Assembly (NCBI GenBank): GCA_937951645.1
Contig: CALFBM010000051.1
Coordinates: 1-57,276 of the forward strand
Length of the DNA: 57,276 nt
Source of the DNA: an uncultured Rhizobiaceae group bacterium
GTDB lineage: Bacteria; Pseudomonadota; Alphaproteobacteria; Rhizobiales; Rhizobiaceae
Reading direction: 5' to 3'
The stretch's first letter is position 1, and every line of letters begins with the position of its first letter. The notes beneath the pieces were generated by a model. The model had not been told where the DNA came from. It ran no database searches and saw only the letters and a list, made by a program, of their open reading frames with translations. This document shows positions 1-57,276 of the stretch, one piece after another. The position numbers were made by a program, and so were the translations under genes.

Positions 1-335
1 TGCGTGAAGGCTTTGCTAAAATCACTCAACTCACCTCAAAAGAACGCGTTGCAGTATTCATGCATGAAGGAAAGCTATCGGCAATATCAAATGCCTGCGC
101 TCACCAGAATGGTCCGCTTGGAGAAGGTAAAATTATCAACTGCCTCGTAACCTGCCCTTGGCATGGATTTCAATACGATGTCACGAATGGCTCATCACCC
201 GCCCCGTTTACTGAAAAAGTTCCGACCTATAATCTGAAAATTGAGGGCACTTCAGTTTTGGTCAATCGCAAGGCAAACGCACCCGGCACATTTGTTGAGC
301 CTTTGACTGCAGACATTACAGGAGCGACATCATAA
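1..335 (+). CDS. Rieske [2Fe-2S] domain protein, 5' end outside the window
   Basis: The frame is open from the window edge (REGFAKITQLTSKERVAVF precedes the first Met at 60). The two Rieske boxes CAHQNGPL and CPWHGFQY are present. Stop TAA is at 333-335. Starting at Met 60 would put the first Cys-x-His only 14 residues in, too short for the fold. Confidence 0.8.
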   Translation, partial: REGFAKITQLTSKERVAVFMHEGKLSAISNACAHQNGPLGEGKIINCLVTCPWHGFQYDVTNGSSPAPFTEKVPTYNLKIEGTSVLVNRKANAPGTFVEPLTADITGATS

Positions 336-1096
336 TGAGTGAGAACAAAACACCATTTTTTGTTGGGTACTTGGACATTCCCAAAGCGCTAAAGGCTTTC
401 TTGTTAAAAGTCGCATTGCTGGTTTTTGCAGGCTTTACAGTGGGTGCAGTCCTTGCAGGTGCATCGCAAGATGATCCGGGTCAGGCAGGCTTTAGGTTTG
501 ATTACGGCAGACAAACACTTGTGGGTATTTTAGAAACAAAACCCTATCCATTGCTCTATATCACACAAGGAAATGACCGCGTTAAGGCGGGGCATACCAT
601 GATGCTTTCAGGTCAGGGGAAAACCCCTATAATGGCTAATCTCGCCTCATTTGAAGGAAATGAGGTCAAGGTATCTGGCATAATACTGAAACGCGGCGAA
701 TTAGACATGCTACAAGTGGCTGGCGGTGGCAAAGGCGTCGAAAGCTTATCCGGCAAAGGCAAGATTCCAGTCAGTAAACCCATTGGTAAATGGAAATTGC
801 AAGGTGAAATCTGCGATGGAAAATGCCTCGCTGGTGCCATGAACCCGGGACGTGGCCTTGCCCACAAGGCGTGTGCCAACCTCTGTTTACTTGCTGATAT
901 TCCACCTGTTTTTGTTTCAACAAACCGCATAGAAAATCAGGAATATTTATTAGTGGCAGGCTCTGATGGTGGTCCCTTTCCAAGAGAGTTATACAATTAT
1001 GTCGGGCAGTTTTTGGAGTTGGAAGCTGATATTGAAAAACGAGGTGACTTATTGGTTTTGAAAGTTGATCCAACCAAAATTAAGGTAATCGAGTGA
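335..1096 (+). CDS. Hypothetical membrane-anchored protein with a Cys-rich soluble domain
   Basis: The ATG overlaps the upstream stop (TAATG). There is one N-terminal TM helix (LLKVALLVFAGFTVGAVLAG). The soluble part carries CDGKC and CANLC. No family recognised. Confidence 0.6.
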   Translation: MSENKTPFFVGYLDIPKALKAFLLKVALLVFAGFTVGAVLAGASQDDPGQAGFRFDYGRQTLVGILETKPYPLLYITQGNDRVKAGHTMMLSGQGKTPIMANLASFEGNEVKVSGIILKRGELDMLQVAGGGKGVESLSGKGKIPVSKPIGKWKLQGEICDGKCLAGAMNPGRGLAHKACANLCLLADIPPVFVSTNRIENQEYLLVAGSDGGPFPRELYNYVGQFLELEADIEKRGDLLVLKVDPTKIKVIE

Positions 1097-1353
1097 AAAA
1101 GCTGATCTACCTCACAATCGTTGCCGCAACCGGGTTTGTACTTTTATACATCTCACGCTTTTGGCTGTTCAGCCTTTGGGACAGACCAGGCTTGTTTGAT
1201 ATTAAAGCCCTTCCCCCACAAGGTGGATTATTACGTTCTTGGCTAAGAGGCACTGATTTTGTACCATTTGAATTGATGATTTGGGCAATATGCGGGTTTC
1301 TGATTTTAACCGCTCTGGAAAAAATCTTTGATTGGTTCAAAAGACAACTCTGA
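1093..1353 (+). CDS. Small hypothetical membrane protein (86 aa)
   Basis: The GTG start overlaps the upstream stop (GTGA). Two hydrophobic helices (LIYLTIVAATGFVLLYI, LMIWAICGFLILTAL). No family recognised. Confidence 0.5.
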   Translation: MKKLIYLTIVAATGFVLLYISRFWLFSLWDRPGLFDIKALPPQGGLLRSWLRGTDFVPFELMIWAICGFLILTALEKIFDWFKRQL

Positions 1354-1487
1354 AATAACAGGTTTCTTTCAAAAATCAGGTTAGTAATTTTTTGTTTACC
1401 CATAAACTTTTACGTTCACGTAAATATTGCATTTTTTCAGTGAATGATTATACCTTTGCAAAATAATTTTTAATGTGGAGATATCTA

Positions 1488-1784
1488 ATGAGTCTGGATT
1501 CAGCAGTAGAAGCAATTGGCGCAAAAGTAAGTGGCGGAAGCAGCATTGGCGCAACCATAAAATTTGATTGTGGCGATGATGGTTGTGTATTCATTGATGG
1601 CAATGCAACACCACCAACTGTTTCAACAGAAAATGCAGATGCAGATTGCACAATTGTTTGCGATAAAGATGTTTTGGAATCACTCATAGCAGGTGACCTA
1701 GACCCGACAGCTGCTTTCATGCAAGGTAAGATCAAGGTTGAAGGCGACATGGGCGTTGCCATGAAGTTAAGTTCAATCTTGTAA
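1488..1784 (+). CDS. SCP2 sterol-carrier-like domain protein
   Basis: C-terminal signature ...LIAGDLDPTAAFMQGKIKVEGDMGVAMKL is typical of SCP-2. The ATG at 1488 has GGAG 8 nt upstream, so I prefer it to the track start at 1473. Confidence 0.75.
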   Translation: MSLDSAVEAIGAKVSGGSSIGATIKFDCGDDGCVFIDGNATPPTVSTENADADCTIVCDKDVLESLIAGDLDPTAAFMQGKIKVEGDMGVAMKLSSIL

Positions 1785-1814
1785 TCAAATCATATTGCAT
1801 ATTGATTTTTAAAG

Positions 1815-1840
1815 GGACGGCAGACATGCTGTCCTTTTTT
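1815..1840 (+). terminator. Rho-independent terminator after the SCP2 gene
   Basis: GGACGGC (1815-1821) pairs with GCTGTCC (1828-1834), including one G-U pair. The loop is 6 nt and is followed by T6 (1835-1840). Confidence 0.7.
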
Positions 1841-1866
1841 ATTATTCCAAATTATGAGAGCAAAAA

Positions 1867-2835
1867 ATGGCTGACCACGGATATGAAGAAGGACGCTTGA
1901 ACTTACCCTTCGTTGGCTTTGCAACCTTCGGCAAAAAACCCACATGCGAAGATTGGGATGCAATCAATGCAGATGTTGCCATTCTTGGCGCACCTTTTGA
2001 TTTTGGCACCCAGTATCGCTCAGGCACAAGGTTTGGTCCTCGTTCAATACGTGAAGCATCCACCCTTTTTTCATTTGGCCACGCTGGCGCATACGACCAT
2101 GAAGATGATGCAATTTATCTGGGTGAAGATGTCAAGATTGTTGATATGGGTGATGCAGATATTGTCCATACAGACACCGAAAAAAGCCATGCCAATATTG
2201 AACAGGGTGTACGCAAGGCTTTAAAGGCCGGTGCAATACCCGTCGTACTCGGTGGAGATCACTCAGTTAATATTCCATGTATCCGCGCCTTTGATGATCA
2301 AGAACCTTTTCATCTGGTTCAAATTGATGCCCATCTTGACTTTGTGGACGAACGTCATGGCGTCAGACACGGGCATGGTAACCCGATGCGACGTGCCGCT
2401 GAAAAAGAGTACGTAACAGGCCTTTCACAAATCGGCATTCGCAATGTCTCATCAACCGCAAAAGAAGGGTATGATGACGCACGCAAAATGGGTTCCGACA
2501 TCATATCTGTGCGTCAGTTCAGGAAGCTGGGGGTTGAAGGCATGCTTGCACGTATTCCCAAAGGTGTTCGCTATTACGTTACAATAGATATTGATGGATT
2601 TGACCCATCCATCGCACCTGGTACAGGAACGCCAAGCCATGGTGGGTTTCTATATTACGAAGTCCTCGAACTACTTCAGGGTTTATCAAAAAGAGGAACA
2701 GTAATTGGCATGGATTTGGTAGAAGTCGCACCCGATTACGATTCCTCTGGTTCAACTTCTTTTCTTGCTGCTCAAGTTTTATTAAACTTTCTTGGTTTCA
2801 TATTTCACGAGCGTAAAAAGCAAGATTCGCTGTAA
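1867..2835 (+). CDS. Agmatinase / guanidino-acid hydrolase (arginase-ureohydrolase family)
   Basis: Mn-binding motifs of the arginase fold are present: GGDHSV, IDAHLDF, DIDGFDPS, GTPSHGG. Substrate (agmatine, guanidinobutyrate or guanidinopropionate) cannot be decided by eye. Confidence 0.85.
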   Translation: MADHGYEEGRLNLPFVGFATFGKKPTCEDWDAINADVAILGAPFDFGTQYRSGTRFGPRSIREASTLFSFGHAGAYDHEDDAIYLGEDVKIVDMGDADIVHTDTEKSHANIEQGVRKALKAGAIPVVLGGDHSVNIPCIRAFDDQEPFHLVQIDAHLDFVDERHGVRHGHGNPMRRAAEKEYVTGLSQIGIRNVSSTAKEGYDDARKMGSDIISVRQFRKLGVEGMLARIPKGVRYYVTIDIDGFDPSIAPGTGTPSHGGFLYYEVLELLQGLSKRGTVIGMDLVEVAPDYDSSGSTSFLAAQVLLNFLGFIFHERKKQDSL

Positions 2836-2984
2836 AATTAACTAAAACTGGAAAAAAGCCTGTCCAAAAATGAGACTTTTTGATTGACGTATTGATAACA
2901 ACCGTGTTTTTTAATAATTGGAAAAGATACGCTTAGACCAGAAAACAATTCAGGCACGCGTATACAGGGAGCAGTATAAATAAT

Positions 2985-4094
2985 ATGGCTGAAATCAAGT
3001 CTGCCACTGAAGCGTCTTATGTCCGCTTTGAAAATGTCCAGAAAAGCTATGATGGTGAGGTTCTTGTTGTTAAGGACTTAAACCTTGATATTCAAAAGGG
3101 CGAATTCGTAACCATGCTTGGGCCATCTGGGTCTGGTAAAACAACTTGCCTCATGATGCTTGCTGGGTTTGAACCTGCTACACATGGTGAAATCTTTTTG
3201 GATGATCGCCCGATCAATATGGTGCCACCGCACAAGCGCGGTATTGGCATGGTATTTCAAAACTATGCACTTTTTCCGCACATGACGGTCGCTGAAAACC
3301 TTGCCTTTCCTCTTCAGGTACGCGGCATGAGCCGTTCTGATCAGGAAGATCGTGTAAGGCGCGTCCTTGAAATGGTTGAACTCCCACAAATGGCAGATCG
3401 TCGTCCGGCGCAATTGTCAGGTGGACAACAACAACGTGTGGCTGTTGCACGTGCATTGGTATTTGAACCTGATCTTGTATTGATGGATGAGCCTCTGGGC
3501 GCACTAGACAAGCAATTGCGCGAGCAAATGCAGTATGAAATTAAACACATCCATGAAAATCTGGGTGTAACAGTTGTATACGTCACCCATGACCAAACTG
3601 AAGCACTTACCATGTCTGACCGGGTTGCAGTTTTTGAAGATGGCGTCATTCAACAGTTATCATCACCTGAAAGTCTTTATGAAGATCCGCAAAACTCGTT
3701 CGTTGCACAGTTCATTGGCGAAAACAACAAGCTGAATGGTGTTGTTGAAAAGATTGCCAAAGGCATCTGCCAGGTTCGTACCGATGATGGAACACTGCTT
3801 TATGCAGAAAAGGTAAACGTGGACGGAGTTGGTGACAAGACAACTATTTCACTAAGACCGGAGCGCATAGAAATTGACCCGCCAAAAGGCACAAAAAATG
3901 TGATAACAGGTCGTATTGAAGAATTGATCTATTTGGGCGATCATATTCGTGTTCGAATGAATGTTGCTGGAAATAAAGAATTTATTGTCAAGGTACGTAA
4001 CAGAGCTGACAGGCGTCCCCTTAAAGAGGGACAGGACACAAAAATCGGCTGGCTTGCAGTTGACTGCAAGGCACTGGATTACGTCGGGCAATAA
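2985..4094 (+). CDS. ABC transporter ATP-binding protein, PotA-like with a C-terminal TOBE-type domain
   Basis: Walker A GPSGSGKT, signature LSGGQQQR, Walker B LVLMDEPL, H-loop YVTHD. Confidence 0.9.
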   Translation: MAEIKSATEASYVRFENVQKSYDGEVLVVKDLNLDIQKGEFVTMLGPSGSGKTTCLMMLAGFEPATHGEIFLDDRPINMVPPHKRGIGMVFQNYALFPHMTVAENLAFPLQVRGMSRSDQEDRVRRVLEMVELPQMADRRPAQLSGGQQQRVAVARALVFEPDLVLMDEPLGALDKQLREQMQYEIKHIHENLGVTVVYVTHDQTEALTMSDRVAVFEDGVIQQLSSPESLYEDPQNSFVAQFIGENNKLNGVVEKIAKGICQVRTDDGTLLYAEKVNVDGVGDKTTISLRPERIEIDPPKGTKNVITGRIEELIYLGDHIRVRMNVAGNKEFIVKVRNRADRRPLKEGQDTKIGWLAVDCKALDYVGQ

Positions 4095-4102
4095 TAGAAA
4101 TT

Positions 4103-4131
4103 CGTACTCTTTGTTTCACTTGAAGAGTACG
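4103..4131 (+). promoter_or_regulatory. Intercistronic stem-loop between the ATPase and binding-protein genes
   Basis: CGTACTCTT (4103-4111) is the exact reverse complement of AAGAGTACG (4123-4131). No U-tract follows. Confidence 0.5.
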
Positions 4132-4182
4132 TGATCAGATGTTCAGGTAAAACCGAGCATAAAACCAAAGGGAGAGAGTAAA

Positions 4183-5268
4183 ATGAAACTCACAAAACTA
4201 CTTGCAGGCACGGCAATCAGCCTTGCTATCGCATCAGGGTCTACAGCAGCTATTGCCAAAGACCTGACAGTCGTATCTTGGGGCGGTGCTTACACCAAGT
4301 CTCAGGTTGAAGCTTACCACAAGCCTTACATTGCCAAGACTGGTACAAACATCAAGTCTGAAGACTACAATGGCGGCATCGCTGAGATTAAAGCTCAGGT
4401 TGAAGCTGGTAATGTAACCTGGGATATCGTTGATGTTGAACTATCAGACGCTATCCGCGCATGTGATGAAGGCCTGTTGGAAACAATTGACCATTCAACA
4501 CTACCTGCTGGTGCAGATGGCAAACCAGCTACGGAAGATTTCCTTCCAGGCACACTTTATGATTGCGCAGTAGCAAACATCGTATGGTCAACAATCTTTG
4601 CATACGACAAGTCTAAAATGGCTGATGGTCCAAAGACCATGGCTGATTTCTTCGACACAGCAAAATTCCCTGGCAAGCGTGGCCTTCGTAAAGGCGCTAA
4701 AGTAAACCTTGAGTTCGCTCTAATGGCTGACGGCGTTGCTGCTAAAGATGTTTATTCAGTTCTAGAAACACCAGAAGGTGTTGATCGTGCATTTGCCAAA
4801 CTAGACACCATTAAAGGTGATGTCGTTTGGTGGGAAGCTGGTGCTCAGCCTCCACAAATGCTTGCGGATGGCGAAGTAGCTCTTACAACAGCTTATAACG
4901 GCCGTATCTTCAACGCTGTTGCAGGCGAAGGCAAGCCGTTTGAAATCGTTTGGGATGGTCAGGTTTGGGACTTGGATCTTTGGGTAATTCCAAAAGGTGC
5001 CAAAAACAAAGAGACGGCTCTGGACTTCCTGGCATTCTCAACATCTACTGAGCAGTTGGCTGCACAGGCTTCATACATCTCGTATGGCCCGGCACGTGCC
5101 TCTTCATCGCCGCTAGTGGGCAAATTCCACAATGCAGACATTGATATGGGTCCACAAATGCCAACAAACCCGGCTAACCTGACAAATGCTGTACAGAACA
5201 ACTTTGAGTTCTGGGCAGACAATGCAGACCAGCTGAATGAGCGTTTCAACGCCTGGTTGGCAAAATAA
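4183..5268 (+). CDS. Periplasmic solute-binding protein, PotD/PotF-like
   Basis: Signal peptide ends ...STAAIAKD. The protein has PotD/PotF-like length and N-terminal pattern (LTVVSWGGAY...). It sits in an operon with an ATPase and two permeases. Confidence 0.85.
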   Translation: MKLTKLLAGTAISLAIASGSTAAIAKDLTVVSWGGAYTKSQVEAYHKPYIAKTGTNIKSEDYNGGIAEIKAQVEAGNVTWDIVDVELSDAIRACDEGLLETIDHSTLPAGADGKPATEDFLPGTLYDCAVANIVWSTIFAYDKSKMADGPKTMADFFDTAKFPGKRGLRKGAKVNLEFALMADGVAAKDVYSVLETPEGVDRAFAKLDTIKGDVVWWEAGAQPPQMLADGEVALTTAYNGRIFNAVAGEGKPFEIVWDGQVWDLDLWVIPKGAKNKETALDFLAFSTSTEQLAAQASYISYGPARASSSPLVGKFHNADIDMGPQMPTNPANLTNAVQNNFEFWADNADQLNERFNAWLAK

Positions 5269-5281
5269 GTCCTAAAACGTC

Positions 5282-5312
5282 AAGTGCGGGATTTAGGTCC
5301 CGCACTTATTTT
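5282..5312 (+). terminator. Intra-operon stem-loop / attenuating terminator after the binding-protein gene
   Basis: Perfect 10-bp stem: AAGTGCGGGA (5282-5291) with TCCCGCACTT (5298-5307). The loop is 6 nt, followed by ATTTT. Confidence 0.6.
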
Positions 5313-5382
5313 ACAAAAACTTTTACAAAAACAAAGAATTCAAAAGTCGCTTTAATCAGCTGACTACCAGTGGGGAATAAAG

Positions 5383-6699
5383 ATGAGCGACACAGCCATC
5401 AACACAATGGGAAATAAAGCGCAGAACCTTGCAGCTGACAATGCCCCGTTGATTGCCGCAGACGGCACTCCGCTAAAGCAAAAACTTGCAAAAACAACCA
5501 GGACCATGAAAACGAGAGCATTTCTGCTCACCATGCCACTCGTGTTGTTTATTATTATTTCATTTGTCATTCCAATTGGCCAAATGTTGCATCGCGGATT
5601 TTATAACCCGGCTGTGAGCAATGTGATGCCAAATTTCTCAGTCGCAATTAAAGACTGGGATGAGACAACAGGCGAATTGCCACCGGAAGAAATCTTTGAA
5701 ATTTTTGTCAAAGACATGACACTTGCAAGAAAGAACCGTGAAGTTGGAAAAACCATTGGCAATATGGCCACTCGCATCAATTACGAAATGCCCGGCTCCA
5801 GAAGTCTGTTTACCAAATCAGCACGAAAAGCAGGTAAGATTACGCAAGGCCCTTACAAGGAAGCGCTCCTTGCGATTGATAAAAAATGGGATAATCATGC
5901 CCTTTGGAGAACAATAAAACGCGCCTCCAATGATTACACATTATCCTTTTTCCTTGCTGCCTTGGACATGAAATATAATGAGAACGGTGAGATCACTCGA
6001 GCTGATCCACTCTATCAAATCTACATTCCAATCCTGATGAAGACACTTTTTTTATCAGCTCTTATAACTGCGATTTGTTTTGTAATTGCCTATCCGGTTG
6101 CATATCTCTTGTCGACGTTACCGCTACGCACTTCAAACTTGCTTATGATTCTTGTGCTTCTTCCATTTTGGACATCCTTGCTTGTGCGCACATCTGCGTG
6201 GATTGCAATGCTGCAACAACAAGGCATCATCAATAATATTTTTGTCTTCCTGGGTTTGCTCGAAGACGAATCCCGTATCCAGATGATTTACAATCAAACT
6301 GGTACAATTATTTCCATGGTACATATTTTATTACCATTCATGATCCTTCCACTTTACTCAGTGATGAAAACCATACCACCAAGCTATATGCGTGCTGCCA
6401 AATCCATGGGCGCTACAAACAGTTATGCTTTTAGACGTGTATACTTCCCGCAAACGATTCCGGGCATAGCTGCCGGGACACTGCTCGTCTTCATTCTGGC
6501 GATTGGCTATTACATCACCCCTGCCCTTGTGGGTGGTAGCGATGGCCTGTTCATCTCTAACTTGATTGCCGATCATATCAAGAAAACATTGAACTGGAGT
6601 CTTGGCTCTGCCCTTGCAGCAATTCTCCTTGTAATCGTTATGATTTTCTATTGGATGTACAACAAGCTTGTTGGCGTAGATAAATTGAAGTTCGGATAA
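5383..6699 (+). CDS. ABC transporter permease (PotB-like, with a long loop after TM1)
   Basis: Multiple TM helices. EAA-type loop AAKSMGATNSYAFRRVYFPQTIPG. Confidence 0.85.
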   Translation: MSDTAINTMGNKAQNLAADNAPLIAADGTPLKQKLAKTTRTMKTRAFLLTMPLVLFIIISFVIPIGQMLHRGFYNPAVSNVMPNFSVAIKDWDETTGELPPEEIFEIFVKDMTLARKNREVGKTIGNMATRINYEMPGSRSLFTKSARKAGKITQGPYKEALLAIDKKWDNHALWRTIKRASNDYTLSFFLAALDMKYNENGEITRADPLYQIYIPILMKTLFLSALITAICFVIAYPVAYLLSTLPLRTSNLLMILVLLPFWTSLLVRTSAWIAMLQQQGIINNIFVFLGLLEDESRIQMIYNQTGTIISMVHILLPFMILPLYSVMKTIPPSYMRAAKSMGATNSYAFRRVYFPQTIPGIAAGTLLVFILAIGYYITPALVGGSDGLFISNLIADHIKKTLNWSLGSALAAILLVIVMIFYWMYNKLVGVDKLKFG

Positions 6700-6703
6700 A
6701 GTC

Positions 6704-7789
6704 ATGAGCACAATACCAATGACCAAAGAACAAAAATTTCACAGTAACCTAGGCCTGGGCGCCTTGTTGCTGGCAACAGTAGCGTTCTTTTTCTTAACAG
6801 GGTCATTTGCTGGCACGATTGGGTTCTTCCTTATTTTTGGCATTCCATTTTTTGCCATGGGCCAACTTCCAGGTTACGCAACAATCAAAGATAAAGTCGG
6901 GAAATATATATTCCTTACAGTTTGCACATTAATTTTCATCTTCCTGATCACGCCAATCCTCATCATAATTCCACTCTCGTTTAACGCTGAGCCTTATTTC
7001 ACCTTCACAGAGGGCATGTTGAATCTTGAAGCAAGCGCCTACTCAAGCAGATGGTATGCGGACATCTTCCGCTTTGGCATGACCGCACCTGATGGAACAG
7101 AAAACTGGTGGAGTGATATGTGGAATAATGCCACCTGGATTAGAGCCACCAGAAACTCGTTTTTCATCGCAATCTTTGCAACACTTCTTGCGACCTTCTT
7201 TGGAACACTTGCAGCATTGGGGCTTTCGCGCCCTGAAATGCCTTACCGCGCGCAAATTACAAGCCTGCTGATTTCACCAATGATCGTACCTTTGGTAATC
7301 ACTGCAACAGGCATGTTCTTCTTCTTTGCTCAAAAGGACATTTTCCCGTTCTTCCCGGAGAGTTTGGTAAACACATATACAGGCCTGATTTTAGCTCATG
7401 CAACGCTCGGTGTCCCTTTTGTCATCATAACCGTGACAGCCACCCTTTCAGGATTTGACCGTTCATTAATCCGTGCCTCTCAAGGCTTGGGCGCAACAGG
7501 CTGGACAACCTTTAGAAAAGTCATCATGCCATTGATTACGCCTGGCATGATTTCTGGCGCACTGTTCGCCTTCATCACATCGTTTGATGAAGTGGTGGCC
7601 GTAATCTTCCTGGCGGATGTAGACCAGCGTACAATTCCGCGCCAGATGTTCTCTGGCCTGCGTGAACAGATCTCACCCACAATTTTGGCAGTTGCCACCA
7701 TTCTGGTTCTGATTTCAATCGCACTGCTGACAACATTGGAACTTCTGCGTCGTCGTTCAGAACGCCTTCGTGGTCTTTCACCTGGCTAA
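6704..7789 (+). CDS. ABC transporter permease (PotC-like)
   Basis: Multiple TM helices. EAA-type loop ASQGLGATGWTTFRKVIMPLITPG. Confidence 0.85.
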   Translation: MSTIPMTKEQKFHSNLGLGALLLATVAFFFLTGSFAGTIGFFLIFGIPFFAMGQLPGYATIKDKVGKYIFLTVCTLIFIFLITPILIIIPLSFNAEPYFTFTEGMLNLEASAYSSRWYADIFRFGMTAPDGTENWWSDMWNNATWIRATRNSFFIAIFATLLATFFGTLAALGLSRPEMPYRAQITSLLISPMIVPLVITATGMFFFFAQKDIFPFFPESLVNTYTGLILAHATLGVPFVIITVTATLSGFDRSLIRASQGLGATGWTTFRKVIMPLITPGMISGALFAFITSFDEVVAVIFLADVDQRTIPRQMFSGLREQISPTILAVATILVLISIALLTTLELLRRRSERLRGLSPG

Positions 7790-8526
7790 TGCCAAACAAG
7801 ATTGAACAGTTTCGCAAACTCATAGACGGAGCAAAAAATATCGTCATCTTGACAGGAGCAGGTATATCAACAGAATCTGGTGTTCCTGATTTCAGATCAC
7901 CTGGGGGTCTTTGGGAACAATTTCGTATTGTACAATACGACGAATACATTGAAAGCGAAGAAGCCCGCATAGAAGACTGGCATCGCCGCTTTTTCATGGC
8001 AGACCAAATAGGCCAGGTAGAACCCAACATCGGTCACACAAAAATTGCCGAATGGATGAACGCTGGCAAATGCAAACACCTGATTACCCAAAACGTCGAT
8101 GGCCTGCATTTGCGTGGTGGTGCACCACATGACCAAACCATAGAAATTCATGGCAATGCCACTACGGCATCTTGCATCTCATGCGGGGAACACCATTCAA
8201 TAGAACTTTGCCGCACGCTCTTTGAGGCAACTGGTGAAAGCCCCAAGTGCCAATCATGCGATGGCTTGGTCAAGGCTGATATCGTTATGTTCGGCGAGAA
8301 AATGCCCGTAAAGAAAACAGCAGAAGCATTCAAGATTGCAGAGACGGCAGACTTGTTTATTGCGATTGGAACATCTCTTGTCGTTAACCCGGCTGCAGGC
8401 TTACCCCTTCATGCAAAACACAATGACGCAAAATTCATAATCCTCAATCGAGACCCAACAGAGTTGGACCAGTTTGCAGATTGTGTAGTAAATAGTGAAA
8501 TTGGTGACGTTATGAAAGCATTTTAA
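7789..8526 (+). CDS. cobB: NAD-dependent protein deacylase, Sir2 family
   Basis: GAGISTESGVPDFRS, QNVDGLH, catalytic His in EIHGN, Zn ribbon CISCG...CQSCDG. The ATG overlaps the permease stop (TAATG). Confidence 0.85.
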   Translation: MPNKIEQFRKLIDGAKNIVILTGAGISTESGVPDFRSPGGLWEQFRIVQYDEYIESEEARIEDWHRRFFMADQIGQVEPNIGHTKIAEWMNAGKCKHLITQNVDGLHLRGGAPHDQTIEIHGNATTASCISCGEHHSIELCRTLFEATGESPKCQSCDGLVKADIVMFGEKMPVKKTAEAFKIAETADLFIAIGTSLVVNPAAGLPLHAKHNDAKFIILNRDPTELDQFADCVVNSEIGDVMKAF

Positions 8527-9174
8527 TTAAGCGCCAAACAGAATACCAGTGTCACCTGTTTTCCATTGCGGATATTTTGACATAATCGACTTAAAGCGTT
8601 CACTCTCCAAAAAACTTTCCAACCAAACAATCACATTTGGCCAGTCTTGCGACCAGAACCACTCTTTATCAACATGAGCAAATTGTCTGATGAAGGGCAA
8701 GATTGCAGCATCAGCAAATGAAAACTTATCGCCAAACAAATATGCCTGATCTTCAAGCATTTTATTCAAGGCCTGAATAAATTCGGCACCTTGCGCACGC
8801 TCTTTTGATGTATCAACCGTATCATCACGATTGCCATATTTATAGGAATCCAGTGCAGTCTTAAATGGGCCATCGCTTGCATCAACGAGCGCATTCATCC
8901 TGGATAAATCATCATCGGAAAATGCTTTCCATCCTTGATGACCAGATTTGGATAAAACCCAATCCATGATATCGCGGCTTTCATCTATAATTGTGCCGTC
9001 TTGCAAGACCAAGACGGGCACAGTTCCCTTTGGACTTGCCTCCAGCATTTCTGCAGGTTTTTCTCTGAGAACAACTTCACGCAATTCCACTATCGTAGAA
9101 GTAGCGGCGATTGCTAAACGTGCCCGCATTGCGTAAGGGCATCTTCTAAATGAATAAAGAATCGGTTGGTTCAT
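8527..9174 (-). CDS. Glutathione S-transferase family protein
   Basis: Thioredoxin-like N-terminus with CPYA active-site motif (LYSFRRCPYAMRARL), TVPVL...ESRDI, and a helical C-terminal domain. Confidence 0.7.
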   Translation of the reverse strand: MNQPILYSFRRCPYAMRARLAIAATSTIVELREVVLREKPAEMLEASPKGTVPVLVLQDGTIIDESRDIMDWVLSKSGHQGWKAFSDDDLSRMNALVDASDGPFKTALDSYKYGNRDDTVDTSKERAQGAEFIQALNKMLEDQAYLFGDKFSFADAAILPFIRQFAHVDKEWFWSQDWPNVIVWLESFLESERFKSIMSKYPQWKTGDTGILFGA

Positions 9175-9348
9175 TACAGTTCAAAATTAATTGGTTAATG
9201 AGATATTAATTTATTTGACAAAAATAAAAATAACAAATTTGTCACTCAGAATCAAAAAGGTTAACTTCACTACATAAGGTGATTCGCAAAATAGATAATA
9301 GCGGCAATCTATTAAACTTTAATTTCACATGGACCAACGGGGGATCCG

Positions 9349-10722
9349 ATGAACAAAGCACTAAAAGTTGCTGATATTGAAGATAGCAGTATTGAGCTGC
9401 ATACCAATAACGACGCCAAATCAAGTAACATAACAAGCATAGACGCAGAAGCAATTCGAGCAAAGATAAAAGCGGCTCGTCTTGAAAAATTAATGGCAAG
9501 GCAACTTGAAAATGAGTTATCAATAGAACTCGATACCGAAATTGAGTCACCAGAACCTAATATTAATTCTGTACAGACCGAAGAAGTCTCACTATCAAGG
9601 GCAAAAATGCCCATTGAACTTGAAATACCGACTTCAAAGGCACGTGGTTATTCTGTAGGCAGCTCAAAGCGCATGCGTAATATCCAGTCAACAAGGCATT
9701 CATGTGATGAAATGGTTTCACGCATTAGATCGGGCTCTGATATTCTTTCAGGTCTTAACGAGCAAACAACAAATCTTGTAAAGCAACTTCAATTCATGGA
9801 GCAAGAATTTGTCCGTTTTGAAGAAGCAGAAACAATAGCCACAAAACTTGCATCAGATCATAAACGGGTGACAGGCGAGTACGAAGAAGCCTTAAACCTG
9901 ATTGAAAAACAAAACAGACAATTAGACGTATTAGAAACTCAGCGCGTTAACAGTAATGCTAATTACGAAAGTACAAAAATTGAGTTAGAGAAACTGCAAA
10001 GACAACATCAACGAGAAGCAGAGCTATTTGCTGAAAGTCAAATCGTCAACGCTGAACTTGAGCAAGATAATTATTGTTTAAAAAGTAAATTAGAGGCAGC
10101 CGAGGCGTCTTTTGCAAATACAACTTTGGATTTGCAAACAACAAACAATGCACTTAAGCAAAAAGACATGGAAGCCGCAAAAGCGCACGCGGAACTAATT
10201 TCTACGAAAGAACGTCTTACAAATGCAGAAATTAGCTTAGACGCAACAAGTCAGGAACTTGAAATCTTGTCTCAGGATTTTACAGACAAGGAAATTGAAC
10301 TTCAAAATACCCAGTCACAACTATCTGCTTCTACTGAAAAGCTTTTGGCTATTGATGCAAACCTTGCTCATGCAACAAAAGAGTTGGAAAGCTTAACAAC
10401 TGAAGCACATGATAAAGACATGATGTGTGCAAAACTTACATCCGACTACTCTTCTTTGATCAAGTCAAATTCAAAGGTAATGGCAGATTTTGATAACATC
10501 CAAAAGAAATATGATGAGTTGAACAAACACGCTCTTGAGCAACAAAGCCAACAATATGCACGTATTCATGAACTTGAAAGTACACTACGCGATACAAGAC
10601 GCAAACTGGAGTTGAAAGAAAAATCCAACGCTGAATTGAGTGTGGAACTTGAAGCAACTAACAACTTGCTGGTTCTGCATGAAGAAATGGTTGCAGCGCT
10701 TTCACCAGAGGATCGCCGTTAA
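9349..10722 (+). CDS. Coiled-coil-rich protein (457 aa): acidic low-complexity head plus about 330-aa heptad rod
   Basis: There is no TM helix or signal peptide. Residues about 130-450 are continuous E/K/Q/L-rich heptad-like sequence. GGGGA RBS lies 6 nt upstream of the ATG. Confidence 0.6.
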   Translation: MNKALKVADIEDSSIELHTNNDAKSSNITSIDAEAIRAKIKAARLEKLMARQLENELSIELDTEIESPEPNINSVQTEEVSLSRAKMPIELEIPTSKARGYSVGSSKRMRNIQSTRHSCDEMVSRIRSGSDILSGLNEQTTNLVKQLQFMEQEFVRFEEAETIATKLASDHKRVTGEYEEALNLIEKQNRQLDVLETQRVNSNANYESTKIELEKLQRQHQREAELFAESQIVNAELEQDNYCLKSKLEAAEASFANTTLDLQTTNNALKQKDMEAAKAHAELISTKERLTNAEISLDATSQELEILSQDFTDKEIELQNTQSQLSASTEKLLAIDANLAHATKELESLTTEAHDKDMMCAKLTSDYSSLIKSNSKVMADFDNIQKKYDELNKHALEQQSQQYARIHELESTLRDTRRKLELKEKSNAELSVELEATNNLLVLHEEMVAALSPEDRR

Positions 10723-10813
10723 TTTAAAAACCAGCTGTAAAAGACTCGACTTAATCTGACAGACCATCGCCAACAAAACGTATAACTGTCAGATCAAATC
10801 TGAACTTCTACAA

Positions 10814-11812
10814 CTAATGACTGTTTTCATGCGGTACGTTCTGATTGGAACGTGCCGCATGTTCTTTATGTGCTTCTCTTTTTTTAAGCTTTTGTTTGTC
10901 TTGATCAGCGGCAATATGTTTCTCACCGCGTAATTTTGCCAATTCCATCTGCTTTTGACGTTCAATAAACCGCTGTCTTTGTTGTGTTGACTGCTTGTCG
11001 TAACATCTTGGGCACGACACACCTTTTGCATAGAGCTCAGAGGTTTTGTCTTGATCTGTAATGGGATGGCGGCATGCATGACACAAATCATAAGGTCCCT
11101 TTTCCAGGCCATGCCCTACACTCACTCTCTGATCAAATACAAAACACTCCCCCTTCCAAAGGCTTTCTTCCTCAGGAACAGTTTCAAGATATTTTAATAT
11201 ACCGCCCCTAAGATGAAATACATCTTCATAGCCTTGTGCTTTCATATATGAAGTGGATTTCTCACACCTAATACCGCCAGTGCAGAACATGGCAATCTTC
11301 TTGCCTTTCAACAGATTATCCTGTCCCTCAACCCACTTAGGCAATTCACGAAAGCTGGTAGTTTCCGGATCAACTGCATCTTTAAAAGTTCCTATCGCTA
11401 CTTCGTAATCATTGCGGGTATCAATCACCACTACATCAGGATCATTGATAAAATCATTCCAGTTTTCAGGCTCGATATAATCACCAACAGTCTTTGTGGG
11501 ACTAATGCCTTCAACACCCAATGTAACAATTTCTTTTTTAAGCCTGACCTTCATACGATAAAACGGGTTCTCGTCTGACCAACTTTCCTTATGCTCAAGA
11601 TCAAAAATTCGTGGATCACTCTTAATAAAGTCAAGAAGCGCCCGAACACCTTTTTCAGGCCCGGATACAGTACCATTAATACCCTCATCAGCTAATAATA
11701 TTGTACCCATCACTTCATTTGAAATGGCATGTTGCTGTATACCTTGCTGCAATTCTTTAAAATCAGGCAAGGCAACAAACTTGTAAAAAGCGGCGACCAT
11801 AAATAAAGACAA
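10814..11812 (-). CDS. trhO: Rhodanese-domain tRNA uridine(34) hydroxylase (UPF0176/YceA)
   Basis: N-terminus [11 protein letters not shown]. Rhodanese active-site loop [12 protein letters not shown]-terminal CHACRHP...CPRC zinc-finger-like tail. The start is either TTG 11812 or ATG 11800. Confidence 0.85.
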
Positions 11813-11849
11813 TTGGGAAAACCTTTAAATTGAACGGAAGCCATTTCAT

Positions 11850-11880
11850 AAAAAAAAATGCTGACGAATGCCAGCATTTT
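11850..11880 (-). terminator. Strong (bidirectional) rho-independent terminator after the 437-aa coiled-coil gene
   Basis: AAAATGCTG (11855-11863) pairs with CAGCATTTT (11872-11880). Read on the minus strand, the stem is followed by T9. Confidence 0.75.
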
Positions 11881-11906
11881 CTAAATCTCTGAATAAATAA
11901 AAAACC

Positions 11907-13220
11907 TTAAGCAGATTTTTTCCTGCCGGACTTAAGACGAACAATCTTGTTCTCTTCAGTTGCTTCAAGCAATTTTTCTTGCCTAATCACCAGTTTGTTA
12001 TACTTGGCTTCAATAGAATTAAGCGAAATCAACCGCTCAGAGAGTTGTTTGTTCTCAGTGGTTAACCGATCAATGATGAGGGAAAACTCTACATTCTCAG
12101 CCATCGCCTGCTCTTTACTGTCAATCAAACTTGAAATTCGCAATTCAAGCTCTGAGATACGACCAACAGAGGCAAACAGTTTCTCACGATCCGAATTATG
12201 AGAAGTTTTGATCTGATCCATTTGTTGTTTGGCAGAGCGCAAACGGTCATCCTCATCAGACAGAGCTTTCATCAGGTCTCTATTTTCTTCCTTGAATTGT
12301 TCAACCGTCTGCTCATTAACACGAGAATGCGCATCCAATGCCTCGGTCTTTGATTCAAGCGCATAAATACGATCATCCTTGGCTCGCATTTGTTCTTTAA
12401 AGTGTTTTGAACGAGCTGTTAAATCATTCGTCGCAATTTCAAGCTTAGTCTCAAGGTCAATCTTCTCGCGCGAGATCTCCTTTAGTTTAATCTTAACATC
12501 ATTGAGAGTGGATGTTAATTGCTCACGTCTGGTGTTTTCAATTTCCAGAAAACGGCGAGCTTCTTCAAGTTCGCGTTCATATTCAGCAATCTCATGGGCT
12601 TTTACAGAAATATCCTCTGAATTTTCCTTTATGACATTACGCATGTCATCATTTTCAGCTTCAAGTTTTTGAATGCTCTCATTAACATTGGCAAGCTCGA
12701 ATGAGTTTTCATTCATGCGTGAACGCAAATCGTCATTTTGACCATTAAGTAATTCAATACGCTTTATATTTTGGCTCAACTCAACATGAGCTTGTTGCAA
12801 AGCCTCGCGGGTTTCTTCTGTTCTGGCCTTGAGTGATTCAATCATTGAAGACTTGTTATCAATATCTGCTTGTGCCGCTTCCAATCGCTGGTTTGATAGT
12901 TGAAGCTCTTCTCTCAATTCTTCATTTTCACCAACCAAACGGGCATTTTTTGTAATGTCCTGCTCTGCAGTGCGCAAAAGATCATGGACACTTGCCAGAC
13001 TGGATTCTGAGCGGGAAGAAGAAGATTTTGCTTGGTTAATTGATGTTTCAAAATCGGAAACAACTGACTGAATTTTCTTGAGCTTTTCAAGTTTTGCAAG
13101 CATTTCAGGGGAAAGTTGCTGCTGAACCTCAATAGAATTATTATCAACGTTGTCAGACAAATTATCATCAAATGGTATATTTGGAGATTGTTTTTTGGAT
13201 GAGAATATATCGAGAAACAT
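11907..13220 (-). CDS. Coiled-coil-rich protein (437 aa): Ser/Asn-rich head plus long heptad rod
   Basis: There is no TM helix or signal peptide. Residues about 80-420 are E/K/R/L/N-rich heptad-like sequence with a basic tail (RLKSGRKKSA). It has its own terminator. Confidence 0.6.
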   Translation of the reverse strand: MFLDIFSSKKQSPNIPFDDNLSDNVDNNSIEVQQQLSPEMLAKLEKLKKIQSVVSDFETSINQAKSSSSRSESSLASVHDLLRTAEQDITKNARLVGENEELREELQLSNQRLEAAQADIDNKSSMIESLKARTEETREALQQAHVELSQNIKRIELLNGQNDDLRSRMNENSFELANVNESIQKLEAENDDMRNVIKENSEDISVKAHEIAEYERELEEARRFLEIENTRREQLTSTLNDVKIKLKEISREKIDLETKLEIATNDLTARSKHFKEQMRAKDDRIYALESKTEALDAHSRVNEQTVEQFKEENRDLMKALSDEDDRLRSAKQQMDQIKTSHNSDREKLFASVGRISELELRISSLIDSKEQAMAENVEFSLIIDRLTTENKQLSERLISLNSIEAKYNKLVIRQEKLLEATEENKIVRLKSGRKKSA

Positions 13221-13428
13221 GAGGCAGCCTTCACTAGATTAAATACTAAACAATTTTTAACTAGCCCCATGTGGCCACATTCAAAAATATAGGCTTCCAA
13301 AAGTCTACATACTTAAGGTTGCAATTAACTATTTATTAACGTTTGAACACTGTTTGTATCAATAAGCTATTCAATGCACTAGCAAGTTAATTATTGCCTT
13401 TTTGACCGCACTGGGTAATTCTTCTGGC

Positions 13429-13893
13429 ATGAACATTACTCTTGATGAAATAGATCTAAAAATACTCCGCATTTTGCAAAAATCTGCTGACATGAACATT
13501 AATGACATCGGTATAAAAGTAGGGTTAAGCCATACACCTTGTTGGCGCCGCATTCGCAAGATGCAGGATAATGGAATTATAAAATCGCAAAATTGTCATC
13601 TGGATGCTGAAAAAGTTGGACTGGATGTTTCAATTTTTGTCTTCGTCAGGCTAGACATACATTCCGCTGAAGTTTTAGATGAATTTGAAGCCTCAACGCA
13701 ATCAATTCCTGAAATCATGCAATGTTATACGATGAGCGGAGAATTTGATTATTTGCTGCGTATCGTTGTTGCCAGCGTCCGTGAGTACGAAAAAACAATC
13801 AAGGGCAAGCTTTTAAAGCTACCACATGTAGGTGTTATGAATTCTCATTTTGCCCTAAGCGAGATCAAGAACACTTCAGCATTGCCAATTTAG
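13429..13893 (+). CDS. Lrp/AsnC family transcriptional regulator
   Basis: LDEIDLKILRILQKSADMNINDIGIKVGLSHTPCWRRI is an HTH_AsnC motif, followed by an RAM/ACT-like C-terminal domain. I prefer the ATG at 13429 to TTG 13402. Confidence 0.85.
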   Translation: MNITLDEIDLKILRILQKSADMNINDIGIKVGLSHTPCWRRIRKMQDNGIIKSQNCHLDAEKVGLDVSIFVFVRLDIHSAEVLDEFEASTQSIPEIMQCYTMSGEFDYLLRIVVASVREYEKTIKGKLLKLPHVGVMNSHFALSEIKNTSALPI

Positions 13894-14024
13894 ATTATTT
13901 TCCTAATATTTAATTATTATTAGCCTGAAAATCTATTTACCTACAATATTACCATTAAATTTGAACTGTAATTTCTCTTGTGATGCGCCATACTAATAAT
14001 GGGAAGATTCATTTGGAGAGCTCC

Positions 14025-17000
14025 ATGGGAGAAAACAAACCAGCCGCCAAGAGTTTTGCAGCAAAAAACATCTCTCTTGAAGATAAATACACCGCCACTG
14101 AAGGCAAGGTATTCATGAATGGCACACAAGCGCTTGTTCGTTTACCCATCGTACAAATGAGGCGCGACCGTGAAGCAGGTTTAAAAACTGGCGGCTTCAT
14201 TTCTGGTTATCGCGGCTCTCCGATTGGAGCATATGATTTTGCACTCCAGCAAGCTCAAAAGCATCTGGATAAAGAAGGTATTGTTTTCCAGCCAGGTACC
14301 AACGAAGACTTGGCTGCAACTGCCGTTTGGGGAACACAACAAATAGACACCACACCTGGCTCAACCGTCGACGGGGTCAGCGCCTATTGGTATGGCAAAG
14401 GCCCAGGCGTTGATCGTTCAGCTGATGTCATGAAACACGCCAACTCTGCTGGCACATCAAAATATGGTGGAGTCCTGGCATTTGCAGGCGATGATCACAC
14501 AGCAAAATCATCTACCATTGCACACCAATCAGATCATGCTTTCATGGCAGCTATAATGCCAATGCTATTTCCTTCCAGTGTACAAGAGTTTGTTGAGCTT
14601 GGCCTGTTGGGTACGGCGATGTCGCGTTATGCAGGAACATGGGTCGGCTACAAGGTTATCTCTGACACCATTGAAACAACAGGCGTTGTCGATCTTGCCG
14701 GAGAGCGCAAAAAATTCATACTACCAACGGATTTTGAAATGCCGGAAAGCGGCTTAAATCTGCGCTGGCCTGATGGTATTTTGGAGCAGGACGAACGCCT
14801 GCAAGAACATAAAGCTTATGCAGCAGTGGCCTTTGCACGTGCAAACAACGTTGACCAAATTATTCTTGACAGCAAGAAACCACGCTTTGGGATTGTTGCA
14901 TCAGGCAAAGCCTACGAAAATGTCCGCGAAGCGCTTCGCCAGCTTGGCATTGATGAAAAGACCGCAGACAAAATCGGCCTAAGACTTTATAAAGTTCGTA
15001 TGCCTTGGCCATTGGAACCAGAAGGCATACGTAATTTTGCAGATGGTCTTGAAGAAGTACTGGTCATAGAAGAACGTCGCGAGATTATAGAAAACCAAAT
15101 CAAGCAACAACTGTTCAACTGGCGCGCGGATGTGCGCCCTCGCATTGTTGGCAAGTTTGATGATAAAGACCAGCACATCCTGAAGCTTAATGAAGAAATG
15201 ACCGCAGGCGTAGCAGTGCGTGCGATCGCCAGCAGATTACTGACCTTTGATCTTCCTGAAGGCATGGCAAGCAGGCTCAAGCAAAAACTCGCCTACTATG
15301 AGGAACGTGCAAGTATCAAGAAAAACCATGAGGCTCCTGTTACCCGAACAGCACATTTTTGCTCAGGTTGTCCGCATAACACATCCACTAAGGTACCTGA
15401 CGGGAGTCGTGCAATGGCAGGCATTGGCTGCCATTTCATGTCTGTATGGATGGACAGAAAAACTGAAACCTTCAGCCATATGGGTGGCGAAGGCGCAAGC
15501 TGGAACGGATTAAATCACTTCACTACCGAAGACCACGTTTTTGCCAATCTTGGAGATGGAACTTATTTCCATTCAGGCTATATGGCAATCAGGGCAGCAG
15601 TCGCTGCGGGCACCAACATCACGTATAAAATTCTGTTTAACGATGCTGTTGCCATGACGGGTGGACAAACCCATGATGGGCAAATTGATCCACCAACCAT
15701 TTCAAAACAGATACAAGCAGAGGGCGTAAAAGAGGTTTGGTTGATATCCAATGAACCTGAACGCTATTCAAGTTCGATGCTTGCGACAGGCACACAAGTT
15801 CGCCATCGTGACCACATCGAGGAAGTTCAAAAACACCTGCGTACGGTAAAAGGTTGTACTGCAATCATATATGATCAAACCTGCGCAGCCGAACTTAGAA
15901 GACGCCGCAAGCGTGGGCTTGCACCAGATCCTGACAAGCGGGTATTCATTAATCCGCTTGTATGTGAAGGCTGTGGCGATTGTTCTGTTCAGTCCAATTG
16001 TATTTCCATTGAACCACTGGAAACAGAATTTGGCCGCAAGCGTAAAATCAATCAATCATCATGCAACAAGGATTTTTCCTGTATTGAAGGCTTTTGTCCG
16101 TCTTTTGTAACTGTTAAAGGCGGGACACTTAAAAAGCCTGAATTGCCAGAGCTTGACGCCTCATCCCTACCATCTCCCAAAACGCCTAAACTCGATGATG
16201 TTTATAACATAGCAATTACAGGTGTTGGTGGAACAGGTGTTTTAACCATTGGTGCTATTTTAGGCATGGCAGCTCATATTCAGGGCAAGGCAGCACTCAT
16301 GCTGGATATTGCAGGTCTTGCTCAAAAAGGTGGCGCAGTTCTTTCCCATGTTCGCCTGGCACCAACGCCTGATCTGGTAACTGCACCTCAAATTGTGACA
16401 GGTGAAGCTGACCTGCTTCTTGCAGCTGACACGGTTGTGGCTTCTGCACAAAGTTCAATAGCACTCTTCAGCCCTGAAAACACCAATGCGATTCTCAATA
16501 CACATTTAAACCCTGTCTCAAATTTCATCTTCGACCGTGATTATGATTTCCGCGAAGAAGGCATCATAGACAATATTCGCCAACATGTTCGTAAAGATAT
16601 TACGCAAGTAGACTTTACAAAACTTGCAGAAAGCGTCTGCGGAGATTCAATTGCAACCAACATCATGATGATTGGTTACGCTTGCCAAAAAGGCCTGATA
16701 CCGCTTCCCCCTGAAACGATAGAACGCGCTATTGAACTAAACGCAGTTGCCGTTACAGCAAATAAACGGGCTTTCAACTGGGGAAGAAAGTTCGCAAATA
16801 ACCCAAGTGAGATTGAAACCATTCTTGATAAGTTGCGTCCGGTTTCAAAAGAACCAGACACGCTTGAAGAAATCATCAACAAACGTGCGGATTTCCTGGA
16901 AGACTATCAAGATACAAAATACGCACAAAGCTACCGTAATTTTGTTTCAAAGGTAGAAATGGCCGAAAGCAAACTGGGTAAATCTCGCGAGCTAACCAAT

Positions 17001-17540
17001 GCAGTTGCCAGGAACCTATTCAAACTAATGTCCTACAAAGACGAATATGAAGTCGCCCGCCTTTACACAAATGGCGAGTTTGCGAAGCAAATTTCGGATG
17101 TTTTCGATGGTGACATCAAACTTAATTATCACTTGGCTCCTCCAATCATTGGCTTTGGCAAAAAACCAAATGGCAGACCTCGCAAGCGTAGCTTTGGCCC
17201 ATGGATGATGAAGGGTTTTAAAACACTTGCCAGATACAAGCATTTACGAGGAACCAAACTTGATGTTTTTGGTTATTCATCCGAGCGAAAAATGGAACGC
17301 AGCCTGATAGAAGACTACAAGCAAACCATCACAGGACTTCTCACCAAGCTGGATGAAAACAACAGACATTTCGCCAGCGCAATTGCCAGAATACCTGATG
17401 ACATTCGTGGCTTTGGCCCTGTTAAGGAAGAAGCATTGAAGAAGGCTAAAACAAAACAGAAGAACTTACTTCAGCAATTTGAAAAACCGCTAACGCAAAA
17501 CAAATCAGGCAGGACAACCAAAGCCGAACCTGCCGAGTAA
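14025..17540 (+). CDS. Indolepyruvate:ferredoxin oxidoreductase family protein (fused alpha/beta)
   Basis: Size about 1170 aa. N-terminus SLEDKYTATEGKVFMNGTQALVRLP. TPP-type region GDGTYFHSG. Ferredoxin-like CEGCGDC cluster. The ATG at 14025 has a GGAGAG RBS. Confidence 0.85.
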   Translation: MGENKPAAKSFAAKNISLEDKYTATEGKVFMNGTQALVRLPIVQMRRDREAGLKTGGFISGYRGSPIGAYDFALQQAQKHLDKEGIVFQPGTNEDLAATAVWGTQQIDTTPGSTVDGVSAYWYGKGPGVDRSADVMKHANSAGTSKYGGVLAFAGDDHTAKSSTIAHQSDHAFMAAIMPMLFPSSVQEFVELGLLGTAMSRYAGTWVGYKVISDTIETTGVVDLAGERKKFILPTDFEMPESGLNLRWPDGILEQDERLQEHKAYAAVAFARANNVDQIILDSKKPRFGIVASGKAYENVREALRQLGIDEKTADKIGLRLYKVRMPWPLEPEGIRNFADGLEEVLVIEERREIIENQIKQQLFNWRADVRPRIVGKFDDKDQHILKLNEEMTAGVAVRAIASRLLTFDLPEGMASRLKQKLAYYEERASIKKNHEAPVTRTAHFCSGCPHNTSTKVPDGSRAMAGIGCHFMSVWMDRKTETFSHMGGEGASWNGLNHFTTEDHVFANLGDGTYFHSGYMAIRAAVAAGTNITYKILFNDAVAMTGGQTHDGQIDPPTISKQIQAEGVKEVWLISNEPERYSSSMLATGTQVRHRDHIEEVQKHLRTVKGCTAIIYDQTCAAELRRRRKRGLAPDPDKRVFINPLVCEGCGDCSVQSNCISIEPLETEFGRKRKINQSSCNKDFSCIEGFCPSFVTVKGGTLKKPELPELDASSLPSPKTPKLDDVYNIAITGVGGTGVLTIGAILGMAAHIQGKAALMLDIAGLAQKGGAVLSHVRLAPTPDLVTAPQIVTGEADLLLAADTVVASAQSSIALFSPENTNAILNTHLNPVSNFIFDRDYDFREEGIIDNIRQHVRKDITQVDFTKLAESVCGDSIATNIMMIGYACQKGLIPLPPETIERAIELNAVAVTANKRAFNWGRKFANNPSEIETILDKLRPVSKEPDTLEEIINKRADFLEDYQDTKYAQSYRNFVSKVEMAESKLGKSRELTNAVARNLFKLMSYKDEYEVARLYTNGEFAKQISDVFDGDIKLNYHLAPPIIGFGKKPNGRPRKRSFGPWMMKGFKTLARYKHLRGTKLDVFGYSSERKMERSLIEDYKQTITGLLTKLDENNRHFASAIARIPDDIRGFGPVKEEALKKAKTKQKNLLQQFEKPLTQNKSGRTTKAEPAE

Positions 17541-17571
17541 GTGACCGCCAGACTATAGTCTGACCTAGGGA

Positions 17572-19635
17572 TTAGAAAATAAAATCGTCTGAAGAAAGAT
17601 CACTTGCAAGTACGTTTTCAAGCAGAATTGTACCGTAGCTTCCAACTTCGATAACAGCGCCTTCTGATGTATCTGAAATGGCAAGATTATCCATTGATGT
17701 AATACCATCAAGATCTAGCCAAATACGGTCAGTGCGACCTATACCTGCCTCAAAGTCGGTGATAACATCATTACCAAACAGAGCCTTATACAAGAATACG
17801 TCATTACCTGCACCGCCTGTTAGAGTGTCATCATCCTGCATGCCAATAATATAATCATTACCAGCTCCACCATTTATGATGTCATTACCAGCTTGGCCAA
17901 CAAGTCTATTTTGTGCGTCGTCACCAATGATCGTGTCATCGTAATTTGAACCATCTACATATTCAACGCCAGTATAAGTATCACCTGTTGCTTCACCATC
18001 AAAACCACCGTTTGCTAGATCAACACCAACACCTGCTACAGCGTCTTTATAAACTGCCGTATCACCTGTTCCAGCACCACCATCCAGTATATCAGCACCT
18101 TCACCACCAACTAGGTAGTCTTTACCTTCACCACCAAAGAGTTGGTCATTACCTTCGGCACCAACAAGACGGTTATGAGCATCATCACCAATGAGGACAT
18201 CATCATAATTTGAACCATAAACAAACTCCACACCACTATAAGTATCACCATCTGCTTCTCCAGCAGATCCGCCATTTACAAGATCAACGATAACACCACT
18301 ATTCGCATTGCCGTAATCAGCTGCATCCCGTGAGCCAGAACCACCGTTTAATTCATCCGCGCCATGGCCACCAACAAGAATATCATTGCCAGCACCACCG
18401 TTAAGAATATCGTTGCCTTTATCACCAACCAAACGGTTTACTTTATCATCGCCTGTAAGAACATCATTATAATAAGAACCATAAATATATTCGATACCGC
18501 TAAGTGTGTCGTCTTCTGCATAACCACCAAAACCAACACCTGTTTCAAGATTTACAATAACACCTTCATGCGACCAGTCGTATTCAGCAACATCACGATC
18601 ACCTTCACCACCATCAAGGTGATCAGCACCACGGCCACCAAGTAGCGTATCATCTCCGCCGCCACCATAAAGTTGGTCATCACCATTTCTACCAACAAGA
18701 CGATTGGTTTTATCATCACCAATTAAAATATCGTCATGATGAGAACCATGAATAAATTCTACGTTCTCATATGTATCGCCTTCGGCTTCACCGCCACTAC
18801 CCGTACCATTATTTAAATCAACCACAACACAGGTAGAGCTGGCATGGAAACCAACTATATCCCGCTCACCTGTGCCACCATCAATATCATCCGCACCTTC
18901 ACCGCCAATAATGGCATCATTACCGGCACCGCCCTCGATAACATCATCTCCAGCACCGCCATCGATCAGGTCATTACCGCCATCAATAGCAGGATTAAAC
19001 CCATCATCAACGCCGAAAACACCAACATTATCAATAGTCATACCCAGAGAATCAGACCTTCCCGTTGCTCTGAATTCCAAACGCGAACTATCAGAATCAA
19101 CAGGTACTTCAATCGTAATCGTTGTCCAGTCAAAATCGGACAGACCTCGACCTTCAGCAGTGGCAGAAAAAATCAACTCCCCGTCCCAGTAAACTTCAAT
19201 ACCATTAGAAGCCTCACTCACACCCGGGCGTGGTGAATAATCAAATGAAACTGTGTAAGCCAGATTTGGATCAAGACCTGTAATGTCACGATAGATAATT
19301 GAATTTGCGGTTGAATCCAACTCAAGAACCGTATCACCATCAGAAGCAGTTCCTACGGCACCTGACCGTTGAAGTTCAATTAATGGCGCTCCATCAGGGC
19401 GCTTCCAGCCATTTACTTCCTCAAACAATCCCCAGCTACCACGATTGAAATCATCATGAAATTCAAAGGAATTATTCAAATCATTCCGGTTATTGCGATC
19501 AGTATCACCTTTAAGAGTATCATTACTACCCTGGCCAACGAGCGTATCATCAGTGGTAAACCCACCCAGGACGTCTTCATTCTCTGTCCCAACAATTGTT
19601 TGATCGCTACCGTGGAGATAATCTGGATTATTCAT
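17572..19635 (-). CDS. Secreted RTX-type calcium-binding repeat protein (probable T1SS substrate / adhesin)
   Basis: Many GGxGxD nonapeptides (GGAGNDILVGGHGADELNGG). N-terminal beta-rich domain of about 220 aa. Acidic-hydrophobic C-terminus ...LSSDDFIF and no signal peptide. I prefer the ATG at 19635 (GGGAG RBS) to TTG 19656. Confidence 0.85.
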   Translation of the reverse strand: MNNPDYLHGSDQTIVGTENEDVLGGFTTDDTLVGQGSNDTLKGDTDRNNRNDLNNSFEFHDDFNRGSWGLFEEVNGWKRPDGAPLIELQRSGAVGTASDGDTVLELDSTANSIIYRDITGLDPNLAYTVSFDYSPRPGVSEASNGIEVYWDGELIFSATAEGRGLSDFDWTTITIEVPVDSDSSRLEFRATGRSDSLGMTIDNVGVFGVDDGFNPAIDGGNDLIDGGAGDDVIEGGAGNDAIIGGEGADDIDGGTGERDIVGFHASSTCVVVDLNNGTGSGGEAEGDTYENVEFIHGSHHDDILIGDDKTNRLVGRNGDDQLYGGGGDDTLLGGRGADHLDGGEGDRDVAEYDWSHEGVIVNLETGVGFGGYAEDDTLSGIEYIYGSYYNDVLTGDDKVNRLVGDKGNDILNGGAGNDILVGGHGADELNGGSGSRDAADYGNANSGVIVDLVNGGSAGEADGDTYSGVEFVYGSNYDDVLIGDDAHNRLVGAEGNDQLFGGEGKDYLVGGEGADILDGGAGTGDTAVYKDAVAGVGVDLANGGFDGEATGDTYTGVEYVDGSNYDDTIIGDDAQNRLVGQAGNDIINGGAGNDYIIGMQDDDTLTGGAGNDVFLYKALFGNDVITDFEAGIGRTDRIWLDLDGITSMDNLAISDTSEGAVIEVGSYGTILLENVLASDLSSDDFIF
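17797..18864 (-). repeat. Four tandem 267-nt (89-aa) supermodules inside the RTX gene
   Basis: Protein residues 265-353, 354-442, 443-531 and 532-620 align unit by unit: RD..(Y)...GV.VDL..G...GEA.GDTY.GVE...GS.YDD.L.GDD..NRLVG..GND.L.GG.G.D.L.GG.GAD.L.GG.G. Confidence 0.85.
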
Positions 19636-19791
19636 TTTGTAAGCTCCCTGGCCCAACTTTCAAGAGATTCCATAATTATGAAAAAATAATATACGCTCAA
19701 GATATCAAGATAAGTTTGACCTAGAGGGCAAAATTTTAGTGGATTTGGAAAATGAAAATTATTATTTATTTAACCATACAGATATGCCAGT

Positions 19792-19816
19792 AAAAAACCC
19801 GGCAAGAACACTGGGC
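19792..19816 (-). terminator. Possible rho-independent terminator after the dehydrogenase gene
   Basis: The minus-strand RNA GCCCAG...CCGGGU forms a short imperfect stem followed by U6 (the A6 run at 19792-19797 on the plus strand). Confidence 0.4.
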
Positions 19817-19868
19817 TTAATAAATTTCCAATTCAGAAAATTCTGACCAAAGAGTGGAATTTAAAAAA

Positions 19869-21218
19869 TCATGGTGTCCAGTAATTAAACTGTAGTTGAG
19901 CTAACTCTTCATCAAAGAGACCACGCAAATCAACAATTGGTGCGCCACGACCAATGACAGATGCAAGCCTGAAAAGGTCAATCTCTTCAACAAAGCAATC
20001 ATGTTTTGCTGTTACTACAACCGCATCATATGGGCCTTCTTCTTCCAAAGAATTAATGACTTTTGCACCTCGGCCACCTTCAAAATGCCCATCATCAGCA
20101 ATTGGATCATAAGAGAAAACATCTGCTCCTCGTGTCCAAAGACTATCCATTACAGCAAAAGATTTTGAGTTACGAATGTCCGGGCAGTTATCTTTAAAGG
20201 TACGACCAAGAACAAGAACGCGCTTGTCTTTTAGATTGTGTGACTCAGGGTCAAGCATCTCATGCAGCTTGTCAGAGATATAATGCGCAGTACGTTCGTT
20301 GACTTGACGCGCTGATGCAACCATATCCATGGCAAGACCATGGCCACGGCCTGCACTTAAAAGATAAAATGGATCAACAGAAATACAATGTCCACCGACA
20401 AGGCCTGGGAAGTATTTATGGAAATTCCACTTGGAACCTGCTGCAGCAACAACATCTGTTACCTTGATATCCATGGCATCAAACAATTGCATCATTTCAT
20501 TGATAAGAGCAATGTTCACATCACGCTGGGTATTTTCCAAAATTTTTGCAGCTTCCGCAACTTTAATAGATGCTGCTTTAAACAAGCCTGCTTTTACAAC
20601 GCGAGAATAAAGCTCTGCCAAAAAGTCAGTTACTGCTGGTGTAGACCCAGAAACAATCTTTGAAATATCACCCACACGACGCGCATGTTCGCCTGGTGAA
20701 ACACGCTCCGGCGAGTAACCAACATAAAAATCAATGCCTTCACGCATACCGGACTCTTCTTCAAGAATGGGTACGCATTTGTTTTCTGTAGTGCCCGGGT
20801 CAACAGTTGATTCATATACAACTACACAACCACGTTTCATGTTCTGACCAATTGTTCTACTTGCAGCAAGCACTGGGCGATAATCAGGCTTGTTACCTTG
20901 CATCACAGGTGTTGGAACACAAACCATCATGACATCTGCATGATGAAGTGCATTCACATCGCAGGTAAAATCCATATTCTCTTTTGTAAGGTCTTCAGGA
21001 GAAGTCATATCAGTTGAATCTTCACCATTTCGAAGCGCTTCAATCTTTGAAGCATCAATATCAAAACCAATAGTACGTGCATCATCTGCAAAACCTACCA
21101 TCAAGGGTAATCCAACATATCCTAGCCCGAGAACGGCTACGATTGATTTTTCCGGTCGTGGAAGTTTAACCGCTTCAAGAATTTCAAACGGCTTCTGTAC
21201 AGCAACTGATGTGCTCAT
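19869..21218 (-). CDS. UDP-N-acetyl-hexosamine 6-dehydrogenase (TviB/WbpO/CapL-like nucleotide-sugar dehydrogenase)
   Basis: GLGYVGLPL Rossmann motif, YESTVDPGTTE, GYSPERVSPG (the HexNAc-dehydrogenase form, not the NPEFL of Ugd), catalytic GGHCIS, AEAAKILENTQRDVNIAL. Confidence 0.85.
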   Translation of the reverse strand: MSTSVAVQKPFEILEAVKLPRPEKSIVAVLGLGYVGLPLMVGFADDARTIGFDIDASKIEALRNGEDSTDMTSPEDLTKENMDFTCDVNALHHADVMMVCVPTPVMQGNKPDYRPVLAASRTIGQNMKRGCVVVYESTVDPGTTENKCVPILEEESGMREGIDFYVGYSPERVSPGEHARRVGDISKIVSGSTPAVTDFLAELYSRVVKAGLFKAASIKVAEAAKILENTQRDVNIALINEMMQLFDAMDIKVTDVVAAAGSKWNFHKYFPGLVGGHCISVDPFYLLSAGRGHGLAMDMVASARQVNERTAHYISDKLHEMLDPESHNLKDKRVLVLGRTFKDNCPDIRNSKSFAVMDSLWTRGADVFSYDPIADDGHFEGGRGAKVINSLEEEGPYDAVVVTAKHDCFVEEIDLFRLASVIGRGAPIVDLRGLFDEELAQLQFNYWTP

Positions 21219-21543
21219 ATTATGTATCCCTGCTCATTATATATACGCTCTTCTTTGGAGCTATTGTTCAACGCATCTTTGCCCGCGTTGGTATGACATT
21301 TACATCACAGATTAAAACATTTGGTTATCAGGCTTGGTTAAAATAACCTTATGATTTTATTGTATTTCTACAGACCTAAGCAACTATTTGTTTACTCTGT
21401 TTTCGAATACAAAAGCAGTTACTTCCCATTAACTTTGAATCTTAAGAACACATTTATATGCCCCTTATATATTGATTTGCAGGGACGCTAAACGCGGGGC
21501 ATAATACCGCTTTTAGTCATGCAAATAAAAAGAGAAAAAACGC

Positions 21544-22770
21544 ATGATTAATTTAAACGGCATAGAATGGCTCTTTGCCATACTGGTGCTTATCATATTC
21601 ACGAACAGGTATCTGTTTGGAAGCATTCTTCGTATGTTGGATAAACGTACGAAGCATGGATTCAGCAAAGAACCAGATGTGTGGCCAACTGTAACAATTG
21701 TTACGCCTGTATATAATGAAGGCGCAACCGTTATCCAGACAGCAGATAGTTTTGCCAAACTCAATTACCCAAAAGACAAATTGAATGTAATCTTTGTAGA
21801 TGACTTATCTACAGACGACACTTACGAACATCTTCTAACGGCGCAAAAAAATCATCCATGGATGCAAGTAACGCGCAACCCACACAATATGGGCAAACGT
21901 CTGGGCATCAAGCGCGCTGTTCTTACAATTAATACTGATCTTGTCATGTCTGTTGATTCAGATGTGATTGTTGAGCGCGATGCAATGCGCAATATGGTAA
22001 AGCACATGCACTCAACAGGCGTTGATGCAGTTGGTGGTTGTGTGTTTGTATCCAATGCCGACGAAAATTGGCTGACACGAATGCAGGCGGTTAAATACTG
22101 GGTTGGTTACATGTTCTTGAAAAATATCGAGAACACCTTCGACCACGTTATGTGTCTGTCCGGATGTTTGACACTGTATAAGCGTGAAGCATTAATTGCT
22201 GTAGATGACGATGTTGCTGACCGCCGTTTCCTTGGTGATGAAGTTAAATACGGTGAAGACCGCTTCCTTACTCGCAAGCTTGTCGAAAAAGGTTACAAGA
22301 CACGCCTTACCTTTGATGCGCAGTGTTATACAAAAGCACCTGCAACAATGGCTAACTACATTTCGCAGCAGTTACGTTGGCGTCGTTCAAACATGATTGA
22401 TCTGCTCACCGCCATTCCACATATCAACAAGTTCAACACCTATGTTGCCATTCATTACATTGCCATGGGCATGTTATTGTTGTTCTACCCAATGGTTTTG
22501 TTGGTTGAGTTCATTCGTCTGGGTTTCATTATTCCGATGATGCTGCATGCATTACTGGCTGCATGTTTCGGCATTGCTTATGAGTTAAACAAACACAAAG
22601 TTCCTGAAATGGCTCGCACAGATGGTATCTGGTTTATGGCCATGGCGCTTATCTTCCCTGTAGTTTACTTGACGCTAAACCCGTTGGCACTTGCAACACT
22701 TGGTACTACATCATGGGAAACTCGTGGCGCTGCAAAAAAGAAAAAAGCAAAGGCAGTAATTGCTAAATGA
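21544..22770 (+). CDS. Processive family-2 glycosyltransferase, NodC/HasA/chitin-synthase-like membrane synthase
   Basis: VTPVYNEG, FVDDLSTDD, SVDSDV (DxD), GEDRFLT, QQLRWRRS (22366-22380). One N-terminal and 3-4 C-terminal TM helices. Confidence 0.85.
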   Translation: MINLNGIEWLFAILVLIIFTNRYLFGSILRMLDKRTKHGFSKEPDVWPTVTIVTPVYNEGATVIQTADSFAKLNYPKDKLNVIFVDDLSTDDTYEHLLTAQKNHPWMQVTRNPHNMGKRLGIKRAVLTINTDLVMSVDSDVIVERDAMRNMVKHMHSTGVDAVGGCVFVSNADENWLTRMQAVKYWVGYMFLKNIENTFDHVMCLSGCLTLYKREALIAVDDDVADRRFLGDEVKYGEDRFLTRKLVEKGYKTRLTFDAQCYTKAPATMANYISQQLRWRRSNMIDLLTAIPHINKFNTYVAIHYIAMGMLLLFYPMVLLVEFIRLGFIIPMMLHALLAACFGIAYELNKHKVPEMARTDGIWFMAMALIFPVVYLTLNPLALATLGTTSWETRGAAKKKKAKAVIAK

Positions 22771-24413
22771 TGCCAACTTTGCTGCATACGGGCGAGGCAC
22801 CGGTTCAGGAAAATCTACGCAGCCGCATCATAGTAATGGGGCCTGCAGCACACGGCATTGCATCTGCACTTGTTCGTATGCAAAGCAATTCGGAAATTCA
22901 TTCTGCAAACACAGCAGCAGAAGCAATTGAAATTCTGAGAACAGGTGACTTCGATCACTTGCTAATCGACAACCGCGCTGACGGTGCGTTGAGCCTAACA
23001 ATTCCAGCGCTCTCTCGCCTGGATTCAATCGAAAACATAACAGTTCTGGCTGGCCCTCAGTCCAGCCCATCCATTTCTGCTCTCCCTGGCGTGGCAGCGG
23101 TTATTACAGAGCCGTATAATCCACTGGAAATAGCAAACTCACTAGGCATTGAAGTACGTGACAGTCGTTCACAAGAACAATCAGATAATAATCAAGGCCG
23201 CCGGGAAGAAGATAAATCACCAGCGGAAGAAATCCACGGTGGGGTGGAAGAAACCAGTGTAGATAACCATGAAGAAAACGAGCGTCCCCTTGCTCTTCGG
23301 ATGGTGTCTGCACTGGTTCATTTTATTCCAGGATTAACACCCCTGCTTTCAATGCTTTACAAGAACCTGGCTCTTACCGTTCTTTCAGCATTATTCATTG
23401 CATTTGTAAGTTACGGCATCATGATTGCCTATTTCCTTACATCTGGTGACTGGTCAAGCCCATTACAACTACAGCGTGGCCATGAACTTGTTATCAAGGC
23501 AGAACGCGACCTTGGTGAACTTCAGGTCAAACGCAACCTTGTGACACAACAATTGGCAGATGCACAAAACAAGGCAGACCGTGGTCGTTCTGCATTGGAA
23601 CGTGCAGTAACGCTTACTCAAATCACAAGCGTAACAATTGATCAGGAAATTAAAAACCACATCGAACGTCAGTCCCTGGTAAAAGGTGAAATCTCGGCGC
23701 TTCAAGGTGTCTTAAACTCATATGGCACCGCAAAAAGTCGTCGTGCGGAACGAGCACGTTTACAAAATGACTTCAAACGCCGCGTCATAACGCGCACACT
23801 TTTACAGCGCTCGTTGCTAAATCTTTCCGAGATTGAAGAAAATATCGTAAACATGCGTGAAAAAGTTTCAACAAAGAAGACAGAAGCAAAACTTGGCGAA
23901 CAATCAATCGCTTATCTAAAACAGTTAAAAAGCCAATTAACAAATGACAAAGATAAAATTGGTCTTTACGGGGGTAAGGCCGAGTTTATCCCGATCGCTA
24001 ACCAGGTGATTGAAGTACAGCAAGTTCGCTCTGCCGGAAAAGCTGATGTTGATGAATTTAAGATCACCGAAAAAACTTTAAACAACAGCCTGTCGGTACT
24101 TGAAAATTCCATTACAGAACTTGAGAAAACACCAATGATCAGGGCTCTTGAAAAGCCGGTAAATGTTCTCTTTGTTCCTTATGACAATCTTGACACTTAC
24201 GAACAGGGTGAGCGTCTTTACACCTGCGCTATCGCCATTATCTGGTGCAGTAATGTGGGCACCGTTGGTGATCGCATCGGTGGCGAAATTGTAACTACAC
24301 ACCCATTCTTTGGCAAACCAATTCGTGGCCAGTTCGTGGAAGCGAACCTGACTGAAAAATCAGCAGCACAGAAAGAGATTATCCATGTTGGACGTCCTCC
24401 ACTATTTTTCTAG
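22767..24413 (+). CDS. Membrane protein: degenerate receiver-like cytoplasmic head, acidic linker, TM segment, long coiled-coil periplasmic part (adaptor-like)
   Basis: ATGA overlap with the GT2 stop. Residues 20-128 show a REC-like beta-alpha pattern. The hydrophobic block spans residues 175-225. Residues 235-450 are heptad-rich, followed by a beta-rich C-terminus. The family is not recognised; the adaptor role is inferred from architecture and context. Confidence 0.5.
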   Translation: MMPTLLHTGEAPVQENLRSRIIVMGPAAHGIASALVRMQSNSEIHSANTAAEAIEILRTGDFDHLLIDNRADGALSLTIPALSRLDSIENITVLAGPQSSPSISALPGVAAVITEPYNPLEIANSLGIEVRDSRSQEQSDNNQGRREEDKSPAEEIHGGVEETSVDNHEENERPLALRMVSALVHFIPGLTPLLSMLYKNLALTVLSALFIAFVSYGIMIAYFLTSGDWSSPLQLQRGHELVIKAERDLGELQVKRNLVTQQLADAQNKADRGRSALERAVTLTQITSVTIDQEIKNHIERQSLVKGEISALQGVLNSYGTAKSRRAERARLQNDFKRRVITRTLLQRSLLNLSEIEENIVNMREKVSTKKTEAKLGEQSIAYLKQLKSQLTNDKDKIGLYGGKAEFIPIANQVIEVQQVRSAGKADVDEFKITEKTLNNSLSVLENSITELEKTPMIRALEKPVNVLFVPYDNLDTYEQGERLYTCAIAIIWCSNVGTVGDRIGGEIVTTHPFFGKPIRGQFVEANLTEKSAAQKEIIHVGRPPLFF

Positions 24414-25698
24414 CAAAGCAAAGCCAATCACATTTGCCTTGACAGCAGCTACGCTTTTAAGCGGCTGTTCAAGTACGATTGGCACAAACCCATTCGATGT
24501 ATTCAAAAAGGGTTTTGGCAAATCTGAAGTAACAACCATAGAAGATATTATTGCCAAAAGTGAGCGCACAAAAATTGTAAAATCTGGCGACGGTACAAAA
24601 GTAGGCGTTCAAACAAGAAAAGAGGTATCTGATAATTTACAAAGCCTGGGAATTAATGCAACTGCATTGTCGCGTGCCGATCTTTCTGGTGAAGAAAATA
24701 GTGCATGGTGTCGTTACTTGCAAAAATCGGCAGAAACTGAAGCAACAATTGTAGGCTCCCCTTCTCTATCAGCATCAACAGATGATGAAGGCTCTGGTTC
24801 GCTCACCATCGGGATGAACCTGCTAGATTTCAAAAAAGCTCAACTTATCCGCCAATCAAGTGAAGCACGTTGTCGTGCACATACAGCTTCAAAAAAAATC
24901 GAAGGCACTTTGGGTCTTGCGGCAGAAGCAACAAGTTTTGCTGCAAACTGGGCAAAACAGGATTATATTCGTAGAAACTTGGGAGCATTAAATCAAATTC
25001 AGGCACAAGCGCATAGCTATGTTTCAAATGGCTCAATCACAGTTCAGGACAAAAACTCCATTGCCACTAATGTTGCTCAGTTAAAATCCGAAATGAACCG
25101 CGCACGTGCAGAAGCTGACAAGCGTAAAGATCTCCCAAGTTTCAACATAAATCAAATTAAAAGCCGTCATGGTGCTTTGGTAGAGGCAACTAATGACCTT
25201 CAAAATATTGACCGTGAAATTCGCACAGCTGACTCATTGGATCTAAGTGTGCAAACCGGTTATCGTTACAACGGCCAATTCAACGACCAGCTACAGCGCA
25301 ACGATAGTGATGGTTATTTTGCCAGCGTCAAAGTCGGCGTTAAATTGGGTGCTATCACACATCGTAGAGCTGAACTTGAAGACCAGGCAGCAAGTGCTCG
25401 TCTGGATGCACTGTTTGAAGAAAACACAGGCACTGTCTGGAAAAGCGGTTTTGCTGAAAAATCAATTGCAAACTCTCTTGTATCACTTCGCAAATCCGAA
25501 CATTCGTTGTCCGATGCCTTATCACAAACGAATGATACAATTTCAAAACTGGCTGATGCTGATAGGGCAGAAGTTATCCGCGCCAGACTAATTGCAAAAA
25601 TTCAGCGTGTAAAAATACTGTCTGATCTTGCTGCAGTACGCGCATCAATCAATCAGCTTGAAGAAAACCGCAAGAAGATCAAAGCGCTTTCAAACTAA
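24385..25698 (+). CDS. Outer-membrane lipoprotein, TolC/OMF-like
   Basis: Lipobox LLSGC (Cys28). Two segments combine beta strands with a long helical hairpin (SPSLSASTD..SLTIGMNLLDFKKAQL.. and LDLSVQTGYRYNG..ASVKVGVKLG..), resembling the two OMF repeats. It overlaps the upstream gene by 29 nt. Confidence 0.5.
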   Translation: MLDVLHYFSSKAKPITFALTAATLLSGCSSTIGTNPFDVFKKGFGKSEVTTIEDIIAKSERTKIVKSGDGTKVGVQTRKEVSDNLQSLGINATALSRADLSGEENSAWCRYLQKSAETEATIVGSPSLSASTDDEGSGSLTIGMNLLDFKKAQLIRQSSEARCRAHTASKKIEGTLGLAAEATSFAANWAKQDYIRRNLGALNQIQAQAHSYVSNGSITVQDKNSIATNVAQLKSEMNRARAEADKRKDLPSFNINQIKSRHGALVEATNDLQNIDREIRTADSLDLSVQTGYRYNGQFNDQLQRNDSDGYFASVKVGVKLGAITHRRAELEDQAASARLDALFEENTGTVWKSGFAEKSIANSLVSLRKSEHSLSDALSQTNDTISKLADADRAEVIRARLIAKIQRVKILSDLAAVRASINQLEENRKKIKALSN

Positions 25699-25721
25699 AA
25701 TGTCCAAGATTAATCAAGGCG

Positions 25722-27257
25722 CTAATCAGCGCTTTGGTCCATCTTTATTTTCTTGCGCATCTTAGTAAAGAAAGGTGTTATCATTGGAACAAACAGGCAT
25801 GATGCCGCTATTAGTAAAATACTGAGCGTCAAAGGCCGTTCCCACAAAAACGACCAGCTGTCATTATTGATTAAAAGTGCGCGGCGCAAGTTTTCTTCCA
25901 TCATGCCGCCAAGAATAAATCCCAAAATCATGGGCGCCATTGGAAAAGATAAAAGTCTGAAAATCGTTGCAGCCAGGCCAAACAAAACCATCAACTGAAT
26001 ATCAAACGTATTAAACGATACAAAATACACACCAATAAGTGAAAAGAACAAAATCAATGGTAATAAAAACCGTCCCGGAATTGCCAACACGCGTGCAATA
26101 TATGGAATAAGCGGTAAATTCAGAACCAACAGAATAATATTACCTATCCACATGGAAACAATAACAGCCCAAAAAACGTCTGGCTGATCAATGTAAAGTC
26201 TTGGACCGGGTTGAATACCATAGCCAATCAACGCACCAAGCATAATCGCTGTTGTACCTGAGCCCGGAATACCAAGCGTTAGAAGCGGCACAAACGAACC
26301 TGTAGCTGCTGCATTATTGGCTGTCTCCGGTGCACACAAGCCACGCACAGAACCCTTGCCAAATTCCTTGCCTTTTTCTGACCCTGCCAATCGTTGCTCG
26401 ACACCATAGGCAAGAAATGATGCAATCGTCGCACCTGCACCAGGCAAAACACCAATCAGAAACCCCAAAACAGATGACCGCCCGATTACAGGCATCATGT
26501 CTTTTACTTCTTCCTTGCTAACGGCCATGGACCCAAGTTGTGACGCTGCTTGACGTTCCTCTTCCCGCTTTGCTTCATCAATTTTCTTGATGATTGCAAG
26601 CAAAGCCTCTGATAACGCAAAGGTCGCCATTACCAACATCAGAAACGAGATGCCGTCAATCAAATCAAGCATGCCAAGCGTAAAACGCGGAACGCCAATC
26701 GTTTGATCCGTTCCAACCGTTGATAACATCAAGCCAACAACAGTCATCAGCAATGCTTTCAGAACTTCACCCTTGCCTGCAAAGGCAGCAACTGCAGAGA
26801 GGCCCAAAACCATCAATGCAAAATAGTCGGTAGATTGAAACGAGAGCGAAACAGATGCCAGATAAGGCGCAGCAATTAACAATAACAATGCTGCAATCAC
26901 ACCACCAGAAAAAGAAGAGTAAGCAGCAATCGCCAAAGCCTTACCGGCCTTGCCGGACTTTGCCATTGGATAACCATCAAAACTCGTTGCAACCGTAGAG
27001 GCAACACCCGGTGCATTTATTAAAACAGATGAAGTGGACCCGCCAAAGATAGCGCCATAATAAACAGCAGCCATCAAGATAATGCCCGCAGAAGGCTCCA
27101 AACTTGCAGCAATCGGAATCATCAACGCAATCGCCGACATAGGCCCTAACCCGGGCAGCATCCCGATAAAAGTACCAACCAGACACCCCATCAATACAAA
27201 GACCAGATTTTGCAAAGTCAGCGCAGTGGCAAGACCAATGATAATTCCGTCAAGCAA
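25722..27257 (-). CDS. tctA: Tripartite tricarboxylate transporter large permease
   Basis: About 510 aa, polytopic. N-terminus ...LVGTFIGMLPGLGP and GVLPGAGATIASF are typical of TctA. TTG start 5 nt after the tctB stop. Confidence 0.85.
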   Translation of the reverse strand: MLDGIIIGLATALTLQNLVFVLMGCLVGTFIGMLPGLGPMSAIALMIPIAASLEPSAGIILMAAVYYGAIFGGSTSSVLINAPGVASTVATSFDGYPMAKSGKAGKALAIAAYSSFSGGVIAALLLLIAAPYLASVSLSFQSTDYFALMVLGLSAVAAFAGKGEVLKALLMTVVGLMLSTVGTDQTIGVPRFTLGMLDLIDGISFLMLVMATFALSEALLAIIKKIDEAKREEERQAASQLGSMAVSKEEVKDMMPVIGRSSVLGFLIGVLPGAGATIASFLAYGVEQRLAGSEKGKEFGKGSVRGLCAPETANNAAATGSFVPLLTLGIPGSGTTAIMLGALIGYGIQPGPRLYIDQPDVFWAVIVSMWIGNIILLVLNLPLIPYIARVLAIPGRFLLPLILFFSLIGVYFVSFNTFDIQLMVLFGLAATIFRLLSFPMAPMILGFILGGMMEENLRRALLINNDSWSFLWERPLTLSILLIAASCLFVPMITPFFTKMRKKIKMDQSAD

Positions 27258-27261
27258 TAAA

Positions 27262-27720
27262 CTATCCTCTCAGGAAAAAAGGCAGGGGCTCAATAAAGAC
27301 ATTTAACCCAAAGTTCATAAGCACCCAGAAACCGAAAACCAAAGGTATGGAAACCAACAAGAGTTTGGCGATACTTCGCTCACCCAAAAGTCCAAATCCG
27401 ATAATAAGAAACATTGATGTGGAAATCAAAAATCCGGCAGGCCTTACCATAAATCCATAGACAGACATAAGCGCCAAGAAAACAAGACCCAGTTTCCAGT
27501 TCAACTCGGACAATTGAGGACGATCATTATTGGCGGGAAAAGCAATTACGAGAGTAGACAGACCAATGCCCAGAACACTTAAAACCTCCGGCATGGTACG
27601 TGGCGTAAACGCCCCATTGGCCTGAAATGGCAAGAGTTTGATTTGCTGGCTTAAATAGGCATAAACAATACAAAATATTAGCAGTAAAATTCCACCTATC
27701 CTGTCCTTCGATAGCGCCAT
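27262..27720 (-). CDS. tctB: Tripartite tricarboxylate transporter small permease
   Basis: Small protein with 4 TM helices, located between tctC and tctA. The ATG at 27720 has a GGAG RBS; the GTG at 27732 lies inside that RBS. Confidence 0.7.
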   Translation of the reverse strand: MALSKDRIGGILLLIFCIVYAYLSQQIKLLPFQANGAFTPRTMPEVLSVLGIGLSTLVIAFPANNDRPQLSELNWKLGLVFLALMSVYGFMVRPAGFLISTSMFLIIGFGLLGERSIAKLLLVSIPLVFGFWVLMNFGLNVFIEPLPFFLRG

Positions 27721-27784
27721 GACAATCTCCACTCAAATACAAAACGAGCCAGCATTTGGCTTGCTCGTTTGATAACCATTAGCC

Positions 27785-28762
27785 TTATTCAAGAAACCCC
27801 AATTCACGCATCAAGTCACCGATTTGCTTTTCTTGTCCCTCAAGGAAACTCACAAAGTCAGCATCTGCATTGAAAATATCAACCCAACCATTTCGGTCAC
27901 GAACTTCTTCCCACTCTGGTGTTGAATACATTTTTTCAAGTGCCGCAATGTAAGCAGCTTTCTTGTCATCCGGCAAACCGGGGGCTGCAAAGAACCCTCG
28001 CCAGTTTACAAAATTTGTTCCTTTTGAACCAGCTTCGTCACACGTTGGCACATCTTTCATAGCTGCATTGCGTTCCATGGAGGTTACGCAAAGAATTTTC
28101 ACTTCTCCTTGGCGGGCAAGTTCAACTGCTTCACCAAACCCGGTCGTCAGTGCTTTAATCTCACCAGACAAAAGACCGGCCATCGCCTTGCCGCCTGCGT
28201 CATATGGAATGTACTTGACTTTCGTGGCTTCTGCGCCTGCATTCTTCATAACCAGTGCAGCAATCAAATGATCCATGCCACCCGCAACAGAGCCACCACC
28301 TACAGCAACACTCTTTGGATCTGTCTTATAAGCTTCAATCAAGTCACTCAAAGAACCCAATGTAGAATTCTTACCAACAACAATCGCACCATAATCACCA
28401 ATTGTACCTGCAATTGGTGTCAGGTCGCGAAATGACTGGGGGAACACCTTTGTTAGCGAGCGAATAACGATTGGTGTCGAATTCACCATCAATGTGCCAT
28501 GATCTTTGGTCTCAATAATATGGGCAATTGCTTTACCACCGCCGCCGCCAGACATATTTTCATAAGTTGCATTACCAACAATGCCAGCTTTCGTAAGCGC
28601 CTCCCCGGTTCCACGTGCAGTACCGTCCCAACCCCCACCAGCACCACCTGGTATCAGAAATTTCAATTCGCCAATATCTGCAGCAGAAGCTGAAGTTGTT
28701 ATAACAGTCGCTCCCATAAAAATTGAGCTCGCTGCAAGAATGATTTTCAGTAATTTCAACAT
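27785..28762 (-). CDS. tctC: Tripartite tricarboxylate transporter substrate-binding protein (Bug family)
   Basis: Signal peptide MLKLLKIILAASSIFMGATVITTSASA. The start at 28762 has GGAGG 5 nt upstream. GGAGGGWDGTAR motif and Bug-family size. Confidence 0.8.
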   Translation of the reverse strand: MLKLLKIILAASSIFMGATVITTSASAADIGELKFLIPGGAGGGWDGTARGTGEALTKAGIVGNATYENMSGGGGGKAIAHIIETKDHGTLMVNSTPIVIRSLTKVFPQSFRDLTPIAGTIGDYGAIVVGKNSTLGSLSDLIEAYKTDPKSVAVGGGSVAGGMDHLIAALVMKNAGAEATKVKYIPYDAGGKAMAGLLSGEIKALTTGFGEAVELARQGEVKILCVTSMERNAAMKDVPTCDEAGSKGTNFVNWRGFFAAPGLPDDKKAAYIAALEKMYSTPEWEEVRDRNGWVDIFNADADFVSFLEGQEKQIGDLMRELGFLE

Positions 28763-29117
28763 TATTTCCTCCAAGGATAACTTCTTAATATTACAGTTTA
28801 ATAGGTCATCATGCAAAATCACAACAATAATGTGGTAAAATTTCACATCTTTTGAAAAACCAAAAGTCACTCTTCAATTTCAAAATCAAACAAAATTCCA
28901 GTTTACTTTGCTTCCTGACTCTGAGGCATAATATCAAGTTAGTTTTATAGTTTCTTCATTAATCAAATAAACTTTAGACAAGCGAAACCGGTATGATCGG
29001 CAACTCTACAGGTTAATGGCGAAACCCCATATCAACATCAAGCCTAAACACATCACGTTAATCCAAAACTGGATCCCGACCAGCTTGCAACCTTGTCATG
29101 TTCAATATTTGCAGCTG

Positions 29118-29822
29118 TTAATAGCTTGCAATCATCTCATATCCTCTTGCAAAGTAAAGACGAACAAAAGTTACAGGTTCACCTGATAACCAGGTAATTC
29201 GCTCCGCTTTAAAAACAGGCTCCCCCACACCTACTCCTAAGGCATCTGCCACAGGTTTCTCGGCAGATGTGGCAGAAAACCTGACCTCCGCATTTGTATA
29301 AGGTACTTCGCTAATCAGCCATTCATTGGGACTGACTTTTAAAAAATCAAATTCACTTGCCAGTGGCACAACCTTTTGATTAATCCATCGATCTTCATAC
29401 TGATAAGGCTTGTCATCTGCAAAGTGGATGCACTTGATATGCTGGACATGACTATGAACCGGCAGTGACAGCTGGTTCTGCAACCATAGTGGAGCAATAT
29501 CGCTCTTGTTATATAACAGCTCATATTTGTAAACCGCACCTTTAGCTTCAACCTCTGATCTAACAAGCGGTATTTCAAAGGTTACCTGTCGTACAGGTGT
29601 CAGATTCACACGGCTACCTCCTTTGCGCTTGCGATCAATAATCCCGTCATCAGAAAGTTCCTGCATCGCGCGATTGACCGTTGCTCGCGCACAACCAAAC
29701 TCAGCCGCCAGCTCCACTTCGCCAGGTAATAAAGTACCAGGTGGCCATTCATTATTACGAATACGCCTAAAAACCTCCTGCTTGATATCGCGGTAACCAA
29801 CTTTTTGGGGCATTACGCTCAT
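29118..29822 (-). CDS. hutC: GntR-family histidine utilization repressor
   Basis: N-terminal GntR wHTH (LPGEVELAAEFGCARATVNRAMQELSDDGIIDRKRKGGSRV) plus a UTRA-like C-terminal domain. Located in the hut locus, with its ATG 2 nt after the hutF stop. Confidence 0.8.
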   Translation of the reverse strand: MSVMPQKVGYRDIKQEVFRRIRNNEWPPGTLLPGEVELAAEFGCARATVNRAMQELSDDGIIDRKRKGGSRVNLTPVRQVTFEIPLVRSEVEAKGAVYKYELLYNKSDIAPLWLQNQLSLPVHSHVQHIKCIHFADDKPYQYEDRWINQKVVPLASEFDFLKVSPNEWLISEVPYTNAEVRFSATSAEKPVADALGVGVGEPVFKAERITWLSGEPVTFVRLYFARGYEMIASY

Positions 29823-29824
29823 GA

Positions 29825-31183
29825 TCAAATTGACTGAAGCAAGGTGGAAACTGATTGCTTATAAGTGGCAAGAATGGCATCGCGTTCAATATGCTTGCCT
29901 TTGCGCACCTGATACCGTCCTGCCGACCACAGATCAGTTACAACATTATCCTTGGCAGCAAAAACCAAACCATCAAGAAGCTGGTCATCAGCAAGTGCAC
30001 AAAGCGCAGGCGCAGTGCTGTCAATCGCAACCAAATCAGCAAGTTTTCCAACTGCAATCTCACCAGCATCACGCGCCATGGCTTGTGCGCCACCCATAGC
30101 TGCATTGGTATACAGCGTATGCCCAACAGAACCTTCACCAACAACCATGACATTGCGAGCAATGTCACGCAGGCGCTGCGAATATTCCATTGTTCTGAGT
30201 TCTTCCGTCATGGAAATATTAATATTGGAGTCTGATCCAATACCAAATTTCCCACCTGCTTCAAGATAGTCAGCACCATTAAAAATACCGTCACCCAAAT
30301 TGGATTCCGTAATTGGACAAAGCCCTGCAACAGCACCTGTAGATGCCATGTTTAAAGTCTCGGCTTTCGTCATATGCGTTGCATGAATAAGACACCATCT
30401 CGCGTTTACATCCGCATTGTCCAACAGCCACTCAACAGGACGCGCACCCAGCCAGGCCTCAACATCTGAAACTTCTTTTGGTTGTTCGGAAATATGCATG
30501 TGAACAGGACCATCATTATATAAAGCCAAAAACTGCTTTAAATGAGCAGGCGTTGTTGCTCGAAGCGAGTGTGGTGCAACGCCCATTTTTGCATCAGATG
30601 ACAATTGTGCAAGGCCACTGCCTGCTTGTTCATATAGTGCATTAAAATCATCAAGATCATTACCAAATCGCAATTGCCCTTCAACAAGTGATGTTTCTCC
30701 AGCACCACCGTAAGTATATAGAACAGGTAAATGCGTTAACCCGATACCTGTAATTTTCGCCGCTTCAAAAATCCTGTTTGAAAGCTCCGCAATATTATCG
30801 TAATGCGTACCGCCAATTTGGTGATGAACATAATGAAACTCACCTACACTTGCAAAACCAGCTTCCTGCATTTCCATAAAAGTCAGCGCAGCAAACGCCT
30901 CAATTTGCTCAGGCGTTAATTGATCCATAAAGCGATACATAAGTTCGCGCCAGGTCCAGAAACTGTCACGTCCCGCAGCACGCACTTCTGTCATGCCTGC
31001 CATGGCACGTTGAAACGAATGGCTGTGCAGATTTGCAATTGAGGGAAGAAGTGCATCAACCAGAACATCACCTGCCTCTGCTTTTGCGTGCGGTACAATA
31101 GAACTTATCCGTCCATCTTCAACGGCAATACGAACATCAGTTTCCCAACCGGATATCAACAGGGCTTTATTTGCAAAAATCAA
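29825..31183 (-). CDS. hutF: Formimidoylglutamate deiminase (amidohydrolase superfamily)
   Basis: 452 aa. Metal motif NLHSHSFQRAMAG. Amidohydrolase-fold pattern through ...GIGSDSN. Its position in the hut locus supports the call. TTG start. Confidence 0.75.
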   Translation of the reverse strand: MIFANKALLISGWETDVRIAVEDGRISSIVPHAKAEAGDVLVDALLPSIANLHSHSFQRAMAGMTEVRAAGRDSFWTWRELMYRFMDQLTPEQIEAFAALTFMEMQEAGFASVGEFHYVHHQIGGTHYDNIAELSNRIFEAAKITGIGLTHLPVLYTYGGAGETSLVEGQLRFGNDLDDFNALYEQAGSGLAQLSSDAKMGVAPHSLRATTPAHLKQFLALYNDGPVHMHISEQPKEVSDVEAWLGARPVEWLLDNADVNARWCLIHATHMTKAETLNMASTGAVAGLCPITESNLGDGIFNGADYLEAGGKFGIGSDSNINISMTEELRTMEYSQRLRDIARNVMVVGEGSVGHTLYTNAAMGGAQAMARDAGEIAVGKLADLVAIDSTAPALCALADDQLLDGLVFAAKDNVVTDLWSAGRYQVRKGKHIERDAILATYKQSVSTLLQSI

Positions 31184-31205
31184 AATACCATCTCACTTAC
31201 AAATT

Positions 31206-31221
31206 TTATGTCTAGACATAA
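31206..31221. promoter_or_regulatory. Predicted HutC operator in the hutF / hutI divergent region
   Basis: Perfect 16-nt palindrome TTATGTCTAGACATAA. Its core GTCTAGAC fits the HutC-subfamily GntR consensus GT-M-TA-K-AC. Confidence 0.7.
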
Positions 31222-31280
31222 TATCATTTTAAAAATACAATACAAGCGTAATTACAATTCCAAACAAGAAGATCAGTATT

Positions 31281-32480
31281 TTGGCAAACAAGCTTCTGAC
31301 AGACATTCACGTTGCAACAATGGCGCAAAACGATTTGCCATATGGCCTTGTCAAAAACGCCACCATAGCCATGCAAGATAATGAAATTGCCTGGGTTGGA
31401 GCATCAGACGGACTTCCTGATAAATATCAAACATGGGCAAAAACTTCGCTGAATGGCCGCCTTGTCACACCAGCTTTAATTGATTGTCACACACATATTG
31501 TCTTTGGTGGAAACCGTGCAAACGAATTTGAAATGCGTTTAAACGGAGCAAGCTACGAAGAAGTAGCGCGTGCTGGCGGCGGAATAGTATCAACCGTAAA
31601 AGCCACCAGAAACTCGACACTCGAAGAACTTGTGCAAGGAGCACTGCCAAGAGTAGACGCCATGCTAAAAGAGGGCATTACAACCATTGAAGTAAAGTCG
31701 GGTTACGGCCTTGATGTTGAAACAGAGCTTAACATGCTACGTGCAGCCCGCATGCTTGAAAGCCATCGCGATGTACGTATCATAACCTCCTTTCTTGGCG
31801 CTCACGCAATTCCTGACGAATATAAAGATAACTCCGACACATACATCCGTGATATTTGTATCCCCACATTAAAAGCCGCGCATAATGAAGGGCTTGTTGA
31901 TGCAGTGGATGGTTTTTGTGAGGGAATTGCCTTTACGCCTGATCAAATCGCAAAGGTCTTTGGCGTTGCAAAAGATCTTGGACTTCCCGTTAAACTTCAC
32001 GCAGAACAACTATCAAACCTTGGTGGCGCAAAACTTGCTGCACAACATGGTGCGCTTTCCGTTGATCATATTGAGTATCTCGATGAAGATGGCGTAGAGG
32101 CAATAGCAAAGTCAGGAACCATTGCAGTCATTTTACCTGGTGCCTTTTATACCCTGCGCGAAACACAAAAACCACCCATCAAACTTTTAAGAAAATACAA
32201 GGTTCCCATGGCAATTGCAACAGATTGCAACCCTGGCTCTTCCCCCATGACCTCACTTTTACTTGCCATGAACATGGGCTGCACACTCTTTAAAATGACA
32301 CCTTTGGAAGCAATGCAAGGCGTAACAGTAAATGCAGCCAAAGCGCTAGGATTGAACGACCTTGGCACAATAGAAACAGGCAAAACAGCAGAATTGGCAG
32401 TATGGGATATCGAACACCCGGCAGAACTGTCTTACCGAATTGGCTTTAATCCATTGCACAGAATAATTCGCGGAGAATAG
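31281..32480 (+). CDS. hutI: Imidazolonepropionase
   Basis: Metal motif [32 protein letters not shown] start. Confidence 0.9.
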
Positions 32481-32483
32481 ATT

Positions 32484-34031
32484 GTGAAAACTCTCACATT
32501 AACCCCTGGCGAAGTTACCCTCAACGATTTGCAGCAAATCTACCAAGATGAATGCTGCGTAAAGCTTGATAAGAGCTGTTATCCGGCAATGGAATTTGCA
32601 CAGGGTAAAATCTCAGAAGCTGCTGCAGGAGACATCGCAGTTTACGGGGTAAACACAGGCTTTGGAAAGCTGGCTAGCGTTAAAATCGCTCCTGAAGATA
32701 CTGCAGCCCTCCAACGCAATCTTATTTTGTCTCATTGTTGTGGTGTTGGTCCTGCTATCCCCCGCCAACATGCAAGGCTAATAATGGCATTAAAGCTCCT
32801 GTCGCTGGGGCGTGGTGCTTCTGGCATAAGATTAGCTTTGGTTAATCTTATTGAAGCCTTGTTACAAAAACAGGTGACGCCTGTCATTCCAGCACAAGGC
32901 TCTGTAGGTGCATCAGGTGATTTAGCTCCTCTTGCCCACATGGCAGCAGTTCTAATGGGTGAAGGTGAGGCTGAATATCAAGGCGAAACCTTATCTGGAA
33001 ATGAAGCGTTAAAGAGGGCAGGACTATCCCCAATAGCGTTAGGACCAAAAGAAGGGCTGGCTCTTATCAATGGCACACAGTTTAGTACAGCATTTGCACT
33101 GGCTGGTCTTTTTGACGCTTGGCACGCTGCAAATACAGCACTTGTGACTTCATCTCTTTCAACCGATGCCATCATGGGATCAACAGCACCTCTACAACCA
33201 GAAATCCATACTTTACGCGGTCACGCAGGCCAGATTGATGCAGCCCATACCATGCGCAGCTTACTGGCAGGTTCGCAAATCCGTGAAAGCCATGTTGTTG
33301 ATGACGCACGTGTTCAAGACCCCTATTGTATTCGTTGCCAACCGCAAGTCACAGGCGCTGCAATCGATGTATTACGTATGGCGGCGCGCACATTGGAAAT
33401 TGAAGCCAATGCAGCAACAGACAATCCTTTGATCTTAACACAAGTCGATAGAATAGTATCAGGCGGTAATTTTCATGCAGAACCCGTTGGTTTTGCAGCA
33501 GACATGATAGCATTAGCAATTGCAGAAATCGGTGCAATCGCACAACGCCGCATAGCACTCATTGTTGATCCTGTCTTGAGCTTCAATCTGCCTCCATTCC
33601 TTGCACCAAATCCTGGCTTGAATTCTGGTTACATGATTGCAGAAGTGACAACGGCAGCTTTGATGAGCGAAAACAAACATCTGGCAAACCCTTGTGTCAC
33701 CGACTCAACCCCCACGAGCGCAAACCAGGAAGACCATGTCAGCATGGCAGCACATGGCGCAAGACGTCTGGGCAAAATGGTTGAAAACCTAAATAATATT
33801 TTGGCTGTTGAACTTCTATGCTCAGCGCAAGGAATTGAGTTTCGCGCACCTTTAAAAACAAGCAAGCCGCTGAAAAATGTGATCGCAAGGCTTCGTGAAG
33901 ATATTCCAAAACTGGAAAATGATCGTTATCTGGCACCTGATATAAAACTGGCGTCAGAACTGGTCCAAAGGAATGAAATTACCAAGGCAACTCAGTCCGG
34001 ATTTCCACAATTACAGAAAGACGTAACATGA
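32484..34031 (+). CDS. hutH: Histidine ammonia-lyase
   Basis: MIO-forming motif [22 protein letters not shown], and a length of 515 aa. GTG start. Confidence 0.95.
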
Positions 34032-34384
34032 CTTTTCGAATTATAATCAATTCTGTAGTTCTTGTCGTTTCAACAACCATCAGCTTTGCACAAGAGCGTA
34101 CATTAACAGGCGAAGAAATCAGTAATCTACTCCCCACAATCAAAGTAAAAGGGGAAAGTTACACTCAGACTTTCACCCCAAAAGGCCTCACCACATACAT
34201 TTATGATGGAAGACCAAGCGAAGGCCGCTGGATGATACAGGACAATCAATATTGCTCTACATGGCCGCCAAACAATGCAATCGAATGCTATGATGTACTT
34301 GTCGATGAAACACAAAAGTCAATCACATGGATTGGTGCCAGAAACTCAGTTTCAAAAGCCACATACAAGATTCTGGAGAACTAA
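34028..34384 (+). CDS. Small secreted hypothetical protein (118 aa) embedded in the hut operon
   Basis: ATGA overlap with the hutH stop. Signal peptide ...[10 protein letters not shown]. Mature part has G.W....N.YC....(8)..C pattern. The stop lies 1 nt before the hutU ATG. Confidence 0.55.
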
Positions 34385-34385
34385 A

Positions 34386-36068
34386 ATGAGTAACCCTCGT
34401 CATAATATGCGTGATGTTTTCCCACCAACAGGCACTGAAATTTCCACAAAAAGCTGGCTCACAGAAGCACCCATGCGGATGCTGATGAACAACCTTCATC
34501 CCGATGTTGCAGAAAACCCTCATGAACTCGTTGTATATGGCGGAATTGGCAGAGCTGCTCGCACTTGGGATGATTTTGATAAAATTGTTTCGTCCCTAAA
34601 AGATTTGCTAACTGACGAAACCTTGCTGGTTCAATCCGGTAAACCTGTAGGTGTTTTTCGAACTCATAAGGATGCACCACGTGTCTTGATTGCAAACTCA
34701 AACCTCGTACCTCATTGGGCAAATTGGGATCACTTCAATGAACTCGATAAAAAGGGTCTGGCAATGTATGGCCAGATGACCGCTGGCTCCTGGATTTACA
34801 TCGGAACACAAGGTATTGTTCAGGGCACTTATGAAACATTTGTCGAAGCAGGTCGCCAACATTATGAAGGTGATTTAACGGGTAAATGGATTTTAACAGG
34901 CGGCCTTGGCGGCATGGGCGGCGCACAACCACTTGCAGCAGTCATGGCAGGTGCATGTTGTCTGGCGGTTGAGTGTGATGAAAGCCGTATCGATTTCAGA
35001 CTACGCACACGCTACGTTGATGCAAAGGCAAAGACGCTCGATGAAGCGCTTGAAATGATTACTGAGTGGACCTTCAAAGGCGAAGCAAAATCTGTTGGCC
35101 TATTGGGCAATGCTGCAGATATATTTCCTGAACTTGTCAAACGCATGAATGCAGATGGCATTCGCCCTGATATTGTCACCGACCAGACCAGTGCACATGA
35201 TCCATTGCATGGTTATCTTCCAAGTGGATGGAGCGTCGCTGAATGGAAAGAAAAGCAGGAAAGCGATCCAAAGGCCGTTGAAAAAGCAGCTTGCAGTTCA
35301 ATGAAAAAACACGTTACCGCCATGGTCGATTTCTGGAATGCTGAAGTACCAACGCTTGATTACGGCAATAACATCAGACAGGTAGCCCTTGATGAAGGCC
35401 TTGAAAATGCCTTTGCTTTCCCGGGTTTTGTACCAGCTTACATTCGCCCCCTCTTCTGTCGTGGCATTGGGCCGTTCCGTTGGTGCGCGCTTTCAGGTGA
35501 TCCGGAAGATATTTATAAAACCGATCAGGCAATGAAAGAACTTTTCCCGGAAAACACGCATCTACATCGCTGGCTTGATATGGCGCGTGAGCGGATTGAG
35601 TTCCAGGGACTGCCCGCCAGAATTTGCTGGATAGGTTTGGGTGACAGACATCGCGCAGGGTTAAAGTTTAATGAGATGGTGGCAAGTGGTGAGCTCAAGG
35701 CGCCCATCGTTATTGGTCGCGACCATTTGGATTCTGGTTCAGTTGCAAGTCCTAACCGCGAAACAGAAGCGATGAAAGACGGTTCAGATGCCGTATCAGA
35801 TTGGCCACTTCTTAATGCACTGCTCAACACCGCATCAGGCGCAACTTGGGTTAGCCTGCATCATGGCGGCGGCGTTGGCATGGGTTTTAGTCAGCATTCA
35901 GGCATGGTCATTGTTGCAGACGGCACAGAAGACGCAAGTCGTCGCTTAAATAATGTTTTATGGAATGATCCCGCAACAGGCGTTATGCGTCACGCGGATG
36001 CGGGCTATGAGATAGCGATTGATTGCGCAAAAGAGCATGATCTAAATCTGCCTGGCATCAAGGATTAG
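34386..36068 (+). CDS. hutU: Urocanate hydratase
   Basis: [16 protein letters not shown] motif, and the protein reads as urocanase over its whole length. I prefer the ATG at 34386 (MSNPRHN...). The track start at 34275 would overlap the preceding ORF. Confidence 0.95.
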
Positions 36069-36200
36069 CTGGTATTTAAAGCGAATATGACGCTTGGATA
36101 AATCTGCGACAGATCTGCTAGCGATAATTCATGTCCTCTTCAATTTCAGTTCACATCAAGCAAACGGTGGGTTTTATGATTGCAACAAACATTGGTAAAA

Positions 36201-37100
36201 CTAGCCAAGCTGACCAGAAATTTTTTCCCAAATCAAATTTGCCGGCTTACCAATGGTGCTCCGGTGCATGTAGGCATTAATCTCCAAATCCATGCTCCAG
36301 CCTTCAGTGGAAATTTTTTTGATCATCTTTTTATAATGCGGCTCAACGCAAGACTCAGGCAGCCAGCCAATACCAAAACCGGAACTGACACAGTTTTGAA
36401 TGACACTCGACATATCCGTCTCAATTTGAGTAATGCTGTTTAATCTGCTTGGTGATTGCTTGATTATCAAATCTACAAGCCGTGCGAAATACGCCCCCTT
36501 TGAATATCGCAGTAGTGGGATAGGTGCATTTTCTGTGCCAGGAAATCTATTCTCGTATTGTTGGGTAAATCGACTTGCTGCATAAGGAGAAAGCCTATCT
36601 TTCTCAATTTCACAGGAAAGATAATAATCAGGATCCAGCAGGATGGGAAGATCTGTGCCATTATAGCAGATCAAAATGTCCGTTGTGCCAGTGATAAACT
36701 TCGCGATCATTTCAGAAACATTACCAACAGATAAAGTAACGGACATCCGTGTTCCCTCAGACCAGTTTTGCCACCATCTGGAAAACCGGGAATTTGAAAG
36801 CACATGAGGTATTGAAATATGAACGTGCGAAGTTGTTCCAAGCGCCGGACTGGACAATGCAGCTCTTGTGTCGTTCAAGTTGGATAGTATGTCATTTGTC
36901 TCAGCCAGAAAACGCTGGCCAGCATAAGTCATCTGAACAGGATATGTTTCCCGATTTACCAGCGATGTTCCTACCCAGCTTTCAAGTGCCTGTATTCTTC
37001 TACTAAACGCAGCCTGTGAAACATTTTGTTTTCTGGCTGCAAAAGTAAAATTACCTGTATCGGCTAACGTTTGAAAATCTTTTAACCACTCAATGTTCAT
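36201..37100 (-). CDS. LysR family transcriptional regulator
   Basis: N-terminal HTH (FQTLADTGNFTFAARKQNVSQAAFSRRIQALE) plus a LysR substrate-binding domain. Divergent from the TAXI-TRAP operon. Confidence 0.85.
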   Translation of the reverse strand: MNIEWLKDFQTLADTGNFTFAARKQNVSQAAFSRRIQALESWVGTSLVNRETYPVQMTYAGQRFLAETNDILSNLNDTRAALSSPALGTTSHVHISIPHVLSNSRFSRWWQNWSEGTRMSVTLSVGNVSEMIAKFITGTTDILICYNGTDLPILLDPDYYLSCEIEKDRLSPYAASRFTQQYENRFPGTENAPIPLLRYSKGAYFARLVDLIIKQSPSRLNSITQIETDMSSVIQNCVSSGFGIGWLPESCVEPHYKKMIKKISTEGWSMDLEINAYMHRSTIGKPANLIWEKISGQLG

Positions 37101-37130
37101 TTCAGTTTAGTCCATACAAAAATTATAACT

Positions 37131-37145
37131 ATGCATTTTTTGCAT
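37131..37145. promoter_or_regulatory. LysR-type box (T-N11-A), copy 1
   Basis: ATGCATTTTTTGCAT, i.e. ATGCA-N5-TGCAT dyad, 31 bp upstream of the LysR ATG. Confidence 0.55.
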
Positions 37146-37215
37146 TATGTAGCAAATTCCCCACTCATAATAGGCTAATTTTATTCATATAACAGACTAA
37201 AAATAATTATATATA

Positions 37216-37230
37216 ATGCACTTTTTGCAT
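37216..37230. promoter_or_regulatory. LysR-type box (T-N11-A), copy 2
   Basis: ATGCACTTTTTGCAT, the same dyad 85 bp from copy 1 and about 120 bp upstream of the TAXI gene start. Confidence 0.55.
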
Positions 37231-37352
37231 TAGCATATGACTTCCTTAAAGAACATACTTTTAGGCCTAGGGCTATTATGCCTTGTGCGTTTGGTTCTAT
37301 TTATCATCCATGATTAGCTAATCAGGAAACTTGATTTCAAGGGAGAAGAAAA

Positions 37353-38321
37353 TTGAAGAAATTACTCGCAAGCTTTGCGTTACTTGCTACCACAGCATTA
37401 ACGCCAACAGCAGGTATTGCAGCTGAACAGCAGTTCATCTCAATCGGCACAGGTGGTGTAACGGGTGTTTACTACCCAACAGGCGGCGCAATTTGTCGTA
37501 TGGTCAACAAGAACCGTAAAGAGCACGGCATTCGTTGTTCAGTAGAATCCACAGGCGGATCTGTTTACAATATCAACACAGTACGCGCCGGCGAACTGGA
37601 ATTCGGCGTCGCACAATCCGACTGGCAGTTCCATGCCATGAAGGGCACGTCGAAGTTTAAGGACCAAGGTCCTTGGGAAGGCGAGCGTGCTGTCTTTTCC
37701 GTTCACCCGGAGCCATTTACTCTCGTTGCTCGCAAGGGCGCTGGCGTAACAGGCTTCGAAAGCCTAAAGGGCAAGAAAGTAAACGTTGGAAATCCGGGTT
37801 CGGGTCAACGCGCAACAACAGAAGTTGTGATGGAAGGCTACGGCATGAAAATGTCAGACTTTGCTTTGGCATCTGAACTTAAGGGCTCTGAAATGGCTCA
37901 AGCACTCTGTGACGGCAAGATTGACGCAATGATCTACACAATTGGTCACCCTGCCGCAGCCATTACAGAAGCAGCAACGACCTGTGATGTTGAATTGGTT
38001 TCAGTTGAAGGCGGACCAATCGACAAGCTTGTTGGAGATAATTCATATTATCGCAAAGCAACTGTTCCTGGTGGCACATACCGTGGCACAGATGGTGATA
38101 CAAACACATTTGGCGTTGGCGCTACTTTCATCTCGTCATCCGATGTTTCAGAAGAAGTTGTTTACACACTTGTAAAAGCTGTATTTGAAAACTTTGATGA
38201 TTTCAAAAAGCTGCATCCTGCTTTTACAAATCTGAAAGAAACAGAAATGATAAGCGACGGTCTTTCAGCGCCTTTACATGCAGGTGCCTTGAAATACTAC
38301 AAAGAACGCGGCTGGAAATAA
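37353..38321 (+). CDS. TAXI-family TRAP transporter solute-binding protein
   Basis: Signal peptide, then ISIGTGGVTGVYYPTGGAICRMVN, and C-terminus PLHAGALKYYKERGW. TTG start with a GGGAGAAG RBS. Confidence 0.85.
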   Translation: MKKLLASFALLATTALTPTAGIAAEQQFISIGTGGVTGVYYPTGGAICRMVNKNRKEHGIRCSVESTGGSVYNINTVRAGELEFGVAQSDWQFHAMKGTSKFKDQGPWEGERAVFSVHPEPFTLVARKGAGVTGFESLKGKKVNVGNPGSGQRATTEVVMEGYGMKMSDFALASELKGSEMAQALCDGKIDAMIYTIGHPAAAITEAATTCDVELVSVEGGPIDKLVGDNSYYRKATVPGGTYRGTDGDTNTFGVGATFISSSDVSEEVVYTLVKAVFENFDDFKKLHPAFTNLKETEMISDGLSAPLHAGALKYYKERGWK

Positions 38322-38402
38322 GCTGAAATACAAACCGGGCAATATGAATTGCCCGGTTTTTTTATTTTGAGAGGCATTAAATTTTATAGTGGGGAATAAA
38401 AC

Positions 38403-41057
38403 ATGACTAATGAAACAACTCAAAACAAAGTCGATGCCGATGTAGATCTCATGGTCGCAGAAGTTGAAACAGGTGCACGCAATGCAGCTGGTCTGGCAGG
38501 TAAAATAATACTTGCCATTGCATTTATTTGGGCAACGTTTCAGATTTATATTGCTTCCAGTATCCCCTATGCAATCACGACACTAACTGGCATTAACGTT
38601 GTATTCAATAGCCAGGAAGCACGCCAAATTCATCTGGCATTTGCCCTGATCCTGGCAATGTTGGCCTACCCGCTTTTCAAATCCAGTCCGCGCGACCACG
38701 TTCCTGTTTATGATTGGATACTTGCAGGACTTGCAGCACTTTCATGTCTTTATTTATTTTGGTTCAAAAATGATATTGCAGGCCGCGCAGGCCTTCCAAC
38801 CACTACAGATTTGACAATGTCAGCCATGGGCATGATTGCCTTGGCGATTGCTGTTTATCGCTCTTTGGGACTCCCCCTTGTAATCGTGGCATCAGTTTTT
38901 GTGTCTTACGTTTTCTTTGGTCATCTTTCCATAATGCCCGACGCCATCCAATGGAAAGGTGCTTCGTTTGGCAAAGCCATGTGGCACTTCTGGATGCAAA
39001 CCGAAGGCGTGTTTGGCGTCGCACTCGGTGTTGCCGCATCAATGATTTTTCTATTTGTGTTATTTGGCTCTTTGCTCGAAAAAGCAGGTGCAGGTAATTA
39101 CTTCATAAAATTGGCATTTGCCCTCTTGGGTCATTTCCGTGGTGGCCCGGCAAAAGCTGCCGTTGTGGCTTCTGCCCTTTCTGGCTTGTACTCGGGCTCA
39201 TCAATAGCCAATGTTGTAACAACAGGTACGTTCACCATTCCCCTCATGAAGCGTACAGGTTTTTCCCGTGAAAAAGCAGGTGCGGTTGAAGTAGCATCTT
39301 CAACAAACGGTCAGCTTACGCCGCCAGTGATGGGTGCTGCAGCTTTCCTGATTTCAGAATTTACAGGGATCTCATATCCTGAACTTATCAAACACGCATT
39401 CCTGCCTGCAATTATTTCTTATATTGCCTTGGTTTACATTGTTCACCTGGAAGCCTTAAAGCTTGGCCTCAAAGGCATGGAAAGGCCATCCCTTATCGGC
39501 ACCTTCGCGCAACGTATGTCAGGCGTTCTGTTTGGCTTTATTGCAATGGCAATTTTGGGTATGGCTGTTTATTACGGGCTAGGCTGGATCAAGGTTGCAT
39601 TCCCCAACCTTACCTTCACTTCAGCGGCAATTATCTTCCTGATTGCTTATGCAGTTACCATTACAAAAGCTGCAAAGGTTCCAGATCTTGAAATGGATGA
39701 CCCCAATGCGCCAATGTCAAAACTGCCGCGCCCATGGGAAGTGGCAATTACTGGCTTCCATTTCATACTGCCAATCATTGTATTGATCTGGTGCATCCTG
39801 ATTGAAAGACTTTCACCGACCCTGTCTGCTTATTGGGCAACCGTTGCAATGATCTTCATCATCTTTACCCAAAAACCAATCAAGAGCTTTTTGCGTGGCC
39901 AAGGCGGTCTTGCTCAAGGTTTTCGCGATGGATGGAAAGACTTTTTTGATGGTATGATTGCAGGTTCAAGAAACATGATCGGCATCGGTGTCGCAACAGG
40001 CGCTGCAGGCGTTATCGTGGGCACTGTATCATTAACTGGCGCGCATCAGGTTGTGGGTGAGTTTGTTGAATTCCTTTCAGGCGGAAACATCATGGCAATG
40101 TTGTTCCTGGTTGCCATCATGAGCTTGATATTAGGCATGGGTCTGCCAACCACTGCCAACTACATTGTAGTGTCATCCCTCATGGCGCCTGTAATCGTTT
40201 CAGTAGGTGCTGCAAACGGGCTTATTGTTCCACTTATCGCAGTTCATCTCTTTGTATTTTACTTTGGCATTCTGGCCGATGATACACCACCCGTCGGTCT
40301 GGCAGCCTTTGCTGCTGCCGCCATATCAGGCGGTGACCCGATTAAAACGGGCGTCCAGGGCTTTGCCTACGATATCCGCACAGCCTTGCTACCCTTCCTG
40401 TTTATCTTCAACACAGAACTTTTGCTAATCGATGTCTCAACCGGCAAGGCCATGTTCATCTTTATTGTAGCAGTAGTGGCGATGATGCTGTTTGCTGCTG
40501 CGACACAAGGCTACTTCATGGCCAAAAGTAAAATCTGGGAAACGGTCGCACTCCTCTTGATCGCCTTCACATTATTCAGACCAGGTTTCTGGCTTGATTA
40601 TGTTCAACCTCCTTTTGAAAACAGGCCAGGCGTTGAAGTTGCCCAACTTGCAGCTGACCTTCCAGAAAACGGCCTCTTACGAATGCTGGTCAAAGGGCCG
40701 GACTTTGACAAGCCTGACGAGATTTCCAAGCGAACTATTTTGGTGAATCTCGGCGCAAGCGGGGATGGAACAAAACGTTTGGAACAAGGCGGCATATTGG
40801 TTCGTGAAGAAGATGGAAAAGCCATACTGGATGAACCTATCGCAGGAACACCATTCTTCGTACCGTTCCAGTCTTTTGATTTTTATGGTGATACACCCGT
40901 CGAAATCGCAGCCGTCCAGCTGGAAGCTGAACGCATGCCAAAAGAAATATTTTATATTCCAGCATTAATCCTGCTTGCTCTGGTGGTCTTTTTCCAACGT
41001 AGACGACAAACCACTCCGGCGTTCTGGGCAGGAAAGGCTATTCAAAATGTATCATAA
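38403..41057 (+). CDS. TRAP transporter fused 4TM/12TM permease (TAXI-associated) with an extra soluble domain near the C-terminus
   Basis: Polytopic, 884 aa. Conserved core GGPAKAAVVASALSGLYSGSSIANVVTTG...NGQLTPPVMGAAAF. A hydrophilic insert of about 130 aa precedes the last TM helix. Confidence 0.85.
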   Translation: MTNETTQNKVDADVDLMVAEVETGARNAAGLAGKIILAIAFIWATFQIYIASSIPYAITTLTGINVVFNSQEARQIHLAFALILAMLAYPLFKSSPRDHVPVYDWILAGLAALSCLYLFWFKNDIAGRAGLPTTTDLTMSAMGMIALAIAVYRSLGLPLVIVASVFVSYVFFGHLSIMPDAIQWKGASFGKAMWHFWMQTEGVFGVALGVAASMIFLFVLFGSLLEKAGAGNYFIKLAFALLGHFRGGPAKAAVVASALSGLYSGSSIANVVTTGTFTIPLMKRTGFSREKAGAVEVASSTNGQLTPPVMGAAAFLISEFTGISYPELIKHAFLPAIISYIALVYIVHLEALKLGLKGMERPSLIGTFAQRMSGVLFGFIAMAILGMAVYYGLGWIKVAFPNLTFTSAAIIFLIAYAVTITKAAKVPDLEMDDPNAPMSKLPRPWEVAITGFHFILPIIVLIWCILIERLSPTLSAYWATVAMIFIIFTQKPIKSFLRGQGGLAQGFRDGWKDFFDGMIAGSRNMIGIGVATGAAGVIVGTVSLTGAHQVVGEFVEFLSGGNIMAMLFLVAIMSLILGMGLPTTANYIVVSSLMAPVIVSVGAANGLIVPLIAVHLFVFYFGILADDTPPVGLAAFAAAAISGGDPIKTGVQGFAYDIRTALLPFLFIFNTELLLIDVSTGKAMFIFIVAVVAMMLFAAATQGYFMAKSKIWETVALLLIAFTLFRPGFWLDYVQPPFENRPGVEVAQLAADLPENGLLRMLVKGPDFDKPDEISKRTILVNLGASGDGTKRLEQGGILVREEDGKAILDEPIAGTPFFVPFQSFDFYGDTPVEIAAVQLEAERMPKEIFYIPALILLALVVFFQRRRQTTPAFWAGKAIQNVS

Positions 41058-41475
41058 TATTCTCGTTCCAGTTGATTTAAGCAATATCAAGCAAGCAAAA
41101 AAACTGATTGGCATTGCCCAGGACATGCTTATTGATGATAATTCTGAACTGCATGTCATGACTGTTGTCCCAACATACAATATGCCAATTGTTGGTTCGC
41201 ATTTTCCAAAAGACTTTGAAGAAAAAACACTTCAGGACGTTGGCGACGTGCTTAAACAAACACTTGATGTAGTTGAGACCCCATCTGGAAACATTAAAGG
41301 CCATGTTACCCATGGCAATATTTATGACGAGATCATGAAGGTTGCTGACAAGCTTAATTGTGAGCTTATCGTTCTTGCCTCACATCGCCCTGAGTTAAAG
41401 GATTATCTGCTTGGGCCAAATGCAGCAAGGGTAGTTCGACATGCAAAACAGTCTGTCTTCGTTGTTCGCGACTAA
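41047..41475 (+). CDS. Universal stress protein (UspA family)
   Basis: MYHNILVPVDLS... and ...LIVLASHRPELKDYLLGPNAARVVRHAKQSVFVVR. The ATG at 41047 overlaps the permease end by 11 nt. Confidence 0.8.
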   Translation: MYHNILVPVDLSNIKQAKKLIGIAQDMLIDDNSELHVMTVVPTYNMPIVGSHFPKDFEEKTLQDVGDVLKQTLDVVETPSGNIKGHVTHGNIYDEIMKVADKLNCELIVLASHRPELKDYLLGPNAARVVRHAKQSVFVVRD

Positions 41476-41489
41476 AAGGGCTTTAAAGC

Positions 41490-42809
41490 ATGGGACACAT
41501 ATTCGGTCGCACAACCGCCCATCAAATTCCAACAGCGGTAAAGGGTGATGGCTGTTATATAATTGACAGCAAAGGCAAGCGCTATTTTGACGGATCAGGT
41601 GGCGCAGCAGTATCCTGCCTTGGCCATTCCAATGAGCATGTAAAACAAGCCATCACTAACCAACTTGCAAATCTGGATTTTGCCCATACTGGTTTTTTTA
41701 CATCAGAACCTGCAGAAAAACTGGCAGATCTTTTAATCAAACATGCCCCCAAAGGCATTGACCGCGTTTATCTGGTCTCGGGCGGATCAGAAGCGGTAGA
41801 AGCTGCCCTTAAACTGGCGCGTCAATATTTTGTTGAAATTGGCGAACCGAATAGACACAAGGTAATCGCACGCAAACAAAGCTATCATGGCAATACATTG
41901 GGCGCGCTTGCCACAGGTGGCAATGAATTACGGCGCGCCCAGTTTTCACCTCTACTGGTTGAAACGACACATATTGCACCGTGTTATGAATACCGCTACA
42001 GGCATGAGAGTGAGGCACCGTTTGAATATGGCTGGAGGGTTGCAAATGAACTTGAAACCCAAATTCTTGAACTGGGGCCTGAAAACATCATGGCCTTTGT
42101 TGCTGAACCCGTAGTTGGCGCAACACTTGGGGCTGTTCCACCCGTCGAAGGCTATTTCAAACGCATCCGCGAAATATGCGACCAACATGGCATACTATTA
42201 ATCCTGGATGAAGTCATGTGCGGGATGGGCAGAACAGGTACACTTTTTGCTTGCGAGCAAGATGGCATTTCACCTGATATTCTTGCCATCGCCAAAGGCT
42301 TGGGCGCAGGATATCAACCCATCGGCGCGATGCTTTGCACGGACAAAATATATAACACAATTGAAACCGGCAGCGGCTTTTTTCAACATGGGCACACCTA
42401 TATGGGACATCCACTGGCATGTGCGGCATCCTTTGCCGTCCTGACAGAAATTCTCAATCGTGATTTGCTGACTAACGTTAAACAACAAGGTGAGAAATTA
42501 GCGGCGCATCTCAATGAAGTTCTTGGTCAGCATCAGCATATTGGGGACATACGTGGACGCGGCTTATTTCGCGGGCTGGAAATTGTAGCTGACCGTAGCA
42601 CAAAAAAACCTATCGACACCTCAAGGGGGATAGCAAAGAAACTAAAGGCAGAAGCATTTGAGGCAGGTTTGATTTGTTATCCAATGTCTGGAACAATTGA
42701 TGGGAAAAATGGTGATCATGTTCTTCTGGCACCACCTTTCACTATAAATGATGATCAGATTGTGGAACTTGTCGACAAGCTAAAAACAGCATTTGATCAA
42801 ACATTATAA
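41490..42809 (+). CDS. Class-III (omega) aminotransferase, PLP-dependent
   Basis: SGGSEAVEAALKLAR, LILDEVMCGMGRTG, and a length of 439 aa. Confidence 0.85.
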   Translation: MGHIFGRTTAHQIPTAVKGDGCYIIDSKGKRYFDGSGGAAVSCLGHSNEHVKQAITNQLANLDFAHTGFFTSEPAEKLADLLIKHAPKGIDRVYLVSGGSEAVEAALKLARQYFVEIGEPNRHKVIARKQSYHGNTLGALATGGNELRRAQFSPLLVETTHIAPCYEYRYRHESEAPFEYGWRVANELETQILELGPENIMAFVAEPVVGATLGAVPPVEGYFKRIREICDQHGILLILDEVMCGMGRTGTLFACEQDGISPDILAIAKGLGAGYQPIGAMLCTDKIYNTIETGSGFFQHGHTYMGHPLACAASFAVLTEILNRDLLTNVKQQGEKLAAHLNEVLGQHQHIGDIRGRGLFRGLEIVADRSTKKPIDTSRGIAKKLKAEAFEAGLICYPMSGTIDGKNGDHVLLAPPFTINDDQIVELVDKLKTAFDQTL

Positions 42810-42814
42810 GACAA

Positions 42815-42846
42815 CATCCAACACGGCGCGCATCCAACACGACGCG
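42815..42846 (+). repeat. Tandem 16-nt direct repeat
   Basis: CATCCAACACGGCGCG (42815-42830) followed by CATCCAACACGACGCG (42831-42846), with one mismatch. Confidence 0.8.
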
Positions 42847-43116
42847 ATGCCTAATCTTGAACCAACTCATGCAATAACCTTACCAGGCAAGGAATTCGCA
42901 CCAGGCTTGAATGAATGAATCAAACAAACAGAATTGACTTCACCTGTGTCGGCTAACAATTTTGTATTTGTACTTTTGTGAAAGTATTGTCATTGAACTT
43001 TCTTTCTTCAAACTGTTATTACATTCCACCAACTGTGAAAACTAACGGCTTCTGTAAAACAAAATTTCTGGGGTCGCATATAGGGCTTACAAAGTAGACG
43101 CCAGCCAACTAGGGTT

Positions 43117-43347
43117 TTGTACATGACATCTACAGGAATGATGAAACAAGAAGATAACACTACTTCAAAACTAGTAATTCCGAAATATAAAATGCCAATT
43201 AGCAAACAGAATATAATTGATGGTTTATCCGCAATGGTGCGCATTCCAAGCGTCAATACATTTGGCCATCACGATGCAGCTCATCCAGCAGAATCGGCCA
43301 TGGCCGATTATTTTGAAAAACGGCTAAACAACCCGGGCTTGAAGTAA
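43117..43347 (+). pseudogene. N-terminal remnant of an M20 (ArgE/DapE/ACY1-type) peptidase gene
   Basis: From about 43192: MPISKQNIIDGLSAMVRIPSVNTFG...ESAMADYFEKRL.N.G resembles the first 50 aa or so of M20 peptidases. The frame stops at 43347, where a full gene would need about 350 more residues. Confidence 0.5.
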
Positions 43348-43534
43348 AGAAGCAATCAAACTTGCAGCCATTAACGAAGGATTGCTACTTGATCCTGTTT
43401 ATATCGGGCGCACCTTTGCAGGTCTCATATCATTGGTCAAAAGCGGAACCATTGCCAAAAATGATACTGTGGCCTTTATACACACGGGTGGTCTTGCTGC
43501 CTTGTTTGCATATCAAAATGATTTAACCAATTAA
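43343..43534 (+). pseudogene. C-terminal remnant of an ACC-deaminase / D-cysteine desulfhydrase family gene
   Basis: A different frame reads EAIKLAAINEGLLLDPVYIGRTFAGLISLVKSGTIAKNDTVAFIHTGGLAALFAYQNDLTN*. This is the conserved C-terminal 60 aa of that PLP family (LDPVYTGK...FIHTGG). No upstream part is present. Confidence 0.55.
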
Positions 43535-44452
43535 TACACCACCAAGCCTGTGCATTTCTGCAATCAGCTTTTCAGTTATTGACTGGGTAAGCAAGGAAGC
43601 GGGCCTGTATACAGGCGTAAGTATTGATACTCTGTAGGTTATGGCTGGTTTAAATGGACGAAAAACCAGTTCTCCTCCACTTCCCTTATATAAACGATAA
43701 CTTTCCATCGCTATTGGATCGACTGTGGCGTAGGCAAGTTTTCTTTCAACATAAGTAAGCAATGGAATGAAATATCGTGTTGTAAACCTGACGTTGAGCC
43801 TTACTTGGCTTTCACTAAATGCCTTTTCTACATTTGCATATAACTCATGGTCATGATCAAGTGTTGCAAGCGGTTTATCATCCAGATCATTTGGCGAGAT
43901 ATATTTCTTTTTTGCAAGAGGATCGTCACGATGCATGACGCATAAACAGTCAAACCTAAAAATATTCTCCTTCACGAGAGAGGTATTGTCAGCTTTACCT
44001 TCAAAATAATCAGCTATTCCAAGATCATATTGTTGTGCAGCAATTAGTTGAAAAACAACTTCTGAACTTCTCGAAATCAAGGCGCTTTCTACATTAGGTT
44101 TTTCCTTTGCAAAATTGGCAATCAGGTTTGGCAATAGAAAAACTGATGGCCCCGGCATTGTAACAATTTCAATTTTTCCAGTGTTAAGCGCTTTGATACC
44201 CTGCATATTTTGTTGTATCGTATTCATTCGACCAAGAAGCTCAGAACATTCTTCCTGCAAATAATGAGCTTCCGGAACGGGGTGTAATCGACCATTACGA
44301 CGTTCAAAAAGCTTCATACCCAAATCATCTTCCAAGCCTGCAACAAGAGAACTAATTGCAGGCTGGCTTCTATGTAAATTACGAGCAGCCGCAGAAACCG
44401 ATCCAGTTAGCATTATCTCGTGAAATGCTTTCATCTGCATTATTTTCATCAT
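43523..44452 (-). CDS. LysR family transcriptional regulator
   Basis: HTH (FHEIMLTGSVSAAARNLHRSQPAISSLVAGLE) plus a LysR substrate-binding domain. Divergent from the second TAXI-TRAP operon. Several in-frame Met start candidates (44452-44434). Confidence 0.85.
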   Translation of the reverse strand: MMKIMQMKAFHEIMLTGSVSAAARNLHRSQPAISSLVAGLEDDLGMKLFERRNGRLHPVPEAHYLQEECSELLGRMNTIQQNMQGIKALNTGKIEIVTMPGPSVFLLPNLIANFAKEKPNVESALISRSSEVVFQLIAAQQYDLGIADYFEGKADNTSLVKENIFRFDCLCVMHRDDPLAKKKYISPNDLDDKPLATLDHDHELYANVEKAFSESQVRLNVRFTTRYFIPLLTYVERKLAYATVDPIAMESYRLYKGSGGELVFRPFKPAITYRVSILTPVYRPASLLTQSITEKLIAEMHRLGGVLIG

Positions 44453-44580
44453 TCAAACCTATAGCAAAAATTTATAATATTAGAAATAATTACAATTTGC
44501 ATCAATAGATTACTAGCCCTAAACTTTGAATTCCAGATAACAGTAAGAAGCTGGATATGAATTCACAGGGAGAGAGAAAT

Positions 44581-45597
44581 ATGAATACATTTAAAAAACT
44601 TGCTGGTGCATTGGCATTAAGCAGCTCGCTATTGGCGAGTGGTATTGCAGTTGCGCAAGACCCTACATTTTTTCGCATAGGGACAGGTGGTGCTGGTGGC
44701 ACTTATTTCCCAATTGGCGGTACAATTGCAAATGGCATTTCTGCCCCCCCAGGTTCACGCCCATGTGACAGCGGCGGTCAATGTGGGGTTCCGGGCTTGA
44801 TTGCAATTGCTCAGTCAACAACTGCATCTGTCTTTAATAATGCAGCGGTTCAAAACGGTGAATTAGAAGCAGGCCTCGCAGCAGCAGACGTGACACGTTC
44901 CATGTTCTTGGGCGAAGGAAAGTTTGAAGGAAAGGCACATCCGAAACTTCGTGTTATTGCCAATCTGTATCCGGAAGACCTCCATGTTGTACTCCCAAAG
45001 GGCGCAAGCATCAATGATTTAGGCGACCTAAAAGACAAGCGTGTCGGTATTGCTCAAGCAGGCTCTGGCACTCAGGTTGCAGTTCTACAAATGTTGGACG
45101 CGTGGGGTGTTAACCGTGACAACATGGAAGAGGCTGAATTGAACAATAGCCAAAGTGCTGAACGTTTGGCTGATGGTCAATTGGACGGTTATTTTTATGC
45201 AGCAGGTTGGCCAGTGGCAGCCATGGTTCAATTAGCTTCAACAAAAGGAATGAACCTCCATTCATTCTCTGAAGCAGATTTGAAAAAAATCAACGAAATC
45301 ATTCCTGCGTATATTCCATCAAAAATTCCTGGCGGCGTATATGAAGGTGTTGATAACGATACACTTACTCCTGCAGTGAGTGCGCTACTTGTCGTTTCTT
45401 CTGATCTTTCAGATGAACTTGTTTATGGCATTACCAAAGCACTTTGGAATGATAACACACGCAAACTTCTTGATAACGGCCATGCAAAAGGCAAACAGAT
45501 TACACCTGACACAGCACTTGATGGTGTTGTGGCGCTTGGTGTACCGCTCCATGCAGGTGCTGAGAAGTTCTACAAAGAGGCAGGGTTACTTAAGTAA
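44581..45597 (+). CDS. TAXI-family TRAP transporter solute-binding protein (paralog 2)
   Basis: Signal peptide MNTFKKLAGALALSSSLLASGIAVAQD, FFRIGTGGAGGTYFPIGGTIANG, and C-terminus PLHAGAEKFYKEAG. The ATG at 44581 has a GGGAGAGAG RBS. Confidence 0.85.
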   Translation: MNTFKKLAGALALSSSLLASGIAVAQDPTFFRIGTGGAGGTYFPIGGTIANGISAPPGSRPCDSGGQCGVPGLIAIAQSTTASVFNNAAVQNGELEAGLAAADVTRSMFLGEGKFEGKAHPKLRVIANLYPEDLHVVLPKGASINDLGDLKDKRVGIAQAGSGTQVAVLQMLDAWGVNRDNMEEAELNNSQSAERLADGQLDGYFYAAGWPVAAMVQLASTKGMNLHSFSEADLKKINEIIPAYIPSKIPGGVYEGVDNDTLTPAVSALLVVSSDLSDELVYGITKALWNDNTRKLLDNGHAKGKQITPDTALDGVVALGVPLHAGAEKFYKEAGLLK

Positions 45598-45690
45598 TCT
45601 CCCCCAAAGGCAATACAGGCCTTAACTGGTTGGCAAAACTCATTGCCAGCCAGTTTTTAATAAAAAACTTATGTACAGGGATCTGCGAAA

Positions 45691-47919
45691 ATGGCTGAGG
45701 CAAAAGTGGCTGAGACGGTTAACGAATTAACCGCAGAAGAACTCGCAGCTATCGAAGAAAAATATGACGAAGGCTCGGCTACACGTGCAGTGGGTGCAAA
45801 AACAGGTTTCCTATTAAGAACTGTTGCAATTACCTTTGCGCTTTACCATTATTTTACAGCCGGTTTTGGTCTTCCTGCAGATCATTGGCATATGGGATTT
45901 CATCTTACAGGTTTATTTATACTGACTTATGCCTTGTTCCCGATTTTCAAAACCAAAAATGCTTTTGCGGTGAAAGCAAGTTCATTGCGGTTTGGTAACA
46001 TTCCGATATACGATATTATTTTGATGATCTTTGGTGTAGCTGCATCGCTCTATGTTGGTTTTGCATGGCATGGCATACCAGCTATAGGAATTGAAGAACA
46101 AACTTTTCGAATGGGTAATCCCAATAAATACGATGTCTTTTTTGGGGTTGTTATTATCGTTCTCGTACTGGATCTGGCGCGCCGTACGCTTGGCTGGGTT
46201 CTTCCCACTATAATTTGTGTCTTTATTTCATATGCGCTTCTAGGTCCAGTTTTTCCAGGCATCCTTCAGCATCCAGGTGTTAAATTTAATACATTTGTTT
46301 CCAGTATGTATTTTCCACAGGAAGGAATTTTCGGCGTTACGCTTTGGGTTGTTTCGACGATTGTTTTTCACTTTGTACTATTTGGCGTGATTGCGCAGCG
46401 CACAGGTCTTGGACAACTATTTATAGATAATGCAACCATTCTTGCCGGCCGATATACAGGCGGGCCTGCTAAAGTTTCTGTTGTCTCATCTGCATTTTTT
46501 GGAACAATATCCGGTTCTTCTGTAGCCAATACAGTTTCTACTGGAGCCCTAACCATTCCCAACATGAAGCGATTGGGATACCCAGGCCATTTTGCGGGCG
46601 GTGTGGAAGCAGCATCTTCCGCAGGTGGACAAATTACGCCGCCCATTATGGGCGCGGCAGCTTTTATCATGGCTGAGTTTCTCGAAGTTCCTTATACAAC
46701 GATTGTTATTGCTGCAATCTTCCCTGCACTATTGCATTATGTTGGTGTTTTCGCTGTCGTACATTTAATGGCACGCAAGCTGAATCTAGAAGGTCTTTCA
46801 AAAGAAATGTTGCCGAAACTTGGTCAAGTGTGGCGTAATGGCTGGGCAAATATTATTCCTCTCATTGGGTTGTTGGTCGTATTATTCTCTGGTTACACAC
46901 CTTTTATGTCCGCTTTCTGCGGTATATCACTAGCCGTTATTGTTGGCATGGCAAGAGCACACAGTCCCGCCTCACTCATATATCCTGCAGCCTTTATTGC
47001 ATTTGTAATCTGGAAATATATGGGCGGGGGCTTCGAACTTGATATGGCATTCCTGCTGTGCGCAGGTTCTGTAATTGGGGTCTTTAATCCGCAGCCGCGT
47101 ATTCAAATTCCGGAAATGTCTGCAGCAATGGAATTGGGCGTAAAATACGCACTTGCCGTTGGTGCCGCATCAGCTGCTGTTGGTATTGTAGTTGGCGTAA
47201 TCAATACGACAGGCATAGGTTTCCGCATTGGGTTTATGGTGACAAGCGGTGCATCTGCGCTCGCATCCGATATATTTGGTTTTGTCACTTTAGGCGGGCT
47301 TTTAAACTTTCTGACTGTGGAAGATTTACAACTCTTCATATCGCTTGTTTTCATTGCAATTGCCTGCATATTAATGGGCGCAGGCATTCCAACAACAGCA
47401 CTATACATCATGCTTGTATCGGTCGCTCAACCAGCTTTGGCTCAACTTGGCATTCCACCAATTGCCAGTCACATGTTTGTTCTTTACTACGGTGTAGTTT
47501 CAGAGATTACTCCACCTGTATGCACTTCTGCATATGCAGCGGCAGCGATTGCAAATTCAAATCCGTTCAGGACAGGCATTTCCGCATTCTCCCTTGGACT
47601 TGGCAAAATCGTTGCGCCAATGGCCTTTGTCTATGCGCCTGTATTATTATTTGTCTCATCTGCGGGTTTTGACTTACTTGAGTTCTCCTATACCGCCACA
47701 AGTTGTATTGCAGGTGTTATAGCATTATCAGCAGCAGTCGTTGGATATTGGCTAGCACCCATGAATGCAATCGAGCGTATTCTTGCTACTATCGCAGGCC
47801 TGGTATTTATCGCACCCAGTTGGCAAGCGGATATATTCTCTATAGTTGTGATTATGCCCGTTATCCTCTTGCAGATTACCAAAAAGAATCGTGCAGGAGT
47901 AGTTGCTGCAGCTGAGTAA
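45691..47919 (+). CDS. TRAP transporter fused 4TM/12TM permease (paralog 2)
   Basis: Polytopic, 742 aa. Core GGPAKVSVVSSAFFGTISGSSVANTVSTG...GGQITPPIMGAAAF closely parallels the first permease. Confidence 0.85.
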   Translation: MAEAKVAETVNELTAEELAAIEEKYDEGSATRAVGAKTGFLLRTVAITFALYHYFTAGFGLPADHWHMGFHLTGLFILTYALFPIFKTKNAFAVKASSLRFGNIPIYDIILMIFGVAASLYVGFAWHGIPAIGIEEQTFRMGNPNKYDVFFGVVIIVLVLDLARRTLGWVLPTIICVFISYALLGPVFPGILQHPGVKFNTFVSSMYFPQEGIFGVTLWVVSTIVFHFVLFGVIAQRTGLGQLFIDNATILAGRYTGGPAKVSVVSSAFFGTISGSSVANTVSTGALTIPNMKRLGYPGHFAGGVEAASSAGGQITPPIMGAAAFIMAEFLEVPYTTIVIAAIFPALLHYVGVFAVVHLMARKLNLEGLSKEMLPKLGQVWRNGWANIIPLIGLLVVLFSGYTPFMSAFCGISLAVIVGMARAHSPASLIYPAAFIAFVIWKYMGGGFELDMAFLLCAGSVIGVFNPQPRIQIPEMSAAMELGVKYALAVGAASAAVGIVVGVINTTGIGFRIGFMVTSGASALASDIFGFVTLGGLLNFLTVEDLQLFISLVFIAIACILMGAGIPTTALYIMLVSVAQPALAQLGIPPIASHMFVLYYGVVSEITPPVCTSAYAAAAIANSNPFRTGISAFSLGLGKIVAPMAFVYAPVLLFVSSAGFDLLEFSYTATSCIAGVIALSAAVVGYWLAPMNAIERILATIAGLVFIAPSWQADIFSIVVIMPVILLQITKKNRAGVVAAAE

Positions 47920-47924
47920 TCAAA

Positions 47925-49181
47925 GTGGGCAATAATCATAAAGATGAATACGATGTGACGGTTATCGGCGCTGGATTAATAGGTATTTGCTCCGCACTTT
48001 CAATTGCTGAAACGGGCACCTCAGTACAGTTGATCGATCGCGATGATCCTGGCCAGGGCGCTTCATACGGGAATGCAGGTGTTATATCGCCATGGTCAAT
48101 TGTACCTCAATCCATGCCGGGCATCTGGAAGCAAATTCCTTCTATGCTGTTCAGCATCAATGGCCCACTCTCAATCAAGCCATGGCACTTTCCTAAGCTG
48201 ATACCTTGGGGGCTTAGATTCCTAAGAAATTCAACACATGAAAAAGTGCGCAAAACCTCTAATGCTATGGAATTGTTAAATCAGTCGAATATCGAGTTAT
48301 ATCGCCAGCACTTGGCAGGTACGGGGCACGAGCACCTTATCCGCGACAGCTTTTATGTTCATGCCTTCCGCAATTCCAGGAAGGCAAAACTCGATAACCT
48401 AGGATATGAGATACGTACAAGCAAAGGTGGAAACCTCGAAAAAATTGGACAGCAAGAACTTCGTAAACTCGAACCTGCACTATCCAAAGAATTCCAGGCA
48501 GCAATTTTGATTAAAGGTCAGGCACGCGCTTTAGCACCTGGTAAAATTGGTACTGTGTTGGTTGCAAAGGCGAAAAGTTTAGGCGTAAAAATTATAAAGG
48601 CAAATGTTGAAAAACTTGCTCCAGATATTAAAGGCGGATGGTCAACTAAAACCAATATCGGCAATTTTACTTCCCGAAAAATAGTTCTCTGCGCAGGAGC
48701 ATGGTCTGCAAACCTGCTAAAACCATTAGGCATACACTTACCTCTGGAAGCAGAGCGTGGGTATCACTTGGAGTATAACAACCCTTGTATTGAACTTAAC
48801 AATTCTATCATGGATGTGGACAAGATGCTGGTTGCCAGTTCAATGGAGGATGGATTAAGAGTTGCAGGTACAGCAGAATTTGCAGGCCTTGATGCACCTC
48901 TAAATAAAAAGCGCATCAATAGCCTTAAAAAACTTGCCAAGGACATGCTCCCTGAGCTTAATCAGGATGATGCCAAAACATGGATGGGCATTAGGCCATC
49001 AATGCCGGATAGCCTACCCATTTTGGATGAATTTCCACATCATAAAGGATTATTTGCTGCATTCGGACATTCCCATTATGGTTTAATGATGGCGCCTAAG
49101 ACAGGTCAGATAATTGCAGACCTTGTTACAGAAAAACCAATAAACCTTGATTTGTCACCGTTCAGCGCAGATAGATTTTAA
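47925..49181 (+). CDS. FAD-dependent oxidoreductase (DadA / DAO-like amino-acid dehydrogenase)
   Basis: N-terminal dinucleotide fold DVTVIGAGLIGICSAL...D and C-terminal ...FGHSHYGLMMAPKTG. GTG start 5 nt after the permease stop. Confidence 0.8.
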   Translation: MGNNHKDEYDVTVIGAGLIGICSALSIAETGTSVQLIDRDDPGQGASYGNAGVISPWSIVPQSMPGIWKQIPSMLFSINGPLSIKPWHFPKLIPWGLRFLRNSTHEKVRKTSNAMELLNQSNIELYRQHLAGTGHEHLIRDSFYVHAFRNSRKAKLDNLGYEIRTSKGGNLEKIGQQELRKLEPALSKEFQAAILIKGQARALAPGKIGTVLVAKAKSLGVKIIKANVEKLAPDIKGGWSTKTNIGNFTSRKIVLCAGAWSANLLKPLGIHLPLEAERGYHLEYNNPCIELNNSIMDVDKMLVASSMEDGLRVAGTAEFAGLDAPLNKKRINSLKKLAKDMLPELNQDDAKTWMGIRPSMPDSLPILDEFPHHKGLFAAFGHSHYGLMMAPKTGQIIADLVTEKPINLDLSPFSADRF

Positions 49182-49646
49182 GGTCAATTTTCATAAACTA
49201 TTGCAACAAGATTTGTGTTGCAAAAAGAGCTTCTTTGTTTGCTGACACCAGTAACATTGTTCAAGTTGCTTTAGCCCAGACAGATTGAGCGATAGATCAT
49301 TGTCAATTGTAATCTCTTCAAAAAGCTGACTCTAACTGGATAAATGAATCTTTATGCTTGTGAAGATCAATTAAAAGAAATATAATAGATATATTAATTT
49401 AGGGAACAACCTGATGCGCATCACGCTTCAAGTAAAAAACATATTTCAAGCCTTGATATACCAGCCTCTAAAAATAGAGCCATCGTCTCTTCTCGTAGAT
49501 GTAATGAACAAGGAACTTGGAAAAAGTCTCCGTAACAAGTCTGGAAGTTCACTGAGTATATCAGTTAAATTTAATCGGCATTTGGCTATATTACTGGTTG
49601 GTAAAATTAATACCCTTAAGCGAAATGTGTCTCACAGGAAACCATC

Positions 49647-50090
49647 ATGGCAACTCAGTTAAGAACAGCACAGGAGCGGCGCCAGGCAATCCAGAAAAAT
49701 GCCCTGCTGCTTGGCATTGATGATGCTTATGTATCAATTTTGGTTGATACGTTTTATGACCGCATACGAGCAGATGATCGTATTAGCCATATCTTTGCAA
49801 ACCATATTGGAGACAATTGGGAGCCTCACCTTTCCAAGATGAAAGATTTTTGGACATCTGTTGCATTTAATGCTGGTAGATATTCTGGTCAGCCTGTACC
49901 CAAACATCAGGCACTGACCGAGGCACGTCCCGAGCATTTTGATATCTGGCTGTCATTGTTTGAGCAAACATTAAAAGACACGGCACCAACGCCAGATGCA
50001 ATACCTTATTTTATGGAACGCGCCACAAGAATTGCAACCAGCTTACAAATAGCCATGTTTGGTACACCAGGCTTGCCAGGGAGTAAGTGA
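49647..50090 (+). CDS. Group III truncated hemoglobin-like globin
   Basis: VDTFYDRIRADDRISHIF...W..HL.KMKDFW......GRYSGQPVPKHQAL......HFDIWLSLF matches the trHb-III pattern. AGGA RBS. Confidence 0.7.
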   Translation: MATQLRTAQERRQAIQKNALLLGIDDAYVSILVDTFYDRIRADDRISHIFANHIGDNWEPHLSKMKDFWTSVAFNAGRYSGQPVPKHQALTEARPEHFDIWLSLFEQTLKDTAPTPDAIPYFMERATRIATSLQIAMFGTPGLPGSK

Positions 50091-50094
50091 TAAT

Positions 50095-50532
50095 ATGTTT
50101 AAAACGTTTCCGCAGGGACTGGCAGGAATCTGGGCGGGCATCGTTATAGGTGGGTCTTTAATTGCCGCACCGGCAAAGTTTCAAGTTGCGTCTCTTTCTC
50201 TGCCTATGGCGTTGGAAGTTGGCCAGGCCCAGTTCTTCTGGGTTGGTGTGGGTGAAGCAGTATTTTGTGCAGTCCTCCTTCTTTCAACGTTAATATCCAG
50301 TCCTTCCATGCTTCGTTTTCTTATATTGCCGGTTGTCATTTTTGCAATCCAGCGACTTTATCTGATGCCGATGCTTAATGAACGTACCACTGACATTATT
50401 GCAGGTACAACAGTACCAGACAGTTCCCTGCATCTTGTTTATGTGGCTATGGAAATTATCAAGGTACTTTTGCTCTGTATATTCGCAGCAAGCAGTTTGA
50501 AATTCATGAAGGGTCAAAAAAATGACAGTTAA
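50095..50532 (+). CDS. Hypothetical 4-TM membrane protein
   Basis: Four hydrophobic helices. The ATG lies 5 nt after the globin stop, and the downstream gene overlaps it by 11 nt. Possibly DUF4149-like, but not verified. Confidence 0.5.
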   Translation: MFKTFPQGLAGIWAGIVIGGSLIAAPAKFQVASLSLPMALEVGQAQFFWVGVGEAVFCAVLLLSTLISSPSMLRFLILPVVIFAIQRLYLMPMLNERTTDIIAGTTVPDSSLHLVYVAMEIIKVLLLCIFAASSLKFMKGQKNDS

Positions 50533-50806
50533 ACGCAGCCTGCCCGACGGCGTCAAAAAATATGCCGAGTCTCCCCTTTTCACTGCCGGAAAAGTACCAG
50601 AAAGTCTTCAGAAATCGCATAGTACCAAAACAGGTACTTATGCGCGCCTCATTGTCACAGCGGGAGAAGTTCAATATTTTCTCGTCGGTGAAAAGACACC
50701 AGTCTCCATAATAAAACCCAATGATGTTTTTATTATTTTACCAGAAGAAGAGCATTTTGTTCAAGTAAGCGACGATGCTGAATTCTTTTTGGAGTTCTGC
50801 AGGTAG
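50522..50806 (+). CDS. DUF1971 (YeaR / TehB C-terminal-like) protein
   Basis: LPDGVKKYAESPLFTAGKVPESLQKSHSTKTGTYARLIV..GEVQYF and a size of about 94 aa fit the small beta-barrel DUF1971 family. Confidence 0.65.
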   Translation: MTVKRSLPDGVKKYAESPLFTAGKVPESLQKSHSTKTGTYARLIVTAGEVQYFLVGEKTPVSIIKPNDVFIILPEEEHFVQVSDDAEFFLEFCR

Positions 50807-50905
50807 ATGGAGATCTATGTTGACTTTTTTTCAGATTATGATGAATCTTAACGTGACAGTAAATTTTTTGATAAAACTGCCAAAACCAATACCAAGGACT
50901 AAACC

Positions 50906-52546
50906 ATGATTTCGCAACTGACACGTGATGAACGTTCTTCTGCAATGATCCTATGTACTATACTGGTGATATTCGGAGGTGTGCTTGGAATAGCTGGACG
51001 AGACGATGTGCTTGGTTTTCATGGCGCACTTTTGGCAGCTTGTGGAATAGGCCTGCTTTTCATGATCATGAACCGATACCATGATGCCGAGCCTGATCCG
51101 GATGGTATTAAAAAATATTATGACGATCCAACAAAAGTTGGCGTTATAGTATCGATGATATGGCTTGTCTTTGCTACATTTATCGGTGATTGGGTGGCTT
51201 GGTTACTTGTGTTCCCCGAGGCCACATTTGATGCAGGTTGGGCAAGTTTCGGAAGATTGCGCCCGGTACATACAACCGGAGTAATTTTTGGCTTTGGTGG
51301 CAATGCGCTTATTGCAACTTCATTTCATGTTTTACAACGCACATCACGCGCACGGCTCTCTGATAACATATCACCTTGGGTTGTCATCATTGGCTTCAAC
51401 CTGTTCTGCCTCATGGCAGTTACCGGATATATGTTCGGCATCACGGCTTCAAAAGAATATGCGGAACCTGAATGGTATGCAGATATCTTTCTTGTTGTAA
51501 TTTGGGTAGTCTACTTTGTTCTTTACCTGCGTACACTGGCACGCCGCCAAGAGCCGCATATCTATGTGGCCAACTGGTATTTCATGGCTTTTATTCTTGT
51601 CGTTGCCATCCTCCACATTATCAATAATCTTGCTGTGCCTGTATCTCTGGGACATGCCAAGAGTTACTCACTCTTTTCTGGTGTTCAGGATGCCATGACG
51701 CAATGGTGGTACGGCCATAATGCCGTTGCATTTTTTCTGACTTCCGGCTTTTTGGGCATGCTTTACTATTATCTTCCAAGACGCGCTGGCCGTCCGATTT
51801 TCTCTTATAGAATGTCAATCATTAGTTTTTGGGGTATCACCTTTTTATATATGTGGGCGGGTTCACATCATCTTCATTATACCGCTCTGCCGCATTGGGT
51901 TCAAAATCTAGGCATGACATTTTCCATCATCCTTGTTGTTCCTTCCTGGGCTTCTGCAGGTAATGCTTTGCTCACCCTGAATGGGGCCTGGGAAAAAGTG
52001 CGTGATGATGCAACACTTCGGTTCATGTTCGTTGCAGCAGTCTTTTATGGTCTATCGACCTTTGAGGGTTCATTCATGGCAATACGCCCCGTCAATTCGC
52101 TCTCTCATTATACTGACTGGACTGTAGGCCATGTGCATGCAGGTGCACTCGGCTGGGTTGCCATGATCACCTTTGGCGCTTTCTATACACTTGTCCCGAT
52201 GTTGTGGAACAGGGAACGTATGTACTCAAGCCGCTTGATTGAAGCCCATTTCTGGTTGGCTCTGTCTGGAACAGTTATATATGTCTTCTCGATGTGGAAT
52301 TCCGGCATTATCCAGGGATTGATGTGGCGAGCCTATGCCGAGAATGGGACCCTGGCCTACTCATTCATTGATTCAGTCGATGCAATGGCTCCATACTATG
52401 TTGCCCGTGCAGTTGGTGGCTTCCTGTTCTTCCTTGGTGGCGTCATCGGTCTTTATAACATCTGGAAGACAATCAAGATGCCTGCACAAGAAAATGCACC
52501 CGTCTACGATCTGCCCCCAGTCGTTGATCCTGAGCCTGCGGAGTAA
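50906..52546 (+). CDS. ccoN: cbb3-type cytochrome c oxidase subunit I
   Basis: 12 or more TM helices and heme-copper His motifs (WAGSHHLHY, VGHVHAGALGW). Followed by ccoO, ccoQ and ccoP. Confidence 0.9.
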   Translation: MISQLTRDERSSAMILCTILVIFGGVLGIAGRDDVLGFHGALLAACGIGLLFMIMNRYHDAEPDPDGIKKYYDDPTKVGVIVSMIWLVFATFIGDWVAWLLVFPEATFDAGWASFGRLRPVHTTGVIFGFGGNALIATSFHVLQRTSRARLSDNISPWVVIIGFNLFCLMAVTGYMFGITASKEYAEPEWYADIFLVVIWVVYFVLYLRTLARRQEPHIYVANWYFMAFILVVAILHIINNLAVPVSLGHAKSYSLFSGVQDAMTQWWYGHNAVAFFLTSGFLGMLYYYLPRRAGRPIFSYRMSIISFWGITFLYMWAGSHHLHYTALPHWVQNLGMTFSIILVVPSWASAGNALLTLNGAWEKVRDDATLRFMFVAAVFYGLSTFEGSFMAIRPVNSLSHYTDWTVGHVHAGALGWVAMITFGAFYTLVPMLWNRERMYSSRLIEAHFWLALSGTVIYVFSMWNSGIIQGLMWRAYAENGTLAYSFIDSVDAMAPYYVARAVGGFLFFLGGVIGLYNIWKTIKMPAQENAPVYDLPPVVDPEPAE

Positions 52547-52551
52547 ATGAC

Positions 52552-53307
52552 ATGCTAGACAAACACGCAAAACTGGAACGTAACGCACTCGCATTTGTTT
52601 TCGCTATTATTTTCGTTGCATCAATTGGCGGAATAGTAGAGATCGCTCCATTGTTCACAATCGACGAAACCGTTGAAGAAGTGGAAGATATGCGTGTTTA
52701 TACGCCTTTGGAGGTTGCTGGTCGTAACATTTATATCCGGGAAGGTTGTTATGCGTGCCATTCACAAATGATCCGCACATTACAAGATGAAGTAGAACGC
52801 TATGGTCCTTATTCCCTGGCTGTTGAATCACAATACGACCATCCCATGCTTTGGGGGTCGAAACGAACTGGTCCGGACCTGGCTCGTATAGGTGAAAAAT
52901 ATTCAGACGCATGGCATGTCGCACACCTTATCAATCCACGTGACGTTGTTCCTTCATCCGTCATGCCATCATATGCCTGGTTGCAGCGCAATACTCTCAA
53001 ATACGAGGATTTGGGATTACATCTTTCTGCGCTTAGAAAAGTTGGCGTCCCTTATACCGACGAAATGATTGAGAATGCTGCACAAGACGCTTATGGCCAA
53101 ACCAGACCAGACTCTGATGGTGCAGACGGTTTTCTGGAACGGTATGGCGAAGATTCAAATGTCAGTGCCTTTGACGGCGACCCAAATCGCATTACGGAAA
53201 TGGATGCCCTTGTCGCCTACTTGCAAATTCTTGGCCATTTAACAGATGTAGCCCAGCAAACCTCAAGTCCGGAGCAACAAACAAGCAACCTTGCGAACGG
53301 AGATTAA
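52552..53307 (+). CDS. ccoO: cbb3-type cytochrome c oxidase subunit II (monoheme)
   Basis: N-terminal TM helix, heme motif CYACHS, and conserved ...GPDLARIG.KYSD.WH..HL.NPR. Confidence 0.9.
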   Translation: MLDKHAKLERNALAFVFAIIFVASIGGIVEIAPLFTIDETVEEVEDMRVYTPLEVAGRNIYIREGCYACHSQMIRTLQDEVERYGPYSLAVESQYDHPMLWGSKRTGPDLARIGEKYSDAWHVAHLINPRDVVPSSVMPSYAWLQRNTLKYEDLGLHLSALRKVGVPYTDEMIENAAQDAYGQTRPDSDGADGFLERYGEDSNVSAFDGDPNRITEMDALVAYLQILGHLTDVAQQTSSPEQQTSNLANGD

Positions 53308-53310
53308 GAG

Positions 53311-53481
53311 ATGAATTTTGATCATGATTTTTTTGTTGGTTTTGCTAAATCCTACGGCCTTTTCTATATGATGGCATTCTTCTTTGCCACAGTCATATAT
53401 GCATATTGGCCCTCTAACCAAAAAAAGTTTGATGATGCGGCCAAGAGTATTCTGGAAGAGGATGAGGTTAGCCAAAAATGA
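53311..53481 (+). CDS. ccoQ: cbb3-type oxidase small subunit CcoQ (56 aa, below the ORF-track cutoff)
   Basis: Manual translation gives MNFDHDFFVGFAKSYGLFYMMAFFFATVIYAYWPSNQKKFDDAAKSILEEDEVSQK: one TM helix plus an acidic tail. The ATG lies 3 nt after the ccoO stop, and the stop overlaps the ccoP ATG (ATGA). Confidence 0.65.
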   Translation: MNFDHDFFVGFAKSYGLFYMMAFFFATVIYAYWPSNQKKFDDAAKSILEEDEVSQK

Positions 53482-54362
53482 CAAAGCCAGAACGCGATCC
53501 ATATACAGGTCTGATGACAACTGGACATGAATGGAATGGCATCAAGGAATTGATGACACCAGTACCAGGGGTAGTAAAGTTTTTCCTTGCAATCACAATT
53601 TTGACCGCAGTTCTCTTCTGGATATTGTTTCCCACCTGGCCTTATGGAACAGGCTATACAAAGGGAATTCTCAATATTGATCAACGCGGTTTGGTTGAAG
53701 AGGATTTAACTCGTTCAGCTGCTTTGCGCGCTACTTGGGAGCAAAAATTTTCAACGACAGAATTTGCGCAACTTGAGGCTGATGAAGAGGCAATGGCATT
53801 AGTTCGTACTCACGGTGCCCGTCTGTTTGAGGATAATTGTTCTGCATGCCACGGAATTAATGCTGATGGTGGTCCGGGGTTCCCAAGTTTGATTGACGAT
53901 CAATGGTTATGGGGTGGTGATGCAGAAACAATAAATGAGACCCTTAGAGTGGGCATCAATACCCAACACGAAGATACGCGTTTTGGAGAGATGCCTGCCT
54001 TTGGTGATCAAGGCATGCTGGACTTAAAACAGAGGCGCGCGCTAACATCCTTTGTAATTTCTCTCTCGCGCCCTGATGAGCTTGATCAAAAGAACATGGA
54101 ACGACTACCGGAAGGCAAGGAACTTTTTGCTGAAAACTGCGCATCCTGCCACGGCGATAATGGAAAAGGGATTAAGGATGTTGGCGCACCAAACCTGACA
54201 GACAGTTTCTGGATTTATGGCGGTAATGCAGATACAATTCAGGCAACTCTCAAGCATGGCCGCAAGGGTGTTATGCCATACTTTGAGCAACGTCTTGGAG
54301 AAGCAGATCGTCGCTTGCTCACACTCTATGTCAGAGACATGGGAGCGCAAAAAAATGAATGA
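53478..54362 (+). CDS. ccoP: cbb3-type cytochrome c oxidase subunit III (diheme)
   Basis: N-terminal TM helix and two heme motifs, CSACHG and CASCHG. Confidence 0.9.
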   Translation: MTKPERDPYTGLMTTGHEWNGIKELMTPVPGVVKFFLAITILTAVLFWILFPTWPYGTGYTKGILNIDQRGLVEEDLTRSAALRATWEQKFSTTEFAQLEADEEAMALVRTHGARLFEDNCSACHGINADGGPGFPSLIDDQWLWGGDAETINETLRVGINTQHEDTRFGEMPAFGDQGMLDLKQRRALTSFVISLSRPDELDQKNMERLPEGKELFAENCASCHGDNGKGIKDVGAPNLTDSFWIYGGNADTIQATLKHGRKGVMPYFEQRLGEADRRLLTLYVRDMGAQKNE

Positions 54363-54573
54363 ACTTACTTCTGGTATCCAAAACCAAAAAGCTGGCTTAA
54401 CAGCAAATCCAATCATTTGGGTATCACTGGCAGTGTTTCTGGTTGCAGGACTAATATTTGCAAATGCCCACCTTGTCTTTGTTGCGGTTAATTCTCAACC
54501 TGAATGCGTGCTGCATGACAAGCTTGCTGATAAAACAACATTACAATACCGTGCCGCAAAGTCCGGGTGCTAA
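54355..54573 (+). CDS. Small single-TM protein (72 aa) downstream of ccoP
   Basis: The ATG at 54355 overlaps the ccoP end by 8 nt. The TM helix is IIWVSLAVFLVAGLIFANAHLVFVAV, followed by a short tail with two Cys. The longer track ORF start (54217) lies inside ccoP. Confidence 0.4.
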   Translation: MNELTSGIQNQKAGLTANPIIWVSLAVFLVAGLIFANAHLVFVAVNSQPECVLHDKLADKTTLQYRAAKSGC

Positions 54574-54586
54574 GAAAGGGAAAACT

Positions 54587-55411
54587 ATGACTGATGCTAC
54601 CACAACATCCATGGAACCACCCCTACGCCCGGATTTTCATCGTGATTTAGCTCTATCTGCTCCGTTTTCCTGGTTGAAATCCGGAATACAGGATACATTT
54701 AAATCTCCTGTAAGTAGTTTGGCATATGGATTTGCCATCTTTGTCATCTCGATTATTACCATAGGTGGATTATTCTTGCTTGGATACGACTACATTCTCT
54801 TGCCAGCACTTTCAGGGTTTATGGTAATGGGACCTGCTATTGCGGTGGGGCTATACGAAAAAAGTCAACAACTGGCCGAAGGTAAAAAACCAAGACTTGT
54901 AGATATGATCATGGTTCATGCAAGATCGCCAGGTCAAATTCTCTTCATAGGCGTCATTCTAATGCTGGTTGTCATGCTGTGGCTTCGCGCAGCATTTTTA
55001 CTCTATGCACTTTTCTTTGGCATGATACCCTTTTCAGGTTTTGACCAGGTCTTGTCCAGCGTATTTACTACACCACACGGTTGGGCATTACTGGTCGTTG
55101 GCACTGCAACGGGTGGACTTTTTGCAGCATTCTCATTTGCAATCAGTGCATTTTCCATACCCATGCTGATGCATGAACGCAAAGATGCCTTAACAGCAAT
55201 GGGCATTAGCATGGCCATGGCTTGGGCAAATAAAAAACTTGCTATCGTCTGGGGTGCCATTGTTGTTGTACTGTTTGCAATCAGTATTTTAACAGCGTTG
55301 GTTGGATTGATCATTGTCTTTCCAATATTGGGCCATGCCACCTGGCACGCTTATCTTGCACTACGTGGTGACGTTGTTATTGATGAAGTACAGGATTTAT
55401 CTGAAAGCTGA
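54587..55411 (+). CDS. DUF2189-like integral membrane protein (oxidase-associated family)
   Basis: About 275 aa with 5-6 TM helices. The ATG at 54587 has an AAGGG RBS. The family assignment rests on my recollection of DUF2189 topology and context, and is not verified. Confidence 0.55.
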   Translation: MTDATTTSMEPPLRPDFHRDLALSAPFSWLKSGIQDTFKSPVSSLAYGFAIFVISIITIGGLFLLGYDYILLPALSGFMVMGPAIAVGLYEKSQQLAEGKKPRLVDMIMVHARSPGQILFIGVILMLVVMLWLRAAFLLYALFFGMIPFSGFDQVLSSVFTTPHGWALLVVGTATGGLFAAFSFAISAFSIPMLMHERKDALTAMGISMAMAWANKKLAIVWGAIVVVLFAISILTALVGLIIVFPILGHATWHAYLALRGDVVIDEVQDLSES

Positions 55412-55414
55412 GTA

Positions 55415-57276
55415 ATGGCACTTGATGATAGGGATATAATTCTTGCCAGTACACTCCTTGCTAATGGCCAATTAAGACTGGAGCTTTCTGTCCCCGGGAT
55501 TCATTGTGGGGGCTGCATCCAGCAAATTGAATCAGAGCTTGCCGAAATATCAAACATTGCATCAGCACGCGTAAACCTTTCAACTCGGCGTTTGACTGTT
55601 TGTTTCTGGGATAAGGGTAAGCCACCTGAAATAAGCGCAACACTGGCAAAACTTGGTTTTGATGCTCATTTAAGCAACCCGACCGAAGTAAGAAAAGATA
55701 CTTCGCTTAAATCGTTGCTTAAAGCACTTGCTGTTGCAGCATTTGCAGCCATGAACATCATGATGTTATCCGTTGCAGTCTGGGCTGGAGCAGACCCGGA
55801 AACTCGCCAAATGTTTCACTTTGTGTCTGCCATGATCGCACTTCCTGCACTTATATACAGCGGGCGCGTATTTTATCTCAGCGCCTGGGAAGTGCTGAGA
55901 TATGGCCGTACAAACATGGATGTTCCAATCTCTGTTGGTTTGTTTATCACATATGCCATGAGTCTTTATGATACGCTAACAAACGGAGAACATGCCTACT
56001 TCGATGCGGCGACAACACTGTTATTCTTTTTACTGATTGGGCGAACACTCGATCACATGATGCGTGAACGGGCACATTCTGCAATCGATGGGTTGCAGAA
56101 GCTTATGCCAATGGGTGTCGATCTAATAGAAGAAGATGACACGATTACACATTTGCCTACCGATCAAATTAAGCAAGGCATGTTGTTACAACTCGCTGTT
56201 GGTGATCATGTCCCAGTTGATGGCATCGTCAAAGAAGGCCAGTCAGAGATAGACCTTTCCCTTGTAAGTGGTGAAAGTGAACCTGTTGCAGTTCAAAAGA
56301 ACAGCTCTCTGGTTTCAGGAGCATTGAATCTTTCCGGGCCTTTGGTTTTATGTGCGTCAGCTACTGCGAGTGGCTCATATCTGGCCAATATGATACGTCT
56401 TATGGAACATGCAGAACAATCCAGAAACCAGTTTACACGATTGGCTGACCGGGTTGCTTCCCTTTATGCACCATTTGTACACCTGACTGCACTTATTGCA
56501 TTTGCATTCTGGTTTATCATTGATGGGAATGCACATCACGCCCTAACAATTGCCGTAAGTGTTCTGATTATTACCTGTCCTTGTGCCCTGGCTCTCGCAG
56601 TACCCATGGTACAAGTTACCGCATTACGAAAATTGTTTGATGCGGGGATTTTAATAAAGGATGGATCTGCGCTGGAAAGATTGAATGAAGTTAACTCAAT
56701 TATTTTTGACAAGACCGGCACCCTTACAAACGGAGAACCTGCACTTCTAAATTCTGATCGTATCAAGCCCGAATTCATACAGGTGGCTGCATCTTTGGCT
56801 ATCCGTTCACGCCATCCCTATGCAAAATCAATCGTTGCACTTTGGCAAAAACATTCAGCTAAATTCCTGGAGGTTGATGATGTTGCAGAAATTACAGGTT
56901 CAGGAATAGAAGGTATTATTGATAGGAATACCTATCGTTTGGGTCGCATAGACTGGGCTGTAAAAAACACAACCAGGGAACAGGTTGAACAAACCAAGGG
57001 ACCCGTACTGGCTAAAAATGGCCAGGTTATAATTGAATTTGAGTTTGAGGATATACTAAGGCCAGAAAGCCAATATTTGATACAAAAACTCCAACGTACA
57101 AATAAACATGTATCAATTCTATCAGGTGACACAAAAGAAAAAGTCGCACAGATTGCGGATGAACTTGATCTGAAAAATTATCATTGGGCAATGACCCCGG
57201 ATCAAAAACTCGAAGCAATTAAGTTGGCAAGCTCTAATAATGAAAAACCGCTAATGATTGGGGACGGCATCAATGA
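55415..57276 (+). CDS. ccoI: Copper-translocating P1B-type ATPase (cbb3 assembly), 3' end outside the window
   Basis: Not in the ORF track because the frame has no stop in the window. Manual translation gives MALDDRDIILAS..., HMA motif GIHCGGC, in-frame CPC at 56576-56584, DKTGTLT from 56708, and GDGIND at the window edge. Confidence 0.9.
   Translation, partial: MALDDRDIILASTLLANGQLRLELSVPGIHCGGCIQQIESELAEISNIASARVNLSTRRLTVCFWDKGKPPEISATLAKLGFDAHLSNPTEVRKDTSLKSLLKALAVAAFAAMNIMMLSVAVWAGADPETRQMFHFVSAMIALPALIYSGRVFYLSAWEVLRYGRTNMDVPISVGLFITYAMSLYDTLTNGEHAYFDAATTLLFFLLIGRTLDHMMRERAHSAIDGLQKLMPMGVDLIEEDDTITHLPTDQIKQGMLLQLAVGDHVPVDGIVKEGQSEIDLSLVSGESEPVAVQKNSSLVSGALNLSGPLVLCASATASGSYLANMIRLMEHAEQSRNQFTRLADRVASLYAPFVHLTALIAFAFWFIIDGNAHHALTIAVSVLIITCPCALALAVPMVQVTALRKLFDAGILIKDGSALERLNEVNSIIFDKTGTLTNGEPALLNSDRIKPEFIQVAASLAIRSRHPYAKSIVALWQKHSAKFLEVDDVAEITGSGIEGIIDRNTYRLGRIDWAVKNTTREQVEQTKGPVLAKNGQVIIEFEFEDILRPESQYLIQKLQRTNKHVSILSGDTKEKVAQIADELDLKNYHWAMTPDQKLEAIKLASSNNEKPLMIGDGIN

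Follow-up and report, generated by a model that had tools for sequence, protein, structure and literature searches.

A four-gene cassette of an uncultured marine alphaproteobacterium with the features of a synthase-dependent exopolysaccharide module and a putative TolC-like exit

In the has operon, the gene for a UDP-sugar 6-dehydrogenase is paired with the gene for the synthase, following the HasA/HasB logic. A comparable pairing is described for chloroviruses, phaeoviruses and some fungi, where the portions of two reports considered here give gene pairs of a chitin synthase and a UDP-GlcNAc 6-dehydrogenase (UNGD) (PMC5122149, PMC4059230). In alginate synthesis, Alg44 is the co-polymerase of the GT2 enzyme and a sugar-nucleotide 6-dehydrogenase provides the uronate precursor (PMC3815931, PMC4436075). 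For mixed-linkage glucan (MLG), TolC dependence has now been reported: the BgsBA system of Sinorhizobium meliloti requires an outer-membrane protein of the TolC type and has been suggested to form a tripartite complex (PMC13438883). For extracellular cellulose of cyanobacteria (XcsAB-TolC), the GT2 and an HlyD-like adaptor are encoded by a gene pair and exit through a TolC-like protein has been proposed (PMC12430437). A preliminary description of the locus studied here held that an MFP-like partner was known only for BgsBA, a statement that is outdated, given that Alg44 (PMC3815931) and the cyanobacterial XcsB (PMC12430437) are also MFP-like. The locus studied here would therefore add a further version to a type of system that already has precedents in XcsAB-TolC, BgsBA-TolC and Alg44.

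Here, we describe a cassette of four closely linked genes from an uncultured marine alphaproteobacterium, read from the open reading frames of a DNA stretch of 57,276 nucleotides (the window). All four of the reading frames named in the preliminary description lie where it had placed them. The features are as follows.

17572-19656, minus strand: RTX calcium-binding repeat protein, 694 aa, with 10 HemolysinCabind (Pfam) stretches
19869-21218, minus strand: dehydrogenase gene, 449 aa, NDP-HexNAc 6-dehydrogenase, TviB/WbpO-like
21219-21543, no strand: intergenic region of 325 bp between the divergent dehydrogenase and GT2 genes, with presumed promoters
21544-22770, plus strand: GT2 gene, 408 aa, membrane synthase of the HAS/NodC/chitin-synthase branch
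22767-24413, plus strand: adaptor-like gene, 548 aa, with pseudo-receiver, TM helix, coiled coil and beta domain
22824-23141, plus strand: receiver-like (pseudo-receiver) domain, cytoplasmic, residues 20-125 of the 548-aa protein
23367-23438, plus strand: TM helix and conserved juxtamembrane YK motif, residues ~201-224 (hydropathy; AF2 helix 190-225)
23484-24125, plus strand: long-helix (coiled-coil) region, periplasmic, residues 240-453
24159-24389, plus strand: C-terminal beta domain, residues 465-541 (AF2 strands), with the invariant Cys487/Cys494 pair
24385-25698, plus strand: OMF-like lipoprotein gene, 437 aa, TolC/OprM-like, outer-membrane
25713-25738, plus strand: terminator-like hairpin with an 11-bp stem, from a consensus scan only

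The gene junctions are also as previously described. The dehydrogenase gene is on the opposite strand, 325 bp from the GT2 start; the GT2 stop overlaps the start of the 548-aa frame in an ATGA at 22767-22770; and the 548-aa frame shares 29 nt (24385-24413) with that of the lipoprotein. The intergenic region gave no Rfam match at E<=1, and its sigma-70-like sites were not in excess of the shuffled expectation. The hairpin, directly 3' of the lipoprotein stop, is consistent with the end of a GT2-adaptor-lipoprotein operon. The neighbouring RTX protein is a possible accessory of the cassette, its membership being uncertain: a homologue covering at least half of the protein was found in 10 loci by a strict test, and the looser best-hit tblastn gave 13 loci, distant-clade loci included.

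The four genes are syntenic in nearly all of 78 Hyphomicrobiales MAG loci. Among testable loci, i.e., related loci with sufficient flanking DNA, the GT2 gene was present in 61/62, the dehydrogenase gene in 57/59 and the lipoprotein gene in 71/71, with order and strands constant. Thus, the arrangement is far beyond chance, and the co-occurrence across genomes raised in the preliminary description is borne out. Synteny holds even as identity in the adaptor and lipoprotein falls to 25-30%, and the junctions are kept as well, with an adaptor/lipoprotein overlap of 26-32 nt in 64/70 loci and a GT2/adaptor overlap of 4 or 1 nt in 49/64. No gene other than those of the cassette is conserved in the flanks of the related loci. 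The dehydrogenase is missing from locus L028 and from the triads outside this clade. Such a reduced triad of GT2, adaptor-like and OMF-like genes occurs elsewhere, including in the cultured Vulgatibacter incomptus, and the adaptor-like and OMF-like families also adjoin other GT2 synthases, in other gene orders and in distant phyla. The genes of one alginate-like cluster (L090) include an OMF-like one, and the locus, as far as it was examined, showed no porin gene. At the sequence level, the family is rare (114 representatives among 1.84 billion), its relatives are all annotated 'hypothetical', and so is each of the 54 clusters of the 548-aa family.

The dehydrogenase carries three UDPG_MGDP_dh Pfam domains and the GYSPERVSPG form of the motif, as claimed, and scores 365 bits against TIGR03026 (cutoff 190). 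Its best curated specific model is TviB (NF011729) at 356 bits, compared to 225/166 bits for UDP-ManNAc dehydrogenase models and 151/126 for those of UDP-Glc dehydrogenases, and its top PDB matches are HexNAc-type dehydrogenases. These results agree with the earlier TviB/WbpO-type assignment in that the enzyme is of the HexNAc type and nearest to TviB; since the score is below the TviB equivalog cutoff of 592, the substrate is not fixed by this match.

In the GT2, the motifs PVYNEG (residue 55), DDLSTDD (86), DSD (138), GEDRFLT (237) and QQLRW (275) were all located, together with a C-terminal SWETRG at residue 390, resembling the gating-loop motif of HAS, that had not been listed. Hydrophobic segments at residues 1-29, 300-348 and 360-387 conform to the NodC/HasA-like membrane layout proposed before; with about 1+3 such segments, this is the NodC-like minimal set, and the TM region can be aligned with that of HAS. 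Pfam GT2 families were matched (Glyco_tranf_2_3, 87.5 bits), as was Chitin_synth_2 (68.3 bits, cutoff 27). Relative to Xenopus HAS1 (8smm), the protein aligned over residues 129-398 at 96 bits, pairing GEDR with GDDR, QQLRW with QQTRW and SWETRG with WGTSGR, and the motifs also align with those of CvHAS. The best curated family match, end to end, is NodC (TIGR04242), at 177 bits against an equivalog cutoff of 550, and identity to annotated NodC proteins is 28-31%. The length-limiting Arg349 of NodC (the 'molecular ruler') is conserved in the 3 NodCs compared and is Ala in the window GT2; in the relatives, the position is A/S/T in 13/14 and Ile in the remaining one (L087). On the score, the replaced Arg349 and flanks lacking nod genes, the GT2 was rejected as a NodC equivalog. 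Taken together, Pfam, the curated models, the HAS1 alignment and the motifs place it with the processive HAS/NodC/chitin synthases, as anticipated. In Pfam and NCBIfam searches (E<=0.1), none of the four proteins matched PilZ, the GGDEF I-site or MshEN, which sets the cassette apart from the synthase-dependent systems under c-di-GMP control (Bcs, Alg, Pel, Pga, Bgs).

The AF2 model of the 548-aa protein (mean pLDDT 80.4) shows an alpha/beta head (residues 20-125) followed by a TM helix, a stretch of about 215 residues made up of long helices and, at the C-terminus, a beta domain. The best PDB match by Foldseek is EmrA (4tko, E 9.8e-6), with MacA at E 6.5e-3; both matches are driven by the long-helix region, TM-scores against MFP structures are low (0.14-0.22), and one beta domain only is seen. 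With its TM anchor, helices, beta domain and EmrA as the best fold match, the model agrees with the adaptor-like periplasmic fold that had been suggested. At the level of sequence, the periplasmic part has no match in Pfam, NCBIfam or PDB, HlyD-type Pfam/NCBIfam models match neither the window protein nor 10 orthologues, and hhalign of the family against EmrA/MacA/AcrA/CusB was non-significant (Prob 0.7% and 2.2%). The helices (240-318, 322-337, 343-392 and 405-453; pLDDT mostly >90) account for the coiled-coil-rich periplasmic part of the preliminary description. The beta domain is the best-conserved part of the family (VLFVPY, HPFFGKPxRG) and is also kept in relatives that have no REC domain (L085-L089).

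The cytoplasmic head noted earlier is present; its receiver-like nature had been missed. Foldseek matches it to many REC domains at a target-normalised TM of ~0.6-0.68, and the family profile matches the receiver domains of PorX, HupR and CpaE (E 4.5e-6 to 1e-3), with Pfam Response_reg (PF00072) sub-threshold in distant orthologues (24 bits vs 30.2). Asp68 is invariant. Because the acidic pair after beta1 is absent ('GP' in the window's clade) and no clade of the alignments has Lys at the position where it is conserved in receivers, the phosphorylation site set is incomplete and we class the head as a pseudo-receiver. In and next to the TM helix, Y198, K199, L206, L209, F210, F213, Y216, I220, W229 and P232 form a cluster of residues that are invariant in 51 orthologues. 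The hydrophobic stretch 179-227 could contain two membrane segments, in which case the topology would be inverted. We infer a periplasmic orientation of the adaptor from its having one strong TM segment only and an invariant pair of Cys; the invariant Cys pairs of the predicted periplasmic parts speak for a periplasmic location.

The 437-aa protein has the lipobox LLSGC, which ends at Cys28 as described, and a lipobox is present in 65/72 orthologues, N-terminal as in OprM/NodT-type OMFs. Its AF2 model reproduces the two-unit plan proposed from the sequence, each unit comprising a beta-hairpin and long helices; the second hairpin has low pLDDT, the predicted strands are short and the internal repeat gives a weak signal (E 0.0068). 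All Foldseek matches at E<=1e-3 (36/36) are TolC/OprM/CusC-type channels, aligned over ~380-430 columns, with low TM-scores of the monomer model against OMF structures (0.27-0.40). Compared with TolC/CusC by hhalign, the broad family profile gave E 2e-4 (Prob 47%) and brought the second beta-hairpin into register; narrow-profile tests were non-significant. Pfam OEP (PF02321) matches neither the window lipoprotein nor 10 divergent orthologues, the family profile found no OMF among PDB sequences, and neither the lipoprotein nor the 548-aa protein matches any Pfam or NCBIfam model. A distant family member, P0313, passes the OEP cutoff (25.6 bits vs 22) and so provides a transitive link from the family to Pfam OEP. 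The order of elements in the monomer model, the Foldseek matches and the hhalign result agree in pointing to an OMF fold, in line with the preliminary description.

These findings are best accommodated, with a probability that we put at roughly 0.65, by a self-contained synthase-dependent exopolysaccharide module in which dehydrogenase, GT2, adaptor and OMF would act in a four-step scheme. Judged by its family, the dehydrogenase would oxidise UDP-HexNAc, most simply UDP-GlcNAc, and is presumed to supply UDP-HexNAc-uronate. At the inner membrane, the GT2 would polymerise HexNAc-uronate, alone or alternating with UDP-GlcNAc, and drive the chain outward, with polymerisation as the driving force by analogy to HAS and BcsA. 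The 548-aa protein would serve, in the manner of Alg44, BgsB and XcsB, as both co-polymerase and periplasmic adaptor. The TM helix, given its strong conservation, is probably packed onto the GT2; the coiled coil and the beta domain would cross the periplasm; and the pseudo-receiver may be a regulatory or docking module, probably working without phosphorylation. The lipoprotein, a putative very divergent TolC/OprM-type OMF, is probably a trimer that would dock on the adaptor tips and form the exit duct of an envelope-spanning assembly. Going by the sequences, the product would appear to be an acidic chitin- or hyaluronan-like polymer exported via its own TolC-like duct. The three-component exporter of a HexNAc-uronate polymer put forward in the preliminary description is thus supported computationally, by folds, families and synteny; its export function and product are what these would predict.

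Three other explanations were weighed. If the GT2 were of the NodC type, it would make short, possibly uronate-containing chito-oligomers as a cytoplasmic signal or primer, which the adaptor and OMF would export unless they act elsewhere. NodC is the best curated match, end to end, size and TM layout are NodC-like, and NodC itself, which produces its pentamers in the cytoplasm, is devoid of a translocation channel (PMC4132801); however, the 177 bits stand against a cutoff of 550 at just 28-31% identity, the ruler Arg349 is absent, nodA, nodB and nodIJ are not among the flanking genes, the HAS-type alignment spans the TM region and gating loop, and the cassette encodes no inner-membrane transporter to energise export of soluble oligomers. 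We regard this explanation as unlikely. It also seems improbable that the lipoprotein is an outer-membrane-anchored coiled-coil scaffold (in an AlgK-like role or as a strut across the periplasm), with the polymer leaving via an unlinked porin or staying periplasmic or cell-bound: its 36/36 significant fold matches are OMFs over near full length and not generic coiled coils, its secondary-structure order is that of the duplicated OMF repeat, hhalign sets the hairpin in register with that of TolC, and through P0313 the family is linked with Pfam OEP. In favour of such a scaffold are the missing OEP match, the low TM-scores, the low-confidence second hairpin, the short strands and the spurious helical matches that coiled-coil-rich proteins draw.

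The adaptor and OMF could finally be parts of a T1SS or efflux system, e.g., for the RTX protein, that uses an unlinked transporter, the GT2 and dehydrogenase making an unrelated glycan. Proteins with MFP and OMF folds are typical T1SS components (PMC8277102), and the RTX gene is a neighbour of the cassette in the window and in a minority of the related loci; most loci, however, lack it (10 have it by the strict test), the related loci have no conserved ABC, RND or MFS gene alongside the cassette, and the RTX gene of L090 adjoins a separate canonical T1SS (ABC and AprE-type MFP). The adaptor and OMF genes are, moreover, translationally coupled to the GT2 gene and come after GT2 synthases also where the phylum is distant or the gene order differs. 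We consider this explanation very unlikely, and return to the synthase-dependent module for comparison with known systems.

As in the alphaproteobacterial BgsBA system, a GT2 synthase is encoded with a HlyD/MFP-like partner (PMC13438883). BgsA, however, is a c-di-GMP-activated glucan synthase, whereas the cassette GT2 is HAS/NodC-like with no c-di-GMP domain detected; the window adaptor bears a pseudo-receiver and has no match to HlyD-type Pfam models; a HexNAc dehydrogenase is linked; and the TolC of BgsBA is an unlinked housekeeping protein, in contrast to the dedicated, sequence-orphan OMF-like lipoprotein in the cassette operon. XcsAB-TolC likewise pairs a GT2 synthase with an HlyD-like adaptor gene and a proposed TolC-like exit, but its TolC is unlinked, the model is without experimental validation, and phylum and polymer differ. 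Alg44 shares no sequence similarity with the 548-aa protein but has its three-part plan, which runs from a cytoplasmic regulatory domain through one TM helix to a periplasmic MFP-like domain; in Alg44 the regulatory domain is PilZ, not receiver-like, and alginate exits via the AlgE porin and the TPR lipoprotein AlgK instead of an OMF.

With class I HAS and NodC, the GT2 shares the minimal membrane design of ~410 aa with D, DxD, G(E/D)DR, QQxRW and WxTRG motifs. Gram-positive HasA requires no outer-membrane route, HasB is of the UDP-glucose and not the HexNAc type, and NodC makes capped pentamers and has the ruler Arg, which the cassette GT2 (~30% identity) lacks. The UNGD gene pairs combine a GT2 of the chitin-synthase family with a UDP-GlcNAc 6-dehydrogenase, as the cassette would, but are eukaryotic or viral, without envelope export partners and, in the portions of the reports considered, without a reported product. 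The tripartite efflux pumps and type I secretion systems EmrAB-TolC, MacAB-TolC and HlyBD-TolC have the fold plan predicted for the two downstream proteins of the cassette: the adaptor is anchored by a TM helix and carries a long alpha-hairpin, and in the OMF a unit of hairpin plus helices is duplicated (PMC8277102). The cassette proteins differ from these in having no Pfam membership, and its adaptor in having one beta domain and an extra receiver-like domain; at the inner membrane, a glycosyltransferase would take the place of an ABC, RND or MFS transporter. A dedicated TolC-like duct beside a HAS/NodC-like synthase would be a layout new to the described polymer synthases of this kind.

The preliminary description had claimed four open reading frames, and these were found at exactly the coordinates that it gave:

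19869-21218, minus strand: dehydrogenase, 449 aa
21544-22770, plus strand: GT2, 408 aa
22767-24413, plus strand: adaptor-like protein, 548 aa
24385-25698, plus strand: lipoprotein resembling an outer membrane factor (OMF), 437 aa

The gene junctions agree as well, in that ATGA contains both the GT2 stop and the start that follows, the adaptor and lipoprotein reading frames overlap by 29 nt and the divergent gap spans 325 bp. All of the motifs that had been read from the sequence are present: the GT2 has PVYNEG, DDLSTDD, DSD, GEDRFLT and QQLRW, the dehydrogenase has GYSPERVSPG and the lipoprotein has LLSGC. Positions 24385-24413 encode the 3' end of the adaptor gene (conserved ...HVGRPPLFF) and, in another frame, the N-terminus of the lipoprotein, which is likewise conserved (M-x-D-x-x-H/R-x-S-S). 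At related loci the lipoprotein start lies 29 nt inside the adaptor reading frame in 54/70 cases and 26-32 nt inside in 64/70, and the exact 29-nt overlap persists even where protein identity is 25-30%; an overlap of 4 nt or 1 nt between GT2 and adaptor occurs in 49/64. Because the overlaps are conserved, the three genes are read as a translationally coupled operon. A terminator-like hairpin lies 3' of the lipoprotein gene. The divergent region matched no Rfam family, and promoter-like sites within it were not above shuffled expectation.

To assess co-conservation, related loci were scanned in one genome per species, yielding 78 loci, all in metagenome-assembled genomes (MAGs) whose titles are nearly all Hyphomicrobiales or Alphaproteobacteria; the groups represented are Rhizobiaceae, Nitratireductor, Salaquimonas, Aestuariivirga, Aurantimonadaceae and Rhodobiaceae. 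Counting only loci with enough flank, the gene for the 548-aa protein is accompanied by the lipoprotein gene in 71/71, the GT2 gene in 61/62 and the dehydrogenase gene in 57/59, with the same gene order and strands in all related loci. Identity of the GT2 stays at or above 63% in full-length matches, and that of the adaptor and lipoprotein drops to 25-30%. The two testable loci without a dehydrogenase are L028 (CBDFIN010000012.1), where GT2, adaptor and lipoprotein are intact and no dehydrogenase homologue was found within 10 kb, and L078, a degenerate cassette fragment. An apparent truncation of the lipoprotein gene in another locus, L014 (11592-14479), was rejected: its two HSPs, in frames 3 and 2, indicate a frameshift in a long-read MAG. 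The gene directly downstream of this lipoprotein gene encodes a canonical homologue of TolC (E 2.6e-8 in phmmer against the E. coli protein), and an EmrA-like membrane fusion protein (MFP) is encoded at 16685-18022 of the same locus.

Comparison of the window flanks with the related loci revealed no further conserved gene, and the flanks consist of unrelated metabolism and transport genes:

9349-10722, plus strand: open reading frame, 457 aa, no Pfam match at E<=1e-5
11907-13220, minus strand: open reading frame, 437 aa, no Pfam match at E<=1e-5
13980-17540, plus strand: fused 2-oxoacid:ferredoxin oxidoreductase-like protein, 1186 aa (TPP_enzyme_C, POR and DUF6537 domains)
17572-19656, minus strand: RTX calcium-binding repeat protein, 694 aa
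25722-28870, minus strand: TctA/TctB/TctC-type tripartite tricarboxylate transporter, convergent with the lipoprotein gene
29118-36068: complete histidine-utilisation cluster (GntR/UTRA regulator, HutF-like deiminase, amidohydrolase, histidine ammonia-lyase, urocanase)

The 457-aa reading frame has homologues in only two related loci, none is listed there for the 437-aa one, and the Tct-type genes are not conserved with the cassette. The histidine-utilisation cluster is ordinary and unrelated to the cassette, and the oxidoreductase-like gene sits upstream of the RTX gene. Two further genes recur downstream of the cassette, only in the distant clade (L023-L076), at ~2.9 kb and 5 kb from the start of the adaptor gene: one is hydantoinase/oxoprolinase-like (37 loci) and one encodes a histidine kinase with a PAS domain (34 loci). 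This may be lineage synteny, and the kinase deserves mention given the receiver-like head of the adaptor.

The dehydrogenase contains three UDPG_MGDP_dh domains in Pfam and passes a nucleotide-sugar dehydrogenase subfamily model (365 bits, cutoff 190). TviB is the UDP-GlcNAc 6-dehydrogenase of Vi antigen synthesis, and its model is the best specific one (356 bits, under the equivalog cutoff of 592), with UDP-ManNAc and UDP-glucose dehydrogenase models scoring clearly lower; the best relatives in the PDB are HexNAc-type enzymes. Given the subfamily, TviB and PDB matches, the protein is assigned to the HexNAc-type 6-dehydrogenases, at the level of type rather than of exact substrate. In Pfam, the GT2 matches both GT2 families and Chitin_synth_2. 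Of the solved structures, Xenopus HAS1 (96 bits) and the Chlorella-virus HAS score best against it, in an alignment that starts at DSD and takes in GEDR/GDDR, QQLRW/QQTRW and the C-terminal membrane helices, and the terminal SWETRG of the GT2 aligns with the WGTSGR gating-loop motif of HAS.

In single-sequence searches, the 548-aa protein had no match in Pfam, NCBIfam or PDB sequences beyond noise, and only 54 relatives were found among 5.8 billion clusters, all of them unnamed or 'hypothetical'. An AlphaFold2 model, with 31 homologues as input (mean pLDDT 80.4), has the following parts:

aa 20-125: alpha/beta domain
aa 134-174: disordered linker
aa ~190-225: membrane helix
aa 229-235: short strand
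aa 240-453: four long helices, mostly pLDDT >90
aa 465-541: beta domain

By fold, the top-ranked PDB entry is EmrA, a periplasmic adaptor (E 9.8e-6), and MacA is also among the matches. Pfam searches of 10 divergent orthologues gave no HlyD match, and for the periplasmic part neither sequence nor profile-profile comparison revealed significant similarity to EmrA, MacA, AcrA or CusB; hhalign against a small MFP reference alignment was not significant with the narrow profile, nor with a widened one. It is by fold and topology only that the protein is predicted to be an adaptor. Its N-terminal domain fits dozens of response-regulator receiver domains (target-normalised TM ~0.65), and a 51-orthologue profile run against PDB sequences, which matched receiver domains only, among them those of PorX, HupR and CpaE (E 4.5e-6 to 1e-3), confirms this relationship at the sequence level. 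D68, at the phospho-acceptor position, is invariant; since the acidic pair after β1 and the conserved lysine are missing, the domain is best called a pseudo-receiver. Invariant residues cluster in the juxtamembrane/TM segment (Y198 and K199 through W229 and P232) and again in the C-terminal beta domain, including the pair Cys487/Cys494.

For the 437-aa lipoprotein, single-sequence searches of Pfam, NCBIfam and the PDB gave no family or sequence match beyond noise. Its relatives form 31 clusters, and when the family profile was searched exhaustively with HMMER, only 114 representatives were retrieved among 1.84 billion proteins. In the AlphaFold2 model (pLDDT 71.8) a helix is followed by a hairpin, long helices, a second hairpin and long helices, an order that reproduces the repeated unit of TolC-type channels. 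Foldseek gave 36 matches with E<=1e-3, every one an outer membrane factor (OprN, OprJ, TolC, VceC, CusC, CmeC, OprM, MtrE, SilC), aligned over ~380-430 columns. Pfam searches of 10 divergent orthologues gave no match to OEP (PF02321), the family profile found coiled-coil noise alone among PDB sequences, and hhalign of a narrow profile against a small OMF reference alignment (TolC/CusC) was not significant. With the profile widened to include the most distant members, hhalign aligned residues 199-364 of the lipoprotein with TolC 156-348 (E 2e-4, probability 47%), placing the second beta-hairpin and the end of the following 'LGA/PIYQGG' strand in register. P0313, one of the distant members, is matched by the family profile (E 1.8e-4) and, in a stretch that overlaps this match, independently scores 25.6 bits against Pfam OEP, above the cutoff of 22. 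At the hairpin-helix junction, the two halves of the lipoprotein give a weak mutual alignment (E 0.0068), a lipobox is present in 65/72 orthologues, and Cys109 and Cys163 are invariant. Taking the fold, profile, P0313, repeat and lipobox evidence together, we regard the lipoprotein as a very divergent OMF, classed as OMF-like and not as a Pfam OEP member.

Distant members of the OMF-like family sit in other polysaccharide contexts. Family HMMs confirm the homology, and the distant adaptors comprise the TM and periplasmic parts only, without the receiver domain. Vulgatibacter incomptus DSM 27710 (L086 3598-7107; ~692-697 kb of CP012332.1) encodes, in this order, a triad of GT2 (413 aa, 40% identity to the window GT2), adaptor-like (383 aa) and OMF-like (368 aa) proteins with no dehydrogenase adjacent; as a cultured type strain carrying the triad, it is a tractable organism for testing the system. 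A second assembly has a GT2 (55% identical to that of the window), adaptor and lipoprotein adjoining an alginate-lyase-like gene, and a third contig encodes OMF-like and adaptor-like proteins, then a different, 613-aa GT2. An alginate-like cluster (L090 1-11260; GCA_039191645.1, JBCCXO010000020.1) encodes the OMF-like family member P0285 among genes for a PilZ-plus-MFP (PilZ+BSH_RND) protein, GT2, two Sel1 proteins, MBOAT and a sugar dehydrogenase. Over the part of this locus that was examined, no porin gene was noted; the cluster is followed by genes for GGDEF-EAL and RTX proteins and for a canonical T1SS. From these contexts, the core is the triad of GT2, adaptor and OMF, to which the Hyphomicrobiales clade has added the dehydrogenase and the receiver-like head.

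As far as computation goes, these results support the interpretation offered in the preliminary description. The best-supported reading, at a probability of about 0.65, is a synthase-dependent secretion machine. The analysis shows only its parts list, folds and linkage, and we infer its assembly, stoichiometry, export and product. The dehydrogenase would supply UDP-HexNAc-uronate and the GT2 would polymerise and extrude the chain; the adaptor would bridge the periplasm, its conserved TM helix probably contacting the synthase, and the OMF-like lipoprotein would serve as the exit. More tentatively, the two 'hypothetical' families may together represent an unrecognised, self-contained synthase-dependent secretion architecture, in which different GT2 synthases are joined directly by an MFP-like adaptor and a dedicated TolC-like lipoprotein, itself a sequence orphan, across phyla (Hyphomicrobiales, Myxococcota, the alginate-like cluster), the product of the window clade being an undescribed acidic chitin/hyaluronan analogue of N-acetylglucosaminuronic acid, gated via the pseudo-receiver.

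That the GT2 makes a NodC-like oligosaccharide instead is unlikely. The NodC model aligns end to end with it, far under cutoff (177 vs 550 bits), its identity to annotated NodC proteins is 28-31% and its hydrophobic segments are NodC's minimal set. In NodC, Arg349 caps the product pocket so that only pentamers are made (PMC4132801). In a MAFFT alignment this position is Arg in three NodCs, Ala in the window GT2, Ala/Ser/Thr in 13 of its relatives and Ile in that of locus L087, a replacement that argues against a NodC-type length limit. We give equally little credence to the lipoprotein being a scaffold and not a channel: its TM-scores to the OMFs found by Foldseek are low (0.27-0.40), which is attributed to a monomer model of an obligate trimer and is still a real weakness, and the same matches are OMFs throughout. 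A T1SS or efflux role for other cargo, e.g., the RTX protein, is highly improbable. The RTX gene lies directly beside the dehydrogenase gene; however, it is absent from most loci (homologues covering at least half of the protein in 10 related loci, or 13 by looser best-hit tblastn, including the distant clade), no ABC transporter is linked, and the locus of the alginate-like cluster (L090) has its own canonical T1SS. T1SS export of this neighbour was therefore rejected as the main reading. The N-terminal region of the RTX protein has a sub-threshold 'choice-of-anchor C' match (28.9 bits vs cutoff 120), and the protein might be a secreted partner of an acidic polymer.

To our knowledge, TPR/porin systems (Bcs, Pga, Pel, Alg) are the only ones for which it is understood how a synthase-made polymer gets across the outer membrane. 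Proposals of a TolC route have to date all relied on the unlinked housekeeping TolC (PMC13438883, PMC12430437), whose direct role is then hard to tell apart from indirect effects. An operon with its own OMF-like duct and adaptor, both in translational coupling with the synthase, would provide a clean genetic and structural system in which to ask whether a polysaccharide chain can thread through a TolC-type tunnel. It would also give names and models to two families that all records seen label 'hypothetical', and possibly a new anionic HexNAc polymer of biomaterial interest.

We found no description of the cassette in the literature outside subscription journals. In algal viruses and fungi, too, a UDP-GlcNAc 6-dehydrogenase accompanies a GT2 of the chitin-synthase family (PMC5122149, PMC4059230). 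The closest systems are BgsBA with TolC for mixed-linkage glucan (PMC13438883), XcsAB-TolC, proposed for cyanobacterial cellulose (PMC12430437), and Alg8/Alg44 (PMC3815931, PMC4436075), of which Alg44 shares the plan of the adaptor, i.e., a regulatory domain, a TM helix and an MFP-like domain. The cassette differs from these in its HAS/NodC-type synthase, its presumed HexNAc-uronate precursor and an adaptor that carries a pseudo-receiver rather than PilZ, and in having, instead of the unlinked housekeeping TolC, a dedicated, sequence-orphan OMF-like lipoprotein encoded within its own operon.
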